In this document: positions 1-64,000 of the stretch, piece by piece
Layout: every line of letters starts with the position of its first letter
Numbering within the stretch: position 1 is the stretch's first letter
Source of the DNA: Candidatus Poribacteria bacterium
GTDB lineage: Bacteria; Poribacteria; WGA-4E; PCPOR2b
NCBI GenBank assembly: GCA_965116925.1
Contig: OZ220744.1
Location: forward strand, 3,040,001 to 3,104,000
DNA length: 64,000 nucleotides
Direction of reading: 5' to 3'
Position numbers and translations under genes: made by a program
The notes under the pieces: generated by a model
What the model saw: only the letters and a program-made list of their open reading frames with translations
Told to the model about the DNA's origin: nothing
Databases searched by the model: none

Positions 1-1
1 T

Positions 2-1003
2 AATCGTTGGGCGGATGATGCTATGTATCAGTTGGCGTCGCGGCTTGGACGGACAGACGAGGAAGCCTTCGCCCTATTTCGACGGCTTATTAACACCTAC
101 CCTGACAGCGAGTGGACAGATGATTCACTGTATACTATCGCCATCGCTTACTATCGACTGGCGGAGAATATAAAACAGTCAGAGAGCGTTGAGAGCGCGG
201 ATGCCTACTACGATCGGGCATCGGCGATGTTTGATCAGCTGATCCGAGACTATCCGGGGAGTGCGCTCGCAGACGAATCCCGATTCAACAGAGCGATGTG
301 TCTCTACGGAAAAGGGACTTGGACAGCTGCGCTTGAGGCGTTCGATGCGTTGCGGGAAGACTTCATAGGCAGCGAACTCCTCCATAGTATTGTGTATTAC
401 ACAGGGATGATTTTTACCGAGAGACAAGCCTACGACGAAGCACGAGTCGAATTTCAGAACGTCGTCGATTCGGGACACGAGGAACTGGCTCCGCTCGCGC
501 AGTTTGGCATCGGTCAAACCTATTTTGCTGAAGCAAAATATGATGAGGCAATTGAGAGTTATCAACGGGTGATTGACCAATACCCGGAGGCCAAAATGGC
601 GCAGGATGCACACTTTAATATCGGTTGGGCGTATGAAAAACTGAAAAAGTATGACGAAGCAATTATCCAACTGGAGAGCGCGATAGAGAAATATCCTCGC
701 AATGAGAACACCTCCAATATGCAGTTCTATGTTGGACAGATTTACTATGCAAAGGACGATACTGACGGAGCAATTAATGCGTATCGCAAAGTATCCGATA
801 ATCCGACCTATGATTACGATACGCGGCGGCAGGCGCAATATTGGATCGGCTTTATCTATGAAAAAGCGGACAGGATAGACGAGGCAATAGGGGAATATCA
901 GAAACTACTCAAAGACTTTCCAGAACCTCACCGCACCCTCCGCCATCCATCAAACAATATCAACGAAAACTATATTCAGAAACTGCGGACCGGAGAGCTA
1001 TAA
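2..1003 (+). CDS. Tetratricopeptide-repeat protein (BamD/CpoB-like TPRs), truncated at the window edge
   Basis: Repeated 'A.F.IG..Y....Y.EA...YQ.VI..YP' TPR units; the frame is open from position 2, so the true start lies upstream. Confidence 0.85.
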   Translation, partial: NRWADDAMYQLASRLGRTDEEAFALFRRLINTYPDSEWTDDSLYTIAIAYYRLAENIKQSESVESADAYYDRASAMFDQLIRDYPGSALADESRFNRAMCLYGKGTWTAALEAFDALREDFIGSELLHSIVYYTGMIFTERQAYDEARVEFQNVVDSGHEELAPLAQFGIGQTYFAEAKYDEAIESYQRVIDQYPEAKMAQDAHFNIGWAYEKLKKYDEAIIQLESAIEKYPRNENTSNMQFYVGQIYYAKDDTDGAINAYRKVSDNPTYDYDTRRQAQYWIGFIYEKADRIDEAIGEYQKLLKDFPEPHRTLRHPSNNINENYIQKLRTGEL

Positions 1004-1060
1004 AACGATTTCTGAATTGACAAAATTTGAGATTATAGGCAAGCAAATATTGCAGCTACC

Positions 1061-1804
1061 TTACCGGCGATGTACATCGAGATAAACAAACACCCGCTCG
1101 ATCTGTTCGATACGTCTCTGCAAAGCTGCCGCGCGTTCAAAGCGTAGAGCGATTGCCTCTTGATTTCGCTCTATAGTCAGTTTCTTAATGACTGCTTTAT
1201 ACTTCCCTTCCAGTATCCGAATCACATCTCTGATCATCGCACGATAGACTTTGCGACTCACTTTCGCTGCACAAGGGGCTTGACACCGTTTTAAGTGGTA
1301 GCTGAAGCAGGGCTTAAAATCTGGCTGTGGCGTGATTGTTCCGTCGCAGGTCCGAATCGGGAAAATTCGATGTAAGACCTCAATAACCTCCCTTGTCCAT
1401 CTCAGGCTTGAATACGGACCAAAATATCGTGCTTTGTCAGCTTCTTCCTTGAATACGATTGTTACCTTCGGAAAATCTTCGTTGGTAGAGATCTTAATGA
1501 ACGGAGATCTACGGACAGATTTCAGACTAGTATTGTACGGCGGTTGATGGTGTTTGATTAGGCGGGATTCCAGCAATAGTGCCTCTAACTCCGACGCACA
1601 GACTTGGTACTCAACTTGTGTGGCGTGTTGCACTAACCTTTTGATTTTGCCCCAACGATTTTGCTTGGAATTATATAGGTATGATCGAACCCGTTTGTTG
1701 AGAGATTTTGCTTTGCCGATATAGAGAATCTCTCCAGATCTGCTGAGAAAAAAGTAGACACCCGGCAGTGACGGGAGATTGACAACCATTTCCTTGGTGA
1801 GCAT
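1061..1804 (-). CDS. GIY-YIG endonuclease with UVR domain (UvrC N-terminal half, Cho-like)
   Basis: LPSLPGVYFF...ILYIGKAKSL..RV.SY, EALLLE..LIK...P.YN, Cys cluster C..C..C...C, C-terminal UVR 'LRFERAA..R..I'; no RNase H or HhH half. Confidence 0.85.
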   Translation of the reverse strand: MLTKEMVVNLPSLPGVYFFLSRSGEILYIGKAKSLNKRVRSYLYNSKQNRWGKIKRLVQHATQVEYQVCASELEALLLESRLIKHHQPPYNTSLKSVRRSPFIKISTNEDFPKVTIVFKEEADKARYFGPYSSLRWTREVIEVLHRIFPIRTCDGTITPQPDFKPCFSYHLKRCQAPCAAKVSRKVYRAMIRDVIRILEGKYKAVIKKLTIERNQEAIALRFERAAALQRRIEQIERVFVYLDVHRR

Positions 1805-1937
1805 ATTAATATCAGACGTGAATGGAAGAGTGGAAAGAAAGGAAGGTTGGTAGAGGTTGTTTGAGTTCCCAACCCTCTTTCCTCTGTTTTTTTAGTTCTT
1901 AGCGCAGATTGTGGCAATTGAAAAGAGAATTGTGGAT

Positions 1938-2663
1938 CTAATTTGCGAATGGGAATGTCCCATCATATCCACGTGGGCGTGAGACATGCCATATCCCGTC
2001 ATACATTGGGGTTACCTGATAATGGCAGACTACGTTGCTCCGCTCCATATCATCTCTCTCTTTCGCGCCTTGGTGCGGAATATGGTTGATAAACACCACG
2101 CAATCGCCAGCTTTTGGATAGAGGATAACGTGTTCTTGCGCCTCGCACCACGCCTCAAACTTGGGACGGTCCAAGGGATATAGATGGGGCGGTTCGACAA
2201 GATGGCCGCCCTTAACATACTTCAAGTGTCCTAAACCGGGGGCGTTGTCCTGAAAATAGTAGGTTGCGTTGACACTAATGGGGGACACCGCGAAGCGATA
2301 CTTGTCCGCCTCTCGCTTCTCCTGCCAGTAGCCGTAGAAATCGAGGTGCCACTCTTGAAGGTATGGCCCCGGGTTAATGTGTGCACGCAGACTTCGTAGT
2401 TGGCACTGCTTTCCCATCATGCCTTCGAGGTAAGGACGGATACTTGAATGCCCTACCAATGGGGCATACGTTTCTGGCTCCCGGTCTAGCAAAGTGTCAA
2501 ACCACATATTACCCACCGCGTTAAGCCCTTCCTCCCAGCCCATCTCGCGGGCATAGTTGATACGCTGCCGAATATGTTGCGTCTCTTCCGGGGATAGTGC
2601 CCCTTCTATCAGTATAAAGCCATCCCGCTCTAATCTATCTAGTTGGTTTTCCATATTTTGCAT
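1938..2663 (-). CDS. Phytanoyl-CoA dioxygenase (PhyH) family Fe(II)/2OG oxygenase
   Basis: 'LERDGFILIEGALS' N-terminus, WHLD (HxD), 'KAGDCVVF...IPH'; start codon uncertain (2663 or 2672). Confidence 0.8.
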   Translation of the reverse strand: MQNMENQLDRLERDGFILIEGALSPEETQHIRQRINYAREMGWEEGLNAVGNMWFDTLLDREPETYAPLVGHSSIRPYLEGMMGKQCQLRSLRAHINPGPYLQEWHLDFYGYWQEKREADKYRFAVSPISVNATYYFQDNAPGLGHLKYVKGGHLVEPPHLYPLDRPKFEAWCEAQEHVILYPKAGDCVVFINHIPHQGAKERDDMERSNVVCHYQVTPMYDGIWHVSRPRGYDGTFPFAN

Positions 2664-2948
2664 AGCCCGCAAAGATCTCCTTCCCAGTCAGTGTCATTTT
2701 CGAGGCAATCAATACATCCGTTTTTAGTTTACTACATCTTGCGAGAATCGTCGATCCACAATTTGAAAATAAATCATGCCTAAATGAGGGCAAAGATCTC
2801 TTGCTCTGATACAAAACCGGCTCCATTGCGGTGATATCGATCCCCTTTGCGAATCGCTTGCGTATCCATCTACGAGTGTGGTAGAATATTCCCCAGAAAT
2901 TCAGCTACAATAAGACCTGCACAATCTAATTTTCAAGAGGATTATAAG

Positions 2949-3959
2949 ATGGATAGGAGCTACCGTGTCGCCATCGTTGGGGCAACAGGAGCGGTTGGCA
3001 CGACTATGCGGCAGATTCTGGAAGAACGCGCATTCTCCGTCACTTCGCTGAAGTTGCTCGCTTCCCATCGTTCTGCCGGTGAGATTTTAACATTCAAAGA
3101 TCAACCCATCGTCGTCGAGGAACTAACGCATGATTCATTCGATGATGTCGATTTGGTGTTTTCATCAGCGGGGGCATCCATCAGTCGTGAGTTTATACCG
3201 ACTGCGGTGGAAAAGGGGTGTCTTGTTATTGACAACACCAGTGCGTTTCGAATGGACGCAGATACGCCGTTAGTAATTCCCGAAGTAAATATGCAAGCAG
3301 CAATGCGGCATCAAGGCTTAATCGCCAACCCGAATTGTTCAACTATTCAGATGCTTGTGGCACTCAAGCCACTCTACGACGAAGCAGGGCTTAAACGTAT
3401 CGTCGTTTCGACCTATCAGAGTGTTTCGGGAAAAAGTGGCTCTGCTGTCCTCGAACTGATTGATCAGACAACGGCTGCGTTGGAAGGGCGTCCAATCACA
3501 TGTGATCAGTTTCCACATCAGATGGCGTTTAACGTCGCCTTCGATTGGCCCTTCGCCGATAACGGTTACAGCGAAGAAGAGATGAAGATGGTTAAGGAGA
3601 CACAAAAAATCCTTGAAGACGATACCATTGGGGTCTCAGCGACAACCGTCCGTGTGCCGGTGTTCTTTGCCCATTCCGAATCAATTAACATTCAAACAGA
3701 CAGCAAGCTCACCGCTGATGAGGCGCGGCGGATTCTTTCTCTAGCCCGCGGTGTGACTGTTATCGATGACCCGAAAAGCCGAGATTATCCGCTGGCTATC
3801 AACGCTGCCGGACAAGATGATGTATACGTCGGACGTATCCGTGAGGACGACTCGATCGAAAACGGATTAAACCTGTGGGTCGTCGCAGACAACCTCCGCA
3901 AGGGGGCCGCATTAAACGCTATTCAGATTGCGGAGATCTTGGATCAGATTAATGTGTGA
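2949..3959 (+). CDS. asd: Aspartate-semialdehyde dehydrogenase
   Basis: VAIVGATGAVG, IANPNCSTIQ, STYQSVSG, VRVPVF.AHSE, DNLRKGAALNA; ATG 2949 follows an AGAGGA RBS. Confidence 0.97.
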   Translation: MDRSYRVAIVGATGAVGTTMRQILEERAFSVTSLKLLASHRSAGEILTFKDQPIVVEELTHDSFDDVDLVFSSAGASISREFIPTAVEKGCLVIDNTSAFRMDADTPLVIPEVNMQAAMRHQGLIANPNCSTIQMLVALKPLYDEAGLKRIVVSTYQSVSGKSGSAVLELIDQTTAALEGRPITCDQFPHQMAFNVAFDWPFADNGYSEEEMKMVKETQKILEDDTIGVSATTVRVPVFFAHSESINIQTDSKLTADEARRILSLARGVTVIDDPKSRDYPLAINAAGQDDVYVGRIREDDSIENGLNLWVVADNLRKGAALNAIQIAEILDQINV

Positions 3960-4195
3960 TAATTACAAGGAGTCAAACCGAACAGATGCCCTCCACACTT
4001 GAGAACGAGTTGGGTGAAATCTATGAGCGGGAAGTCGAAAAACTAATCGAATCTGAGAGCAAATATCACTCGGTCCTCGGAGCAGCTGAAGTTTCCGCTG
4101 TTGTCCAAGCATTTCGCTTTGCGCTTGAACACGGCACCGATAAGGTAACTGTTCAGATGCTCTACGATATGATCGATGACCGTTCCGGAGATTAA
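3956..4195 (+). CDS. Small acidic helical hypothetical protein, between asd and the SMC-like gene
   Basis: GTG overlaps the asd stop (alternative ATG 3986 after AGGAG); ends 3 bp before the next ATG. Confidence 0.6.
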   Translation: MIITRSQTEQMPSTLENELGEIYEREVEKLIESESKYHSVLGAAEVSAVVQAFRFALEHGTDKVTVQMLYDMIDDRSGD

Positions 4196-4198
4196 CGT

Positions 4199-6100
4199 AT
4201 GCGACTCGAACGTATCCTCCTCAAATCTTTCGGTTGTTTTGACCGGAGGGATTTCGATCTGAGCGACGGGGTGAATCTCATCTTCGGTCCCAATTTCAGT
4301 GGCAAGAGCACGCTTGTTAATGCCATTTTTTTCGCACTGACGGGCAAGCCGATTGTTCCTAAGGTGGGTTTACCTGCGATGGCACAATCGGGTGCGTCCA
4401 GCGGCACCGCCGGGCTCAGTTTTCGCAATGGAGAGCACAGCTATCAACTGTTCCGATCAACGCAGGGGGAAGTCCAACTCCGTCAGAAAGAGGAAAAGAC
4501 TGAGAAATGGCGTATCCTCTTCACAGGCAAGCGTTCGGCGGACGAAGATCTGCGAAAACAATTTCACTTCAGCTATCACCACCTTGCGGCGGCGACATTC
4601 CTACGAGAAGGCGAAATTTTTGAGTTTCTTGCACGACAACCTGCGGATCGGCGCGATGTGCTGAACGCATTGCTCGGCATCGATCGATTGATGGAGGTGC
4701 GTCAACGTTTCATCGAAGGACGGCGGGTTGCCAAGCGAGAGGAGAAGCGGATACAGGACCATCAGCGCAGCATGAGGGTGACGACGGTCAAGAACCATCG
4801 TGAAGAGATTGAGCGGGTTGAGACAGAATTGAAGAACTTGGAAGGCGAGTATGAGTTGCTGTCGGGAAAAGTGGGTGAAAGTGGCGACACGGTCCTTGTC
4901 GCCGAATTGACGCAGACGCACGAACGGTTTCAAAAGGAGATTGACGGGCTGATCCAAGAGCGAGCATCGGTGCTCAGCGGCTTTACCGACCTTGATCACC
5001 TGCGAGCCTCGATTAAGGAAATTGAGGCGGCGACCGCTAGTGCAAGTGGGTTAGAAAAGCAGCGAGATGAGCTTATCCAAGGGCTTGGCAGCCTGAACAG
5101 CCAGATCCAAACCCTTACGGCAGAATGTGAAACCTTGCGTCAATTAATCGACAGCGATCACGGACACTGCCCAACCTGCCATCAGCCGGTACAACAAAAA
5201 ATCATTGCGGGGATCCTTGCGAAGAAAGAATCGGCGAGAGCTGCCAGCCAAAAGGAACTTGAAGCGCAACAGAAAACCCTCGACGAACAGACCGCCAACA
5301 TCAATGCCCTGCGTGGACTGAGGCAGCGACATCAACTGATGCAAGGCAAGGTCGAACAGCTTGGGCGGATCGAAAAACAACTTGCGAATCTTCAGCGTGA
5401 ATTCGATGGGGTTGCCAGTCGGTTGGGTACGTTGCAGCCGACAACATCTCCGCAAGTGGGTGCCCTATCTGAAGATGCCCCCGACCCCGCACAGATCGCC
5501 GATCAACAACGCCAGCTCAAACACCGCATTGACAGCTTGCGCCGACGACTTGTCGGACTCAATAAGGAAGAAGCGGTTATCGCCCATAAACTTGAAGAGC
5601 TGCAGCGGAGCCAACACCAAGCGGATCAGATTCTACGCACGCGCCTGAGTTTTGAACTCGCCTGCGATGGCGTTGAAAAAACAATCGCCTCCCTCCAACG
5701 AACAATCCTCCAACCCGCCGAAAAGGAAATTCAACGTTGGTTAGAACGAATGGACCTCACTCGGTTTTCTCAGATCGATCTCAAAAGCCAACACCTACTC
5801 CCCTCCCTCAATGTCGAAGGCTCCGAGCGCAACCTGCTGCTCCTCAGCGGTAGCGAGAAGATGATGCTCTACCTCTGCTTCAAAGCCGCGCTATCGGAAG
5901 CGTTGGGGGCACTCGGTTTCTTTGTCTTCGATGACCCAACCCTCCACCTCGATCCAGACCGACGAGGCGCGATGATTGACTTCATCCAACGGCTTGCCGA
6001 AGAACACCAAGTCATTGTGACGAGCAACGATCCGGAGGTTCGGGCAGGCTTGCCGGACGCGCATCTGATTGAGACGATGTCGCACACTTCTCACGTATAG
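4199..6100 (+). CDS. SbcC/Rad50-like SMC-family ATPase
   Basis: Walker A GPNFSGKS, coiled coils with central CPTC zinc hook, signature LSGSE, Walker B FVFDDP. Confidence 0.88.
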   Translation: MRLERILLKSFGCFDRRDFDLSDGVNLIFGPNFSGKSTLVNAIFFALTGKPIVPKVGLPAMAQSGASSGTAGLSFRNGEHSYQLFRSTQGEVQLRQKEEKTEKWRILFTGKRSADEDLRKQFHFSYHHLAAATFLREGEIFEFLARQPADRRDVLNALLGIDRLMEVRQRFIEGRRVAKREEKRIQDHQRSMRVTTVKNHREEIERVETELKNLEGEYELLSGKVGESGDTVLVAELTQTHERFQKEIDGLIQERASVLSGFTDLDHLRASIKEIEAATASASGLEKQRDELIQGLGSLNSQIQTLTAECETLRQLIDSDHGHCPTCHQPVQQKIIAGILAKKESARAASQKELEAQQKTLDEQTANINALRGLRQRHQLMQGKVEQLGRIEKQLANLQREFDGVASRLGTLQPTTSPQVGALSEDAPDPAQIADQQRQLKHRIDSLRRRLVGLNKEEAVIAHKLEELQRSQHQADQILRTRLSFELACDGVEKTIASLQRTILQPAEKEIQRWLERMDLTRFSQIDLKSQHLLPSLNVEGSERNLLLLSGSEKMMLYLCFKAALSEALGALGFFVFDDPTLHLDPDRRGAMIDFIQRLAEEHQVIVTSNDPEVRAGLPDAHLIETMSHTSHV

Positions 6101-6141
6101 TTGAATCATCCGACGTTTCCACTCATTGATTTTTATCTTGT

Positions 6142-6232
6142 GACTCATGTAAAAAGAAAGTGCAAAGCACGAAGAGAAACCGAGTTTTTTCTTCAAAACT
6201 CGGTTTCTTTGCGCTAAATCTTAACATGAGCG
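6142..6232 (-). mobile_element. MITE family B (ISL3-like ends), 8-bp TSD TATCTTGT
   Basis: Ends GACTCATG/CATGAGCG, central hairpin AAACCGAGTTTT..AAAACTCGGTTT, TSD at 6134-6141 and 6233-6240; related copies at 7952, 43115, 43638, 50535, 58409. Confidence 0.8.
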
Positions 6233-6254
6233 TATCTTGTATAGGGAATAAAAG

Positions 6255-6956
6255 ATGAAACATAAAAGAATGGTGCTAGCATTTTCCCTTTTGGCAGCTA
6301 TCGGTATCATCGTCTTTTTCGTATTCCGAGCGAACCAACCAACCTCTAAGGTTACGGTTAGGACCGTACCTCCTGAAAAATATACCGGCCCTCAGACGGT
6401 TGAAGCACTGATGGAGGCGTTTGATGAGAAATTCGACCGTCCATATCTTGACAGGAAGGTGGATGAGAAGTATCCCCGCGCCGAATGGCTTGCGATACTC
6501 CTTGAGAAAGGATTCATGTTTGGGGATTACTCCGATTATTCTGGTATGATGAGCTTGCGATGGATTTTGATCAGTTTTGAAGAGGATGGGGATTGGGTCA
6601 AAGGAACTAAAGGTATACCACCGACGGACGATTGGGAGACATTCAAGGACGCTTATATTGATAGGATGATTTGGGAAGAGCAGCAAATACAGGCCGCACG
6701 GCAGATTGACCCGGAAGTGTTCGGAGGGCTATTTACCGGTCCTGACGGTCGCACCTACCTCCCGGGACGTGCAAATCGCGTCTACGTTGAGAGAAAAGGG
6801 AGTGCGACTTTTTTTCATGGGCCACCACTTACCGAGCTACAGCATGGTATGATAACACTGTTAGGAATACACCCGAAGGGCTATGAGATTATCTATATTG
6901 ATAAAAATGGAACTATCCTCTCCAAGCGTCCACGACCCCTCCTACTCCCGAGGTAG
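6255..6956 (+). CDS. Hypothetical protein with N-terminal membrane anchor or signal peptide
   Basis: 233-aa ORF with basic then hydrophobic N-terminus; no recognised motif. Confidence 0.7.
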   Translation: MKHKRMVLAFSLLAAIGIIVFFVFRANQPTSKVTVRTVPPEKYTGPQTVEALMEAFDEKFDRPYLDRKVDEKYPRAEWLAILLEKGFMFGDYSDYSGMMSLRWILISFEEDGDWVKGTKGIPPTDDWETFKDAYIDRMIWEEQQIQAARQIDPEVFGGLFTGPDGRTYLPGRANRVYVERKGSATFFHGPPLTELQHGMITLLGIHPKGYEIIYIDKNGTILSKRPRPLLLPR

Positions 6957-7057
6957 TAACCCGTCCTCCCAACTACCGCCATTTCATTTTGAAGATGAGG
7001 TTTTTCTTTTGCGTGAGTGGGCCAAGGGACCATCTCATCTGTCCCTACTGCCATAGA

Positions 7058-7936
7058 TTAGGTTGGATCCTCCAATCCCAACTGCCCTGCAAGGTCATCA
7101 ACAAACTGACGGGCGACCCGTCCCGATCTGCCACTCGACGACGCTTCCCACTCCAACGCTCTCCGACGGAGTTCCTTCGTTGAGAGGGATAACCCACGCT
7201 GTTGGGCGTAGTGGGAGACAATCTGTAGGTAGGTGTGTTGAGAGAACCGATAGAAGGCGAGTCGCAGCCCAAATCGGTCGCTGAGCGAAACCTTCTCTTC
7301 GGTAGTTTCTCGCGGATACAACTCGTCTTCCTCGGTGTGGGGATATTGGTTTTCCCCGACTTGACGCGGCATCAAGTGACGACGGTTAGAAGTCGCGTAG
7401 ATTAAGACGTTCTCAGGACGGGCAGCAATGCCGCCCTCTAGCATCGCTTTCAACTCCCTATATTCCGCTTCCCCTTCGCTGAAGGAGAGATCGTCGCAAA
7501 AGAGGAGATACCGTTCCGGGCGTTCCCACAGGAGATCGGCAATCTCTTGCAGATGGAGCAATCCCTCCTTGTTCACCTCGACCAACCGCAACCCCTCCGA
7601 CGCATACCGATGGAGTATCCCCTTGATGAGCGACGATTTACCCGTCCCCCGATCGCCCCACAGCAGCGCATGGTTCGCCGGTAAGCCCTGCAAGAACTGG
7701 CGCGTATTCCGATCCAACTCCTCAATCTGCCGATCCACCCCGATTAGATCCGCAAGGTCCATGAGGTCCGGGTGTTTGACGGGAATTAAACGTTGACTCC
7801 GCCACCGAAAGGCGATGTGTCCATCAAGTGGTTCAGAAGGGTTTTCGACCGCAGCAGCGCTAGCTGTCAGCAGCCCTTCCACTTTGTCGAGCAGCTGTTC
7901 TACGCGAGGGATAATTGATTTCCAATCTTGTGCCAT
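7058..7936 (-). CDS. AAA+ ATPase, DUF815 family
   Basis: LLWGDRGTGKSS, LFCDDLSF, YATSNRRHL, EEKVSLSDRFGL, RSGRVARQF. Confidence 0.9.
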   Translation of the reverse strand: MAQDWKSIIPRVEQLLDKVEGLLTASAAAVENPSEPLDGHIAFRWRSQRLIPVKHPDLMDLADLIGVDRQIEELDRNTRQFLQGLPANHALLWGDRGTGKSSLIKGILHRYASEGLRLVEVNKEGLLHLQEIADLLWERPERYLLFCDDLSFSEGEAEYRELKAMLEGGIAARPENVLIYATSNRRHLMPRQVGENQYPHTEEDELYPRETTEEKVSLSDRFGLRLAFYRFSQHTYLQIVSHYAQQRGLSLSTKELRRRALEWEASSSGRSGRVARQFVDDLAGQLGLEDPT

Positions 7937-7951
7937 AAGTTTTTTATATTT

Positions 7952-8042
7952 CGCTCATGTTAAGATTTGGCGGAAAGAAACCGAGTTTTTTCTTGAAAAC
8001 TCGGTTTCTCTTCGTGCTTTACACTTTCTTTTTATATGAGCT
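7952..8042 (+). mobile_element. MITE family B, 8-bp TSD TTATATTT
   Basis: CGCTCATGTTAAGATT...TATATGAGCT flanked by TTATATTT on both sides. Confidence 0.8.
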
Positions 8043-8071
8043 TTATATTTTTAGCTCCTGCTTGGATGGAG

Positions 8072-8968
8072 TTATTCAGCGTCTTTCACGCTATCCGCCA
8101 AGATCGAAATCATCTCCGAAAGCTCAGGGAACGCATCCGAATCTTCAGGCGGGAGATCCGCAAGGTGTGTCTTCCCGACCAATCGGTACATATCCGCTAC
8201 ACCCGCTAGAATTTTCGGTGTCAAACCAACATGCCCAAACGTCGCCGAGATCTCCTCCATCTCACCGATCCAACGCCTGGACTTCGGCGGCATCCCCGGC
8301 AATCCGCCCTCCATCCGTTGATACAGTGCCGATTGGCTCATCTGAAATTCCGCTTTGAGGGCTTCCGACACCCCCAGAAGTTCTGCAGCAGTCAACAGTT
8401 CCGTGCACAGTGCGGTCAGTCCTTTGGTCAAGGAGGCGTAGCACATCTTAATCGCCGAAGCCAACCCAATCTGCTCGCCAAGGGGACGGACATCAAGCCC
8501 GAATTCCGTCAACACTTCAAAATCACCGAGATGGACACCTGAAGCATAGAAGCGGGTCGCCCCCGGCTTTCTGGGCGGAGGACCGATGATTGACGCATCG
8601 ACAAAACGACCACCGGCTTCGGTAATGATTGCAGCCAGTTGGCGTGTGGTTTGTGGGGCGATTGCGTTACAATCGACGTAGGTGAGATCCGTGTCTGTTT
8701 TGGCAAGTGTGTCCGCGACCGCTTGGGAGGCTCCCTTGGCTTCCGCCGGCACCATAATCGACAGGACCATCTCTGCCTCATTCACGAGATTTTCATACGT
8801 CGGCACATCTTCAATCTTCCCTTTTTCTGCGAGGGCTCGGGTGCGTTCACTTCTCCCCTGAAGGCAGGTAATCACGCGCAAACCGTGTGTAACAAGGACG
8901 TTACCGACAATATGTCCCATATCGCCGGGGCTTAGAAGTCCAACAGTTTGTAATGGCATAATATTCAT
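8072..8968 (-). CDS. NAD(P)-dependent oxidoreductase (6PGD-type NAD-binding plus DUF1932-like domain)
   Basis: GLLSPGDMG, YVDCNAIAP, FVDASIIGPPP, ASAIKMCYA..TKG, RWIGEMEEI. Confidence 0.85.
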   Translation of the reverse strand: MNIMPLQTVGLLSPGDMGHIVGNVLVTHGLRVITCLQGRSERTRALAEKGKIEDVPTYENLVNEAEMVLSIMVPAEAKGASQAVADTLAKTDTDLTYVDCNAIAPQTTRQLAAIITEAGGRFVDASIIGPPPRKPGATRFYASGVHLGDFEVLTEFGLDVRPLGEQIGLASAIKMCYASLTKGLTALCTELLTAAELLGVSEALKAEFQMSQSALYQRMEGGLPGMPPKSRRWIGEMEEISATFGHVGLTPKILAGVADMYRLVGKTHLADLPPEDSDAFPELSEMISILADSVKDAE

Positions 8969-9026
8969 CTCTCTTTCAATCTGCGTTTATTTTGATTGGC
9001 GTTTTCTGTGTAGTTATCGCGGCAAT

Positions 9027-9593
9027 TTATTCTAAAGGAGTGGAATTTCTGTCCTCCCATTCCGAGCGGAGGAGACCGTACAGGTACATATCATAGCGTT
9101 TCCCATCCCGCTGTAGATGTTCCCGATATACACCCTCACGCTGGAAACCCAGCTTTTCATACAGCGCGATGGCCCGTTCATTGTAGCTGAACACCGTGAG
9201 TTGGACGCGATGCAAATTGAGTTCATCAAAGGCAAACTGAAGCGCAAGTTGCATGACTTCGTATCCGTAGCCTTGCCCCCGATGTTTTGTCTCCCCAATG
9301 GCGATGCTTACGCCGCTTACCCGATGTGCCCATAGGATTCCGTCGAATTCAACATAGCCAATCAGTTCATCGCTGTCAAGGAAACGAACAGCAAAAAGAA
9401 AAGTATCAGTTGCTTTATCCGTATCATCTATCCACTGAGCCAAGACTGCCTCAGTTCTCGGATAAGCAGGGAGCGCGTCGAATAGTCGTAAAAATTCGGG
9501 ATTCTGATGCCACTGGATAACGGTTGGGAGATCGCTTTGCGTTAACGCTGTGAGTTGGACTCGGCTACCGCGCAAAAGCGTCGAAGGGGTCAT
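9027..9593 (-). CDS. GNAT N-acetyltransferase (RimJ/RimL/SpeG-like)
   Basis: HRGQGYG acetyl-CoA motif, ELNLHRVQL.V..YNERAI.LYEKLGF..EG. Confidence 0.9.
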   Translation of the reverse strand: MTPSTLLRGSRVQLTALTQSDLPTVIQWHQNPEFLRLFDALPAYPRTEAVLAQWIDDTDKATDTFLFAVRFLDSDELIGYVEFDGILWAHRVSGVSIAIGETKHRGQGYGYEVMQLALQFAFDELNLHRVQLTVFSYNERAIALYEKLGFQREGVYREHLQRDGKRYDMYLYGLLRSEWEDRNSTPLE

Positions 9594-9630
9594 GCCTAGG
9601 ATTCCTAACGGATGGATCGCGGCCCGCTGT

Positions 9631-9850
9631 TATAGTGAATTCAAAAAATAAAGAAACACTTGCGCCCCCCCGGTAGGTGCGGTTAATGAAGTTTAAGTAT
9701 TTAAATCGGTAATCCCTATTTTCCTCGAAACATACGGTAGGCGCGGTTTTCCCCCGCGCCGGCGTCGCTAGCAAATTACCGAACTGTTTTTTTAATTTTC
9801 ATTCAACCGCACCGGTTTGGCGTGTCCTATTAATTCTAAAATCTACTATA
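9631..9850 (+). mobile_element. MITE family A (TATAGTGAATT...AATCTACTATA) with a nested 117-bp element at 9686-9802
   Basis: Inverted ends that begin and end with TA; near-identical composite copy at 49775-49995; copies without the insert at 34355, 50213, 63475. Confidence 0.8.
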
Positions 9851-9886
9851 ATTGCATTTTTTAGACAGTTTGTTGACGGGCGAGTG

Positions 9887-10456
9887 TTACGCTAATTCCG
9901 TCTCCTCGTCCTCTCCCTCATCCGTTGCATCAGATGTGCTATCCGCATCAACTGTGTCATCAGAATCGCTTGGTTGTTCTGTCTCTTGCGGTTCTACTAG
10001 TATTGTCGGTATAAACAACGTATCTTCGGACGGGTTTGGCTGTTCGGCTTCCTCTTCCTGTTGTTTTGTCTCATTATCAACTGTTTCAGACGGAGGATCC
10101 AGGGGGCTAGGCTGCGCTGCTTCCTGACTTTCTGATCTGTTCTCAACATTGTTCAGCATGGTCATGAGCCCTTCAAGACGCTCGCGGATTTCCGCTTTCT
10201 CTTTGTCCACCTCAAGGCGTTCCTGTTCGCGCTCGTTCCGGATCACCGCTATCTCCGATTCAAAGTGATTTAGTTCCGCGTTCCGTTGTTCAAGGTTTTG
10301 AATCTGTACATCCCGATGATCCAACTCGTTACGGAGTTGATTGTTTTCAGATTCAAAGGCTAATTTCTCTTCCCTGAGACGGTTGATAGTCTCAATGGCA
10401 CGTCTAACGCGTTCTTCCAACAATGTAAGCACATTTTCGCGTAAATCTTCAAGCAT
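9887..10456 (-). CDS. Coiled-coil protein, ZapB-like N-terminus with acidic disordered tail
   Basis: 'L.LLEERV.RAIETI..LREE' and 'IRERLEGLM' resemble ZapB; AGGAGG RBS. Confidence 0.6.
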   Translation of the reverse strand: MLEDLRENVLTLLEERVRRAIETINRLREEKLAFESENNQLRNELDHRDVQIQNLEQRNAELNHFESEIAVIRNEREQERLEVDKEKAEIRERLEGLMTMLNNVENRSESQEAAQPSPLDPPSETVDNETKQQEEEAEQPNPSEDTLFIPTILVEPQETEQPSDSDDTVDADSTSDATDEGEDEETELA

Positions 10457-10540
10457 GTGAACCTCCTGTTTTTTAAGTAATTAAAAGTTTTGGGGAAGGG
10501 GTGTCTATAGCGTACCGCCAAGGGCGTCAAACTTTTCTTT

Positions 10541-11407
10541 CTATCTTTCGCTTCTTAGTAGGTTTTCAAGCCCAACTGTCCGGGCATAGTGGAAAAGGTA
10601 CTGCTGGGCGTAACCGAGATATTTGCCAAAGTATTCTTCAGCAAATTGACGGATCTCACGAATCGAGGCTTCGCGTTTGAGGTAGAGCTGCTCTATAATC
10701 CGCTTCACCCACACATCAATGGGGAGGGCTTGAACATGCCCTAACGAAAATAGGCAGATGCAGTCGGCGACCTTCTCACCGATTCCTTTGAACCCCATCA
10801 ATTCTCGTTTTGCTTCGGCATACGGCATACTTTTCAGAGCTTCAGGATCAAATTCTTCCGCTGCAATTGTCGATGCAACTGTCCACAGATAAGGGGCGCG
10901 ATAGCCCAGCCCACAATCGTACAACGTCTCAACCCCGGCTTCGGCGAGGGCTTGTGGTATTGGGAAGGAATAATCGACCGAGTTATCAAGCGTAATTTCT
11001 TCACCAAATCGCGCGGAGATTGTGCGGATAATCCCCTTAATCCGGGGCACGTTGTTATTCTGAGACAGAATAAACGATGCGAGGCATTCCCACACCTCCT
11101 GATTCAGAATTCGCATCCCCCGGAACGTTTCAATCGAGCGGTGGATGAACGGATCAATGTCCACGGCGTCTAAGATTGCTGGCAAATCGCGGTTCAGGTC
11201 CAAGTAGTGGCGGAGGAAGGTTTCCAGTTGATCGTTTTCTTCATCAGCCGAACTTTCCACGATTAGTGCCCCATTTTCCTGACGTATTTTCAGCTGCCTG
11301 CCTTCGACAACACCGTAATACCAACCGTTGATCGGCTGCCAGCGGAATGATTGTCCGCACTCCAACGTATGCTTCAGATCAAAATCAGTGACAGATTCAA
11401 TTCGGAT
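10541..11407 (-). CDS. 8-oxoguanine DNA glycosylase (Ogg, HhH-GPD superfamily)
   Basis: FDL..TLECGQSFRW, WECLASFILSQNNN..RI, GLGYRA.Y, GIGEKVADC..LF, PIDVW, GYAQQYLF; probable start is ATC 11407 (see findings). Confidence 0.9.
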   Translation of the reverse strand: MRIESVTDFDLKHTLECGQSFRWQPINGWYYGVVEGRQLKIRQENGALIVESSADEENDQLETFLRHYLDLNRDLPAILDAVDIDPFIHRSIETFRGMRILNQEVWECLASFILSQNNNVPRIKGIIRTISARFGEEITLDNSVDYSFPIPQALAEAGVETLYDCGLGYRAPYLWTVASTIAAEEFDPEALKSMPYAEAKRELMGFKGIGEKVADCICLFSLGHVQALPIDVWVKRIIEQLYLKREASIREIRQFAEEYFGKYLGYAQQYLFHYARTVGLENLLRSER

Positions 11408-11507
11408 AGGTCAGCCTCCTGATGTAGAAATAGCAGAATACCGATTGCAGAATTGTGCGTATTATACAACGAAATTTCAATCAATACAAGGGCAGAAATC
11501 ATGCACA

Positions 11508-11710
11508 TAGGGGCATTTAGTTTTCGGTTTTTTGACTGATTTTGGAACGACCCGAACCCGTAGGCGGGGCATCTTGCCCCGCCGTTGGTCGTCGCGCGTT
11601 CATTGTACATTGTTAAGGTCGGTATGGCTGTCGTCTTTAATCCGTGTAATCCGTTAATCCGTGTTAATCCGCGATTCAGACAATAATATCCGGAGAATTA
11701 AATGCCCCTA
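11508..11710 (+). mobile_element. MITE family D (TAGGGGCATTTA...TAAATGCCCCTA), 9-bp TSD TCATGCACA
   Basis: Perfect 12-bp TIR, TCATGCACA on both flanks, internal GTAG hairpin and TAATCCGT(G) repeats; interior closely matches 50369-50526. Confidence 0.85.
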
Positions 11711-11730
11711 TCATGCACAGGGAGATGGTG

Positions 11731-12564
11731 TCAATAAGAGGATACATCGGTATCTGGATGTTCTTGAAAAAATCGTGCCTGATTCACGCCGAAGTCCTCT
11801 TGAAGTTGAATAGTGAGCCCACCATCCACCGGCAGTGCATGTCCTGTGATAAAAGACGCTTCGTCCGAACAGAGGAAGTTGATAGCATTAGCGATGTCAA
11901 TCGGACGACCAACACGGCGAACCGGATATTGCGCCTCAAAGAAACGCAGCAATGACGGGTTCTGCTTCCAATGTGCTTCGATGCGCTCGGTCACAATATG
12001 GCCGGGGCAGATTGCGTTGACGCGTATGCCCATCGGTCCAAAGTCAATCGCCATCTGACGGGTGACACCGATAACGGAGGACTTGCCCGCTTCATATACC
12101 AATTTCTTCGGAGCCATCAAAAGACCGTGGACGGACGAGATATTGATGATACTACCTTTGCCCGACTTTGCGATCTCCGGTACGGCGTACTTCGCCCCTA
12201 GAAACATGGACTTGACTAGGACGTTCATTGCGTAGTCCCAAGCCTCTTCCGACAGCTCTACTGCGCTGCCGTCCGGCTCTTTGGTATTGAAAGCGTTGTT
12301 GACGAGAATGTCGAGGCGACCCCATAGTTCAACCGCTTTGCTGACCATTGCTTCAATGTCGTCGCGGCGAGAGACATCCGTCTCAAGGACTTCCGCTATG
12401 CCGCCTGCATTCCGAATCCGATCGGCGTTGGACTGAGCGGTTTCAACGTCCATATCGGCGATGAGAATTCTCGCACCTGATTCAGCGAGCCGTCTCGAAG
12501 TTGCACCACCGATACCTTGGGCACCGCCTGTGACAATTGCGACCTGATCTGTTAAACTTCCCAT
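11731..12564 (-). CDS. Short-chain dehydrogenase/reductase
   Basis: TGGAQGIG, DILVNNA, YEAGK (YxxxK), RVNAICPG. Confidence 0.92.
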   Translation of the reverse strand: MGSLTDQVAIVTGGAQGIGGATSRRLAESGARILIADMDVETAQSNADRIRNAGGIAEVLETDVSRRDDIEAMVSKAVELWGRLDILVNNAFNTKEPDGSAVELSEEAWDYAMNVLVKSMFLGAKYAVPEIAKSGKGSIINISSVHGLLMAPKKLVYEAGKSSVIGVTRQMAIDFGPMGIRVNAICPGHIVTERIEAHWKQNPSLLRFFEAQYPVRRVGRPIDIANAINFLCSDEASFITGHALPVDGGLTIQLQEDFGVNQARFFQEHPDTDVSSY

Positions 12565-12699
12565 AGTTCTATCTCCTTAATCAAAATTTCAATAATGCGA
12601 GTTATTATGTTGTGTTAACCTTTATGTGAGGTATGTCCGTAATTCAAGGCACGACATCGTTGGATACCGATGAATACCTAGCCGTATGGGCTTAGTATC

Positions 12700-12748
12700 G
12701 TAGGGGCGAGGTTTCCTCGCCCGACGGGTTGGGAGACCCAACCCCTAC
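12700..12748. repeat. Inverted pair of GTAG-REP-like hairpins
   Basis: GTAGGGGCGAGGTTTCCTCGCCC followed by GGGTTGGGAGACCCAACCCCTAC; similar pair at 50574-50626. Confidence 0.7.
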
Positions 12749-12857
12749 GGAGGCAACCGTGTGGGTATGTCAAAAAAAGGAGCAACGCCACCGATGCGGG
12801 GGTGCAGTAGATTTGTCAATCCACTGCAAGCGGTCATTGATCTATGGATCTGTATTA

Positions 12858-14831
12858 TCACGGTAAAGTCAATGCGATAAGTTCGGCAGGCTGGTTCGCT
12901 CCACCTATCGGAATCACAATAAACTGCTTGCCATCAGCCATGTAGCTTATTGGTGCGCCCTGTGCATTACTTGGGAGTTCTGTTCTCGAAATCAGCTGCC
13001 CATTATCGGGTTCAAACGCCCATAAAAACGGATTTTGAGTCTCAAAGCTTACTTCAATTGCGTTGCCGCGGGGCGAGTTACCGGTTCCGTCCCACGATGC
13101 CTGACTCGCTGCGAAAAGCAGCGACTGAGTCAGTAGTGGGAAATTGCGTTGTGCCCAGCCCAAAGGTGGTAGGTCAAGATGGCGTAGGGTCGGATGATCT
13201 CTCGGTCCATCCCCAACCGGTTGCATCCACTTGTGTTCACCCGTGTTCAGATCGATGGCGGTGATGCGCCCATAAGGCGGTTTCATTAGGGGGAGACCTC
13301 GCGGCCCCTTCGGTCCAAATGCGAGCGCACCGGTATAGGTGTAGTCTGCCTTCGGATCTTTCGCTTTTTTTATCGTGGTGTTGGTAGGGAAGGTGATAGA
13401 CGGAATATAGATAATCCCTTTGTTTGGGTCAACGGCTGCGCCCGCCCAACTGGCACCGCCGATGATACCGGGCATGGCGATGATTCCCTTTTCGGTCGGC
13501 GGTGTATAGAGTGTGCCGAAGTCGTAATCCTCAAGAATACTAAGTGCTTGCTTACGCAGCACCGGCGTGAAATCAATTAAATCATCATGGGTTATACCTT
13601 GGCGATCGAAGGGGGCAGGTTTAGTCGGAAAGGGTTGTGTCGGCGATGAGGTTTCTCCCGGCACAGTTGACTGGGGTACGGGGCGTTCTTCAATGGGCCA
13701 AACCGGTTCGCCAGTCACGCGATCGAATACGAAACAGAACGCCTGTTTGGTCACTTGAGCAACCGCCTTGACTTCCTTACCATCAACGGTAATGTCGATC
13801 AGATTTGGCGCAGCCGGTGGATCATAATCCCAGAGTCCGTGATGCAAAATTTGAAAGTGCCACACCCGCTCCCCGTTTTCTGCGTTGAGGCATACGAGGC
13901 TATCTGCGAAAAGGTTGTCTCCGAGGCGATGTCCACCGTAATAATCATTGGTGGGGGTGCTGACAGGCAGGTAGACGTAACCGAGCTCCTCATCTGCGCT
14001 CATCATCGTCCAGACATTCGTATTACCTGTTGTCTGCCAAGAATCGTTCTTCCATGTCTCGTTTCCAAACTCTCCTGCTTGCGGAACGGTATGGAAAATC
14101 CAACGTTGTTCTCCAGTCCGAACATCAAACCCTCTGACATCTCCCGGTGGCATCAGCTTTTGCGGCGGCTTGTTAATCGCGAAGGAATCGAGAACTGTAG
14201 AGCCAACGACAACGACATCTCGACAGACAATCGGCGGTGAGAAAACAGCGTACAACCGCCGATTCACCGGACGACGCAAACCTTTCGTCAAGTCGACGCG
14301 ACCGCCCTCGCCGAACCCTTGGATTGGTTTACCTGTTTCGGCGTTAAGCGCGATGAGATACCCATCGCCTGTGCCGAGGAGGACGCGCCTATCATCGCCG
14401 GACTCCCAATAGGAGACACCACGATGCACGAAACCTGTGTTGGCGGGGGTGCCGTCCTCGTAGGTTTTCGGGTCATAAACCCAGATTGTCTCACCTGTAA
14501 CAGCGTTGATGGCAGCGACCAGATTGAGCGACGTGCTGGTGTATATCACGCCACCAATCATGAGCGGTGTGGATTCATTTACCATCGTCCACAAGTCGGG
14601 ATTGGATTCGACGAGCGCATTATCGGGGGAGTCCCAACGCCATGCGATCTGAAGATCTTTGACATTGTCTTTGTTAATCTGATTGAGTGAAATATATTTG
14701 GTACTGGCTTTGTCCGAGCCGTAAGCCCACCATTCTCCAACCTCACTGGTATCCGCGGGGGGAATAATCAGAGCTATCGCACAAAAGATCGAGACAACAT
14801 AAAGAAATAGTAAATAATGTCTTCGGATCAC
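12858..14831 (-). CDS. PQQ-dependent dehydrogenase (glucose/quinate/shikimate family), exported
   Basis: Signal peptide, QIN.DNV.DLQIAW, HHGLWDYD, TKQAFCFVFDRVTGEPVWP, PTQPFP, PPYGRITAIDL; GTG start with AGGAGG RBS. Confidence 0.92.
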   Translation of the reverse strand: MIRRHYLLFLYVVSIFCAIALIIPPADTSEVGEWWAYGSDKASTKYISLNQINKDNVKDLQIAWRWDSPDNALVESNPDLWTMVNESTPLMIGGVIYTSTSLNLVAAINAVTGETIWVYDPKTYEDGTPANTGFVHRGVSYWESGDDRRVLLGTGDGYLIALNAETGKPIQGFGEGGRVDLTKGLRRPVNRRLYAVFSPPIVCRDVVVVGSTVLDSFAINKPPQKLMPPGDVRGFDVRTGEQRWIFHTVPQAGEFGNETWKNDSWQTTGNTNVWTMMSADEELGYVYLPVSTPTNDYYGGHRLGDNLFADSLVCLNAENGERVWHFQILHHGLWDYDPPAAPNLIDITVDGKEVKAVAQVTKQAFCFVFDRVTGEPVWPIEERPVPQSTVPGETSSPTQPFPTKPAPFDRQGITHDDLIDFTPVLRKQALSILEDYDFGTLYTPPTEKGIIAMPGIIGGASWAGAAVDPNKGIIYIPSITFPTNTTIKKAKDPKADYTYTGALAFGPKGPRGLPLMKPPYGRITAIDLNTGEHKWMQPVGDGPRDHPTLRHLDLPPLGWAQRNFPLLTQSLLFAASQASWDGTGNSPRGNAIEVSFETQNPFLWAFEPDNGQLISRTELPSNAQGAPISYMADGKQFIVIPIGGANQPAELIALTLP

Positions 14832-15113
14832 GGTTTGACCTCCTTTGTGTCAATTGCGGATATAAAAACACCTTCATTTATGTAAACCAAGCGTTCGCCA
14901 TTATAGCAGATCCGATCGGTTGCGTCAACAGAATTGGATAGGCTTACATGACGAAAGTACATGGATGATTTTTGGGTTTCTATTTTCGGGGTAACTATGT
15001 TATAATCTTGAGCAATTTCCAAAAAATATAACCTGCTTATAATAGGAAGTCTCCTGATCTCTTGAGGGTTCCCTTAAAAATCTCATAGCACATCTAAATG
15101 AGGGAGGAAATAG

Positions 15114-15986
15114 ATGATTGATTGTCACTATCTTGAACCGACCACCGTTTCAGAGGCATGCACACTGTTAGCTGAGCACGGCGATGGTGCGAAAGTCGTT
15201 GCCGGCGGACAGAGCATGGCGATACTGTTACGGAATGGATTAATTCAACCATCCCATCTGATCAGTATCCAGCATGTCTCCGGATTGGAGGACATAACTG
15301 CATCGGACGAAGGCGTAACAATTGGTGCAAGAGTTACGCTAGATCGTTTAAGCGGGATAGGCGAAACGCACCCGACGCTGCGTGCCCTAGATGATGTCAT
15401 CAGCGATGTGGCAGACCAACAGATTCGCAACTTCGCAACACTCGGCGGGGCGGTCTGTGAGGCACATCCAGCGAGCGATATCACTGTTGTTCTAACCGCA
15501 TTGAACGCTTCGGTAAAATTAGCAAGTGCAGACGGTGAACGGGTAGTGCCTATGCACGACTTTGTTACCGGGGCGTTTGCTACCGCTGCCGGACCGGGCG
15601 AGTTACTTACAGAGGTAGTTGTCCCATCATTCGATCTCACCTCCGCCGCTGCCGCGCATCGCCGATTTGTTCTACGTGCGGGAGATTATCCTGTCGTCGG
15701 AGTCGGTGCGTTTGTCAGCCTCGATGGATCGGGGGGTTGTCAGGATGTTCGCATCGTAGTTGGCAACTGTTCAGGGGCCCCGGCTCATGCACAGGAGGCG
15801 GAGACACGCCTGAAGGGACACAGCATCGTTGGAAACAATGGCGCACTCGCTGAAGCCGGTGAACTCGCTGCATCCCATGTCGCTCCGTCGAGCGATCCGA
15901 TGGCACCAAGCGAATACAAAATAGACCTCGTCAATGTGCTGACCAGAGAAGCATTGGCGGAAGCCGTTGCACGCGCTACCAGTTAA
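15114..15986 (+). CDS. Xanthine dehydrogenase family FAD-binding subunit (CoxM-like)
   Basis: AGGQSM, QIRNFATLGG, PASD. Confidence 0.92.
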   Translation: MIDCHYLEPTTVSEACTLLAEHGDGAKVVAGGQSMAILLRNGLIQPSHLISIQHVSGLEDITASDEGVTIGARVTLDRLSGIGETHPTLRALDDVISDVADQQIRNFATLGGAVCEAHPASDITVVLTALNASVKLASADGERVVPMHDFVTGAFATAAGPGELLTEVVVPSFDLTSAAAAHRRFVLRAGDYPVVGVGAFVSLDGSGGCQDVRIVVGNCSGAPAHAQEAETRLKGHSIVGNNGALAEAGELAASHVAPSSDPMAPSEYKIDLVNVLTREALAEAVARATS

Positions 15987-16119
15987 GACATTTACCAATA
16001 ACTCCGACCTTCAGGAAATTTCCCAAGTCCCCTTGACAAGGGGGATTTAGGGGGTTGGCTCTATAGTGGAAATGTATAAGTAATTCTAAAATCTACCATA
16101 ATTACTTGGAGGCATTTTA

Positions 16120-16587
16120 ATGAAATACCCATTATCATTGACTGTCAATGATGAAAACTATGACATCCTCGTCGAACCCTACCACACCTTGATGGAGGCA
16201 ATTCGTGACGGGATTGGGCTAACGGGGACAAAGTGTGCCTGTGAAGATGGGCGGTGTGGGACCTGTACGGTACTGATTGACGGGCAGCTAGTAAAATCAT
16301 GCCTGATGCTTGGACTACAGGCGAACGGAAAATCGGTCTTGACTATAGAGGGTATGGGGTCACCCGATGAGCTACATCCGCTGCAGGCTGCGTTTCTTGA
16401 GCACGGTGCTGTGCAGTGCGGTTATTGTACGCCGGGGATGCTGCTCACGGCAAAGCAGTTGCTAGACGAGAACCCGAATCCCACTGAGGAAGACATCCGC
16501 TCTGCATTTGTGGGAAATCTTTGCCGCTGCGGAGTCTACACACATGCGACGGAAGCGATTTTGAGCGTCGCAGTGGAGGAGGACTAG
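16120..16587 (+). CDS. Xanthine dehydrogenase family 2Fe-2S subunit (CoxS-like)
   Basis: GTKCACEDGRCGTC, QCGYCTPG, GNLCRC. Confidence 0.95.
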   Translation: MKYPLSLTVNDENYDILVEPYHTLMEAIRDGIGLTGTKCACEDGRCGTCTVLIDGQLVKSCLMLGLQANGKSVLTIEGMGSPDELHPLQAAFLEHGAVQCGYCTPGMLLTAKQLLDENPNPTEEDIRSAFVGNLCRCGVYTHATEAILSVAVEED

Positions 16588-16592
16588 ATAAA

Positions 16593-18947
16593 ATGAACGT
16601 TGTTGGAACTTCTGCTAAACGTATTGATGGTATAGAGAAGGTAACTGGAACTGCGGAATTTACAACCGACATTGTGCTGCCGCGTATGATCCACGCCAAG
16701 CTGAAACGCAGTCCGTATGCACACGCAAAAATTCTGGGAATTGATACCAGCAAAGCCGAACAGATGCCCGGTGTGCGCGCTGTCATTACCGCTGCGGATC
16801 TACCTGATATCCGGCTAGGCATTCTTACACTGGATGAACATCTGCTCGCCCACGACAAAACACGCCTTGTCGGTGAGCCTGTCGCTGCGGTCGCTGCAGA
16901 TACCCCAGAAATTGCACGGGCAGCCTGTGAACAGATTGAGGTCGAATACGAGGAACTTCCTCCCCTCTTTGACCCGGAGGAAGCGATTCGATTGGATCCG
17001 CCGGTGGTGCTGCACGAAGAATATGAAGAATACGAAAAACTCCTTGAACTTGCCGAAATGGACGAACGCCCGCCCAACCTGTGGCAAGCCTACCGCATCC
17101 GTCACGGCGACATTGATGCCGCATTCAAAAAAGCGGAAGACGAAGGTGGACACATCATCGAAAACCGCTATGCAACCGGTTATGTCCATACCGCATGTAT
17201 GGAGCCACACGGTGCGGTGGCGCAATGGAGTTCCGACGGCACACTGACCCTCTGGGCTGGCGGACAGTCACCGTACATCGCACGTGACGGTTTGGCAAAA
17301 GCTCTTGATCTGTCGCCATCTAAGGTTCGCGTCATTGTTCCATTTGTTGGCGGTGCCTTCGGCGGTAAATTGACGGTCAAAGAGGGGGCTATCGCCGCCG
17401 CACTTGCGCGTAAAGCACGGCGTCCCGTCAAAATTATCTTGACCCGCGCCGAAGACCTCTCGGCGACAGCGGCACGCACACCGTTTATCTTTGATATAAA
17501 GGACGCTGTAACTAAAGATGGCATCCTCATTGGTCGCAAAGTCACTTCGATTCTCTGGGGCGGTGGCTATAGCGGCGAAGGGATTCTCAAACCGATTTTC
17601 TCCACACATCTCTATCCCGGTTCCTACCGTTTAGCCGCACTTTGGGTGGATTCTTACGGCGTTTATACCAACCGTGTCTCCGGTGGTGCGTTGCGAGGCT
17701 ACGGCTGTGCAGAGTCCGCTTGGGCGGTCGAAACCCAGATGGACATCATCGCGAGGAAGTGCGACATTGACGCCGTTGAGCTGCGTATAAATAACCTGCT
17801 GAATGAAGGCGAGCGCACCGCTATCACCATGCCCGCCCATGCGTTCAGTGCCCACGAATGTCTTACCAAATGTGCTGATGCGATTGAGTGGGAAACCCCC
17901 TCTGAGTCGTTGGAGTCTCCGTGGTATCGTGGTAAAGGTATCGCTTTGGGTAACAAGTATTCCTTTGCACCTACCGCTTCCAGTACGGAGTTAAAGGTCC
18001 ACGAGGATGCTTCCTGTGAACTGAGAACCAGTGCGGTTGATTTAGGACAGGGTGCTTATACCATTCTCACGCAGATCGTCGCAGATGAGTTCGGGATCGA
18101 GATTGATCAGGTCAAGCTGGTCACCCCAGACACCGCAATCACGCCTTTTGATCATGTCGCTGGTTCTAGTCGGCAGACCTTCCACACGGGCAATGCCACC
18201 CGCATGGCATGTGACGATGCGAAACGCCAGATCCGGGAACTCGCCGCACCCAAGTTAGAAGCTGCCCCGGACGACTTAGACGTTTCCGGTGGACGTATCT
18301 TCGTCAAGGGGTCTCCTGAGCAGTCCATTGAAGTTGAAGATCTGTTCGTGGTTGAGATGCTGGCGGGTAAACGGCCTGCGGATGTCGAAGTTATCGGTAA
18401 AGCGACATGGGAAGTCACTGCCAGTCCGCACGACCCAAACACGGGACAGGGCGAGGAACCGATGGCTTACATGGGACATGGTGCCCAAGCAGCCGAAGTT
18501 GAGGTCAACGTTGAAACAGGGCAGGTACGGATTCGGAAGTTTGTCTCGGCGATCGATGTTGGCAAGGCGATGAACCCGCAAGGGGTCGAAATGCAGAACT
18601 ACGGCGGCGGATGTATGGGTATAGGAATTGCCCTGCACGAGGACATGTGCTTCGATGCGAATGGAGAGATGACCAACGCCAGCCTGATGGACTATAAGAT
18701 TCCCTCCATCGTTGAGATGCCGTTGAAAGAATACATGGAGTCGATTATTGTCGAAGTCCCACACCAGCACGGTCCCTACGGTGCCAAAGGTGCCGGTGAA
18801 ATCGTCGTAGTACCCACATCGCCCGCAATCGGCAACGCAATCTATGACGCGATCGGTGTCCGTATCTGGGATCAGCCGCTAACGCCGGAGAAGGTTGTCA
18901 AGGCATGGAAGGAGAAGAAGGCGTCCGGTAACGGCTCTGGATCATAA
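16593..18947 (+). CDS. Xanthine dehydrogenase family molybdopterin-binding subunit
   Basis: KVTGTAEF, GGAFGGK, LRGYG, DLGQG, AGSSRQT, KGAGE; no CO-dehydrogenase AYxCSFR loop. Confidence 0.93.
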   Translation: MNVVGTSAKRIDGIEKVTGTAEFTTDIVLPRMIHAKLKRSPYAHAKILGIDTSKAEQMPGVRAVITAADLPDIRLGILTLDEHLLAHDKTRLVGEPVAAVAADTPEIARAACEQIEVEYEELPPLFDPEEAIRLDPPVVLHEEYEEYEKLLELAEMDERPPNLWQAYRIRHGDIDAAFKKAEDEGGHIIENRYATGYVHTACMEPHGAVAQWSSDGTLTLWAGGQSPYIARDGLAKALDLSPSKVRVIVPFVGGAFGGKLTVKEGAIAAALARKARRPVKIILTRAEDLSATAARTPFIFDIKDAVTKDGILIGRKVTSILWGGGYSGEGILKPIFSTHLYPGSYRLAALWVDSYGVYTNRVSGGALRGYGCAESAWAVETQMDIIARKCDIDAVELRINNLLNEGERTAITMPAHAFSAHECLTKCADAIEWETPSESLESPWYRGKGIALGNKYSFAPTASSTELKVHEDASCELRTSAVDLGQGAYTILTQIVADEFGIEIDQVKLVTPDTAITPFDHVAGSSRQTFHTGNATRMACDDAKRQIRELAAPKLEAAPDDLDVSGGRIFVKGSPEQSIEVEDLFVVEMLAGKRPADVEVIGKATWEVTASPHDPNTGQGEEPMAYMGHGAQAAEVEVNVETGQVRIRKFVSAIDVGKAMNPQGVEMQNYGGGCMGIGIALHEDMCFDANGEMTNASLMDYKIPSIVEMPLKEYMESIIVEVPHQHGPYGAKGAGEIVVVPTSPAIGNAIYDAIGVRIWDQPLTPEKVVKAWKEKKASGNGSGS

Positions 18948-18976
18948 GCCACGGTGGGATAGTCTAGCGGTAACGC

Positions 18977-20302
18977 CTAGGGTTTATACCCTGAACGGTC
19001 TGTATTTCCTCCATACTTCATGGCATAAACGAGCAGATTTGTCATAAAGCGATGGACATCTGTCGAGCGACGCAGCCGTAACATGGTTCGGCTTTCGATC
19101 TCCACCGTCTCCATTGCACACATATAATCCTTGCGATTATAGACGACAGCCAGTCGATTGTCTATAGTGATTCCTTTTTGGTATTTGAACTGCGTGGGTT
19201 TTGGATGGTTTTCAGAACCCCAGAAAACATCACCGCCCGATGGGGGACGGGGCAGCTGATAATAGATATTATAAATCTCATGGTGGTGCGGCAGGTACTC
19301 TAAAGGATATTCGGGAAAAATCGTCTGTAGCTCATCAGCGACGATTGCGGCGAACAAGCCGTGAAATCCGCAATCGTCGAAAAAGAGCATCCCACCTTGT
19401 TCCACAATGTACTTCCGCAGTGCCGCCCGTTCTGACGCAGAAAAGGAGTTAGTCAACGGTCCGCCTTTGGCAAGATTTCGCCCAACAGTAATGTCCTTGT
19501 CGTGCCCTGTCATGATAACCAGCGGGGCATCAAGGAGGCGCGAATCGGTCAGTCGCAGCGAGCCTCCTGCGTACTTCATGTCAGCACGGAGATCGGTATT
19601 TTCTGCAAGCCACTTCGCAAAGCTGGATATGGCGGTTGGATCCTGCCACCAATCGGAAAGGGAGTGTTTGAGTCGAATCAGGCGAATATGCCCACGCATC
19701 TCTGTGCCTTCGCCCTCAAGAATAGCTCCAAGGTGGTCTTCAGGAAGCAAGTTCGGACTCTTCACATCAAGAGGCAGGTCTTGTACTCCCCCGTTTTGAG
19801 CGTGCACAAGACCCCCTCCTATAGTCGTCCCTTCATTTCTCCCACGTTGTAGGGGTGCTCCTCGTGATAGTCCGTTTTGGGTCGGCACAGGACCTACTCC
19901 CACAGTCGGAGTGTCTTGGTGTATCGTTGCGGAATGGGACGGTACAAGATTCGCTTTTACCGATAAACCCTTGTCAAGGCTGATGGATGGGGTATCGCTT
20001 AACGAGAGCGGATTTCTCTCTTGTGGCAGGTCAACTGCAAGGGGGGTTCCTACCTGTGTTACAGTTTGTAGAGGCAGCTCTTGTGGTTGTCTATCCTGCA
20101 CCTGACGGGCCGATTGTACGGGTTGGATACGAATCTTCCTTGGCAGCGTACGAGCTGATGGAGGCAATTCAACCCACTCAACATTCATGGCATCGTCTTC
20201 CACAATTCCCTGACGAATCGTTAGCACCACGAGGACAGCAAAAATGAGATGGAGGCAGAGAGAGATGGCCAACGGTGCCGTTAATCGTTTTCGTATTCTC
20301 AA
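18977..20302 (-). CDS. Membrane-anchored DUF4159-like protein with TonB-type N-terminus
   Basis: N-terminal TM with SLCLH, Pro/Gln linker, C-terminal 'DWWQDP', 'MTGH', 'LRKYIV..GG.LFFDDC', 'HEIY..YY'. Confidence 0.7.
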   Translation of the reverse strand: MRIRKRLTAPLAISLCLHLIFAVLVVLTIRQGIVEDDAMNVEWVELPPSARTLPRKIRIQPVQSARQVQDRQPQELPLQTVTQVGTPLAVDLPQERNPLSLSDTPSISLDKGLSVKANLVPSHSATIHQDTPTVGVGPVPTQNGLSRGAPLQRGRNEGTTIGGGLVHAQNGGVQDLPLDVKSPNLLPEDHLGAILEGEGTEMRGHIRLIRLKHSLSDWWQDPTAISSFAKWLAENTDLRADMKYAGGSLRLTDSRLLDAPLVIMTGHDKDITVGRNLAKGGPLTNSFSASERAALRKYIVEQGGMLFFDDCGFHGLFAAIVADELQTIFPEYPLEYLPHHHEIYNIYYQLPRPPSGGDVFWGSENHPKPTQFKYQKGITIDNRLAVVYNRKDYMCAMETVEIESRTMLRLRRSTDVHRFMTNLLVYAMKYGGNTDRSGYKP

Positions 20303-20478
20303 CGTTTTGCCTTTCTGAACGGGCTGAAGTAGGAAAACGCCCTATGCCAAGTTATGAGGATCCCACTCTAGACACTCTCGCTTAGTTCTGAATGTCAAGA
20401 TGCAATCTATTTCAAGCACAACCCTATGCCAAAATCTGTCGCAGCCACAGCTAATCAATTCAAATTTATGTAAAATTC

Positions 20479-22590
20479 CTAAAACATCGTAGACCACCGC
20501 ATATTGAATTGAGGTGTCCGTCCCGACTCAAGAGCTTGGGCCCAGTTTAGTTTCCAATTGCTTCCTATCAGTAAGCCAACACCCAGATTAATCTTCGGAT
20601 CGGAGATGCTAACTTCGTCTAACTTGTTCCATGCCTGTCCCGCATCAATGAAAAATGTGACGAATGCCCCGTCGCTAATATAGTCGGTTACGTGATGACG
20701 ATACTCCACATTGAGCAGCATACCTTGGTTACCGGCAAATTCATAAAGGTCATACCCACGAAGCGATCCAGGTCCCCCAAGAATAAATTGGCGTTGAACC
20801 GGCAGGTCCTTCGCTGAAAGTCCAATTTTCAAACGGAGGTCAAGCATATGCCGGTCGCCGATCGGTTGGTAACGTCTGGAATGCAGCTCGAATCGTGTAA
20901 AATCAAAATCAGAACCCACAGCTGAATTGCCGTGCTCTACCGCAAAGGTGTTGTACCAACCCTCGTTGTCAAAACGACTATCGAAATCATATCTCAAAGC
21001 AATGCTCCGCATTTGGCCTGGCGTTATTGGTGTATTTTCTTCTTTGTCTGATGTCCATCGAAAAAGGGACCAATCTGTTGTTTTGGTCAGGCTTTCGTGG
21101 TTTTCATTGACCGCAGCCAGTTCTAGGGAGTGGGGGAACACCTCTGGTTGCCATCGTAACGAGATCTCAGAACCTTCCCTCAGATAATAGTCTCGAAAAT
21201 CTCCTCCATATAAAAAGGCAGTCAGCAGTTGTTCGTCATCGTCTAGTAAGATATCTGGATCTCTTACCGATGTCAGGCGATGGAATTGAAACCTAAGGAT
21301 TAGATTCCGGTTAACCCCTCCTAACAATCTTGCCTCCCCACCCGCTTCATAGTTCAATTTTTTATTTGAAAAACCGTAACTCAAAGCACCAAAAAGCCTC
21401 GGTTGAAGTGGTATCTCAACCTCCGGCGGCTTCGACAGTTCGAGGCGAGGACCCAGTCGAAACCCGTGAACCCGATTAAACCTACCACTCATTGAGAGGT
21501 TCATTATGCCATCCGGCACGGGTTCTTCTGCCGCTATTTTTTCCTCTACTGTAATTGTTACAATCCGTTTATCTCCTTCCTTATGGATATGCCAGTCCGT
21601 GCGCCTAATATACGGAAGGATAGCCTCCATTGTTTTTATGGCATTGCGGATGTCATCTGGTCCCTTTTCAAGAGCCTCTCTGATTTCAGAATCTCTCACC
21701 CTTTGGTTGCCCCGAATCCGAACCTCGTTGATTGGTTGCTTTTTCTTATCCAAAAAATGGGTTGATGGAAATGAAAACCCTGTGTTCCCGGAGGATTGAT
21801 CGATTGTTGAGGGAGTTGCGCCATCAGGTTGTTTTTCCAACGGTCTTGCCCGTTCCTTGTTACCAAACCCGTCTTGATGTGCTTGGAGCGAGTTGTCTTC
21901 TAAGGAGTTAAGTTGTGGGATTCCCACCCCAAGGTCCTCAAGGTTTCTTAATAATTCATCAATTCGCTGTGGATGCAAATGTCCGACGATGTTCACCAGG
22001 TGCGTTTCAGTTTCTCCTGTAACCATCACAAAAAGACCGTCGATTGTTTCTATATTGAGTAGGACCCATATCTGAATTTTCTCACTGTCTTCCTTGATCT
22101 TGGCAAAGGCTTCCCAACCCCGTTTTTGCAGCACCCGTTCATAGTAACGAATCATTGGGTCGAAGCTTGCGGCATCACCGGAGTAGCTACGGACATATAC
22201 CCCCTCTAGCATTGCGATTAATTCGGCAATTTCAGGTTCGTATTCCGTCGTTTTGGAGACGAATGCGATTAACTCACGGTCTAGGTTCACTTCAATTTTT
22301 GGTTTTAGGGGAATTGGTCCATTAAAAGTGACAACACCTCCTTCCGCTTCTTGCGTCTTTCCGGGTCCTATCCAGTCGAGAATAGATTCAACCTGTGGTT
22401 TTAGGGGAATTGGGAAATCGAAGGTGATAACACCTCTTGCTGTTTCTTCTGTTTTTGCATCCTCCACCCAGCCAAGAACAGAAAAAAAGAAAATGAGCGA
22501 CAGGATGACAATAGGACGACAGTTTGCATAGTGCTTCACGGCTTGTTTTCCCTTTCTCATTGAGGTTTGTTTCTTACCTTGGTTTATCAC
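20479..22590 (-). CDS. DUF4252-like domain fused to POTRA and an Omp85/BamA-TamA family beta-barrel
   Basis: N-terminal domain aligns with 23218 and 23968 (EVNL..LI..LEGVYVR...VNIVG); POTRA-like 'INEVRIRGNQRV'; barrel with LRGY loop motif and terminal Phe; start uncertain. Confidence 0.75.
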   Translation of the reverse strand: MINQGKKQTSMRKGKQAVKHYANCRPIVILSLIFFFSVLGWVEDAKTEETARGVITFDFPIPLKPQVESILDWIGPGKTQEAEGGVVTFNGPIPLKPKIEVNLDRELIAFVSKTTEYEPEIAELIAMLEGVYVRSYSGDAASFDPMIRYYERVLQKRGWEAFAKIKEDSEKIQIWVLLNIETIDGLFVMVTGETETHLVNIVGHLHPQRIDELLRNLEDLGVGIPQLNSLEDNSLQAHQDGFGNKERARPLEKQPDGATPSTIDQSSGNTGFSFPSTHFLDKKKQPINEVRIRGNQRVRDSEIREALEKGPDDIRNAIKTMEAILPYIRRTDWHIHKEGDKRIVTITVEEKIAAEEPVPDGIMNLSMSGRFNRVHGFRLGPRLELSKPPEVEIPLQPRLFGALSYGFSNKKLNYEAGGEARLLGGVNRNLILRFQFHRLTSVRDPDILLDDDEQLLTAFLYGGDFRDYYLREGSEISLRWQPEVFPHSLELAAVNENHESLTKTTDWSLFRWTSDKEENTPITPGQMRSIALRYDFDSRFDNEGWYNTFAVEHGNSAVGSDFDFTRFELHSRRYQPIGDRHMLDLRLKIGLSAKDLPVQRQFILGGPGSLRGYDLYEFAGNQGMLLNVEYRHHVTDYISDGAFVTFFIDAGQAWNKLDEVSISDPKINLGVGLLIGSNWKLNWAQALESGRTPQFNMRWSTMF

Positions 22591-22602
22591 ATTGTATCAT
22601 AC

Positions 22603-23187
22603 CTATTCTGAGGCTGGCAAACGGACACCATATTGTCCGAGATTTGCGTTCAGTTCGGCAAAGAATTCAGGACGGATATCGCACACAATCCGAACTACAT
22701 GCATCTCATTTTCTTCAATCGCAACTATAAAGATTCCACGGAACCTGTTTGCATCGTATTTTGCATAAATGCAGGAGCTCTGCTGCCCTTCATAAACGCG
22801 GGTGATTAAGGTCCACTTTTTCTGACGCATCAGATCGGCATAGAGGTTAAAAATTTCAGCCTTATGCACTTCGGACGATTGATCCAAAGTGAAGCGGCTT
22901 ACTTGAACGCTTTTTACTCCGCGAATCGCGAGCGTTGCTGCCCGATTTTCATCTTCACCCACAGATGTGCTTAGGCGTTTGAGTAACCACCAGCCGGGGC
23001 CCCCAATACCAAACCCTACCTCTTTATGAACGTGGTTTAATCGATCGGCACGAGTAGTATCCCCACCGCCTCCTAACAGACAGCCACAACCTATATTTAC
23101 TACGAGGAGGAGAAGGTAGATAAAAGACGAAAAATGTAAAGTGTGATTGGCTAATCTATTTTTCATGATTTTTCCGAGTACCATCAA
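22603..23187 (-). CDS. DUF4252-like putative lipoprotein
   Basis: Signal ending IGCGC; 'GVKSVQV..F', 'W..I.RV.E', 'GIFIV.IE..E..VV.I' pattern shared with neighbours. Confidence 0.6.
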   Translation of the reverse strand: MMVLGKIMKNRLANHTLHFSSFIYLLLLVVNIGCGCLLGGGGDTTRADRLNHVHKEVGFGIGGPGWWLLKRLSTSVGEDENRAATLAIRGVKSVQVSRFTLDQSSEVHKAEIFNLYADLMRQKKWTLITRVYEGQQSSCIYAKYDANRFRGIFIVAIEENEMHVVRIVCDIRPEFFAELNANLGQYGVRLPASE

Positions 23188-23217
23188 AACGCATTTGGCA
23201 ACGTAGGGGACTTGCCA

Positions 23218-23820
23218 CTATTCTTTTTGGGGCTCATCCTTTTTCGAGGACTTTGACATGCCATCAGTCTCGATATCCATGCCTTCAATATGAGGTAGAC
23301 CAAGGTTGTCTAGGTTTGTAAGTAATTCGCCAATCCGTTCTGGGTTGATTTCACCAACGATATTTACGAGGGTTACTTCTATCTCTCCTGCAACCATAAC
23401 GAAAAGCCCCAATATGGTATCTTTGCCAAGTAATATACGTACCTGAACGGTCTCACCCTCCTCTTTGATTTTGGCGATGATCTCCCATTTCTCTTTTTCT
23501 AGCTTATCCTCGTAATGACGGGTTAATTCATTAAAAGTTGTGGTGTCATTTTCATAGACGCGGACATATACGCCTTTTAGCATGTTAAGTAATTCCGTAA
23601 CCTCTGGGTTCGGTTTCGCTGCCTTAGCAACGAGTGAGATTAACTTCCCACTTAAGTTGACTTCAACTTTTGCTTCCAAGGCGTTTGGAAAGTCAAATGC
23701 AACGAGCCCCTTTGTTTTTTCTTTCTCTTTTTGCGCTGCAGCAAATACTTCACCACCGGCAATGATGTCCACAAAAAACAGGAGGGATGCGAGCACCGCA
23801 ATTTGTGAAATGTGTCTCAT
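23218..23820 (-). CDS. DUF4252-like exported protein
   Basis: Signal peptide; VEVNL..KLI...LKGVYVRVY...WE.I.KIKE...VNIVGEI.PERIG. Confidence 0.75.
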   Translation of the reverse strand: MRHISQIAVLASLLFFVDIIAGGEVFAAAQKEKEKTKGLVAFDFPNALEAKVEVNLSGKLISLVAKAAKPNPEVTELLNMLKGVYVRVYENDTTTFNELTRHYEDKLEKEKWEIIAKIKEEGETVQVRILLGKDTILGLFVMVAGEIEVTLVNIVGEINPERIGELLTNLDNLGLPHIEGMDIETDGMSKSSKKDEPQKE

Positions 23821-23967
23821 GGTGTGGTTCCTTTTAAACAAAGCACGGACGCATATTCATGTTCATTTTGATAGGTTCTCCGTCAAATTGAATATTGACG
23901 GATAAGGATTTCAGTATCCAAGAGGACAGGGTTCCAACACCTTTTAGTGTCCCTGTGGATTGTCGTC

Positions 23968-24561
23968 TTAGCTATCTTTGTTTGATTGGCTCGGTTCAGT
24001 GTCAATCTTGAGATCCTTGAGCTTGGGCAGATCTAGGTTCAGATTCATATTTTCCAAATTGCTGATGATGTCACCAATGATGTCACCAACTTTTTCAAAG
24101 TCGATATGCCCGAAAATATTTACAAAGAGCGTTTCCTTAGCCCCGGTGACCATAATAAAAACACCGCTAACTATCTCTTCATCAAAGAGCAAAGCAACCC
24201 GGATGATCGCATCTCCCTCTTTAGCTTTGACGATGGTTTCCCATTCGCCTGCTTTCAGTTTGTTCTCATAGTGACGAAGCATCTGATCAAGATTCTCGCC
24301 ATTCTCGTATCCCCGAACATATAGCCCTTGAATCATTGCCACTAATTTGCCAATTTCCGGCTCGTGCTCCACAGATTTAGTAAAGAGTGTGAACAGTTTG
24401 CTGCTCACGTTCACTTCAATTATCGCTTCGGATACATCGGAAAAGTCGAAATTGATGCGCCCTTTAATATTTTCATCTTGTGTTTCAGCAATCCCGCTTC
24501 CGACGGTAAAAAGGAGGGATAGCAGCACAACAAGTTGTGTGAAGTTTATACATCGTTTCAT
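23968..24561 (-). CDS. DUF4252-like exported protein
   Basis: Paralog of 23218-23820 (IEVNV..KL...IQGLYVRGY...WETIVK.KE...VNIFG.ID). Confidence 0.75.
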   Translation of the reverse strand: MKRCINFTQLVVLLSLLFTVGSGIAETQDENIKGRINFDFSDVSEAIIEVNVSSKLFTLFTKSVEHEPEIGKLVAMIQGLYVRGYENGENLDQMLRHYENKLKAGEWETIVKAKEGDAIIRVALLFDEEIVSGVFIMVTGAKETLFVNIFGHIDFEKVGDIIGDIISNLENMNLNLDLPKLKDLKIDTEPSQSNKDS

Positions 24562-24611
24562 GAGTCATTTTCTCCTAAATACGTTGAAGGTTATGGAAAT
24601 GAGGAACAGCA

Positions 24612-25262
24612 TCATTCAGGCGACTGATTATTGCTATAATCCTCATCGTTACCAGTGGAACTATCTGTCAATTTGTTGAGTATGACAAGGCTACGTTGAA
24701 TTGTTTCTGAAGAGTTAATTTCATCTATTGTAAGCATTAACGCTCTGCGTGGTGCCTCCCTAACCTGATCTGTGGAAAGGCGTTTGTCGATGGCTAGTCC
24801 TGTTTTTCGCATCGCGTAGCGCACAGTGATCAAGGCATAGCTGAGTTCGTGAGTAGCCTGTTCAATTTGTAAAGATTGCTGATGATGCTGGTATGCGCCA
24901 AATGTTACGAGGATAATGAGACTAGCGGTTACGGTTCCAACCGCAACCGGGCGAATGGACAATCCACGTAGGGCTTGCTTTAATGAATCGAACCACCCTT
25001 GAGTAGTGGGCTCTGGATGAGAGTGAACATAGGCAGCGACTTGGTCAAAAACCTCGGCAGGTGGTTGGGGTCGTGGCAATTCTTGCAACGCCTCATCGAC
25101 CTCAAGCGCGAAGTCCAACTCGTTTTGGCAATCTGGACATGTAGCTACATGTGTCTCAATTGCCGCTTGAGCGTCGGCGTTCAGTTCACCGGCAAGGTAT
25201 TCTTCCAGAACTGAATGCACGTATTCACAGCGTATTGTTTGTGTTGTCGAATGTCGCTGCAT
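24612..25262 (-). CDS. Zinc-finger (zf-HC2) transmembrane anti-sigma factor
   Basis: HVATCPDC (HxxxCxxC), one TM helix, directly after the ECF sigma gene. Confidence 0.88.
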   Translation of the reverse strand: MQRHSTTQTIRCEYVHSVLEEYLAGELNADAQAAIETHVATCPDCQNELDFALEVDEALQELPRPQPPAEVFDQVAAYVHSHPEPTTQGWFDSLKQALRGLSIRPVAVGTVTASLIILVTFGAYQHHQQSLQIEQATHELSYALITVRYAMRKTGLAIDKRLSTDQVREAPRRALMLTIDEINSSETIQRSLVILNKLTDSSTGNDEDYSNNQSPE

Positions 25263-25266
25263 TAAG

Positions 25267-25809
25267 TTATCTCCCCATAAGATTTCCCAGTATGTCCCGT
25301 AACCTCTTTTTCGCCCGAAACATGTTCGATTTCACTGTGCCGACAGGCTGATTTAGCGTTTCCGCAATCACTTCAAAACTTAGTCCTTCTATTTCGCGCA
25401 TAACGACAACCGTGCGAAAATGGAGGGGAAGTTGAGCAATCGCTTGTCGAACCAACTGTTGACGTTCCTGCCTGATGTAGAGCTCCTCCGGCGACAGATT
25501 TGATGATTCAGATGCCGTGCCCTCGTGCTGATGGTGAACCAGTGTTTCAATTTCTTCCGTATCCCCCATCGTTAGCGGTACTTGAAATCTGCGCCGGCGT
25601 AATAGGTCAACACATAAATTATTGGCGCATTTGAGCAGCCACGATTGAACTGTCTCAAGGCGTAATTCAGCGTTGGAATTCCACGCTTTGATGAAAGTCT
25701 CCTGAGTCACGTCTTTCGCGTCATCTGGGCTATTGAGCAGGTACAGCGCGTGTTGATAGATCTGTGCTTGATGCTGCTTGACGAGATCAAGAAATACCTC
25801 CTCTGGCAT
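25267..25809 (-). CDS. ECF-family RNA polymerase sigma factor
   Basis: DAKDVTQETFIKAW, SWL...A.NLC.D..RRR, EGLSFEVIA..L..PVGTVKSN.FRAK. Confidence 0.95.
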   Translation of the reverse strand: MPEEVFLDLVKQHQAQIYQHALYLLNSPDDAKDVTQETFIKAWNSNAELRLETVQSWLLKCANNLCVDLLRRRRFQVPLTMGDTEEIETLVHHQHEGTASESSNLSPEELYIRQERQQLVRQAIAQLPLHFRTVVVMREIEGLSFEVIAETLNQPVGTVKSNMFRAKKRLRDILGNLMGR

Positions 25810-25847
25810 ATCGTGACTCCATGAGTTTTCTCTGAGGTTGCTCTTAC

Positions 25848-25873
25848 TACGAATGGCACGACAAAAAGTTGCA
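25848..25873 (-). promoter_or_regulatory. Putative autoregulatory ECF promoter TGCAAC-N16-CGTA
   Basis: SigW-like -35 AAC and -10 CGTA with 16-bp spacer, about 40 bp upstream of the sigma gene. Confidence 0.6.
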
Positions 25874-26081
25874 TCAAAGGTTGAAAAATTAGTAAATTAT
25901 GAGATGTAGTGGTCTGAGCAAAAAGGTGAATCAGCGTGGCAAAGATAGAAAACCTTCTTGACAATTATTTGGCATCATACTATACTTAGCCCAAAACATC
26001 AACCGAACAGAAATTTACAACTTCCTTGATCCAATCAGGACGCGATTAAACGAACACACTGATCAGAGCTTTGCAGCCCTT

Positions 26082-27089
26082 ATGAATATCCGATATCAAG
26101 TCACCGACCTCAAACTGGTTCACCCCTTCAAAATCGCCCGGCGAGCCGTTGACGAATTCCGTCAAGTGATTTCTGTGGAGATTGATGGCGGACTTGGTGA
26201 GACGGCTCCCGCGCGCTTCTACGGCGAAACCGTCGAAACGGTTCAGGTTGCATTTGACCTCCTCGATGCAGGTCTTGATGGAGATCTCGACCCGATTGAG
26301 AGCGTCATGTCAGAGCTTGAATCGATTCTCGGACGCAACTACGCTGCAAAATCCGCGATTGATATGGCACTGCACGACCGGCTTGGAAAAAAGTTAGGCG
26401 TACCGCTTTATCAACTCTGGGGACTTGATCCGAAGGCTACGCCGCTTTCAACTTTCACAATCGGGATTGATGAGCCGGAGATAATGCAGCAAAAGGTGCG
26501 TGAAGCGGAGGCGTATCCTCTCCTCAAAGTCAAACTCGGCACCCATCGTGACTTAGAACTCATCCGTGCACTCCGTGAGGTCACGGATAAGCCGATCTAC
26601 GTGGATGCCAACACGGCGTGGACACCCAAAGAAGCAGTGCGTAAGATTAGTGAGCTTGCTCCTTACGGTGTCGAACTGATTGAACAACCCACAAAGCCGG
26701 ACGATCTGGAGGGGTTAAAGTTTGTGCGTGAGCATTCAGAACTTCCGATTTTTGCCGATGAAAGTGTGAAACGTGCCGCCGATATACCTTCGCTGGTCGG
26801 TTGTGTTGATGGTATTAATATTAAGCTGGTCAAATGCGGTGGTCTGCTCGAAGCGATGCGAATCATCCACATTGCGCGAGCGCATGGACTGCAAGTGATG
26901 ATTGGTTGTATGATAGAAAGCTCCCTAGGCATTACCGCAGCAGCACATCTCACACCGCTTGTGGATTACGCAGACCTGGATGGACATCTACTAGTTGCAA
27001 ATGATCCATATCGTGGCGTAACACTTGAGAAAGGCAAACTCGTCTTACCCAATCTACCCGGAATTGGAGTTGTTCCCGTTGAGGGTTAG
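26082..27089 (+). CDS. Dipeptide (L-Ala-D/L-Glu) epimerase, enolase superfamily
   Basis: LKVKLG, VDAN, IEQP, ADES, INIKL.KCGG, GCMIES, DLDG. Confidence 0.92.
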   Translation: MNIRYQVTDLKLVHPFKIARRAVDEFRQVISVEIDGGLGETAPARFYGETVETVQVAFDLLDAGLDGDLDPIESVMSELESILGRNYAAKSAIDMALHDRLGKKLGVPLYQLWGLDPKATPLSTFTIGIDEPEIMQQKVREAEAYPLLKVKLGTHRDLELIRALREVTDKPIYVDANTAWTPKEAVRKISELAPYGVELIEQPTKPDDLEGLKFVREHSELPIFADESVKRAADIPSLVGCVDGINIKLVKCGGLLEAMRIIHIARAHGLQVMIGCMIESSLGITAAAHLTPLVDYADLDGHLLVANDPYRGVTLEKGKLVLPNLPGIGVVPVEG

Positions 27090-27154
27090 ATCCGTTGAGA
27101 AATGATGTCCATACAGTCGTATCCATATCCGAGATCAGCTTTCAGGAGAACTGC

Positions 27155-28738
27155 ATGAGCAAAGCCCAGTTACTAAGAGATCATAAAATCGGAAATATTA
27201 ATAATTTATATTGGAACTTATCGACACCTACCCTATATGAAGAAGCCCTCAGGCGGGGCGAAGGGCAAATTGCTCAATTTGGTCCCTTTATCGTCGAAAC
27301 ACTACCCCACACAGGCCGTTCACCCAACGACAAATTTATCGTTGAACACTCATCCAATCGAGATAAAATCTCGTGGGGCAAAGTCAACCGTCCCATCTCC
27401 GAAGAACACTTTGATCGCGTGTATAATCACATGCTCACTTACATCCAAGGGCGTGATGTCTTTGTGCAAGATTGCTATGCCGGTGCTGATCCCCAACACC
27501 GTATCACCGTCCGTGCCATCACCGAATATGCGTGGCACAGTCTGTTTACCCAAAGTCTCCTCATCCCCGCCGACAAGTTGTCCCCAGACCGCTCACCTGA
27601 CTTTACAATTATTGATTTTCCGGGGCTCCACGCGAATCCTGAATTACACGGCACGAACTCGGCAACCTTTATCCTTGTGAATTTTGAACGGAATTTGGTG
27701 CTTATTGGCGGCACAAGATACGCCGGAGAGATAAAGAAATCGGCGTTCACATACCTCAATTACCTATTGCCGAGTCAAGGCGTACTGCCGATGCACTGCT
27801 CGGCGAACCTTGGCCCCGATGAAGATGTCGCTCTTTTCTTCGGGTTGTCCGGAACAGGAAAAACGACGCTCTCCTCTGCACCGGGGAGACAACTTATCGG
27901 CGATGACGAGCACGGTTGGGGTGATCACGGCGTTTTCAACTTTGAGGGCGGCTGCTACGCAAAGACAATCAACCTTTCCAAAGAGGCGGAGCCGGAGATT
28001 TACGCCTGCACCCATAAGTTCGGAACGGTGTTAGAGAACGTGATTCTCGATCCGGTAACGCGCCGAATCGATCTCGATGATGATTCATTAACCGAAAATA
28101 CCCGTGCGGGATACCCAATTACCCACCTCGATAATATTGTTTCGGAAGGTGTTGGTGGACATCCGAAGAACCTGATCATGCTCACATGCGATGCGTTTGG
28201 CGTAATGCCTCCTGTCGCCAAATTAACGACCGAACAAGCGATGTACCATTTCCTTTCAGGATATACCGCAAAAGTTGCTGGTACTGAACAGGGATTGGGA
28301 GACCGGCCCGAAGCGACCTTCAGTCACTGCTTTGGTGATCCGTTTATGCCACTCGATCCCGCTGTATATGCCGATATGCTTGGCGAAAAGATAGATCAGC
28401 ATCAGGTGGATTGCTGGTTGATAAATACCGGCTGGAGTGGTGGTGCCTATGGCGAAGGTTCACGAATGAAGATTGCGTACACCCGCGCCATCGTTGATGC
28501 AGTTTTGAAGGGCAAGCTGGCGGATGTCCCAACAGAGCCGGATCCGATTTTCAGGATCCATGTGCCAACCGTCTGCAAAGGTGTACCATCCCAAGTTCTC
28601 AAACCACGTAACACATGGAAAGATGGTACAGCTTACGACCGCCAAGCACGAGAGCTGGCTAAGATGTTTACGGAAAACTTTGAGCAATTCGCCGGTAGCG
28701 CGACAGAGGAGGTCCGAGCGGCAGGACCCAAAATCTAA
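27155..28738 (+). CDS. pckA: Phosphoenolpyruvate carboxykinase (ATP)
   Basis: TGRSPNDK, YAGEIKK, FFGLSGTGKTTLS, LIGDDEHGW, NFEGGCYAK; ATG 27155 after AGGAG. Confidence 0.97.
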   Translation: MSKAQLLRDHKIGNINNLYWNLSTPTLYEEALRRGEGQIAQFGPFIVETLPHTGRSPNDKFIVEHSSNRDKISWGKVNRPISEEHFDRVYNHMLTYIQGRDVFVQDCYAGADPQHRITVRAITEYAWHSLFTQSLLIPADKLSPDRSPDFTIIDFPGLHANPELHGTNSATFILVNFERNLVLIGGTRYAGEIKKSAFTYLNYLLPSQGVLPMHCSANLGPDEDVALFFGLSGTGKTTLSSAPGRQLIGDDEHGWGDHGVFNFEGGCYAKTINLSKEAEPEIYACTHKFGTVLENVILDPVTRRIDLDDDSLTENTRAGYPITHLDNIVSEGVGGHPKNLIMLTCDAFGVMPPVAKLTTEQAMYHFLSGYTAKVAGTEQGLGDRPEATFSHCFGDPFMPLDPAVYADMLGEKIDQHQVDCWLINTGWSGGAYGEGSRMKIAYTRAIVDAVLKGKLADVPTEPDPIFRIHVPTVCKGVPSQVLKPRNTWKDGTAYDRQARELAKMFTENFEQFAGSATEEVRAAGPKI

Positions 28739-28799
28739 TCGGCTATACAATCGATGAATCTGGATCTGTTTCACACATCATACGAGAAAGGATCTTAAA

Positions 28800-29510
28800 A
28801 TGGCTGAAAAACGATTTGCGATTGTCACCGGCGGTACTGGCGCGTTGGGAACGGTTGTCACAGAAGCCCTGCTCAGAGAAGGCTACCAAGTCGCAGTCCC
28901 TTACACTTCTGAGCGCAATATCGAACCATTTGAACGTCAGATTGGGGACCTCAAAGCCCAAGTAACACTGGTTCGCACAGACCTGACGGTTGAAACCGAA
29001 GTCCAAAATTTCGTCCAAACCGTATTGGACAAATTCGGTCAAATCGACGTTTTGGTGAATACGGTCGGCGGTTTTGTCGGCGGCATCCCAGTCGCCGAAA
29101 TGCCAGAGGAACGATGGGATTTCATGATGGATCTGAACCTGAAATCGATCTTTCTCTGCTGCAAAGCGGTGCTGCCGCACATGATTGAGCGGAAGTGTGG
29201 GAAAATTGTGAACACCTCTGCGCGTGCAGGATTAAGTGGGATTGCTGGATTGAGTGCCTATTCCGTCTCCAAAAACGGGGTGCGAATTCTCACAGAATCG
29301 ATTGCGGAGGAGGTCAAAGATTTAGGGATTAATGTCAATTCCTTGCTGGTGAGTATCATTGACACACCTGCGAACCGTGAGGGGATGCCCGACGAAGACC
29401 ACTCCCGATGGGTCTCGCCCGACGACATCGCCAAAGTCATCCTATTCCTTATTTCCGACGCCGCCGGTATCATCAACGGTGCAGCGATCCCTGTCTACGG
29501 CAGAGCGTAA
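28800..29510 (+). CDS. Short-chain dehydrogenase/reductase
   Basis: TGGTGALG, YSVSK, IIDTPANR. Confidence 0.9.
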   Translation: MAEKRFAIVTGGTGALGTVVTEALLREGYQVAVPYTSERNIEPFERQIGDLKAQVTLVRTDLTVETEVQNFVQTVLDKFGQIDVLVNTVGGFVGGIPVAEMPEERWDFMMDLNLKSIFLCCKAVLPHMIERKCGKIVNTSARAGLSGIAGLSAYSVSKNGVRILTESIAEEVKDLGINVNSLLVSIIDTPANREGMPDEDHSRWVSPDDIAKVILFLISDAAGIINGAAIPVYGRA

Positions 29511-29529
29511 TTGACGATAAAGGAGAAAA

Positions 29530-30594
29530 ATGCAACGACGAAAGTTTTATTTCTGGTTGTCCATTTTCTGTGTGTTGAGTCTACTAATCTCCGGCTGTGA
29601 TAATCAGAAAGGCGGGGACAAACAATCGTCTGTCCAAACCGAGACGGATCAGGAAAGCAAACCCAAAAAGAAACAGATATGGCTCTCTATTCTCGGTGGG
29701 GCAGTCGGTGGGACGTTTTCACCGTTTGCAGGTGGAATTGGGAGTGTCGTTTCAAAAGCAGAACCCACTATCAGAATCTCCGTCGAAGCGTCCGCCGGAT
29801 CCATTGAAAATGTACGGCGTGTCAATAGCGGTGGGGACTATATGGGGGTTGCGTTTGCCTCCGATGTCTATCTCGGCTATCATGGGGAAGAGGTGTTTGC
29901 CAAAGAGGGCAAGAAAGAGAATATCCGAGTGTTGACCCTGCTTTACATCGCTTACAATCAATTTGTCACCCTAGCGGACAGTGACGTACATCAATTTGAA
30001 GATATTGTCGGGAAGAAGGTTGCGATGGGAGCAGCGGGATCCGGCTCCGCACAGACACTGGAACGTCTCGCAAAATTGGCTGGAATTCACGGCAAGTTCT
30101 CACCGGTTTATAAAGGAGGAACCGCAGGGGCGGATGCCCTCCGCGATGGACAGGTGAGCGGCTTTCAATGGCTCGTCAATGCCCCCAATTCCGCTGTCAT
30201 TTATGTCTCCGAAATCAAATCTGTCCGCCTGATCGACTTCGACGCACCCGCCAAAAAATACGGATTTTACGAGAAGTATCCCTTCTATCTGCCCGGTACG
30301 CTGCCTGAGAAGGCGTACAAAGACGTCCAACCGGTGAATACATTCCTGATGCCGACAGTTCTCATCGCGCACAAAGACATCAGCGAGGAAACAGTTTACA
30401 CTATCCTGAAGCGTATGTACGACCAAGCGGGCCATCAAACGCTAGTAACTACCACCCCCGCCGCGAAGGATATGACACTCGAAAACGCACCGAAAGCGTT
30501 TGTAATCCCGCTGCACCGTGGGGCAGATCGGTTTTGGAAAGAACGGGGAGTTGAGATTCCAGAAGCGGCGCAAGCTATAGATTATAGTGAATAG
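29530..30594 (+). CDS. TAXI-family TRAP transporter solute-binding lipoprotein
   Basis: Lipobox ISGC, GGAVGGTF, SAGSIEN, G..GSGS, IPLH.GA.RFWKE. Confidence 0.9.
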   Translation: MQRRKFYFWLSIFCVLSLLISGCDNQKGGDKQSSVQTETDQESKPKKKQIWLSILGGAVGGTFSPFAGGIGSVVSKAEPTIRISVEASAGSIENVRRVNSGGDYMGVAFASDVYLGYHGEEVFAKEGKKENIRVLTLLYIAYNQFVTLADSDVHQFEDIVGKKVAMGAAGSGSAQTLERLAKLAGIHGKFSPVYKGGTAGADALRDGQVSGFQWLVNAPNSAVIYVSEIKSVRLIDFDAPAKKYGFYEKYPFYLPGTLPEKAYKDVQPVNTFLMPTVLIAHKDISEETVYTILKRMYDQAGHQTLVTTTPAAKDMTLENAPKAFVIPLHRGADRFWKERGVEIPEAAQAIDYSE

Positions 30595-30919
30595 AAGTTA
30601 CGCCCTTCAGTTTGTAGTAGCGCAATTCATTGCGCGGACGGGCGATAAATCGCTCTACTACAAACCTTTGTCCCTACTGTAGTTGCCCGATTCATCGGGC
30701 GTTGGAGATAGTGTCTTGCGGCGATAAATCGCCGAACTACAGCAGAGGCTCCATAAGGAGTCCGTAGGGAACGCAGATCTGCGTTCCCTACTGAAGTGCG
30801 TAACTCCTACAGACATTAAAAGTAGAAGTTTTTTGTACCACAATCTGTTAGATTGTGATCCCAAGCCGCAAACTAACAGTTTGCGCTACAGTGTCTCATT
30901 AATTCTAAGGTCCACTATA
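30592..30919. repeat. Cluster of a family-C element, GTAG-REP hairpins and a family-A right end
   Basis: TAGAAGTTACGC...TGCGTAACTCCTA (30592-30809), perfect palindrome 30764-30791, GTACCACAATCTGTTAGATTGTG unit also at ~37310 and ~63685. Confidence 0.75.
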
Positions 30920-30932
30920 AATCTTCTCACCG

Positions 30933-31901
30933 TCAATTGTGAGCGTCTCTACGGACGCACGCTAACAATTGCGGATGCAGCTTCCCATTCGTCGCTAAAA
31001 TCCCTCGATTGACCGTCATCCGTCTCCCCTGCGATAAATCAAGTGCCTGCCCATCGACATCCGTTACTACGCCACCAGCCTCCTCCACCACTATCATTCC
31101 AGCGGCGTGATCCCAGATACACTCACGATAATCCGGTGTCGCCGGATTTGGTAGGCGAATATAGACAGATGCCTCACCCCGCGCAAGTACCCCATATTTC
31201 CCCTGACCGTCCATCCGGATCGGCGGGGCGGTAATACCCACCTGCTGTGCGATTTGGGCGTGAGTGTCAAGGTCGCTGTGGGTGGATTCAACGCTCTCTG
31301 CAAAACGGTGTGTTGCCTGAGAGATATGAATTCGTTCTGAGTCTTGTCCATCCAACGAAAGCATCCGCGTGCCCGCTCCTCTTTCTGCGACAAAAAGACA
31401 GCCACGTCGCGCCTGCGGATCGTCCAATTTCTGCGGTAAATTCGGGCAGCCTAACACGCCAAGTTTTACCTCGCCGTTAACAATCAACGCCAGCGCAATG
31501 GCGTATTGATCGCCCCGCAAAAACCCTTTTGTGCCATCAATCGGGTCCAGCGTCCAGAAACGTTCTTCCACTTCTCCGCACCCCCGATCAATCCAATCGC
31601 GGACTGTTTGGGTTGAAGGTATCCCAGCGGAAAAGTGATCGACATATCCGGTCACACGCTGCATAAGTTGAGGGTTTTCCTGCAACGCCTGAGAATCCTC
31701 TTCGGCGACAATGGCATCTTCCGGAAATGCCTCACCAATGGCTTGACAAATTAACGCCTGAGAACCGAAATCTGCCACCGTCACAGGGCTTCGATCCGCT
31801 TTCTCCACTGCATCCGTATTTACCATGTCAGCCTGTACCCGCTGGCACAGCTGCGCTGCTCTAAAGACCGCGCTCATTGCAATTCGTTTTTCTAATACCA
31901 T
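30933..31901 (-). CDS. 3'(2'),5'-bisphosphate nucleotidase, HAL2-like
   Basis: K.DRSPVTVADFGSQA, FWTLDPIDGTKGFLRG.QYA, E.IWDHAAG. Confidence 0.92.
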   Translation of the reverse strand: MVLEKRIAMSAVFRAAQLCQRVQADMVNTDAVEKADRSPVTVADFGSQALICQAIGEAFPEDAIVAEEDSQALQENPQLMQRVTGYVDHFSAGIPSTQTVRDWIDRGCGEVEERFWTLDPIDGTKGFLRGDQYAIALALIVNGEVKLGVLGCPNLPQKLDDPQARRGCLFVAERGAGTRMLSLDGQDSERIHISQATHRFAESVESTHSDLDTHAQIAQQVGITAPPIRMDGQGKYGVLARGEASVYIRLPNPATPDYRECIWDHAAGMIVVEEAGGVVTDVDGQALDLSQGRRMTVNRGILATNGKLHPQLLACVRRDAHN

Positions 31902-31916
31902 CTGATATGTAATTTC

Positions 31917-33467
31917 TTAACCTCCGTATTCAAGGTTACGGCGTAAAATACTGCGATGTCCAAGATTGTTTTCAATGTGGTAGATGACAGTGTATGTCCC
32001 CGCTGCGGATTGAAATTTGTTAACATCAATAGTTGGAGTAAATCGCACAACCTCTGAACTGTCGTTCGGGATATCGAGACGCTGTGAGAAGGGACCGTAG
32101 CAGCGTTCACCTAACGGGTTGAGCACTTTCCATGTAACTTCGAGCCACGTTGGACGCGCATCACGACGAAGGTAAATGACAACCTCATCCCCTTCTAGAC
32201 CATCTTCGTTAAAACCAAGGACACCAAGTTCAGAGAGCATCTTGGCTGTCAGCGTTCGTGGGATATGTTCCAGATAACCTCTGCCGGGGATTGCCCGCCA
32301 AGTGCCGCCCGTTGCCCAAGCAAGCTGTTTGATGGGAAGGAAATTCAGCCCGATGACATCAACGCGAACATCTTGACGTTGTAACGTTTCGATAACCCCA
32401 TCTTGGCTATATTCCGATCTGCCATCGTAATCCGCATCGTGGAATGCCCCATCGCTCGCAAGAACGAAAAATCGTTGGGTGTTGCGTCGAAATTTGATTC
32501 TGTGTAGCGCAGCCATCAACGCATCTAATCCGGACTCGGCGAGGTCCCCACCGCCTTCAAACTTTATCTTATAAAGCCAATTTTTGAATTTACCGTGATC
32601 TGTTGTAACCCCTTGAACCTTCGGCTTTTTTTCTGTGACGTCGGCAAATGTTACCAAGCCAAAAGCTGCATCGTGTCCTGAGCGCGCGAAATGTTCAAAG
32701 AAGAGATCAATATAGGCGCGGATACCCCGAACATTGTCTTCCATGCTACCGGTCTTGTCGATGATAAAAACCAGATCAATCTCCTGAACGATTGCCGCAT
32801 CTGCCAGATTCCGGGCGAGTTCAGTCATCATCTTAATATAGTTGTCCCCCGCAGAGGTGCCCGAAGGAATGCTACCGCCCGAATTGCCGATAGGCATTCC
32901 GTCTAGTGCCTCGCCTCGTCTTCGCCCGACGCGCAACTTCGCCACACCGATCTCAGGAGAGCTTTCCGATAGATGACCGTCTCCTTCAGCCACATTGATA
33001 TTCTGATCTGCTGCCAGGGGCACCCCCTTTTCTGAAGCCTCTCTCGGCAGATTTACTGCTGTCATGGTAAGTGCTTTGGAATCTGGACGTGCTTTTGCGG
33101 ATAGTTGCGGTTGGGAAACAGGTCCAGTACCCTCCGAAGTCGGGGGCGAATCAATTTTCGACCCAATCGCTGTCCGTTGACCGGTTTCGAGTGAATCAAC
33201 CGTCAGCCAATTGGTCGTAGATGCGGGTTTTGGTTTAGGAGTGGGGGCTTCGGGAACAACCTTCGTTGGTTCGGGCGGTGGCGGCTCAACAGGCTCGGGT
33301 GGGACAACCACCGGGCGTCGGAAATGGGTGATGTCAACCTGAACAATATCATCAAAAGGCGGTAGTTGACGCTGCTCAATCTGTAAGTACATCATGATGA
33401 CTGCAACAATGAGGTGAATGATGAGCGAGCAGATTAAGGCTGGGCGAAAACTTCTGCGACGTAACAT
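31917..33467 (-). CDS. VWA domain protein with TonB-type TM anchor and Pro-rich linker
   Basis: TM with SLIIH, PPEPVEPPPPEP linker, MIDAS 'LVFIIDKTGSM', GGGD..ES.LDAL. Confidence 0.85.
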   Translation of the reverse strand: MLRRRSFRPALICSLIIHLIVAVIMMYLQIEQRQLPPFDDIVQVDITHFRRPVVVPPEPVEPPPPEPTKVVPEAPTPKPKPASTTNWLTVDSLETGQRTAIGSKIDSPPTSEGTGPVSQPQLSAKARPDSKALTMTAVNLPREASEKGVPLAADQNINVAEGDGHLSESSPEIGVAKLRVGRRRGEALDGMPIGNSGGSIPSGTSAGDNYIKMMTELARNLADAAIVQEIDLVFIIDKTGSMEDNVRGIRAYIDLFFEHFARSGHDAAFGLVTFADVTEKKPKVQGVTTDHGKFKNWLYKIKFEGGGDLAESGLDALMAALHRIKFRRNTQRFFVLASDGAFHDADYDGRSEYSQDGVIETLQRQDVRVDVIGLNFLPIKQLAWATGGTWRAIPGRGYLEHIPRTLTAKMLSELGVLGFNEDGLEGDEVVIYLRRDARPTWLEVTWKVLNPLGERCYGPFSQRLDIPNDSSEVVRFTPTIDVNKFQSAAGTYTVIYHIENNLGHRSILRRNLEYGG

Positions 33468-33525
33468 GGCGTCACCTACTTTTGTGAATTAAGGGATTTA
33501 GAAACCTCATAGGGATCCCTCATCT

Positions 33526-34275
33526 TCAGATGGATTTATCGGCTGACTTCGCGATCCGAATCCCAACGTTATGCACCATCTGTATCGGTTCATACGCTGC
33601 ACGGTTCGCACATCGTGCGGCGAATTGACCCCGTGGCACCCATGAACCGCCTCGAATGACCTTGCGCCTGCCTTCAGCTGGCCCAAAGGGATTTTCCGCC
33701 GGCGCGTATCGATAAGTCTCTGGGTGGAACCAGTCTATGCACCACTCGTAAACATTCCCGCCCATATCATAGCACCCATAAGGACTAACGCCTTCCGGAT
33801 AGCTGCCAACCGGCGTTGTTCGTTTGAGATGGCTTTCGGACGAATTCGTTTTGGCTGGATCCCATTCGTTTCCCCACGGATACTCTCGTCCATCGGTACC
33901 GCGCGCTGCTTTCTCCCATTCCGCTTCTGTTGGTAGGCGATAAGCATCGTCCCCCAATTCATTAAGATAACGCAGAAACTCCCGTGCGTCGTACCAACTG
34001 ACACCAACCACTGGACAATCCGGCGCATTGAAACGCGAATCGGTGTGAAAGCGCGGGGGATAATAGCCTGTGTCTTCCACGAATTGCGCATATTGGGCGT
34101 TAGTCACAGGGAACCTGCCAATATAGTAAGCGTTGAGTGTTACGCTACGCTGCGGTTCCTCATGGTCAGTTTTTCGTAGCCCTGTCGGAAGTGTCCCCAT
34201 GATGAATGGTCCTTCAGAGATATAGACCAATAGGTAGTTTAGCAAATCAATCGTAATCTCTTGCGGGGTTGACAT
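33526..34275 (-). CDS. Formylglycine-generating enzyme (SUMF1/FGE) family protein
   Basis: F.MG, PVTNAQY, PVVGVSW.DA, RLPTEAEWEKAARG, DMGGNVYEW, RGGSW. Confidence 0.92.
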   Translation of the reverse strand: MSTPQEITIDLLNYLLVYISEGPFIMGTLPTGLRKTDHEEPQRSVTLNAYYIGRFPVTNAQYAQFVEDTGYYPPRFHTDSRFNAPDCPVVGVSWYDAREFLRYLNELGDDAYRLPTEAEWEKAARGTDGREYPWGNEWDPAKTNSSESHLKRTTPVGSYPEGVSPYGCYDMGGNVYEWCIDWFHPETYRYAPAENPFGPAEGRRKVIRGGSWVPRGQFAARCANRAAYEPIQMVHNVGIRIAKSADKSI

Positions 34276-34354
34276 GGGAATATACTCACTCGTAATAATC
34301 CACAGCGGTTGACAGATAAAGTGTAATGCACAGAACCTAAGGCTGTGCCGCAAT

Positions 34355-34461
34355 TATGGTGAATTCTAAAAATAAATAGATACTTTCACCCCACCCCCCG
34401 GTAGGTGCGGTTTTCAACCGCACCGGTTTGGAGTGTCTCATTAATTCTAAAATCTACTATA
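34355..34461 (+). mobile_element. MITE family A, without inner insert
   Basis: TATGGTGAATT...GGTAGGTGCGGTTTTCAACCGCACC...AATCTACTATA. Confidence 0.78.
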
Positions 34462-34532
34462 AAAAAATTGTAACACCAAACAGCGGGGTGGGTCAAATGC
34501 TTTTCGAGGTTAATCACCTAAAAGCATAACTG

Positions 34533-36704
34533 TCACTTTTCTGCCTTGAGCCGCCGCCACAGAGTGGTACGGCTAATACCTAGACGTTTCGCAGCCAACT
34601 TCGGTTTACCATCACACTGTTCTAAAACCCGTTGAATTAATTCTCGCTCCAGTGCAGCGAGGGGGTTTTCGCCCATGAGTGCTAGCGTTACAATGTCGTT
34701 CTGAGGCATAATTAGCTCCGTGGGCAGATGTTTCTTTTCAATGCAATCACCCGGACACTTGACAAAAGCGTGTTCAATGATATTTTCTAACTGTCGCACA
34801 TTGCCGGGATACGGGTATTCCATTAGAATATCTAACGCTTCAGAAGAGACGTCCTGAATAAACTTCTGGGTGTGCCGATTGAATTTCTGGATAAAGTGCT
34901 CAATCAGAAGGGGAATATCATCCCGCCTTTCTCGCAGCGGCGGTAGCTGAATCGGCACGATGTTCAGCCGGTAGTAGAGATCTTCCCGGAAATCCCCTGA
35001 TTCAATTGCGGTTTTCAGATCACGATTGCTCGCAGCGATGATTCGCACGTCTACCTTTTGCGTATGAGATGACCCAACCTTCTCAAACGATCCCTCCTGC
35101 AAGACTCGCAGCAGCTTTACCTGCATGGCAGGACTTAGATCTCCGATTTCGTCCAGAAAAATTGTCCCCCTGTCCGCTATCTCAAACCGTCCCTGTCGGG
35201 TGGTTGTCGCGCCCGTATATGCTCCCTTTATATGCCCAAACAACTCACTTTCGAGGAGACTCTCTGCCAACGCTCCACAGTTGACACTCACGAACGCTTT
35301 GTCTGTCCTCTCACTTCGATGATGAATCGCCTGGGCGACTAACTCTTTGCCGGTGCCACTCTCACCCTGAATCAACACGGTTGTTGACATCGGTGCCACT
35401 TGCTGAATCAGTTCATAGATTTCCTGCATCTGTCGATTTTTACCGATGAGGTTTTCAAATGTGTAAAGACTTTTCAATTGTTCGTTGAGTGCTTTTACCT
35501 CTGAAAGATTATGGGCGAACCCTTGGATAAACCGCTCCCCGCCGTGCTCAATGCCAACCACCCGCAGCCCTAACGGTAGCATACCCCCATCTCTTTTCGA
35601 GAGCTCTGTTTCAAAGGTGACTGGCGTTCCTTGAGGGATAAGTTTCTCCAACAATTGAGATATCCGCTGAAATTCTTCGCTCCTCATCAGATTGTGCAAT
35701 GATAGGCTGGAGAGTTCCTGATGTGTGTACCCCAGCCACACACACAGATTTTCATTGACCGTCACAAACGGTTGGGAAAGAGAGGGACAGATGAAGATTG
35801 CGTCGTTGGACATCTCAAAAAGGGTGCGGTATCGCGCGTTGCTTTGTGCAAGATCGCTGACCCATCGTCCTTTCTCGATCAGGATCGAGAGTTGCCCGAC
35901 AATCTGTTTGAGAAACCCAACGTGTGCCTCCGAAAACGCTCGGGCAATTGCACTGGTAAAAAATACAACACCAATCGGCTTTCCGCTTACCTTCAGCGGT
36001 AGCGTAAGGTTTGAGCGCATGCCTTCTTCAACCATAAGCCGGGTCCAGACACTGGGTCGTTTTTCGAGAACTTCTCGAAAATCATCAATAATTCGTGCCT
36101 CTCCTGATTCCAAAACACCCTCAAGCGTTGATCCGGCAATCCGCGCTGAAAAACCGTTGTCCAAAACAATCTTGCGGTCGGATTTTGTCTTGACCTGTAC
36201 TAACCTGCCTGAAGACTCGTCGATCAGTGCAATGCCCAAACGACTGTGTGGGACAACATCCTGAAGCCCAACATAGATATTCTCAAACACCTCATCAAGT
36301 GTCTTGCCGAGGTTAATCTGTTCAAGAATCTCATAGACCGGATCGGCTGTTTCTTTTTCCTCAAAAGTAACTTTGTCCTGTTGATCCGATGATTCATCCC
36401 TAGAATCAACAGCGATCCAAATCGCTTCTCTATCAATCTGGAGCGGATACGTCTTAACGGCTGGCGTGACAACCGGGCAGCCGGTTTTCAGGTCGTACTT
36501 CCACTCATGCCAGGGACAGGTGATGCTCTCCCCGTCCAAAACGCCTTCTCCAAGTGGTCCCCCCTGATGTGGACATGTGTTATTGATGGCGTAGAATTCT
36601 CCATCGGCGTTGAATACCGCCACACGTTCGTCCCCTAGCTTAACCACTTCGCTTTCGCCAGGTTCAATCTCCGATTTTTGTGCAACTTGCATCCATCTTG
36701 TCAT
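34533..36704 (-). CDS. Sigma54-dependent enhancer-binding protein: Rieske [2Fe-2S]-GAF-PAS-AAA+-Fis HTH
   Basis: CPHQGGPL...CPWH Rieske motif, GAF and PAS segments, GESGTGKE, GAYTGA, FLDEI, PGNVRQLEN, LGISRTTLWRRLK. Confidence 0.93.
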   Translation of the reverse strand: MTRWMQVAQKSEIEPGESEVVKLGDERVAVFNADGEFYAINNTCPHQGGPLGEGVLDGESITCPWHEWKYDLKTGCPVVTPAVKTYPLQIDREAIWIAVDSRDESSDQQDKVTFEEKETADPVYEILEQINLGKTLDEVFENIYVGLQDVVPHSRLGIALIDESSGRLVQVKTKSDRKIVLDNGFSARIAGSTLEGVLESGEARIIDDFREVLEKRPSVWTRLMVEEGMRSNLTLPLKVSGKPIGVVFFTSAIARAFSEAHVGFLKQIVGQLSILIEKGRWVSDLAQSNARYRTLFEMSNDAIFICPSLSQPFVTVNENLCVWLGYTHQELSSLSLHNLMRSEEFQRISQLLEKLIPQGTPVTFETELSKRDGGMLPLGLRVVGIEHGGERFIQGFAHNLSEVKALNEQLKSLYTFENLIGKNRQMQEIYELIQQVAPMSTTVLIQGESGTGKELVAQAIHHRSERTDKAFVSVNCGALAESLLESELFGHIKGAYTGATTTRQGRFEIADRGTIFLDEIGDLSPAMQVKLLRVLQEGSFEKVGSSHTQKVDVRIIAASNRDLKTAIESGDFREDLYYRLNIVPIQLPPLRERRDDIPLLIEHFIQKFNRHTQKFIQDVSSEALDILMEYPYPGNVRQLENIIEHAFVKCPGDCIEKKHLPTELIMPQNDIVTLALMGENPLAALERELIQRVLEQCDGKPKLAAKRLGISRTTLWRRLKAEK

Positions 36705-36797
36705 TTTTTCCTCCCATGCGTGAAACGAGGTGGTAATCTTTCTTTTTTTTTATTCCCCCTTTATACCATATAATACCATTTCCTGTCAACCTCTTCT

Positions 36798-36900
36798 GTT
36801 TCAAATGTGAACAAAGTTTCAAGATGAAACGACTTTGAGGATGGTATGCCTGCATTGATGCGTTGAACGCTGACGCTCACCAGCGGTTTCAAATTGAAAC
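36798..36900. promoter_or_regulatory. Candidate upstream activator sequences, GTTTCA-N3-TGAAAC
   Basis: Perfect inverted repeats at 36816-36830 and 36886-36900, imperfect at 36798-36812, about 90-190 bp upstream of the sigma54 site. Confidence 0.7.
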
Positions 36901-36988
36901 ACTCGCAGACTCACGTGGAGAGGTCCGTTGATCAGTCATTCATGCCTGCTATCCAGCACCGGTGCAAGTTCTGCCGTTTTTAGAGATC

Positions 36989-37004
36989 TTGGCATCAAAT
37001 TTGC
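36989..37004 (+). promoter_or_regulatory. Sigma54 -24/-12 promoter TTGGCATCAAATTTGC
   Basis: GG-N10-GC in TGGCA...TTGC context, divergent from the activator gene. Confidence 0.8.
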
Positions 37005-37008
37005 CTAA

Positions 37009-37433
37009 CTAGTACACTGTCAGGCAAATTATGATTGTCTATATGGATTGAGACTCATAATACTTCGTAGGGGTCGGGTCACCCGACCCCCTTGTTGATA
37101 TGCAAAACTTATATGACTGAGTACTAGGTTCTGTTGACATTTAACGGCCCGTAGGTTGGGTTGAACGGTTAAAACCCAATCCCTATCAAGTCCAATAGAG
37201 GCTCCGTCGTTCAACGACACCTGCTTATAGACAGATAGAGTGAAACCCAACTTCGCTTTTCATCGGGGTGTCTCCTTTTCAAAACATTATTCCCTAAAAA
37301 TGGTCTTTTGTACCACGATCTGTTAGATTGTGATCCCCGTCCGCAAGCTAACAGATTGTGCTACATTTGTCAGATTCCCCGATGATTACAGCGTTTGCCG
37401 AATCAGCAGTATCAAAATGTCAACACGTCCTAG
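37009..37433. mobile_element. Two adjoining CTAG-bounded MITEs (family F 37009-37127, family E 37124-37433)
   Basis: TIRs CTAGTACACTGTCA/TGACTGAGTACTAG and CTAGGTTCTGTTGACATTT/AAATGTCAACACGTCCTAG; family F recurs at 63585-63760. Confidence 0.7.
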
Positions 37434-37706
37434 GAAACCGTAACTTCGGTTGAAACAGGAATTGTCATCTACTGGGACCGACCGAACACAGGTGCTGCCG
37501 CCGCATTGGTAGCAAAACCCGTCGAACGCAGCGTCTCAAATGCGAAAGTACCCCTGAAAACCAGAGGTGGCGAGGAGGTGAGGGGGCGAGTTTTTACCCG
37601 CTTCCTCGCTTCCACCTGATTAGAGGGTTGGCTGTGCATTGGGAGTGCCTCATTAACTCTAAGGTCCACTATAAAAACGCTGCATTTTAAGTGAGGAGTG
37701 TGCAAA

Positions 37707-39476
37707 ATGGCTGAAATGAACTCTGGCTTCATACAGTGCATTCGTGTCGAAGACATCCCCGAAGGATCTATTATCGCCGCCAATGTCGAAGGCACTTCGG
37801 TCGCCTTGACCAATAGCGAAGGAAAGATCCGTGCCGTGGACAATCGTTGCCCCCACATGGGGTATCCCCTGAGTCAAGGAACAATTCATAACGGCATTCT
37901 GATCTGCCATTGGCATCACGCACGGTTTGATCTGGAGAGTGGATGCACATTCGATCCGTTTGCAGACGATGTGCAATCGTATCCGGTTAAAATCCAAGAT
38001 GGACAAGTTTATGTCAATGTCCACCCAAACGGGGATGACCCCACCGTGCGTTGGAAACGACGTTTGAATGAAGGGCTTGAGCAGAACATCAACCTAATTA
38101 TCGCTAAGGCAGTCATCGCGCTTCGTGCATATCATGCCGCAGCGGACGATATCGTTGAGGTTGGAGCCCTATATGGTGCACATGGACGCCGCGCTGGCTG
38201 GGGTCCCGGACTGACCATCCTCACAGCGATGGCAAATGTTGTCCCGCAACTTGCAGAAGAGGACAGAGTGCTGGCACTCTATCAGGGATTACTCCATGTT
38301 TCACAGGAGGTAGCGGCTTCCCCACCGCGTGTGGAACTCACACCTCTAGAGACAGATAAACACCCAATTGAACGTCTGAAAGAATGGTTCCGATATTTCA
38401 TCGAAGTCCGTAATGCCGATGGAGCAGAGCGTACGCTGCTGACAGCGATTTCGTCCGGCGGAACGCCTGCACAGGTCTGTGATATGATGGTCGCTGCAGC
38501 GACGGATCACTTCTACCGGGATGGTGGACACACACTCGATTTTATCAACAAGAGCTTTGAAGTGCTAGGACGGATCGGTTGGGATAAGGCGAGTAAAATC
38601 CTGCCAACGCTCGCCGGTGGCCTCGCGGGTTCATCGCGGGCTGAAGAAGAGAATCGGTGGCGCAGTCCGATAGATTTTGTCCCCCTACTCAACGATTCAT
38701 TTGAAGAATTGAAAGCACTTGCAGCACAAGGGGCAGGTAAACAGTGGGAGGGTGCTGAACAACTCGTCGAAGTTTTGCTAGGTGATGATCCCTTCGCCAC
38801 AGTGGAGGCACTCAAGTCGGCGTTCAAGGAGGGAGCGACGTTGACGGAATTGACCCAGACGCTTGCCTACGCGGCGGCGATGCGGATTGCCCGTTTTCAC
38901 ACAAAAAATGAGTTCGGTGACTGGATCGCAGTGCTACACACCTACACCTACGCCAATGCGCTTCATCAGTGTGCAAAGCGTGCCCCATCATTGGAACTTG
39001 CCCGCGGTATCTTTCATGGCGCAGTGGCAATCTACTTTGATCGCTGGTTTAACATGCCAGCAGCACGGCTACCACAACACCGACGGGAGACCAATACGCT
39101 TCCAACAGACGCAGATGAACTGCTCGAGGACTTCGTGAACCTCCTCAACACGCAAGCCAGAGCGGATGAGGCGGGTATGTATCTCTACCGCTACCTCTCG
39201 CTTGGTCACCCCCGCGCCGCTATCATCCAGAAACTGGGGCACGTCCTGTTGCGCGAAGATGCCGAGTTCCACTCCTTCCAGATGCTTGAAGCTGCACTCC
39301 ATCAAATGGAGGAGTTGGATGAGGAGCGAGCCCAGATGACGCTAGTTGCAGCTGCCCGGTACTTAGCAGCACACGCACCGACCGCCCGTGCGCTACGACA
39401 GACAGCAAATCTAGCCCTACGTCTCCATCGGGGCGAGGATCTCTCCGCTGACGATCCAAATGAAGTGGTCGAGTGA
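37707..39476 (+). CDS. Rieske [2Fe-2S] domain fused to a large uncharacterised helical domain
   Basis: NRCPHMGYPL...CHWH; about 470-aa C-terminal region homologous to 41209-43056; GAGGAG RBS. Confidence 0.88.
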   Translation: MAEMNSGFIQCIRVEDIPEGSIIAANVEGTSVALTNSEGKIRAVDNRCPHMGYPLSQGTIHNGILICHWHHARFDLESGCTFDPFADDVQSYPVKIQDGQVYVNVHPNGDDPTVRWKRRLNEGLEQNINLIIAKAVIALRAYHAAADDIVEVGALYGAHGRRAGWGPGLTILTAMANVVPQLAEEDRVLALYQGLLHVSQEVAASPPRVELTPLETDKHPIERLKEWFRYFIEVRNADGAERTLLTAISSGGTPAQVCDMMVAAATDHFYRDGGHTLDFINKSFEVLGRIGWDKASKILPTLAGGLAGSSRAEEENRWRSPIDFVPLLNDSFEELKALAAQGAGKQWEGAEQLVEVLLGDDPFATVEALKSAFKEGATLTELTQTLAYAAAMRIARFHTKNEFGDWIAVLHTYTYANALHQCAKRAPSLELARGIFHGAVAIYFDRWFNMPAARLPQHRRETNTLPTDADELLEDFVNLLNTQARADEAGMYLYRYLSLGHPRAAIIQKLGHVLLREDAEFHSFQMLEAALHQMEELDEERAQMTLVAAARYLAAHAPTARALRQTANLALRLHRGEDLSADDPNEVVE

Positions 39477-39828
39477 TGGTTTCCCATTAGGATTGTACTC
39501 GTGCAACTGATTGCGCGTCTTCCATCGCTGAATCAAATCTGCTATCCGTGCTAATGTGAAAGAGTTAAATACTGGTGGGTTGTAAACTTTCTATGCTTGG
39601 GACGTTTAAATCAAAAAGGACTTACGTGGTTGAAAGTTTGAAGCCAACCCTCCTGCCCTCTCCGGCCAGAAGACCAAGCGTTTGCGCCCCTATCAGGTTG
39701 TTTTGAACGCTTGATGCAATTAGAGGCGGGTAGTTTGGTGATTCATCGTCCTTGAACACACACCTCTCGACACCCAATATCGCGGAGAAGTAAGAGATTA
39801 CAGTTCAAATTTAAGGAGACTGCATAAG

Positions 39829-40881
39829 ATGCCTTGGAAATTCTCCTGTTTCGTGATTACACTCCTCTTTGTACCTTTCCTCCTTCAATGCAAGGCTTTG
39901 CAATTGTTGGGAGAACAACCACAAACGACTCAACAGGAGGTAAATGACACCATCTCGGAGACCACTTCTCGCGTTCGGTTAATCTACTTTACACCCCAAG
40001 ACCGTCCCTTCAAGCAAAGAATTGTCGATCAGATAGAATTACAAATGGGAGTCGTACAAACTTTCTTTGCAGACCAGATGGAAGCCCACGGCTTCGGGCG
40101 GAAAACATTCGCTTTTGAAACTGATGCGAAAGGGAGAGCGATTGTGCACCGAGTCAAGGGTCAGTTCCTCGATAAACACTATCTCTATAACACAACAAAT
40201 AAGGTCGCGGCAGAAATCGGAGAACGATTTAATCTTTCAAATAATGTCTATATGATTGTTGTTGATATAAGCGGTAAGTACATTAACAGAGCTATGGGCT
40301 TTGGAAGCTCCCGCCGCGGTGGTCAATCAGGCATTCTTTGGATAGCAAAAAGCGGTTTTCAGAGCAAAACCATTGCTCATGAACTGGGACACGCCTTTGG
40401 CTTATTACACGATTTCCGCAATGAGCGATTTCTCATGTCCTACGGTTCTTTTCATCTCTCCTCAACCCGACTGGAAAAACGTCAATTGTCCAAGGAAGCT
40501 GCAGAATTTCTCGATGCCAGCCGCTTCTTTAACCCTAGCAGGACGTTCTCCAGCGAATTTCAGCCGAAAATTAAGATTATTTCCCCACTCGAGTATCCAC
40601 CGAGGGCAGAAAGCATCCGTATCATTTTCGAGTTGAGCGACCCAGATGGATTACATCAGGCACGATTTCACACTAACCCCAATATCACTGACAAAAACTT
40701 GGCGAAGTTCAGTAGAGGCTCCCCCGCATTCAAAGCAGCCAAGCGGTTAAACGGACAAGAGATGACCGTTGAGTTTGTTTACAGATTATCCAAGGTTGAC
40801 GTTCACGATCTACGGCTTCAAGTCGTGGATTCACAAGGACACTTTGGGACAAAATCATTTTCCGTCCACCTTCAAAAGTAA
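39829..40881 (+). CDS. Exported metzincin-type zinc metallopeptidase
   Basis: Signal with possible lipobox LLQC, HELGHAFGLLH, Met-turn LMSY; homologous to the N-terminus of 59706-63407. Confidence 0.8.
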   Translation: MPWKFSCFVITLLFVPFLLQCKALQLLGEQPQTTQQEVNDTISETTSRVRLIYFTPQDRPFKQRIVDQIELQMGVVQTFFADQMEAHGFGRKTFAFETDAKGRAIVHRVKGQFLDKHYLYNTTNKVAAEIGERFNLSNNVYMIVVDISGKYINRAMGFGSSRRGGQSGILWIAKSGFQSKTIAHELGHAFGLLHDFRNERFLMSYGSFHLSSTRLEKRQLSKEAAEFLDASRFFNPSRTFSSEFQPKIKIISPLEYPPRAESIRIIFELSDPDGLHQARFHTNPNITDKNLAKFSRGSPAFKAAKRLNGQEMTVEFVYRLSKVDVHDLRLQVVDSQGHFGTKSFSVHLQK

Positions 40882-41101
40882 ATAGCTGTTACGCAGTTAA
40901 AGTGTAACAGGGTTGAATCAAATAGGGACGTATCACCACTCTGATAATCGAAACTTTCGCTTCATATCAGCGCGATCCCGACGAAAAGCGGTGTCGATCC
41001 AAGCGTAGAAACACTCGTAACGTGGACTCATACCTTCTATAAATAACCTATTTTCTCGCCAAGTGCATAACTCCTATAAAATGCAATACTCTCTAATTAT
41101 G

Positions 41102-41130
41102 TTGACAAGACTGACGAAACACGCTACACT
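41102..41130 (+). promoter_or_regulatory. Sigma70-type promoter TTGACA-N17-TACACT
   Basis: Near-consensus hexamers upstream of 41209. Confidence 0.6.
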
Positions 41131-41208
41131 TTGAACGAGTCAGATTCAATCAAAAAACGGCGGTAATTTATCACGTTTTACGTATCACGTGACAAGGAGG
41201 TTTATACC

Positions 41209-43056
41209 ATGAGTATTTCACCACGCACCTCTCAAGAAACACCGGCAGGTTCAATTAACTTTGAAGATCTCCCGACTGTAGATGTTGTGGAGGAAACCGA
41301 TCTGGTCTATCACCAACTCTGCCCCGCCGACACCTTTGGAGACGGCGATGGGAAACCTTTTCATGTAGATGGCACACACCTCGCTGTCTTTAAGTATCAG
41401 GATAAATTTTATGCGGTTGATAACCGGTGTCCGCACATGGGCTATCCGATGTCCGAAGGCAGTGTCCGAGATGGTGTGTTGATTTGCCACTGGCACCATT
41501 GGGAATTCGACCTCAAATCGGGCGGCTGCTTCCTTGAATTTGGGGACGATCTAAAGGCGTTTCCTGTTACGATACGCGATGATGGGTATCTGTACGTTGG
41601 GCTTACCCGCGGAGAGCGAGCCGCAGCGAAACGCCGCGTCATCGATCGCGGCAAGCGCGCGCTTGAACGAGGCCTCAAAGATCGGAGCTCCTTCTTCATT
41701 GCGAAGGCAGTCACAGCCCTCACCGATGCAGAGGCGACACCCCAAGAGATTATTCAGCAGGGACTTCACTACGGTGCTCACAAAAGCAGCGAGGGTTGGT
41801 CGTCCGGCGTAGCGATTCTTACGCTCGCAGCCAATTTGTGGGACGAAGTTGCCCCGAAAGATCACAACCTGTTTCTCGTGCATGGGCTTGTGCAGATCAG
41901 CCGTCGAACATCGGGGAGTTCGCGTCCATACCGTGCACCCTTTCCACAGATGGCAGAGGAGCACGACCTCACAACCCTCAAGCGATGGTTCCGTTATTTT
42001 ATTGATAAACGGGACAGGGGTGCTGCGGAGCGCATTCTGCTCACCCTAAATGACCGCGGATACGACAAATCGGTCATAGCGGATTTCGTGTTCACCGCCG
42101 CCACTGACTTCTACTTCACCGGCGATGGTCACGCCCTCGACTTTGCGAACAAGATGTTTGAGGCACTAGATTACATTGAATGGGACGGGGCACACGAAAT
42201 CTTGCGTCCCATTGTTGTTGACTTGGTCAGCCGGACGCGCCATGAGGAGACATCTCGGTGGGCGGACAGTGTACCGGTGTTGGAGCCGATCTTCGATCGT
42301 CTAGATGAAATCTGGCAGGAGAACCAAGCCAACGAGGCAGAACTCGATATTTCCGAGTTCACCCAAACGATGCTTGGCGACGATTTTGTGCCGATTGTTG
42401 CAGAGATTGAGGTGAAGCTTCGCGCCGGCGTGAAGCCTACCGACATCTGTCGAGCCATGACCTACGCTTCAGCGATTCGGACCGCCCGTTTCCATCTCAA
42501 GAATGAGGGGGATTGGCACGATGTAGCAAACATCTACTCCTACGCACACGCGCTCTACTGCACGTTCCACTACGCACCAAGTGCAAACCTTTTGCGAGGA
42601 ATCTTCCACGGTGCCGTGTTCCTGAACTATCTACGCTGGTTGAACATGCCAGCGGCACGTATCCCTCGTCCCGGTCAACGGCTGGATGAAACCTTTGACT
42701 CCGTTGATGAGATGCTGGATCGCTTTCAGGAATTTGCCGACTTCCAGAAGGTCTACGAAGCAGAAATCCTTGTAAACCAATATCTGGAGGAAGGGCACGA
42801 CGTTGACGCGCTCAAGCGCGCATTGGCTCATATTTTACTCCGTGAAGATGCAGAACTTCACATGTTCCAAGTGCTCGAAGTCGCCTTTAGGCACTATGCA
42901 CTCACTGATGATATTGAGGAGAAGCGGATGCACCTCCTCGCCGCGACCCGCTACATCACCGCACAGAAGTTGATGAAGAATATCCTCTGGTCAACCGAGA
43001 ATGCAGAACGTCTAGCACGGGGCGAGTTGCTCAGTGAACGTGAGGATGATAATTAG
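41209..43056 (+). CDS. Rieske [2Fe-2S] fusion protein, paralog of 37707-39476
   Basis: NRCPHMGYP...CHWHH; shared blocks GH.LDF.NK, ARFH.KNE.DW, W.NMPAAR, LLREDAE.H.FQ. Confidence 0.88.
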   Translation: MSISPRTSQETPAGSINFEDLPTVDVVEETDLVYHQLCPADTFGDGDGKPFHVDGTHLAVFKYQDKFYAVDNRCPHMGYPMSEGSVRDGVLICHWHHWEFDLKSGGCFLEFGDDLKAFPVTIRDDGYLYVGLTRGERAAAKRRVIDRGKRALERGLKDRSSFFIAKAVTALTDAEATPQEIIQQGLHYGAHKSSEGWSSGVAILTLAANLWDEVAPKDHNLFLVHGLVQISRRTSGSSRPYRAPFPQMAEEHDLTTLKRWFRYFIDKRDRGAAERILLTLNDRGYDKSVIADFVFTAATDFYFTGDGHALDFANKMFEALDYIEWDGAHEILRPIVVDLVSRTRHEETSRWADSVPVLEPIFDRLDEIWQENQANEAELDISEFTQTMLGDDFVPIVAEIEVKLRAGVKPTDICRAMTYASAIRTARFHLKNEGDWHDVANIYSYAHALYCTFHYAPSANLLRGIFHGAVFLNYLRWLNMPAARIPRPGQRLDETFDSVDEMLDRFQEFADFQKVYEAEILVNQYLEEGHDVDALKRALAHILLREDAELHMFQVLEVAFRHYALTDDIEEKRMHLLAATRYITAQKLMKNILWSTENAERLARGELLSEREDDN

Positions 43057-43074
43057 CGAGCCAAACAAACAACC

Positions 43075-43112
43075 AAAAAAGGGCGCACCCGAACCGGTGC
43101 GCCCTTTTTTTT
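43075..43112 (+). terminator. Rho-independent terminator
   Basis: AAAAAAGGGCGCACC-CGAACC-GGTGCGCCCTTTTTTTT. Confidence 0.85.
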
Positions 43113-43114
43113 AT

Positions 43115-43409
43115 CGCTCATGTTAAGATTTAGTGCAAAGAAACCGAGTTTTTTCTTCAAAACTCGGTTTCTCTTCGTACTTTGCACTTTCTTTTTATAT
43201 GAGCCCTTTTTATTGATTAGGACTTACGCAGTTGATATAAATACCGCCGCTGCCTTCGTGGCACGTCACCTGCTCTTGAAGAAATTGGGGGTTCCTAGTC
43301 TGTAATAGTGGGTACAGGTTGCCTAACCTGTACGGAGCATAATAGTAGGTACAGGTTGCCTAACCTGTACGGGGTGTGCGATGTTTGCCAGCGAAGTGCG
43401 TAACTCCTA
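43115..43409. mobile_element. MITE family B (43115-43205) followed by family C (43218-43409)
   Basis: B ends as at 7952; C ends TAGGACTTACGCA/TGCGTAACTCCTA with two 37-bp tandem hairpin units inside. Confidence 0.75.
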
Positions 43410-43593
43410 CTAACTATCGGTATATCATTTTTATCACAACGGTGTGGCACAGTTTCAACAATCTATTTGCGATCACGGGGTTCCCTCTGAAATCATAGGG
43501 CGTATCACAAACATCTGCAAGGTTATCCTGTCAAAGGGTTTAGCGAAACAATCAGTTGTGCCATAATCCCCTGTTTACGGTTCGAGATAACTG

Positions 43594-43609
43594 TGGCATG
43601 GGAATTGCT
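43594..43609 (+). promoter_or_regulatory. Sigma54 -24/-12 promoter TGGCATGGGAATTGCT
   Basis: GG-N10-GC in TGGCA...TTGCT context. Confidence 0.65.
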
Positions 43610-43637
43610 AACGGTCAATGCTCTAGGTAAATTTCGT

Positions 43638-43890
43638 GGCTTCATGTTAGGAAATCGTCCAACAGGAACCAAGTCTTTCCGAAAAAACTCGGTTCCTGTT
43701 AGTGTTAGGAGTTACACACTTCAGTTTGTAGTAGCGCAATTCATTGCGCGTTCTTCCCTCCCCATGCTTACGGGGGCGGGTGCCCTCAGGGCGCGGGAGG
43801 ACGGGTGATAAATCGCCGAACTACAAAGCTTTGACTGTTCAACTGCGTAAGTCCTAAGTGTGTATTTTGCACGTTCTTTTAAGATGAGCC
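43638..43890 (+). mobile_element. Family B-type MITE (TSD AATTTCGT) containing a family C element at 43706-43856 (flanked by AGTGT repeats)
   Basis: 8-bp and 5-bp direct repeats visible at both junctions of each element. Confidence 0.78.
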
Positions 43891-43973
43891 AATTTCGTTT
43901 GTTGACATACTCCCCGCCCTAAAGGACGAGGATTCTTGTGATTCCCTGTCCGATAGTTTTGGGAATTGCGCTA

Positions 43974-45110
43974 TCAACAAAGTGAGCCATCCGAAGATGG
44001 TCTTACAACTTCTTCTGCGAGGGTAGATGCCCCTACCCGGTAGATATTCATTGCAGCGTTGCGGTCTCTATCGTGTGTCGTGCCACAATCGTTACACCGC
44101 CATGTTCTATCACGGAGGTTCAACGCTTCATTAACAACACCGCAAACCGAGCAGGTTTTACTCGTTGGATACCACTTATCAATGAACACGATCTTGACGC
44201 CTTTTTTCTTAGCGATATACACCAACTTCTTGACGAAATCGGCAAAGCCGAGGTCGCTGACTTGGCGCCCCCAAAGGCTTTTCATACCTTTAAGGTTCAA
44301 ATCCTCAAGCCGTATCTCGTCGTATTCATCAGTGAGTTGGTGTGCAAGCTTCCAGTGGAAATCTGCGCGTTGCCGTTCAATCTTGCGGTGCTTCCGTGCT
44401 AAATTCAATCTTGCCCGTTCACGATTCTTTGACTGCTTCTTTGTTCGTGAATGCGCTCGGGTCGCACGTTTGATAGTATTGAGGCTGCGTTTGAAAAACT
44501 GGGGTGAGTCTATATCATGTCCGTTTGACCCAGTGAGATACCTGGTGAGACCGAAATCAAAGCCCGCGATTTTACCCGTCATAACCCGATTTAAGTACGG
44601 TTCCTCATAGTCCGTTAAAATACAGATATAGATGTCACCGAGAGTGTCCCGTTTAATCGTGCACCGTTTCGGGTTGCCATGCACATCACGGGATTTGAAA
44701 TACTGATAGATCCGTTTGCCTATCTGAATCTTGTTACCGGGCAGGAGTTTCCAACCCGCTTGTTTGAGTGTGAATGATTTATACTTGCGACGCGGTTTGA
44801 AACGGGGACGCCCCCACTTTTGACCGTTCGCACGGGCTTCAAACATCGCGTTATAGCCTTTGTCGATTCGTCCAACTACGTCCTGAATCGCTTGGCTAGG
44901 CAGCTGATTCCAATGGGCAAACTTCGATAGCCGTTTCAGCTTAGAGATATGACGCATCAATCTAAACTTATTGATATATTTGCCATAGATGGCGTGATAG
45001 CGTCGTTGAAGCGAAACACAGTGGTTCCAAACGTGAGCGTGACCATCTATCGTCTGATGCAACTCACGATTCCCGTGATTGGAATACATCTTGAACTTGT
45101 AGGTTTTCAT
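43974..45110 (-). CDS. tnpB: RNA-guided endonuclease TnpB
   Basis: RuvC residues GFDFG, LEDL, DRDRNAA; zinc finger CSVCG...CNDCG; N-terminal YKFKMY HTH region. Confidence 0.95.
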   Translation of the reverse strand: MKTYKFKMYSNHGNRELHQTIDGHAHVWNHCVSLQRRYHAIYGKYINKFRLMRHISKLKRLSKFAHWNQLPSQAIQDVVGRIDKGYNAMFEARANGQKWGRPRFKPRRKYKSFTLKQAGWKLLPGNKIQIGKRIYQYFKSRDVHGNPKRCTIKRDTLGDIYICILTDYEEPYLNRVMTGKIAGFDFGLTRYLTGSNGHDIDSPQFFKRSLNTIKRATRAHSRTKKQSKNRERARLNLARKHRKIERQRADFHWKLAHQLTDEYDEIRLEDLNLKGMKSLWGRQVSDLGFADFVKKLVYIAKKKGVKIVFIDKWYPTSKTCSVCGVVNEALNLRDRTWRCNDCGTTHDRDRNAAMNIYRVGASTLAEEVVRPSSDGSLC

Positions 45111-45205
45111 AGGGGACTAGCTTTCTGGCTTTCATGTCCTATTCCGTAGGAGGTGGGAGGCACCACCGAGCAGTGGTGCGGAATCCTCCCACGAAAGCCG
45201 AGACA

Positions 45206-45234
45206 ATTCTACCATATTTAACCTACAAAATCAA
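45206..45234 (-). promoter_or_regulatory. tnpB promoter TTGATT-N17-TAGAAT with extended TG
   Basis: Near-consensus; predicted start site about 45200. Confidence 0.65.
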
Positions 45235-45417
45235 CACTGTTTGACGAACTAACGGGGTTGGTCCGTGCTGTATCCCCGCCTTAAAAGGCGGGGATACAGT
45301 ACGGAAGATTGGGTAAGGCACCGTTCCGATGCCATATTGAACTAACAGCGTTTGCCCAATTGGCGACTCCAAAACGGCAAGACGCTTCAACCTATTTTCA
45401 AAAAAGGAGTATTTTCC

Positions 45418-47856
45418 ATGAAAACTATCGTGACGTTACTTATTCTTTTCACCCTCTTTTCAGTCTGCACCTATGCCCAAGAATACACGCTACCCGACGG
45501 TGCCAAAGCCCGTTTCGGTAAAGGGAGTGTATCTGACATACAGTATTCGCCAGACGGCACCCTGCTTGCTGTTGGGAGTAGTATCGGTATTTGGCTATAT
45601 GATACCCACACCGGTGCCGGAGGGACTCTGCTCATAGAGCATACGAATTGGGTCGAAAGCGTATCGTTCAGTCCTGATGGAGGCACACTGGCAAGTGCGA
45701 GTCGGGACAACACGGTGCGCTTGTGGGACGTGTCAACACGAAAACTAATACAGACACTTGAGCATACGAATCGGGTCAATGATGTATCGTTCAGTCCTGA
45801 TGGAGGCACACTAGCAAGTGCGAGTTGGGCTGCCGTCAGTCTGTGGGACGTGTCAACAGGAGAACTGATACAGACACTTGAGGGGCGTATGGATTGGGCC
45901 AATGATGTATCGTTCAGTCCTGATGGACGAACACTGGCAAGTGCGAATTCTGCCGTCAGCCTGTGGGACGTGTCAACAGGAGAACTGATACCGAAACTTA
46001 GGCATACGAGTAACGTCCGAAGGGTATCGTTCAGTCCTGATGGACGAACACTAGCAAGTATGAGTGGGGCTGCCGTCAGTCTGTGGGACGTGTCAACAGG
46101 AGAACTGATGCAGACACTTGAACATACGAGTTGGGTCGATGATATATCGTTCAGTCCTGATGGAGGCACACTGGCAAGTGCGAGTAGTGACGGCACGGTG
46201 CACCTGTGGGATGTGTCAACAGGGGAACTGATACAGACACTTGAGGGCGCACAGGGGGGTTGGGTCTTAAGCGTATCGTTCAGTCCCGATGGAGGCACAC
46301 TGGCAAGTGCGAGTAGTGACGGCACGGTGCGCCTGTGGGATGTGTCAACAGGGGAACTGATACAAGCCATTGAGCATACGAGTTGGGTCTTCAGCGTATC
46401 GTTCAGTCCTGATGGACGAACACTGGCAAGTGGGAGTAGGGACAGCACGGTGCGCCTGCGGGACGTGTCAACAGGAGAACTGATACAGACCATTGAGCAT
46501 ACGGATTGGGTCTATGATGTATCGTTCAGTCCTGATGGACGAACACTGGCGAGTGCGAGTAGTGACGGCACGGTGCGCCTGTGGGACGTGTCAACAGGGG
46601 AACTGATACACACACTTGAGCATACGGATTGGGTCTATGATGTATCGTTCAGTCCTGATGGACGAACACTGGCAAGTGGGAGTAGGGACAGCACGGCGCG
46701 CCTGTGGGACGTGTCAACAGGGGAACTGATACACACACTTGAGGACGCGCAGGGAGGGTCGGTCTTAAGCCTATCGTTCAGTCCCGATGGAGGCACATTG
46801 GCAAGTGGTGGAAATGTGGACCGCACGGTTCATCTGTGGGACGTGTCAACAGGGGAACTGATACAGGAACTTGAGGGGGATGGTGAGGCCTTCAGCGTAT
46901 CATTCAGTCCCGATGGCAGGACACTGGCAGTTAGGACTTGGGGCGGCCATGTTCACCTGTGGGACGTGTCAACAGGGGAACTGATACAGACGCTTGAGGA
47001 CGTGTCGAGTGGTTCGGTTGTAAACAACATATCGTTCAGTCCTGATGGAAACACACTGGCAGGTGGGAGTTATGCTGTCCGCCTGTGGGAGGTGTCAACA
47101 GGAGAACTGATACAGACACTTGAGGGGCATACGGGTAGCATCCAAAGCGTATCGTTCAGTCCTGATGGAAACACACTGGCAAGTGCGAGTAGTGACGGCA
47201 TAATACTACTCTGGGATATAGCACCGTTCCTTTCCATCATAATAGTAAATGAGGATGTCAACGGCGATGGCGTGGTGAATATCCTTGACCTTGTTACGGT
47301 TGCCGGCGCGCTTGGACACACCGGGCAAATTGATGCGGATGTCAACGGCGATGGTGTGGTGAATATCCTTGACCTTGTCACGGTTGCCGGCGCGCTTGGC
47401 AGTACAGGCGCAGCCCCTGCGGCGTATCCCCAAGCACTGTCAATGCTTACCGCTGAAGATGTCCAAAGTTGGCTGACCCAAGCGCAGCGTTTGAGCCTTA
47501 CCGACCTACGCTTGCAAAGGGGTATCCGCTTCCTCGAGCAGCTGCTCGCCGCGTTGACCCCCAAAGCGACTATCCTGTTGCCCAACTATCCGAACCCGTT
47601 CAACCCGGAGACGTGGATACCATATCATCTCGCGCACGCCGCCGATGTCAAAGTCACTATTTATGACACAAAAGGTGTGTTGGTGCGTCAGCTAGATTTG
47701 GGCTATCAACCTGCGGGGTATTACGCGGATCGGGCAGAGGCGGCATATTGGGACGGTCGTAACGCCAATGGCGAGTCGGTAGCAAGTGGAATCTATTTCT
47801 ACCAACTCCGTGCGGGTGATTATTCCGCCACGCGGCGGATGGTCATCCTCAAGTAA
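45418..47856 (+). CDS. Exported WD40-repeat protein with dockerin-like repeats and FlgD/T9SS-like C-terminal domain
   Basis: Signal peptide, about 14 'VSFSPDG.TLAS...V.LWDVSTG' repeats, two DVNGDGVVNILDL repeats, LLPNYPNPFNPETWIPY...YWDGRN..GE.VASG.YFY. Confidence 0.92.
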   Translation: MKTIVTLLILFTLFSVCTYAQEYTLPDGAKARFGKGSVSDIQYSPDGTLLAVGSSIGIWLYDTHTGAGGTLLIEHTNWVESVSFSPDGGTLASASRDNTVRLWDVSTRKLIQTLEHTNRVNDVSFSPDGGTLASASWAAVSLWDVSTGELIQTLEGRMDWANDVSFSPDGRTLASANSAVSLWDVSTGELIPKLRHTSNVRRVSFSPDGRTLASMSGAAVSLWDVSTGELMQTLEHTSWVDDISFSPDGGTLASASSDGTVHLWDVSTGELIQTLEGAQGGWVLSVSFSPDGGTLASASSDGTVRLWDVSTGELIQAIEHTSWVFSVSFSPDGRTLASGSRDSTVRLRDVSTGELIQTIEHTDWVYDVSFSPDGRTLASASSDGTVRLWDVSTGELIHTLEHTDWVYDVSFSPDGRTLASGSRDSTARLWDVSTGELIHTLEDAQGGSVLSLSFSPDGGTLASGGNVDRTVHLWDVSTGELIQELEGDGEAFSVSFSPDGRTLAVRTWGGHVHLWDVSTGELIQTLEDVSSGSVVNNISFSPDGNTLAGGSYAVRLWEVSTGELIQTLEGHTGSIQSVSFSPDGNTLASASSDGIILLWDIAPFLSIIIVNEDVNGDGVVNILDLVTVAGALGHTGQIDADVNGDGVVNILDLVTVAGALGSTGAAPAAYPQALSMLTAEDVQSWLTQAQRLSLTDLRLQRGIRFLEQLLAALTPKATILLPNYPNPFNPETWIPYHLAHAADVKVTIYDTKGVLVRQLDLGYQPAGYYADRAEAAYWDGRNANGESVASGIYFYQLRAGDYSATRRMVILK

Positions 47857-47986
47857 GCCCATAAACCGGCAGGAGTGACCGGGTTTTTCTAAACAACTCG
47901 GTCACTGATTATAGGTTGACCACCAATCTATAGTCAATTGTAGGTCGAGATTCACATCTCGACAACAGTATGTAGGGAGAGGATCA

Positions 47987-49441
47987 ATGAAATCAATAGA
48001 ACAATATCTTTGGAAATTGCCAATTGCGTTGATGATATTAGTAACCTGGATTGGCTGCGGCGGGAAGGCGGAAATTACAACATCCTCCTCTCAAAGCAGA
48101 GGAATAATGGTTAGCTCTGATGGCATGCAGCGCACGGACGAAACAGCGATTGATAAAATTGGGAAACATCTCGTAGACGTTGCCCAGCGTGTGAGTCATG
48201 AGAGCACGAAGCAGATGGTCGATCTTGTGTTTGTTATTGATGGGAAGTTGGTAGGGAAGGAGCCGGAAAAAATTCAAAGATGGCTCGCTGACATGACCAG
48301 TGTTTTTGACGAATCAACGATTGACCATCGGGCCGCGTTCATCTGGTTTCAAGGTGATGCCTCACAAATGCGGGGCAAACCGCTAGAGAAAGGGCTCGTC
48401 ATATTTGAAGAAGGTTTTGGCAAATCACCGATGCGATTTAAGGGTGTGGTCGCTAGGCATGGGCTTGACGCGATTATGACCGGGCTTGCAGAGTTGGAGT
48501 TTCGCTTGAATGCTGAAAAGGAATCTAGGGATAATGACGAGTACTTTTGGGAGGGCGAAAAGCACGTTTGGGATGGTGAAAAGCACTTTGTTATCATCAC
48601 AAGTGATCCGTTGAAAACGGACTGGGGAGCCGGACGTGAAGTTGAGCTCGTCGAGAAAATTCTGGAGCGGTGCAGAGAAGATGAGATTCAGATTCACATC
48701 ATCGGAATGAGCGAAGAGATACAGGTACAATTAGCTTACCTGAGCGGTGGCAAATGGTACGAGGCACCCGAAAGGCAACGCAAGGACGAACTGGTGCTAA
48801 CAGACCTGTTTATGCCCTTTATGTCCAAGGTTGATGAGATCTTCAAGCACATCGCTCAACATATCGCTGAGACAGTACAGCAACCCATCGATCTGGTGTT
48901 CCTCTTTGACTCCAGTTTGAGCATGGACAATAAGGTGGAGGATATCTGCACAGGTTTGGATGCCTTGGTCCAAGTTTTCGATGGCGAGGGGTTAGACTAT
49001 CGGTTTGGAGTCATACGGTTCTGGGCAGCGGGAGATAGCGGGAGCTCGGTCTTGACAACGAAACCGCCGCTAAATGCCGAGCAGGTCAAGCAGCTGTTTC
49101 GGAGACCGAGGCGTGGCAATGAACATCTGTTAGATGCAATCATGAGGGGTGTCCCTAAACTCGAAACCCCTAACAACCGGAAGCTAGTGTTGATTATCGT
49201 CACCGATGAACCCGCCAGTAGCGGGCGGGGAACGGGGTATACATATACAGGATCCGTCGAAGTCTGTCGCCATGCCGGTGCACAAGTCAACATTATTGGA
49301 GGTGTCAGACCGTTGGCTTCTCGCAGTGGCATGTTTGTGGACGCAGACCAATTCCAACGTGTTATCATTGAAGCCACAAACGGGACAGGTTACATTATGC
49401 CGGGGGCTGTGCCACACTGGCGGGATCGCTTCAGTCGATAA
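47987..49441 (+). CDS. Putative lipoprotein with tandem VWA-like domains
   Basis: Lipobox WIGC; degenerate DLVFVIDG and intact DLVFLFDSSLSM MIDAS; IVTDEP. Confidence 0.75.
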   Translation: MKSIEQYLWKLPIALMILVTWIGCGGKAEITTSSSQSRGIMVSSDGMQRTDETAIDKIGKHLVDVAQRVSHESTKQMVDLVFVIDGKLVGKEPEKIQRWLADMTSVFDESTIDHRAAFIWFQGDASQMRGKPLEKGLVIFEEGFGKSPMRFKGVVARHGLDAIMTGLAELEFRLNAEKESRDNDEYFWEGEKHVWDGEKHFVIITSDPLKTDWGAGREVELVEKILERCREDEIQIHIIGMSEEIQVQLAYLSGGKWYEAPERQRKDELVLTDLFMPFMSKVDEIFKHIAQHIAETVQQPIDLVFLFDSSLSMDNKVEDICTGLDALVQVFDGEGLDYRFGVIRFWAAGDSGSSVLTTKPPLNAEQVKQLFRRPRRGNEHLLDAIMRGVPKLETPNNRKLVLIIVTDEPASSGRGTGYTYTGSVEVCRHAGAQVNIIGGVRPLASRSGMFVDADQFQRVIIEATNGTGYIMPGAVPHWRDRFSR

Positions 49442-49774
49442 AGCCATCTGCTGATAGCGGGAACATCTCCGGCAATCTGTCAAAACCTCGCCCCAACTTT
49501 CTCTGATGGTTCATGTTAAGCAACTGTGAAACAGAACCTAAGTTTTCAAGAAAAAACTCAGGTTCTGTTTGCAGATGTCACGCGACCAATTGACCACGGT
49601 TATCAATCTCATCGCGCAAACATTTGCGACAGTAGTAGATCGGAAGTGCTTTGCGGTAAACAAAACCCTTCGCTTGTGTGCCACACTTTTCGCAGGTCTG
49701 ATCCTTGATTACGTGGATAGCCTTGGTTACTTTTGATGAAGCAGCCGTTTTCATCTAAGTCTCCTTTCTTTATG

Positions 49775-49995
49775 TATAGTGAATTGAAAAAATAAAGAAA
49801 CACTTGCGCCCCCCCGGTAGGTGCGGTTTGATGAAGTTTAAGTATTTAAATCGGTAATCCCGATTTGCCTCGAAACATACGGTAGGCGCGGGGGAAAACC
49901 GCGCCGGCGTCGATAACAAATTACCGAACTGTTTTTTTAATTTTCATGTAACCGCACCGGTTTGGCGTGTCCCATTAATTCTAAAATCTACTATA
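49775..49995 (+). mobile_element. MITE family A with nested 117-bp element at 49831-49947
   Basis: Near-identical to 9631-9850. Confidence 0.8.
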
Positions 49996-50120
49996 TATGA
50001 ATCATGCTCTTACTGGGTTATAAAGAGATAGGCATTTCACAAAATGCTAACCCTTGTTTTTCTAAATGTGAATTATACCACACAAACGTGAAGTGGTCAA
50101 GTAAAAATATCAACATTTTC

Positions 50121-50675
50121 TAGATATTATAGGGTCGCTTAGTTCTTCTGTAGGAGGGATCTCCGAATCCCGACATCTCACTAAATAGCCCTATAGATAT
50201 TATAGGGTCATTTATAGTGACTTCAAAAAATAAAGAAACACTGGCACCCCCCCGGTAGGTGCGGTTTGTAACCGCACCGGTTTGACGTGTCCCATTAATT
50301 CTAAAATCTACTATAGTTTTCCATTTTAGGCCATGTCCCGTTGTTCGTAGTCGCACATTCTATCCACACCCGGTAGGCGGGGCATCTGGTCTCCCCGCCG
50401 TTGGGCGTCGCGCGTTCATTGTACATTGTTAAGGTAGGTATGGCTGTCGTCTTTAATCCGTGTAATCCGTTAATCCGTGTTAATCCGAGATTCAAACAAT
50501 AATATCCGGAGAATTAAATAGCCCTATAGATATTCGCTCATGTTAAGATTCAGTGCAAAGAAACCGAATATTCGTAGGGGTTGGGTCACCCAACCCTTAC
50601 GGCGGGCGGGGAGACCCCGCCCCTACGATTTCGCTTCGTGCTTTGCACTTTTTTTTAATATCAGCCTAGATATTA
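50121..50675. mobile_element. Stack of MITEs: D (50130-50193), D (50203-50526, containing A at 50213-50315), B (50535-50666)
   Basis: TAGATATT(A) recurs at 50121, 50194, 50527 and 50667, bracketing the elements. Confidence 0.82.
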
Positions 50676-50748
50676 TGATGATCTTGACAACGCATAAGAG
50701 CGTATGCTATCCTTAATGTGATTTCATTCTAAGAAAACGTAAATATAG

Positions 50749-51834
50749 GTGATTAGATTGGGTACAAAAGTTATCGCTGCGATGAGCGGCGGTGTTGATA
50801 GTTCAGTGACTGCGGCATTGATGGTCGAAGCAGGCTATGATGTGATTGCAATTACCATGCGACTCGGTACGCACGACACAATTGAGATCGAGTCGGACAA
50901 GCCGAACTGCTGCTCGCTTGAGGGTGTCGAAGACGCGCGGCGGGTTGCCACACAGCTGGGGATACCGTTTTACGCCGTCAATTACGAGGAGACTTTCCGG
51001 CAGAGTATCGTTGATTACTTTGCTGATGAATACGTTTCTGGACGGACACCGAGTCCGTGCGTTATCTGTAATCAGGACCTGAAGTTTGGAAAACTGCTCG
51101 ATCTGGCTACGCAGTTAGAAGTTGATTACGTGGCGACGGGGCATTACGCCAGAATCGAACGTGAGCCAGAGACGGACCGCTATATCCTACGCAAAGGGCT
51201 TGACTCCCGCAAGGATCAGTCCTACTTCCTATTTTCCCTGACACAGGCGCAGTTGCGCCGAGCGTTGATGCCGCTCGGTGGGTATGAAAAGGATGAGGTA
51301 AGAGCGGTCGCGCGGAAATATCAGTTGCGGACAGCGGAGAAGCCGGAAAGCCAAGAGCTCTGCTTTATTGCGGACGATAACTACAAGCGATTTCTCAAGG
51401 ATCGGATCCCTGAAAAGATTCAGGAAGGCGATATCCTTGATCAAGAGGGGCGTGTGCTCGGAGAGCATCAGGGAATCCCGTTTTACACGGTTGGACAACG
51501 GAAAGGATTGGGGATCTCTGCCGAGACGCCTCTCTATGTCACTGAATTAAAGGTCCGCGACAACACCATCGTCGTTGGAAAGAACAAAGACCTCTTGGCG
51601 GATACGATGCAGGTTGAAGAGGTAAACCTCATCACGATGGATAAGCTGACCGAGCCGATTCGCACGGAGGTCAAGATTCGCTATAAAGATACAGGGGCAC
51701 CGGCGACCATTTATCCCCTGAACGACACAGAGGTAGAGGTCAAGTTTGATCAACCACGCCGTGCTGTGACCCCGGGACAGGCGGCGGTGTTCTACGATGG
51801 TGATACCGTCGTCGGGGGCGGTTGGATTAAGTAG
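50749..51834 (+). CDS. mnmA: tRNA 2-thiouridine(34) synthase
   Basis: AMSGGVDSS, TPSPCV.CN..LKF, ATGHYA, KDQSYFL, ESQELCF, TVGQRKGLG, VTPGQAAVFY. Confidence 0.97.
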   Translation: MIRLGTKVIAAMSGGVDSSVTAALMVEAGYDVIAITMRLGTHDTIEIESDKPNCCSLEGVEDARRVATQLGIPFYAVNYEETFRQSIVDYFADEYVSGRTPSPCVICNQDLKFGKLLDLATQLEVDYVATGHYARIEREPETDRYILRKGLDSRKDQSYFLFSLTQAQLRRALMPLGGYEKDEVRAVARKYQLRTAEKPESQELCFIADDNYKRFLKDRIPEKIQEGDILDQEGRVLGEHQGIPFYTVGQRKGLGISAETPLYVTELKVRDNTIVVGKNKDLLADTMQVEEVNLITMDKLTEPIRTEVKIRYKDTGAPATIYPLNDTEVEVKFDQPRRAVTPGQAAVFYDGDTVVGGGWIK

Positions 51835-51855
51835 ATTTGTCTGTGCAGATAGAAG

Positions 51856-52290
51856 ATGGACCTCCTCGAAGCACAACATCGAAAAATTATCATTATCCTT
51901 GTTATCGTGATACTCGCGGGCGGGGCATATTGGATGCTAAAGCATTTTCACCCCGCGCTTTTTCTCGGTGAACCCGATCTCGTTGTCGAGACGAAAGCAG
52001 CGCCACCTTTACCGGCACCATCCTCAACTCCTACCTCATCTGCTCCTTCTGTGTCTCCGCAACCTTCCGAAGAACTGTCTACACCGTCGGATGGATCGCG
52101 GATCAACATCAACACCGCAACGTCACAAGAGTTACAAACATTACCTCGCATTGGACCTGCGCTGGCGCAACGCATCATTGAATACCGTCAAACCTCCGGT
52201 GGGTTCTCCACTGTTGATGACCTCACAAATGTCAAAGGCATCGGGGAGAAAACGCTGGAGAAAATTCGGACTAGCATCACCGCCTATTAG
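51856..52290 (+). CDS. comEA: ComEA-family helix-hairpin-helix DNA-binding protein
   Basis: TM anchor, ININTAT..EL..LP.IGP.LA.RII.YR...G.F..V.DL..VKGIG. Confidence 0.85.
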   Translation: MDLLEAQHRKIIIILVIVILAGGAYWMLKHFHPALFLGEPDLVVETKAAPPLPAPSSTPTSSAPSVSPQPSEELSTPSDGSRININTATSQELQTLPRIGPALAQRIIEYRQTSGGFSTVDDLTNVKGIGEKTLEKIRTSITAY

Positions 52291-52385
52291 GCATCCGGTC
52301 AGAGAGTTTTTTTCATTTGAACCTTGATGCAGGTGTGCTATAATTTCCTAAACTTTGCAACCTTTTTTACAAGGAGGAATCAGTA

Positions 52386-52793
52386 ATGTCAACCCTCGTA
52401 CATGTCGGTGTCCGTGCCACCAATTTGGAAGCGACCATCCGATTTTGGCGCGATGCCCTCGGATTGAAAGTTTTTTCAACAATGGACGGCTGCTACGATC
52501 TCACCGATGGCTACCACAACTTCCGGGTCTTTCAGCACAATGGACCCGAAAGACCGCCGCACGTCGGTGGAATGTTAGACTATCTCCACATCGGTGTCCG
52601 TGTCCCAGACCTACAGGAAGCCGCCAAGCGGTGTGAGGCGAATGGGTTCACAATTATATCAGACGGGGTCGGCGGAGAGGAATACGATCCGAATTCGCCC
52701 CCAGACGAATCGTTCAAGGTGGAAGACCCTGACGGGATTGTAGTGGATGTGACGGCAGACGATGATCAGTGGCCAGGCGTCCAATCCCGATAA
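52386..52793 (+). CDS. VOC/glyoxalase family protein
   Basis: HVGVRATNLEA..RFW..ALGL, HIGVRV.D, EDPDG. Confidence 0.85.
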   Translation: MSTLVHVGVRATNLEATIRFWRDALGLKVFSTMDGCYDLTDGYHNFRVFQHNGPERPPHVGGMLDYLHIGVRVPDLQEAAKRCEANGFTIISDGVGGEEYDPNSPPDESFKVEDPDGIVVDVTADDDQWPGVQSR

Positions 52794-52817
52794 CAGACAA
52801 CATTTGGCATTGAGCAT

Positions 52818-52848
52818 AAGCCCTATGCACAATCCATAGGGCTTTTTT
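52818..52848 (+). terminator. Rho-independent terminator
   Basis: AAGCCCTATG-loop-CATAGGGCTT followed by a T run. Confidence 0.7.
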
Positions 52849-52957
52849 ATTTGCCTGATTGAACTTGTCATTGCCAACCGTTCTGTCGTGTATAGGCATA
52901 AAAAACGCTTGACATCCACTTTACTCATTTGGTATTATTCTATCCGCTCTCGATTGT

Positions 52958-53030
52958 GCCGAGGTAGCTCAGTAGGTAGAGCAGTGGACTGAAAATCCAT
53001 GTGTCGGCAGTTCAATTCTGCCCCTCGGCA
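52958..53030 (+). tRNA. tRNA-Phe(GAA), CCA not encoded
   Basis: GCCGAGG/CCTCGGC acceptor stem, anticodon loop CTGAAAA, T-loop GTTCAATT; promoter TTGACA 52909 / TATTAT 52933. Confidence 0.95.
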
Positions 53031-53080
53031 TCCCTATCCTCACGGTCTCATCATCTCTGTTGAGACCGTTTTCCTTATAT

Positions 53081-53157
53081 GCCGGTGTAGCTCAGTTGGT
53101 CAGAGCGGTTGATTCGTAATCAACAGGTCGGAGGTTCAAATCCTCTCACCGGCTCCA
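53081..53157 (+). tRNA. tRNA-Thr(CGT)
   Basis: GCCGGTG/CACCGGC acceptor stem, GTTGA-TTCGTAA-TCAAC anticodon arm, GTTCAAAT T-loop, encoded CCA. Confidence 0.95.
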
Positions 53158-53247
53158 TTTTCGCGCTTATCCCTCCTTCTATTCAATTCCGTATTACCGA
53201 AGATTTTAACTAGGTTGTAAAGAAGCATTATACCCTATCTGGGCTAC

Positions 53248-53273
53248 CTAAACTTTTCTTTACTTACTGCGTC
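53248..53273 (+). promoter_or_regulatory. Putative ECF promoter CTAAAC-N16-CGTC
   Basis: AAC/CGT pattern with 16-bp spacer just upstream of the ECF gene. Confidence 0.5.
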
Positions 53274-53291
53274 TACTACGGGACAAACGCC

Positions 53292-53864
53292 ATGAAAGAA
53301 GATCCAGATCGCTACCTCGTTAAAAGAGCACAATGCGGAGATACCCGCGCTTTTGGTGAGTTGGTTCAGAAGTATCAGAAACGGATTTACGAACTCGCTT
53401 ATAACTTTACTCACCATCCAGAGGATGCGTATGATCTGTCTCAGGAGATCTTCCTTAGGTGTTTCAAAGCACTGAATCGTTTTGAAAGCAAATCCACATT
53501 TTACACATGGATTTATCGGATTGCCAAAAATGCGTGTATCGATTATACACGCCGTCGCGCAAGTCATAAAAATATCTCTTTTGTCGAGGAATTCCCCGCT
53601 GACGATTTCCTATTCCCTTCGGGCGGCACCCAGGATGTTACAATGCACGGCTTAGAACAGGCAGAACTGGGCAGGGAAATTAGGAATGCAATCCAACAAT
53701 TATCTCCTCGTCAGAAGCAGGTGTTTATCTTGAGGCACTATGAAGGATTAGCACTTCGCGAAATTGCTGATACGCTCCATCTGCGGGTCGGCAGCGTCAA
53801 AGCCCATCTATTTAGCGCGACGCGAAAACTACGCGACCTACTTGCACCTTACTTAGAAAATTGA
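53292..53864 (+). CDS. ECF-family sigma factor
   Basis: GD..AF.ELV..YQ, DAYDLSQEIF, STFYTWIYRIA.N, EGL..REIA...VGSVK.HL. Confidence 0.95.
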   Translation: MKEDPDRYLVKRAQCGDTRAFGELVQKYQKRIYELAYNFTHHPEDAYDLSQEIFLRCFKALNRFESKSTFYTWIYRIAKNACIDYTRRRASHKNISFVEEFPADDFLFPSGGTQDVTMHGLEQAELGREIRNAIQQLSPRQKQVFILRHYEGLALREIADTLHLRVGSVKAHLFSATRKLRDLLAPYLEN

Positions 53865-53870
53865 TTCGTC

Positions 53871-54536
53871 ATGAAATGCAAATTAGCTAAAAAAATAATA
53901 TCAGCATACATTGAGGGAACGTTGTCTCCAAAACGGTCCCAGCGATTAGAACTTCATATTGACGACTGCCCTCACTGCCAAAAGGAATTGCGAACCTTTG
54001 AGGAAACAATCCATCATGCCAGTAGTCTGCCGGTGGAGTATCCGACGCCAGAAGCGTGGAAAGCATTTTGGCCCACTCTCCGTGTAAGGATTTCGCAAAG
54101 TCAAGCATTTGAGGAAAACCACCTTCCCCTTTGGGTCAGGAGGCATGGGTGGAAAATGGCAGGGGTGGCTTGCGTGCTGGCTCTCCTTTTAAGTTTTTGG
54201 GGACTTTCCAACAGCCGCTTATTCAAAACATCGACCGAAAATCCCACTTTTGATGCGTTAATCTCATCAAGCTTCATGGCTGAAATTCCTGTAGAACAGT
54301 TGCGAAAACAGGTAAATTATGAGCTTCAACGCCTAGATGTGCCTTTGGTTTGGGACAACCAGCGTTCGCTTATCGATGAAATTCGACTGCCAAATTCGGA
54401 GGCTTCCGCCGACATGGTCAACCAATGGTTCCATGTCATCACATCTGAAATTGACGTTGAGTCTGTTGGAACTGAAGTTTTCACTGACGCTATTCCTTCG
54501 ACGACAGATCGAATTGATTTTGTTACCTTGGATTAA
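53871..54536 (+). CDS. zf-HC2 transmembrane anti-sigma factor
   Basis: HIDDCPHC and one TM helix. Confidence 0.88.
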   Translation: MKCKLAKKIISAYIEGTLSPKRSQRLELHIDDCPHCQKELRTFEETIHHASSLPVEYPTPEAWKAFWPTLRVRISQSQAFEENHLPLWVRRHGWKMAGVACVLALLLSFWGLSNSRLFKTSTENPTFDALISSSFMAEIPVEQLRKQVNYELQRLDVPLVWDNQRSLIDEIRLPNSEASADMVNQWFHVITSEIDVESVGTEVFTDAIPSTTDRIDFVTLD

Positions 54537-54563
54537 AGAAACTCCCAAAGGAGGATACTATCT

Positions 54564-55115
54564 ATGAAACGCCGTTACCTACTATTGCTCTCAGTGATCC
54601 CCGTGGTACTCGCATTGGTGTTCTTGATTCCTCTCATCAAAGCAGACGCTCCGTCGCCCCGATCAACAACGCCAAGCGAATTGGCTGAATTGGTCGAGAC
54701 CCTCAAAATTTGGAAATTGGTTGATGCAGTTTCGCCAACAGCGGAGCAAACGGTGCCTTTGTTAACCCAATTCAACAAGTTGGAAAAATTAAAAATGCAG
54801 TATCGGCAGGAACATCGGCAGAGTATGAACCGGTTGAAACAGCTAAAAACTACCGTGCTTGGTTCTCAAGCAGGACCCGCTGAGCTACAAACTGCCTTAA
54901 CGCACCACAGCGAAGTCGAAAATGGGTTTATCGCTGAAAGACAAAAAATCATGGAAGAGATTAATCGGATCCTGACTGTTGAGCAACAAGCCCAATTTAT
55001 CCTTTTCAGCTATAGCTATCGTCAGGAGTTGAAGAAAACGTTGCAGACCTTGATTGTCATGCAAGAGCAAGGAAAGGCAAAAGATATACTTGCGGCTAAA
55101 TCCGTAATCAAATAA
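54564..55115 (+). CDS. Exported helical protein, Spy/CpxP-like
   Basis: Signal peptide, 'ILTVEQQAQF' (LTxxQ motif), third gene of the ECF operon. Confidence 0.6.
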   Translation: MKRRYLLLLSVIPVVLALVFLIPLIKADAPSPRSTTPSELAELVETLKIWKLVDAVSPTAEQTVPLLTQFNKLEKLKMQYRQEHRQSMNRLKQLKTTVLGSQAGPAELQTALTHHSEVENGFIAERQKIMEEINRILTVEQQAQFILFSYSYRQELKKTLQTLIVMQEQGKAKDILAAKSVIK

Positions 55116-55118
55116 CAA

Positions 55119-55274
55119 TAGGAGTTACGCACTTCAGATTGTAGTTGCCCGATTCATCGGGCGTATCGGCGTGTGGTACAACCTACATTCGTCGTAGGCG
55201 GGGCATCTGGTTTCCCCGCATTGGGGATGAAGCATTGAACGACAACACCTCATCGTTCAACTGCGTAAGTCTTA
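55119..55274 (+). mobile_element. MITE family C with GTAG-REP hairpins
   Basis: TAGGAGTTACGCACTTCAG...ACTGCGTAAGTCTTA. Confidence 0.72.
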
Positions 55275-55284
55275 CTAGAAAAAG

Positions 55285-55323
55285 AAAAGCCGTCTTAAAG
55301 AGTGTCTTTGAGACGGCTTTTTT
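55285..55323. terminator. Bidirectional terminator between convergent genes
   Basis: AAAAGCCGTCT..AAAG/CTTTGAGACGGCTTTTTT. Confidence 0.7.
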
Positions 55324-55376
55324 ATTTGGTATCAATTGGCTTGCTATTTTTTGGTACTAATAATCTTTTTCATTAC

Positions 55377-56126
55377 CTAAATTTCTGAAGACCACTGCCA
55401 ACACCTCAATTCCCAATCATGTCCCTTTACCGCAAGTGCCCCTGCATAACCGGGCGCAGGGTTTAACGCTTGTAGAGACCAATGGGCAGTTTCTTGGGGA
55501 TGGTTGTGGGTACGCAGCAACGCTGCCGGTTCCCCCGGCGTCAGCGAAACATCAAACGCACTCAAAGGAATAGACATCCCTCTCCCTTCCGCTTTGATAT
55601 AGGCTTCCTTGCGCGTCCAACAGTTAAAGAATCCCTCTTTCTGTAAGTGTTGGGGAAGTGCGCGGAGCACAGCCGCCTCTCGTGGTGAGAAGAATCGCTC
55701 GGCGAGTTTTTCCGCTTCAACATCGGGACGAAAATACTCGATATCAACCCCAATCTCCCTACCGCGAGTGACGGCGTAAAGAGCCATTTCATGGGAGTGA
55801 GATAGGTTGAAACAGAGGCCTTCCGTACCAGTCTCCTCGGTCAAGTCTGGCTTCCCATACGAATTATAGCGGAAACGCAGATGGGCCGGTTCTTTGTCCA
55901 GATAACGACTCAAGATATTCCGCAGCAGCCCACGTCCAGCGATAAAGTGCTCTCGGTGCTTCTGAAAGTAGAACCTTTCCGCTCTGGCACGTTCGTCCAC
56001 CGCAAGCGTATCCTCAAGGGTACGCAGCGCGGAGGCGGACACATGCAAGGAGGCCCGCCAAACATGGACGGCATTATTGGATAGTACAAGGGTTTTGGGT
56101 GGCGAATCCCATGAAGAAAAGGGCAT
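55377..56126 (-). CDS. Sfp/HetI-type 4'-phosphopantetheinyl transferase
   Basis: YGKP, FNLSHS, IGVDIE, FFNCWTRKEAYIKA.G.G. Confidence 0.93.
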   Translation of the reverse strand: MPFSSWDSPPKTLVLSNNAVHVWRASLHVSASALRTLEDTLAVDERARAERFYFQKHREHFIAGRGLLRNILSRYLDKEPAHLRFRYNSYGKPDLTEETGTEGLCFNLSHSHEMALYAVTRGREIGVDIEYFRPDVEAEKLAERFFSPREAAVLRALPQHLQKEGFFNCWTRKEAYIKAEGRGMSIPLSAFDVSLTPGEPAALLRTHNHPQETAHWSLQALNPAPGYAGALAVKGHDWELRCWQWSSEI

Positions 56127-56201
56127 CGGTTTTTCCTCAGCCGAATTGCGTTGGATTTCAGCTTCACAATAACTCGGTCAAAATCTGACAGGAAACGAAA
56201 A

Positions 56202-57146
56202 TCAGTTGCCGAACCGTGCCTCATATTTCTCCCATACCTCATCGGAAAGAGGTACGCTCGCTGCTCGTGCGTTTGCTTCCAACTGCTCAACGTTCAACGA
56301 ACCGATATTATTCCCATGAATCCGATCGTCTAGCAGGCAGAACTGAAGGGCTAATTGGAGCAGATCTACTCCCTCCTCCTGACACCATTTCCATCTTTCC
56401 CTCGCAGATTCGAGGTCGGGGTGATTTGCCCATCGCCCTTGCGCCACTTCTGCGTCAATATCAACCCCGGTCAGCAAGCCACGCAGGATTGACCAGCCGT
56501 TCATTACACCGACATCCGCTTCAGCGGCGGCGGGTAGAACCGTATCCGCGGCGGTTTGACGAGCCAAGTTATAATCGTTGAAGCACAAGAGAAGATCAAC
56601 ATCGCCGGTGGCAATTGTTTTCAGATGGAAATCGTGTGGGCGCATCCCGTATCCGACAAAATGAACTAGCCCCCGCCCTTTGCACCGTAATACACCATCC
56701 AACGTCCCACCCTTCTCAAGCGTCGGTTCAATTTCGGACGGATCATGGATCAACATACCATCGAAATAGTCTGTACCGAGCAACTGCAGCTGATCTTCGA
56801 CATCCGCAACCGCACGCTCGGCGGAATAATCGGGCCTTCCCTCACCGTAACCGCCCCATTCCGCTGCAGAGTGGCAACACAGGCGTCCGGTGATTATCAC
56901 GTCCTCGCGTGGAATCTCCTTCAACGCCAAGCCGAGTTTACGCATCGAATCCCCATAGCAGCGAGCGCAGTCGAAATGGTTGACACCGATACTGATGGCA
57001 TATTTGATGAGCGCGATGGCATCCTCATCAGAGACAAAACCGAAATGGTTGCCGAACCCTTGCGTTCCGAAAGGAACGACGGGGATGCTCAACTCTGTCC
57101 GTCCCAAACGGCGGCGCGGTATAGATAGTGTTGCATGTGTCGCCAT
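56202..57146 (-). CDS. Aldo/keto reductase family protein
   Basis: RRLGRT, FDCARCYG, LQLLGTDYFD..LIH. Confidence 0.88.
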   Translation of the reverse strand: MATHATLSIPRRRLGRTELSIPVVPFGTQGFGNHFGFVSDEDAIALIKYAISIGVNHFDCARCYGDSMRKLGLALKEIPREDVIITGRLCCHSAAEWGGYGEGRPDYSAERAVADVEDQLQLLGTDYFDGMLIHDPSEIEPTLEKGGTLDGVLRCKGRGLVHFVGYGMRPHDFHLKTIATGDVDLLLCFNDYNLARQTAADTVLPAAAEADVGVMNGWSILRGLLTGVDIDAEVAQGRWANHPDLESARERWKWCQEEGVDLLQLALQFCLLDDRIHGNNIGSLNVEQLEANARAASVPLSDEVWEKYEARFGN

Positions 57147-57160
57147 AGATCACTCCTTGA

Positions 57161-57389
57161 AAACATAGACTGATTTTCGCAAAAAAGATTTCTTGACAAT
57201 ATCCCAATTCTATATCGGATTTTGATCCGCTGCAAGCAAATTCTAATAGTAGTAGGCATACTCCGTATGCCGTAAAAACATAGACTGGTTTCCCTAAAAA
57301 GATTTCTTGACAATATCCCAATTCTATATCGGATTTTGATCCGCTGCAAGCGAATTCTAATAGTAGTAGGCATACTCCGTATGCCGTAA
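57161..57389. repeat. Tandem direct duplication, two units of about 114-115 bp
   Basis: Units start at 57161 and 57276, nearly identical, each ending in GTAGTAGGCATACTCCGTATGCC. Confidence 0.9.
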
Positions 57390-57420
57390 CCTGCAGGACG
57401 GGCATCTTGCCCAACCCATT

Positions 57421-58386
57421 TCAAGCGGGATCCTGCTTCCCCGGCGCATCCAAGCCCACATCCACCAACGCTCCAAATAGCTCTTCAATCCGTCCGAGAT
57501 CGGCTGCTGGCAAAGGACCGCTCAAAATCGAGTCGATATTGGATTGCAGATGCGTCGGGCTGCCCGTACCAAAGAGTATCACATCCGTACCGGGTTCATG
57601 ACGGCAATACCGGTATGCTGCGTCGATAACCGTGCAAGCACCGCCCGAACGAATCAGAAAACCGAGTGGATGCTCCCTCTCTGCTAGCCAAGCGGGCAAT
57701 TTCCCTTCGTTTATCAGTTGCATAACCACGTGGTTCAATCTGCCCGGTTTGCTGAACAACAACCGCACAGCGAACATATTCAACACGCCGATCCCTTTCG
57801 CTAGGGTATGTTTGAAAATCTTCTCACGTGCCGACTGGTGCATGAGATGGAAAGCGACCATCACCACATCAAAGTAATCCTGTTGCACCGCCCGTGTAAG
57901 TGTTTCATGATGAGGGTCTTTGGGGGGAACCTCCGTGATACCGAGAAAACGGAATTTCCCTTTCTCTCGCTCCCGTAGCAGCGCAGGGACTATTTTTTCC
58001 ACAGCATAATCGTAGACCCCGGGTTGTACGCCGTGCAGGTGAAACACATCCACATACGTCAGATCCATCTTCCGCAAAGAGGCTTCCAATTCGCTGACCA
58101 CCTGTGCAGGTAGTTTGCGACCTGTGTCATCGGCGAGCGTGGTCTTCGTCGAAATCACCAATTCGTCCCGATTTCGTCCCTTCAGTGCCTTGCCAACGAT
58201 GGTTTCTGTGCGATAGTTCCGCGCTGTGTCGATGAAGCTGACCCCTAGATCCATGGCTTGTTGGACTATCGCAATAGATTGGGCTTCACTTCTACCGGTT
58301 GACTGACCCAACCGGCTATATCCACCGCAGCCAAGTCCAGCCACGCTTACTTGAATTCCTGTTTTACCGAGTGTTGTATATTGCAT
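57421..58386 (-). CDS. Aldo/keto reductase family protein
   Basis: MQY..LGKTG..VS..GLG, FIDTARNY, ISTK, YVDVFHLH. Confidence 0.9.
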   Translation of the reverse strand: MQYTTLGKTGIQVSVAGLGCGGYSRLGQSTGRSEAQSIAIVQQAMDLGVSFIDTARNYRTETIVGKALKGRNRDELVISTKTTLADDTGRKLPAQVVSELEASLRKMDLTYVDVFHLHGVQPGVYDYAVEKIVPALLREREKGKFRFLGITEVPPKDPHHETLTRAVQQDYFDVVMVAFHLMHQSAREKIFKHTLAKGIGVLNMFAVRLLFSKPGRLNHVVMQLINEGKLPAWLAEREHPLGFLIRSGGACTVIDAAYRYCRHEPGTDVILFGTGSPTHLQSNIDSILSGPLPAADLGRIEELFGALVDVGLDAPGKQDPA

Positions 58387-58541
58387 AGTTTTTAATAGAT
58401 GAGGTGTTGACTCATATAAAAAGAGACTGCAGCGCATGAAGATAAACCGAGTTTTTTCGGCAAAACTCGGTTTCTGTTGCACGATTTCTTTACATGAACC
58501 GAAAATTTATCTGATTCCTTAATCCTCAAGTACCGTAATAA

Positions 58542-59369
58542 TCACTTCAACCCCAATTCCACCCAAGTAGACACCAACCGCTGAATACGTGGGTTATCAC
58601 TCTGGAGGAAGGCGTCTGAGAACACCCGTCCCGGGGGTTTGTGCTGAGTCTGCTCCATCAGGTTTAGGATCCCTTGATAATCCTTCTTCAATAGCGCGAT
58701 GTGTTCTGGAAGCGTCGGCTCAGGTGTAAAATTTAACGCTAAATGCCGCCTGCCGGGTTTACCGCCAAAAGAGGCGTGCCAGAGATTCATGTTTAAAAAA
58801 AAGATGTCTCCGGGCTGTGACTCCAACGGAAAGGACGGCACCTCGGATCCGGGGAGGTCAATCTGCGGGGTTGGACGATCCGCGGGTCCCTCGCGGTCCC
58901 CCAAATGCTTGAGGTCATCGTGCAACGGCGACCGCTGCGAACCGGGGATCACACGCAAGCAGCCGGTGTCTCTCGTAAGCGGATCCAGATACAACGAAAC
59001 CTTTATAAAAAAATAGTCTTGTGTACTACCACCATCTGGATGCCATTTCGTATCCCCAAGATAATGATGTCCTTCGGAGCAGAGCCAGCGGCAACCATCT
59101 CCCAACAACTGACAGACCGTCTCGTAAATGCGGTCATCCGCCACAAGCTCTGTCAGGATCGGATGTCTCTCCGCAATTCCATAAACCGACTGTAGCCGAT
59201 GGTATCTCGACTGCTGCTTTTCGTCTAGCGAAGGTTGACCGCGCCGGTCTTCCTCAAGCAGGTCGTCGAAACCCCGGCTAATCTCCGTCATCTCGTTGGA
59301 AGAGAACGCTCGGGGCAACGCCAAGAAACCAAACGTTTGGAAGTGGGCAATCTGTTCTGCTGTTATCAC
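58542..59369 (-). CDS. PhyH-family Fe(II)/2OG dioxygenase
   Basis: EQIAHF.TFGFL, WHPD, GCLRVIPGS, PGD..F..NLWHAS. Confidence 0.88.
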   Translation of the reverse strand: MITAEQIAHFQTFGFLALPRAFSSNEMTEISRGFDDLLEEDRRGQPSLDEKQQSRYHRLQSVYGIAERHPILTELVADDRIYETVCQLLGDGCRWLCSEGHHYLGDTKWHPDGGSTQDYFFIKVSLYLDPLTRDTGCLRVIPGSQRSPLHDDLKHLGDREGPADRPTPQIDLPGSEVPSFPLESQPGDIFFLNMNLWHASFGGKPGRRHLALNFTPEPTLPEHIALLKKDYQGILNLMEQTQHKPPGRVFSDAFLQSDNPRIQRLVSTWVELGLK

Positions 59370-59446
59370 AACGATTCTCCTAGGTCAACTGTCTGTCCGC
59401 GAACTTCGGGCATCTTAATCCGATTTGCAAAAAGGGGTTGACAAAC

Positions 59447-59474
59447 GTAGGGAACGCAGATCTGCGTTCCCTAC
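59447..59474. repeat. Perfect 28-bp GTAG palindrome, identical to 30764-30791
   Basis: GTAGGGAACGCAGATCTGCGTTCCCTAC. Confidence 0.85.
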
Positions 59475-59705
59475 AACCCTTACTTAATTTATTATATCAA
59501 TTCCCTATTGAAATGTGTCGCAAATTTGCTTGCACCAAGGATATTAACGATGAAATTTCCATTTAGGATACTTTAAGATTTTTCAAAATCAAATCCAAAA
59601 AGCATTGCTTTCTAATCTGACCTCGTGATATTCTAATCGCCGCAGGTTTCGCAACGAGGTAAGAAGCCCCTTTACGCATGTTTCCACTTACATAAAGGAG
59701 TCAAA

Positions 59706-62700
59706 TTGATAAAAAAAGAATTTCTCTGTTTTACCTTATATGCAATAATTATCTATCTCACCGGCGGTACACTCAAGCCTGCTCTTGCTGCTACCCAACC
59801 AGCCGGGGGACACGAGACGCATTTTTGCGGTGTTATTGATGGTCAGTTAAACAAACGGTATTCGGACCAATTCCCCAACCGCAATTATGCCCGCACCTTT
59901 GCGGCGAACTTGAACGTCGGCGAACCGCGCACGGTACGGCTGATCTACTTCTTACCAAATGACCGTCCATATCGTCCGGAGATGGTGCAACACATGAAGG
60001 ATGAGATTCTTAAAATTCAAGCCTTTTATCTTGAGGCAATGGAAGCACATGGCTATCAAGATATGACTTTCAAGATTGAAACCGATGCACAAGGTAAGCC
60101 GGTAGTACATCGTGTGGATGGGCAACAGTCCGAGATTTACTATGTTGACGATACAAGTAGCACTGTACGCGCTGAAATCCGACAACTGTTTGATGTTTGG
60201 CAAAACATCTACTTTATTGTCGTTGATAGTGACATTAATCGTATTGGGACGGGAGTTGGAAATAGCCGCGTGAGGGGTAATGCAGGTAGTTATGGAAAGA
60301 ATGGTGGAGATGTATTAATCCCTGTGCGTCATTTTCAAGACAGAAAACTCTCTGCTCATGAGATAGGTCACGCGTTTGGACTACAACACGATTTCCGTAG
60401 CGGCGGATATATCATGTCGTATGGGGCAGGATACAATCGGGCACCCCGTGACGGTCCTAATCAAGATAGATTGTCCAAATGCAATGCTGATTTTTTGTCG
60501 GTAAATCCCTATTTCAACCCTGATGTTCCAACTGAAGGTGGGGGTTCTCCAGCTATTGAACTGACTTCAGCACGCACTTATCCAGCAGGATCAGAAAGCG
60601 TCGATATTCAAGTTAGAGTTACAGATCCAGAGGGAATACATCAAGTTATCCTGTTCGTTGAATCAGTAACCCTACTGGGTCCGTCTGGTTACCCTGAAAT
60701 CAAAGCATGCCGTCACCTGATGGGCGAAAGGGAAGTTGCTGTGAAATTTGAATATGATGGTGATGTGCCAGGCAGCAGTTTCACTAGTCTCTCTACGAAT
60801 ACCCAACAGAATATTCGTATTGCAGCGATTGATATAAACGGGGAGGCATCTAGTAGCACATTTACCCTTTCGGCAGAACCGACGGGGCAAGCAGATAGTT
60901 CTAAAGCGGGTGTGAGAATCGTAGAAGGCACACAAGAAGTAAGAGAAGATAATAGATATCAAACGTGGAACTTGCCAACTGGAGCAAGATTCCGAATAGG
61001 CAAAGGAGGTCCTGGCGGGGGTGATAGGGCGGCAGCGTTTTCGCCCAACGGTCAATATCTCGCCGTATCAAGCGGTACTGGTATATGGCTTTATGATACC
61101 GTAAATTATAGGGAGGTTGCGCTGCTTTCTAGTCAATATCCAATTAACAGTATAGCATTTTCACCCGATGGGAATGCTATTGTTGGAAGCCAGAATCAGG
61201 TGTGGAGTATTGTAACACAAGAGAAAATTGCTACTTTTAGTCCTGGTAGACATGTAGCATTTTCGCCCAATGGAAAAACTATTGCATCCGCCGCTGGCAG
61301 GGCAATAATACTATGGGATATTGTAACCCAGCAAGAGCTTGTACGGATGGAGTCTGAATATATTATTGATACCCTATCAGCGTCACATGATGGTGCTCTG
61401 ATTGCTGGTGCTGGGTGGGATGGATTAGTAAAAGTGTGGGAGGTCAATACAGGTCAATTGATAAATACATTTAGGCATGATGCTTGGGTCAATTCTATCA
61501 CATTTTCACCGACTGAAGATATACTTGCATCAAGTTCAGGGGATAGGACCGTAAAATTGTGGGATACCATAACAGGAACAGAAATCTATACAATTCAAAA
61601 TCCAGATGTTACCGATGCTGTAGCTTTTTCGCCCGATGGAAAGACGCTCGCTTGGAACGGTGCTGGAACCTATACGTTACCAGATACAATCAATTTGTGG
61701 GACATGACAACACAATCCCTTGTTGCAGTTTATGAGATACCTACCTCTGTTTCTAACTTCATCAATTGTCTAGCGCTTTCGCCCGATGGAAAGACTTTTG
61801 TTACTGTTGACCATTTCTATGACATTGTAAAAGTATGGGATATTAACACAGGCAATACTATTGACTTAGGACATATAGGATTAAGCCCTTTCCACTTTGA
61901 TTTACCGAATAGAGGATTAACCCCCATATCGTTCTCGCCTGATAGCACCATGCTCGCAACGGGTGGTACTAGAGGGGTAAAACTGTGGGATGTCAATACA
62001 GGAAGAAATGTTGCCAATATTCCTATTAAACCTAGGCACTCTGTTACACATGTCTCTTTTTCACCTGATGGCAGAACACTTGCATATCGTATCAGTGAGG
62101 AAAAGTTTACCAGATTATGGGATGTTACAACCCAAACACAGACTGGGATCATTGAAAATCCATCAGTTGAATATTGGGCGTTTTCACCTGACGGAAAGAC
62201 TCTTGCATCAACTGCGAGGCATATAATCACATTATGGGATGTTGTAACAGGGCAGCAGATCGCCACATTGGAAGGACCTGCACGCCGGGTTAGCCATATA
62301 ACATATTCGCCGGATGGGAATACCCTTGCTGCTGTATCATGGGACAGCACTGTTCGATTGTGGGATATAGCGACAAACCAAACTATCGAAACTTTTGAGG
62401 GTACAAGTTATGCAGCATTTTCGCCTGACGGAACAATGCTTGTTTTTCGTGCAAATGGCAGCGGTTTGGTGGTATGGAATCTAATAACGCGAGACAAAAC
62501 TATTATTCCTAAAAATGATTTTATGGCATTTCTACCCGATAGCTCAATGATGCTTTTAAGAAATTTTACTTATGAAAGTCTTGGCTCAGTTACTGTTTGG
62601 GATGCAAAAACGTCTACATCTATTACTACATTGGATTCTGGAATTTTTGCAGGTCAGAAACGACCCATATTCTCACCTGATGGAAAGACGCTAGCTATAA

Positions 62701-63407
62701 TGGGTCAAGATTCAACCATATTATTTGAACCAGAAGTAATATACAACCAATTGCCTCTATCCGCACTATCAAACGCCAATACGGAATCACTACTGATTGC
62801 GGCAGATGTCAACAACGACGGAAGCGTCAATATCTTGGATTTGATCTTGATTACATCCAATCTTGATACTAAAGGGACCAATTTAGCAGCGGATGTCAAC
62901 GGGGATGGGGTTATCAGTATTCTGGATCTGGTTATAGTTGCGGGTATGTTTGATGGTGCAGCTGCGCCTTCAGCGCAGCCACAACTGCCCGAAACACTCA
63001 CAGCGGTAGAAGTGCGGGGTTGGCTGGCCGACGCGAGGAGACTTGAGGTTAAAGATCCCATCATCAAACGAGGGATTATGATGCTTGAACAACTCTTGGC
63101 AGCCCTGACCCCAAAAGAGACAGAACTGTTAGCAAATTACCCCAACCCGTTCAATCCAGAGACATGGATACCGTATCATTTGGCAGAGGACGCTTTCGTC
63201 ACCTTGACCATCTATGACCGGGCTGGTCAGGTCGTCCGCACCTTCGATGTTGGGCATCGGGTAGCGGCGTTCTACGAAAGTCGCTCGAAAGCAATCTACT
63301 GGGATGGCAGAAACAGGTTGGGTGAGCCAGTGGCAAGTGGCGTTTATTTTTACACCCTGACAGCAGGCGATTATTCCGCCACGCGGAAGATGCTGATCCT
63401 AAAGTAG
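59706..63407 (+). CDS. Exported metallopeptidase + WD40 propellers + dockerin-like repeats + FlgD/T9SS-like C-terminal domain
   Basis: HEIGHAFGLQH and IMSY; FSPDG/LWD repeats; DVNNDGSVNILDL; LLANYPNPFNPETWIPY. Confidence 0.9.
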   Translation: MIKKEFLCFTLYAIIIYLTGGTLKPALAATQPAGGHETHFCGVIDGQLNKRYSDQFPNRNYARTFAANLNVGEPRTVRLIYFLPNDRPYRPEMVQHMKDEILKIQAFYLEAMEAHGYQDMTFKIETDAQGKPVVHRVDGQQSEIYYVDDTSSTVRAEIRQLFDVWQNIYFIVVDSDINRIGTGVGNSRVRGNAGSYGKNGGDVLIPVRHFQDRKLSAHEIGHAFGLQHDFRSGGYIMSYGAGYNRAPRDGPNQDRLSKCNADFLSVNPYFNPDVPTEGGGSPAIELTSARTYPAGSESVDIQVRVTDPEGIHQVILFVESVTLLGPSGYPEIKACRHLMGEREVAVKFEYDGDVPGSSFTSLSTNTQQNIRIAAIDINGEASSSTFTLSAEPTGQADSSKAGVRIVEGTQEVREDNRYQTWNLPTGARFRIGKGGPGGGDRAAAFSPNGQYLAVSSGTGIWLYDTVNYREVALLSSQYPINSIAFSPDGNAIVGSQNQVWSIVTQEKIATFSPGRHVAFSPNGKTIASAAGRAIILWDIVTQQELVRMESEYIIDTLSASHDGALIAGAGWDGLVKVWEVNTGQLINTFRHDAWVNSITFSPTEDILASSSGDRTVKLWDTITGTEIYTIQNPDVTDAVAFSPDGKTLAWNGAGTYTLPDTINLWDMTTQSLVAVYEIPTSVSNFINCLALSPDGKTFVTVDHFYDIVKVWDINTGNTIDLGHIGLSPFHFDLPNRGLTPISFSPDSTMLATGGTRGVKLWDVNTGRNVANIPIKPRHSVTHVSFSPDGRTLAYRISEEKFTRLWDVTTQTQTGIIENPSVEYWAFSPDGKTLASTARHIITLWDVVTGQQIATLEGPARRVSHITYSPDGNTLAAVSWDSTVRLWDIATNQTIETFEGTSYAAFSPDGTMLVFRANGSGLVVWNLITRDKTIIPKNDFMAFLPDSSMMLLRNFTYESLGSVTVWDAKTSTSITTLDSGIFAGQKRPIFSPDGKTLAIMGQDSTILFEPEVIYNQLPLSALSNANTESLLIAADVNNDGSVNILDLILITSNLDTKGTNLAADVNGDGVISILDLVIVAGMFDGAAAPSAQPQLPETLTAVEVRGWLADARRLEVKDPIIKRGIMMLEQLLAALTPKETELLANYPNPFNPETWIPYHLAEDAFVTLTIYDRAGQVVRTFDVGHRVAAFYESRSKAIYWDGRNRLGEPVASGVYFYTLTAGDYSATRKMLILK

Positions 63408-63474
63408 TAGGCACAATCCGTGTGCCGTAACTCCGCGAACAAAGTCCTGACCTGGCTCGTTCACAGTCTCTAAT

Positions 63475-63760
63475 TATGGTGAATTCAAAAAATAAAGAAA
63501 CACTTGCGCCTCCCCGGTAGGTGCAGTTTGTAACCGCACCGGTTTGGCATGTCCCATTAATTCTAAAATCTACTATAAATGACCCTAGTGCTCCGTCAAA
63601 TAAATCATGATAAGGCACTCACCGCTCGGCTTGGATAGCCATAGCCAAGCCGCTTTGTGGGGGAAGTATCTAACAGAGGCTTTTGTACCACAATCTGTTA
63701 GATTGTGATCCGAGTCCGCAAACTAACAGTTTGCGCTACATTTATGTGACAGTGTACTAG
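63475..63760. mobile_element. Family A (63475-63577) next to a family D end, then family F (63585-63760)
   Basis: Same termini as the other copies; CTAG-bounded TIRs CTAGTGCTCCGTCA/TGACAGTGTACTAG. Confidence 0.72.
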
Positions 63761-63837
63761 GCTCTTTTTTTTCCTAATTGACGCAGCCACGATGCCATGC
63801 TATTCTGTCCCAAATCTAAAATCGAGAGGTGTTCACA

Positions 63838-64000
63838 ATGCTTGATCTAAAATCGAAAGCCCGTGAGGTCATCGAACACGGTTACTGTGTGCTTGAATCG
63901 GTCTACGATGACCGTGAATGCGAACAGATGCGCGCCATTTTCAAGCAACTGTGTGACGACAAGAACGGTTTTTCGTCCGAGCAGCCCAAAATCAGTTTTC
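63838..64000 (+). CDS. Probable PhyH-family dioxygenase, truncated by the window end
   Basis: MLDLKSKAREVIEHGYCVLESVY.. resembles a PhyH N-terminus; GAGGT RBS. Confidence 0.5.
   Translation, partial: MLDLKSKAREVIEHGYCVLESVYDDRECEQMRAIFKQLCDDKNGFSSEQPKISF

What the first reader, a model, noticed from the sequence alone, without database searches (positions are those of the whole stretch)
34533..43056. Rieske-sensing sigma54 regulon with two paralogous Rieske fusion proteins of unknown chemistry
Seen: an activator with an intact N-terminal Rieske motif (CPH...CPWH) ahead of GAF, PAS, AAA+ and HTH domains. It lies divergent from GTTTCA-N3-TGAAAC palindromes and a GG-N10-GC promoter. Downstream are two ~600-aa proteins with a Rieske domain and a long helical region. 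The two share His/Asp/Glu blocks (GH.LDF.NK, RFH.KNE.DW, REDAE.H.FQ) and I recognise no ring-hydroxylating oxygenase catalytic domain. Known: sigma54 activators commonly use REC, GAF, PAS or V4R inputs, and I know of no characterised Rieske input. Inference: a self-contained redox-sensing circuit controlling an uncharacterised class of self-reducing metalloenzyme, with the two paralogs possibly forming a heteromer.
Basis: partly seen in the sequence, partly recalled or inferred. Interest (0 to 1): 0.75.

Follow-up and report, generated by a model that had tools for sequence, protein, structure and literature searches.

The report
Rieske-fused helical enzymes with Rieske activator
A Poribacteria-like genome carries two old paralogues of a widespread, unnamed protein that joins an iron-sulfur (Rieske) domain to an all-helical domain shaped like a recently discovered class of fungal iron dioxygenases; one paralogue sits beside a sigma-54 gene activator that carries a Rieske domain of its own.

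Summary
The gene at 34533-36704(-) encodes a Rieske-GAF-PAS-AAA+-HTH sigma-54 activator. It is divergent from two exact GTTTCA-N3-TGAAAC palindromes and a TGGCAT-N5-TTTGC promoter. Downstream lie two Rieske + ~480-aa helical proteins, RF1 and RF2, 40% identical.

The interpretation needs three corrections.

1. The helical domain is not a fold orphan. Confident models of both paralogues (pLDDT 96-97) hit only BTG13/BruN/PaD (DUF4243 non-haem iron dioxygenases), at TM 0.33-0.49 and probability up to 1.00. Every other hit has TM <=0.17. No sequence-level link was found, and the 4-His-1-carboxylysine site is not evidently kept.

2. The family is large: 1654 clusters at 50% identity and >=598 genome loci, in bacteria and haloarchaea. 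It is usually a lone gene. The Rieske activator, the palindromes and the sigma-54 promoter accompany it in only 2 of 80 fetched loci, both the window's closest kin.

3. The circuit is not self-contained:
- No reductase gene lies nearby.
- RF2 has its own conserved sigma-70-like promoter.
- A peptidase-like gene and a ~421-nt repeat-bearing insertion interrupt the unit here.

Best reading: Rieske-oxygenase logic with a BTG13-fold catalytic domain, under lineage-specific control by a Rieske-input activator. This is a new variant of known kinds, of moderately high interest.

The parts
34533..36704 (-). Sigma-54 enhancer-binding protein with N-terminal Rieske [2Fe-2S] domain, then GAF, PAS, AAA+ (GAYTGA loop), Fis-type HTH; 723 aa
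   Evidence: Pfam domains. NCBIfam gives only below-cutoff matches through the AAA+ core (NifA, AtoC, NorR and others). Ligands C44, H46, C63 and H66 are invariant in 16 of 16 aligned homologues.
36798..36900 (.). Putative upstream activator sites: degenerate copy at 36798-36812, exact GTTTCA-N3-TGAAAC at 36816-36830 and 36886-36900. Their centres lie about 210, 193 and 123 nt upstream of the expected transcription start (~37016).
   Evidence: 2 exact matches, none in 100 shuffles. Conserved in L001 and L008 and absent from the 78 other loci. Binding by the activator is inferred.
36990..37004 (+). Sigma-54-type -24/-12 promoter TGGCATCAAATTTGC facing RF1
   Evidence: The block CTTGGCATCAAATTTGCC is identical in L001 and L008. 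The same pattern upstream of the family gene occurs only in those 2 of 80 loci. Function is inferred.
37010..37433 (.). ~421-nt insertion in the RF1 leader relative to L001 and L008. It holds REP-like hairpins (37070-37090, 37305-37368) that recur elsewhere in the window.
   Evidence: Alignment. Repeats at 63680-63743, 30828-30890, 50567-50596 and 12726-12752. The hairpin at 37070-37090 is flagged as terminator-like.
37698..39476 (+). RF1: Rieske domain (residues ~11-107) + ~480-aa all-helical BTG13-fold domain. Probable true start is ATG 37707 (589 aa).
   Evidence: AF2 model of residues 115-592: pLDDT 96.7, pTM 0.95, 23 helices. Foldseek.
39829..40881 (+). Metallopeptidase-like predicted lipoprotein (HELGHAFGLLHD), inserted with its flanks between RF1 and RF2 relative to L001. 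Probably not part of the system.
   Evidence: Weak Pfam hits to Metallopep and Reprolysin-type families. No homologue in any of the 80 loci. The L001 RF1-RF2 spacer joins the two window flanks.
41102..41130 (+). Sigma-70-like promoter TTGACA-17-TACACT upstream of RF2, followed by a CACGT-rich inverted repeat at 41169-41193
   Evidence: 10 of 12 matches. Conserved in L001. Function is inferred.
41209..43056 (+). RF2: divergent old paralogue of RF1 (40% identity), with the same two-domain build; 615 aa
   Evidence: AF2 model of residues 135-615: pLDDT 96.0, pTM 0.94. Foldseek. Own orthologue group at 72-98% identity in Poribacteria and Latescibacterota. Not sister to RF1 in a rough NJ tree.
43075..43110 (.). 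Bidirectional terminator-like hairpin after RF2
   Evidence: 15-pair stem, flanked by A and T runs. Weak sub-threshold Rfam hits at the same place.

Best explanation
RF1 and RF2 belong to a large, unnamed family. An N-terminal ferredoxin-type Rieske [2Fe-2S] domain is fused to a ~480-residue all-helical domain with the fold of the BTG13/BruN/PaD (DUF4243) non-haem iron dioxygenases.

Most likely they are redox metalloenzymes that follow the logic of Rieske oxygenases but use a different catalytic domain:
1. An unlinked reductase or ferredoxin reduces the Rieske cluster.
2. The cluster hands single electrons to a metal centre in a buried polar pocket.
3. That pocket is formed by conserved stripes on several helices. 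In P0002 numbering these are H278/D281/N284/K285/E288, E316/E317/W321, R396/N404/D408/W409/H414 and E520/D521/H525/Q528.
4. O2 or another oxidant is activated there on an unknown substrate, possibly anionic, since five Arg are near-invariant.

In this Poribacteria lineage only, RF1 has come under a dedicated sigma-54 activator. The activator binds the GTTTCA-N3-TGAAAC sites and drives the TGGCAT-N5-TTTGC promoter. Its AAA+ engine is gated by an N-terminal module made of its own Rieske cluster plus GAF and PAS. The Rieske domain probably reports the redox state of the same electron supply, and GAF/PAS may bind a small molecule. RF2 is transcribed from its own sigma-70-type promoter.

Shown: domain architectures, fold similarity, conservation, distribution, and co-conservation of the sites.
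Inferred: metal binding, electron path, O2 chemistry, DNA binding, and the sensing role of the Rieske domain.
For: Architecture:
-.
- The Rieske domains are most like the ferredoxin components of ring-hydroxylating oxygenases (PDB hmmsearch, best E 4.3e-14).
- All four cluster ligands are invariant in 17 of 17 family members.

Fold:
- RF1 C-domain model: pLDDT 96.7, pTM 0.95. Its top PDB hit is 8yxs_A (BruN) at E 2.4e-3, probability 1.00, TM 0.37/0.39 over 479 columns. BTG13 entries score probability 0.47-0.87 and TM 0.33-0.41. All other listed hits have TM <=0.26.
- RF2 model, independent, from a sequence 40% identical to RF1: pLDDT 96.0. It hits BTG13 7y3w at probability 1.00 and TM 0.44/0.47; 7y3y at 0.99 and TM 0.46/0.49; BruN at 0.87; PaD at 0.69-0.72. 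All other hits have TM <=0.19.
- PaD has 22 helices (PMC11371914, passage). Our model has 23.

Candidate metal site:
- Conserved polar residues, in 55 sequences: H278 53/55, D281 53/55, K285 51/55, E288 52/55, H414 47/55, E520 55/55, D521 53/55, H525 53/55, Q528 54/55.
- Within the domain, His 164, 300 and 411 and the pattern H411-x-x-Q414 fall near the published ligands H166, H308/H317 and H386-x-x-K389 / H394-x-x-K397 of BruN and PaD (passages). This match rests on position only.

Taxa are mostly aerobes: haloarchaea, Chloroflexota, Gemmatimonadota, cyanobacteria, Actinomycetota.

Regulation:
- Palindromes and promoter are identical in L001 and L008, within an intergenic region that otherwise varies.
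- They are present only where the Rieske activator is present.
- The sigma-54 interaction domain and HTH_8 are intact.

Precedents:
- OrpR, an Fe-S-sensing sigma-54 activator (PMC8359166, abstract).
- ThnA3, a Rieske-type ferredoxin that feeds pathway redox state into regulation (PMC4814904, abstract).
Against: - TM-scores stay below 0.5 and identity is 10-14%.
- No sequence method links the families: Pfam at E<=10 on 55 members, and PDB phmmer and hmmsearch.
- The named-cluster language-model search gave no usable hit.
- The 4-His-1-carboxylysine site of BTG13 enzymes is not evidently kept. Only two His are >=96% conserved and a third is 85%, and that third is Asn in RF2.
- I could not obtain coordinates or a residue-level superposition. 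Clustering of the conserved residues, and their distance to the Rieske cluster, are therefore untested.
- No conserved neighbour gene hints at a substrate or a reductase: 109 immediate neighbours fall into 88 clusters.
- No reductase gene is in the window.
- BTG13-type enzymes need no external electrons, so the role of a Rieske partner has no precedent in that fold.
- Two of the 8 long or odd family members scanned, chosen from the 150 listed representatives, are fused to signalling outputs: an ECF sigma factor and a nucleotide cyclase. This fits a sensor better than a catabolic enzyme.
- The activator link holds in only 2 of 80 loci.
- In this window a 421-nt hairpin-rich insertion separates the promoter from RF1 and might uncouple them.
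Confidence: 0.45

Rival explanations
1. The Rieske + helical module is mainly a sensor or signal-transduction device, not a metabolic enzyme. It would read redox state, O2 or a ligand and pass the signal to partner regulators. In this window RF1 would be a regulatory component induced by the activator.
For: - Two family members carry signalling outputs on the same polypeptide. P0130 is ECF sigma (r2 + r4) + Rieske + helical domain. P0136 is Rieske + helical domain + class III nucleotide cyclase, with the module in the usual sensor position.
- The gene is usually alone, with no pathway context.
- Regulators recur next to it in some clades: ArsR-like in 3 loci, MerR in 2, ECF sigma near it in the Latescibacterota loci.
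Against: - Only 2 fused forms were seen among the 8 long or odd forms scanned, out of 150 listed representatives. Their cluster sizes could not be checked (one search did not complete), so they may be rare or assembly artefacts.
- About 30 near-invariant polar residues in a 480-aa domain, with the fold of an enzyme family, look more like an active site.
- Enzyme-like domains fused to cyclases are not rare (general knowledge, not tested here).
Confidence: 0.2
2. The helical domain binds a different cofactor, for example a b-type haem held by H278 and H525 with the conserved Arg on the propionates, or a dinuclear metal site. The protein would then work as an electron-transfer protein or reductase rather than an O2-activating iron enzyme. 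The likeness to BTG13 would be fold only.
For: - Only two His are near-invariant, together with five near-invariant Arg.
- The BTG13 ligand set is not kept as such.
- There is no sequence-level relation to DUF4243.
Against: - Both paralogue models find all three solved DUF4243 enzymes and nothing else above TM 0.26.
- The conserved His and the H-x-x-Q pattern fall near the published ligand positions.
- No haem-protein structure appears among the hits.
Confidence: 0.15
3. The activator's Rieske domain is not the signal receiver. GAF and/or PAS would sense the effector, and the Rieske domain would be structural, an oligomerisation aid, or a relic.
For: - GAF and PAS are established sensor domains of sigma-54 activators and both are present and well conserved.
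- No characterised Rieske sensor was found in the literature searches.
Against: - All four cluster ligands and the surrounding motif are invariant in 16 of 16 aligned members, down to ~48-50% identity in that region. This argues for a cluster that matters.
- Fe-S-based sensing by a sigma-54 activator has a precedent in OrpR (abstract).
Confidence: 0.25
4. RF1 and RF2 form an obligate heteromer, co-regulated as one operon by the activator.
For: The two genes are neighbours here and in L001. RF2-type proteins and Rieske activators appear to share two further genomes, judged only by identical longest-contig lengths.
Against: - 78 of 79 loci with the domain have a single copy within 10 kb.
- RF2 is not sister to RF1 (rough NJ tree without support values).
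- RF2 has its own conserved promoter and no palindromes.
- An unrelated gene separates the two here.
Confidence: 0.1

Closest known systems
BTG13 / BruN / PaD / GedK: DUF4243 ('questin oxidase') non-haem iron dioxygenases
   Same: All-helical fold of similar size: 440-465 aa with 22 helices, against ~480 aa with 23 helices here. These are the only PDB structures that resemble both RF1 and RF2 models. Conserved His lie at comparable positions, with an H-x-x-K against H-x-x-Q pattern near the C-terminus.
   Different: - No detectable sequence similarity.
- TM only 0.33-0.49.
- The 4-His-1-carboxylysine site is not evidently conserved.
- The known members are stand-alone, mostly fungal or plant natural-product enzymes that take their electrons from a hydroquinone substrate (PMC12173810, parts 1-2 read).
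- This family is prokaryotic, fused to a Rieske domain, and sits outside biosynthetic clusters.
Rieske non-haem iron oxygenase alpha subunits (e.g. naphthalene dioxygenase, KshA, carnitine monooxygenase)
   Same: An N-terminal Rieske domain with CxH...CxxH, followed by a larger domain expected to hold a metal site. The Rieske domain is of the ferredoxin/oxygenase type. An external reductase is needed.
   Different: The C-terminal domain is all-helical, not the usual catalytic domain of these enzymes. No Pfam or NCBIfam ring-hydroxylating catalytic model matches. PDB oxygenase hits cover the Rieske part only.
Sigma-54 enhancer-binding proteins with redox or metal-sensing inputs (OrpR, NorR, NifA)
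   Same: AAA+ sigma-54 interaction domain, Fis-type HTH, N-terminal regulatory module with GAF and PAS, divergent target promoter with upstream palindromes. OrpR uses an Fe-S cluster for redox sensing (abstract).
   Different: The input here includes a Rieske [2Fe-2S] domain, which the searched literature does not describe for this protein class. The protein scores below the curated cut-off of every NCBIfam equivalog. The family is small: 16 clusters found, and the only source name among them is a Poribacteria MAG.
ThnA3-ThnY-ThnR regulatory branch of tetralin dioxygenase
   Same: A Rieske-type ferredoxin of an oxygenase electron chain reports redox state and flux to the transcriptional machinery (abstract). 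This is the same idea proposed here for the activator's Rieske domain.
   Different: There the ferredoxin is a separate protein acting through a flavoprotein on a LysR-type activator. Here the Rieske domain is part of the sigma-54 activator itself. No experimental link exists.

Membership tests
DUF4243 / BTG13-type non-haem iron dioxygenases | All-alpha fold of ~22 helices, ~440-465 aa | tested here: met
   Models with pLDDT 96-97 and 23 helices. Foldseek top hits are BruN, BTG13 and PaD at probability up to 1.00 and TM 0.33-0.49. All other hits have TM <=0.26 (RF1) or <=0.19 (RF2). TM <0.5 means the match is distant.
DUF4243 / BTG13-type non-haem iron dioxygenases | Sequence membership (match to the family's profile or to solved members) | tested here: not met
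   No Pfam family other than Rieske matched more than 4 of 55 members at E<=10. No BTG13, BruN or PaD hit by phmmer or profile hmmsearch of PDB at E<=10. That Pfam holds a DUF4243 model is recalled, not shown by a call.
DUF4243 / BTG13-type non-haem iron dioxygenases | Iron site of four His plus a carboxylated Lys (e.g. BruN H63, H166, H308, H386, K389) | tested here: inconclusive
   Conservation in 55 sequences:
- H278 and H525: 53/55 each
- H414: 47/55 (Asn in RF2)
- H440 and H559: 38/55 each
- K285: 51/55
- Q528: 54/55, three residues after H525, where BruN and PaD have the Lys
The match is by position only; no residue-level superposition was possible.
DUF4243 / BTG13-type non-haem iron dioxygenases | O2-dependent C-C cleavage of hydroquinone-type substrates | not testable with these tools
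   Needs enzymology. No pathway context is available.
Rieske non-haem iron oxygenase (alpha subunit) | Rieske [2Fe-2S] domain with CxH...CxxH | tested here: met
   Pfam Rieske E 9.5e-17 for RF1 and 1.3e-16 for RF2. C51, H53, C70 and H73 are invariant in 17 of 17.
Rieske non-haem iron oxygenase (alpha subunit) | C-terminal catalytic domain of the ring-hydroxylating type with a 2-His-1-carboxylate iron site | tested here: not met
   No such Pfam or NCBIfam match. The domain is all-helical. PDB oxygenase matches cover profile positions 1-105 only.
Rieske non-haem iron oxygenase (alpha subunit) | Dedicated reductase (and ferredoxin) encoded with it | tested here: not met
   No ferredoxin-NAD(P) reductase-type gene in the window's annotated ORFs or among the recurrent neighbours. 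Many true oxygenases also lack a linked reductase, so this is weak evidence.
Sigma-54 bacterial enhancer-binding protein | AAA+ sigma-54 interaction domain with the GAFTGA-type loop | tested here: met
   PF00158 E 3.7e-73. The loop reads GAYTGA in P0001 and GAFTGA or GAFTDA in relatives. The motif name is established knowledge.
Sigma-54 bacterial enhancer-binding protein | C-terminal DNA-binding HTH and upstream palindromic sites | tested here: met
   HTH_8 E 4.5e-13. Two exact palindromes lie 123 and 193 nt upstream of the expected start. Binding itself was not tested.
Sigma-54 bacterial enhancer-binding protein | Target promoter with the -24 GG / -12 GC elements | tested here: met
   TGGCATCAAATTTGC at 36990-37004, identical in L001 and L008. 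Use by sigma-54 was not tested, and rpoN was not looked for.
Sigma-54 bacterial enhancer-binding protein | Membership in a named equivalog (NifA, NorR, AtoC, FhlA ...) | tested here: not met
   All NCBIfam matches are far below their curated cut-offs, for example NifA 389 bits against 529, and they cover the AAA+ core only.

The most novel reading that the evidence does not exclude
RF proteins would be a third, so far unrecognised build of Rieske oxygenase, spread over bacteria and haloarchaea (>=1654 sequence clusters). In it the Rieske cluster feeds a BTG13-fold all-helical iron centre with a changed ligand set: about three His plus Gln or carboxylates, in place of 4-His-1-carboxylysine. This would turn a substrate-reduced dioxygenase scaffold into an externally reduced oxygenase. 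In one Poribacteria lineage the enzyme would be governed by the first Rieske-input sigma-54 activator, whose cluster taps the same electron supply and so couples expression to electron flux.
Probability: 0.25. Interest if true: 0.8.

Novelty: new variant of a known kind. Interest (0 to 1): 0.62.

Why it matters
If the reading holds, a protein family now labelled only 'Rieske (2Fe-2S) protein' in hundreds of genomes, from sponge-associated Poribacteria to haloarchaea and marine Chloroflexota, gets a testable identity. It would be a Rieske-coupled member of the BTG13 fold, an iron-enzyme class known only since 2022 and almost only from fungal natural-product pathways.

That would widen both the BTG13 superfamily (new ligand set, prokaryotic, externally reduced) and the concept of Rieske oxygenases (a second kind of catalytic domain).

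The Rieske-GAF-PAS activator adds a new kind of input domain to sigma-54 activators. It also offers a compact system (activator, two palindromes, one promoter) for testing whether a Rieske cluster can act as a transcriptional redox sensor.

Tried and rejected
- Sequence routes to a function for the helical domain all failed: Pfam and NCBIfam, Pfam at E<=10 on 55 members, and PDB phmmer and profile search. In the PDB searches, only chance-level hits such as 6-phosphogluconate dehydrogenase (E 0.0066) fell outside the Rieske part.
- The protein-atlas feature search gave unnamed 'hypothetical' clusters of 462-485 aa at scores 0.86-0.87. When restricted to named clusters it gave no usable hit. Neither call ran a structure search.
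- Gene-neighbourhood analysis of 80 loci found no conserved partner.
  - 13 of 81 sources had no focal ORF in my filtered ORF set and were left out of the neighbour tables: L007, L008, L012, L023-L026, L030, L031, L039, L068, L070, L080.
  - Seven of these were displaced by a longer antisense ORF.
  - The activator and copy-number counts were therefore repeated by tblastn on the raw DNA.
- Rfam on 36000-44200 gave only sub-threshold hits.
- Complex prediction on the RF1 and RF2 helical domains returned no verdict (ipSAE 0.00, 0.00; mark 0.32). This is neither support nor evidence against binding.
- The first related-loci run, with the 55-sequence alignment, failed for lack of a conserved stretch. 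It was re-sent with a 17-sequence full-length alignment.
- Maximum-likelihood tree tools could not be loaded. A BLOSUM62 neighbour-joining tree without support values was used instead and is only indicative.
- The listing of cluster members for the fused forms did not complete, so their abundance is unknown.
- Rejected idea: that the activator's Rieske domain was copied from RF1 or RF2. It is only ~30-38% identical to them. Its nearest non-activator relatives are Rieske domains fused to YedZ-like ferric-reductase domains, at 36-46% identity.
- Supplements of the BTG13, BruN and PaD papers were not consulted. They hold the alignments that could bear on ligand mapping.

Full report
**1. What is in the sequence**

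The minus-strand ORF 34533-36704 encodes a 723-aa protein. Its Pfam hits are Rieske (4-85, E 9.4e-22), GAF_2 (134-277), PAS_9 (300-402), Sigma54_activat (419-586, E 3.7e-73), AAA_lid_14 and HTH_8 (682-721). The cluster ligands read C44-P-H46 ... C63-P-W-H66. NCBIfam matches (NifA, AtoC, NorR and others) cover only the AAA+ core and all lie far below their curated cut-offs. The protein is therefore a sigma-54 enhancer-binding protein of no named type.

The 993-nt intergenic region contains:
- two exact GTTTCA-N3-TGAAAC palindromes, at 36816-36830 and 36886-36900. These are the only two exact matches in the window, and none occurred in 100 shuffles;
- a degenerate third copy at 36798-36812;
- a -24/-12-type element TGGCATCAAATTTGC at 36990-37004 on the plus strand.

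The promoter match is not significant on its own, being one of 7 one-mismatch matches against 4.18 expected.

Downstream lie RF1 (ORF 37698-39476) and RF2 (41209-43056, 615 aa). The RBS, and the 589-aa length of RF1's homologues, point to ATG 37707 as the true RF1 start. RF1 and RF2 are 40% identical over 572 residues (E 9e-133). Pfam sees only a Rieske domain at each N-terminus.

**2.

A 350-aa metallopeptidase-like predicted lipoprotein (39829-40881, motif HELGHAFGLLHD; weak Pfam hits) lies between RF1 and RF2.

In the closest relative, L001 (a Poribacteria MAG chromosome, RF1 92% identical), RF2 follows RF1 after 340 nt. That spacer is the window's RF1-downstream flank joined to the window's RF2-upstream flank. 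The peptidase-like gene and its flanks are therefore an insertion here, or a deletion there.

The RF2-upstream part carries a sigma-70-like TTGACA-17-TACACT (41102-41130; 10 of 12 matches) and a CACGT-rich inverted repeat (41169-41193). Both are conserved in L001. No palindrome or sigma-54 element lies there. RF2 is therefore probably transcribed on its own.

Right after the -12 element the window also has a ~421-nt insertion (37010-37433) that is absent from L001 and L008. It contains GC-rich and REP-like hairpins that recur at 63680, 30828, 50567 and 12726, and one of them is flagged terminator-like. The RF1 leader is ~690 nt here against ~225 nt in the relatives. A bidirectional terminator-like hairpin follows RF2 (43075-43110).

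**3. The family**

With residues 115-592 of RF1, an exhaustive HMMER search of 1.84 billion representatives gave 1654 proteins at E<=1e-3, 950 at <=1e-10 and 286 at <=1e-30.
- Most listed members are 570-600 aa, with the helical domain starting near residue 110-120. They therefore carry the Rieske domain.
- Some of ~420-480 aa lack it.
- The language-model atlas also pointed to unnamed clusters of 462-485 aa.

Of these, 598 were confirmed and 80 were kept. The kept loci come from Poribacteria, Latescibacterota, Chloroflexota (Dehalococcoidia, Thermomicrobia, Nitrolancea), Gemmatimonadota, Terriglobia, cyanobacteria, Actinomycetota and at least eight haloarchaeal genera. Source names are only 'Rieske (2Fe-2S) protein' or 'nitrite reductase/ring-hydroxylating ferredoxin subunit'.

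RF2 has its own orthologue group, 72-98% identical, in Poribacteria and Latescibacterota. It is not sister to RF1 in a rough neighbour-joining tree without support values. The two are old paralogues, not a recent tandem duplication.

**4. The fold of the helical domain**

AlphaFold2 with a 55-sequence alignment gave a very confident all-helical model for RF1 115-592: pLDDT 96.7, pTM 0.95, 23 helices. Foldseek results against the PDB:

| Hit | E-value | Probability | TM |
|---|---|---|---|
| 8yxs_A (BruN) | 2.4e-3 | 1.00 | 0.37/0.39 over 479 columns |
| BTG13 (7y3x, 7y3y, 7y3w) | 0.19-0.53 | 0.87, 0.77, 0.47 | 0.33-0.41 |
| All other listed hits (transporters, designed repeats) | | | <=0.26 |

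As a replicate I modelled RF2 135-615 (pLDDT 96.0, pTM 0.94). Foldseek results for that model:

| Hit | Probability | TM |
|---|---|---|
| BTG13 7y3w | 1.00 | 0.44/0.47 |
| BTG13 7y3y | 0.99 | 0.46/0.49 |
| BTG13 7y3x | 0.96 | 0.44/0.47 |
| BruN 8yxs | 0.87 | 0.43/0.46 |
| PaD 8z4q, 8z4r | 0.69-0.72 | 0.38-0.41 |
| All other hits | | <=0.19 |

These hits are the three solved members of the DUF4243 class.
- BTG13 is an atypical non-haem iron dioxygenase. Its iron is held by four His and a carboxylated Lys, and it cleaves a C-C bond of an anthraquinone hydroquinone (PMC12173810, parts 1 and 2 of the text read).
- BruN uses H63, H166, H308, H386 and Kcx389 (PMC11575538, passages).
- PaD has 22 helices and uses H63, H166, H317, H394 and K397 (PMC11371914, passages).

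The relation is at fold level only. Identity is 10-14% and TM is below 0.5. No sequence method connects the families.

**5. Is the BTG13 metal site kept?**

Near-invariant polar residues in 55 aligned sequences, in P0002 numbering:
- R238, E244, R245
- H278, D281, N284, K285, E288
- E316, E317, W321
- R396, N404, D408, W409
- E520, D521, H525, Q528
- R554, R564

His conservation is H278 53/55, H525 53/55, H414 47/55 (Asn in RF2), and H440 and H559 38/55 each.

Within each stretch the spacing (i, i+3/4, i+7) puts the residues on one face of a helix, using the DSSP helices. That is what a buried polar pocket in a helical bundle looks like.

In domain numbering, His 164, 300 and 411 and Gln 414 fall close to BruN and PaD ligands 166, 308/317, 386/394 and Lys 389/397. 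So H-x-x-K there corresponds in position to H-x-x-Q here.

This is a match by position, not by superposition. The tools return no coordinates or residue-level alignment, so I could not test whether these residues cluster or how far they are from the Rieske cluster. The fairest statement is that a metal site at the BTG13 location is plausible, with a changed ligand set.

**6. Genomic context across 80 loci**

I extracted ORFs from all loci and from window 27001-53000, clustered them, and annotated the recurrent and adjacent clusters.
- The commonest co-located cluster, a short-chain dehydrogenase, occurs in 13 of 81 sources.
- The 109 immediate neighbours fall into 88 clusters of mixed function: peptidases, MFS transporters, oxidoreductases, regulators, integrases, TnpB.
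- There is no recurrent reductase, ferredoxin or pathway.
- 13 sources were left out of these tables because my ORF filter lost the focal gene or the locus was cut. The key counts were therefore repeated by tblastn on raw DNA.

Counts:
- A sigma-54 AAA+ domain occurs in 3 of 80 loci (L001, L008, L022).
- The Rieske activator occurs in 2 of 80 (L001, L008).
- Two copies of the helical domain occur in 1 of 79 (L001). L008 ends inside RF1.

The exact palindrome occurs only in L001 and L008. A sigma-54-type pattern lies within 250 nt upstream of the family gene only in those two. RF1 orthologues in other Poribacteria (L002 at 73%, L017 at 59%) and in Latescibacterota (L003-L006, 71-72%) have no such activator within 10 kb.

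The window itself has no ferredoxin-reductase-type gene.

**7. The activator family**

A search with residues 1-125, keeping the length window of the whole protein, found 34 proteins at E<=1e-3 among 181 candidates.
- 16 of them (48-90% identical in that region) have the full Rieske-GAF-PAS-AAA+-HTH build. The only source name among them is a Poribacteria MAG.
- Most of the rest are Rieske domains fused to YedZ-like ferric-reductase domains.

In an alignment of the query with 15 of those 16 (P0277 was left out), C44, H46, C63 and H66 and the neighbouring motif are invariant, and the sigma-54 contact loop reads GA(Y/F)T(G/D)A.

No paper in the searched library combines Rieske with sigma-54 enhancer-binding proteins: 0 papers, and none of the 12 listed of 49. 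Two precedents for the idea exist:
- OrpR, a sigma-54 activator that senses redox through a [4Fe-4S] cluster in its PAS domain (abstract);
- ThnA3, a Rieske-type ferredoxin of a dioxygenase chain that diverts electrons to the regulatory system (abstract).

**8. A complication**

I scanned eight longer or odd family members. Two carry signalling domains:
- P0130 (843 aa) is an ECF sigma factor followed by Rieske and the helical domain. It has Glu at the H278 position.
- P0136 (734 aa) adds a class III nucleotide cyclase at the C-terminus.

I could not check how many sequences support these forms (one search did not complete). They keep open the reading that the module is a sensor.

**9. Explanation and verdict**

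The best-supported reading is that RF1 and RF2 are Rieske-coupled metalloenzymes with a BTG13-fold catalytic domain. That is the logic of a Rieske oxygenase with the catalytic domain exchanged. They depend on an unlinked electron donor.

In this Poribacteria lineage, RF1 alone was placed under a dedicated sigma-54 activator whose N-terminal Rieske-GAF-PAS module gates the AAA+ engine.

It overreaches on 'uncharacterised class', 'self-contained', 'regulon' and 'heteromer'.

No searched paper links Rieske with BTG13, DUF4243 or questin oxidase: of the 3 papers holding at least 2 of the 4 terms, none holds 'Rieske'. Searches found nothing relevant either. I therefore rate it a new variant of known kinds, with moderately high interest. 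The decisive residue-level and biochemical tests remain to be done.

Noticed in passing
window 43974-45110 (-), 43889-44014 (-): A TnpB / IS605 OrfB-like gene (OrfB_IS605 + Cas12f1-like TNB domains) lies just downstream of RF2. A weak, sub-threshold HgcC-family RNA hit overlaps its 3' end (E 0.021, 24 bits against a gathering score of 50) and may be its guide RNA. A relative (same cluster c133) lies next to the family gene in L040.
   Followed up: partly
window 37010-37433; repeats at 63680-63743, 30828-30890, 50567-50596, 12726-12752: A ~421-nt insertion in the RF1 leader, relative to L001 and L008, is built from REP-like palindromic units that recur in other intergenic spots of the window (87-91% identity). 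The TAG at both junctions may be a target duplication.
   Followed up: partly
window 39570-41075 (gene 39829-40881): A metzincin-like (HELGHAFGLLHD) predicted lipoprotein with its flanks is inserted between RF1 and RF2 relative to L001. No homologue was found in any of the 80 loci.
   Followed up: partly
window 41169-41193: A CACGT-rich inverted repeat (TATCACGTTTTACGTATCACGTGAC) lies between the sigma-70-like promoter and the RF2 ribosome-binding site. It is conserved in L001 and could be an operator for an unknown regulator.
   Followed up: no
proteins P0130 and P0136 (family members): These are fused forms of the family. P0130 is ECF sigma factor + Rieske + helical domain (843 aa). P0136 is Rieske + helical domain + class III adenylate/guanylate cyclase (734 aa). 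Their cluster support could not be checked.
   Followed up: partly
proteins P0279/P0316 and P0283/P0344: Rieske-activator clusters and RF2-type clusters share identical longest-contig lengths (5,156,246 and 5,501,248 nt). This suggests the activator co-occurs with RF2-type genes in at least two further genomes. Adjacency is unknown.
   Followed up: no
window 45352-47856 (+), 59706-63407 (+): Two very large bacterial WD40-repeat proteins (834 and 1233 aa), and VWA-domain proteins at 31917-33467 and 47987-49441.
   Followed up: no
window 22603-25809 (-): An ECF sigma factor gene is followed by three DUF4252 proteins and an Omp85/DUF4252 protein (20479-22590), which looks like an envelope-stress-type operon. 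A second ECF sigma factor is at 53292-53864.
   Followed up: no
L079 8855-8869 and 8948-8962 (+): Two sigma-54-type pattern matches lie in the 405-nt gap upstream of a glyoxalase-like gene that directly precedes the family gene in an Anaerolineae MAG. No sigma-54 activator lies within 10 kb.
   Followed up: no
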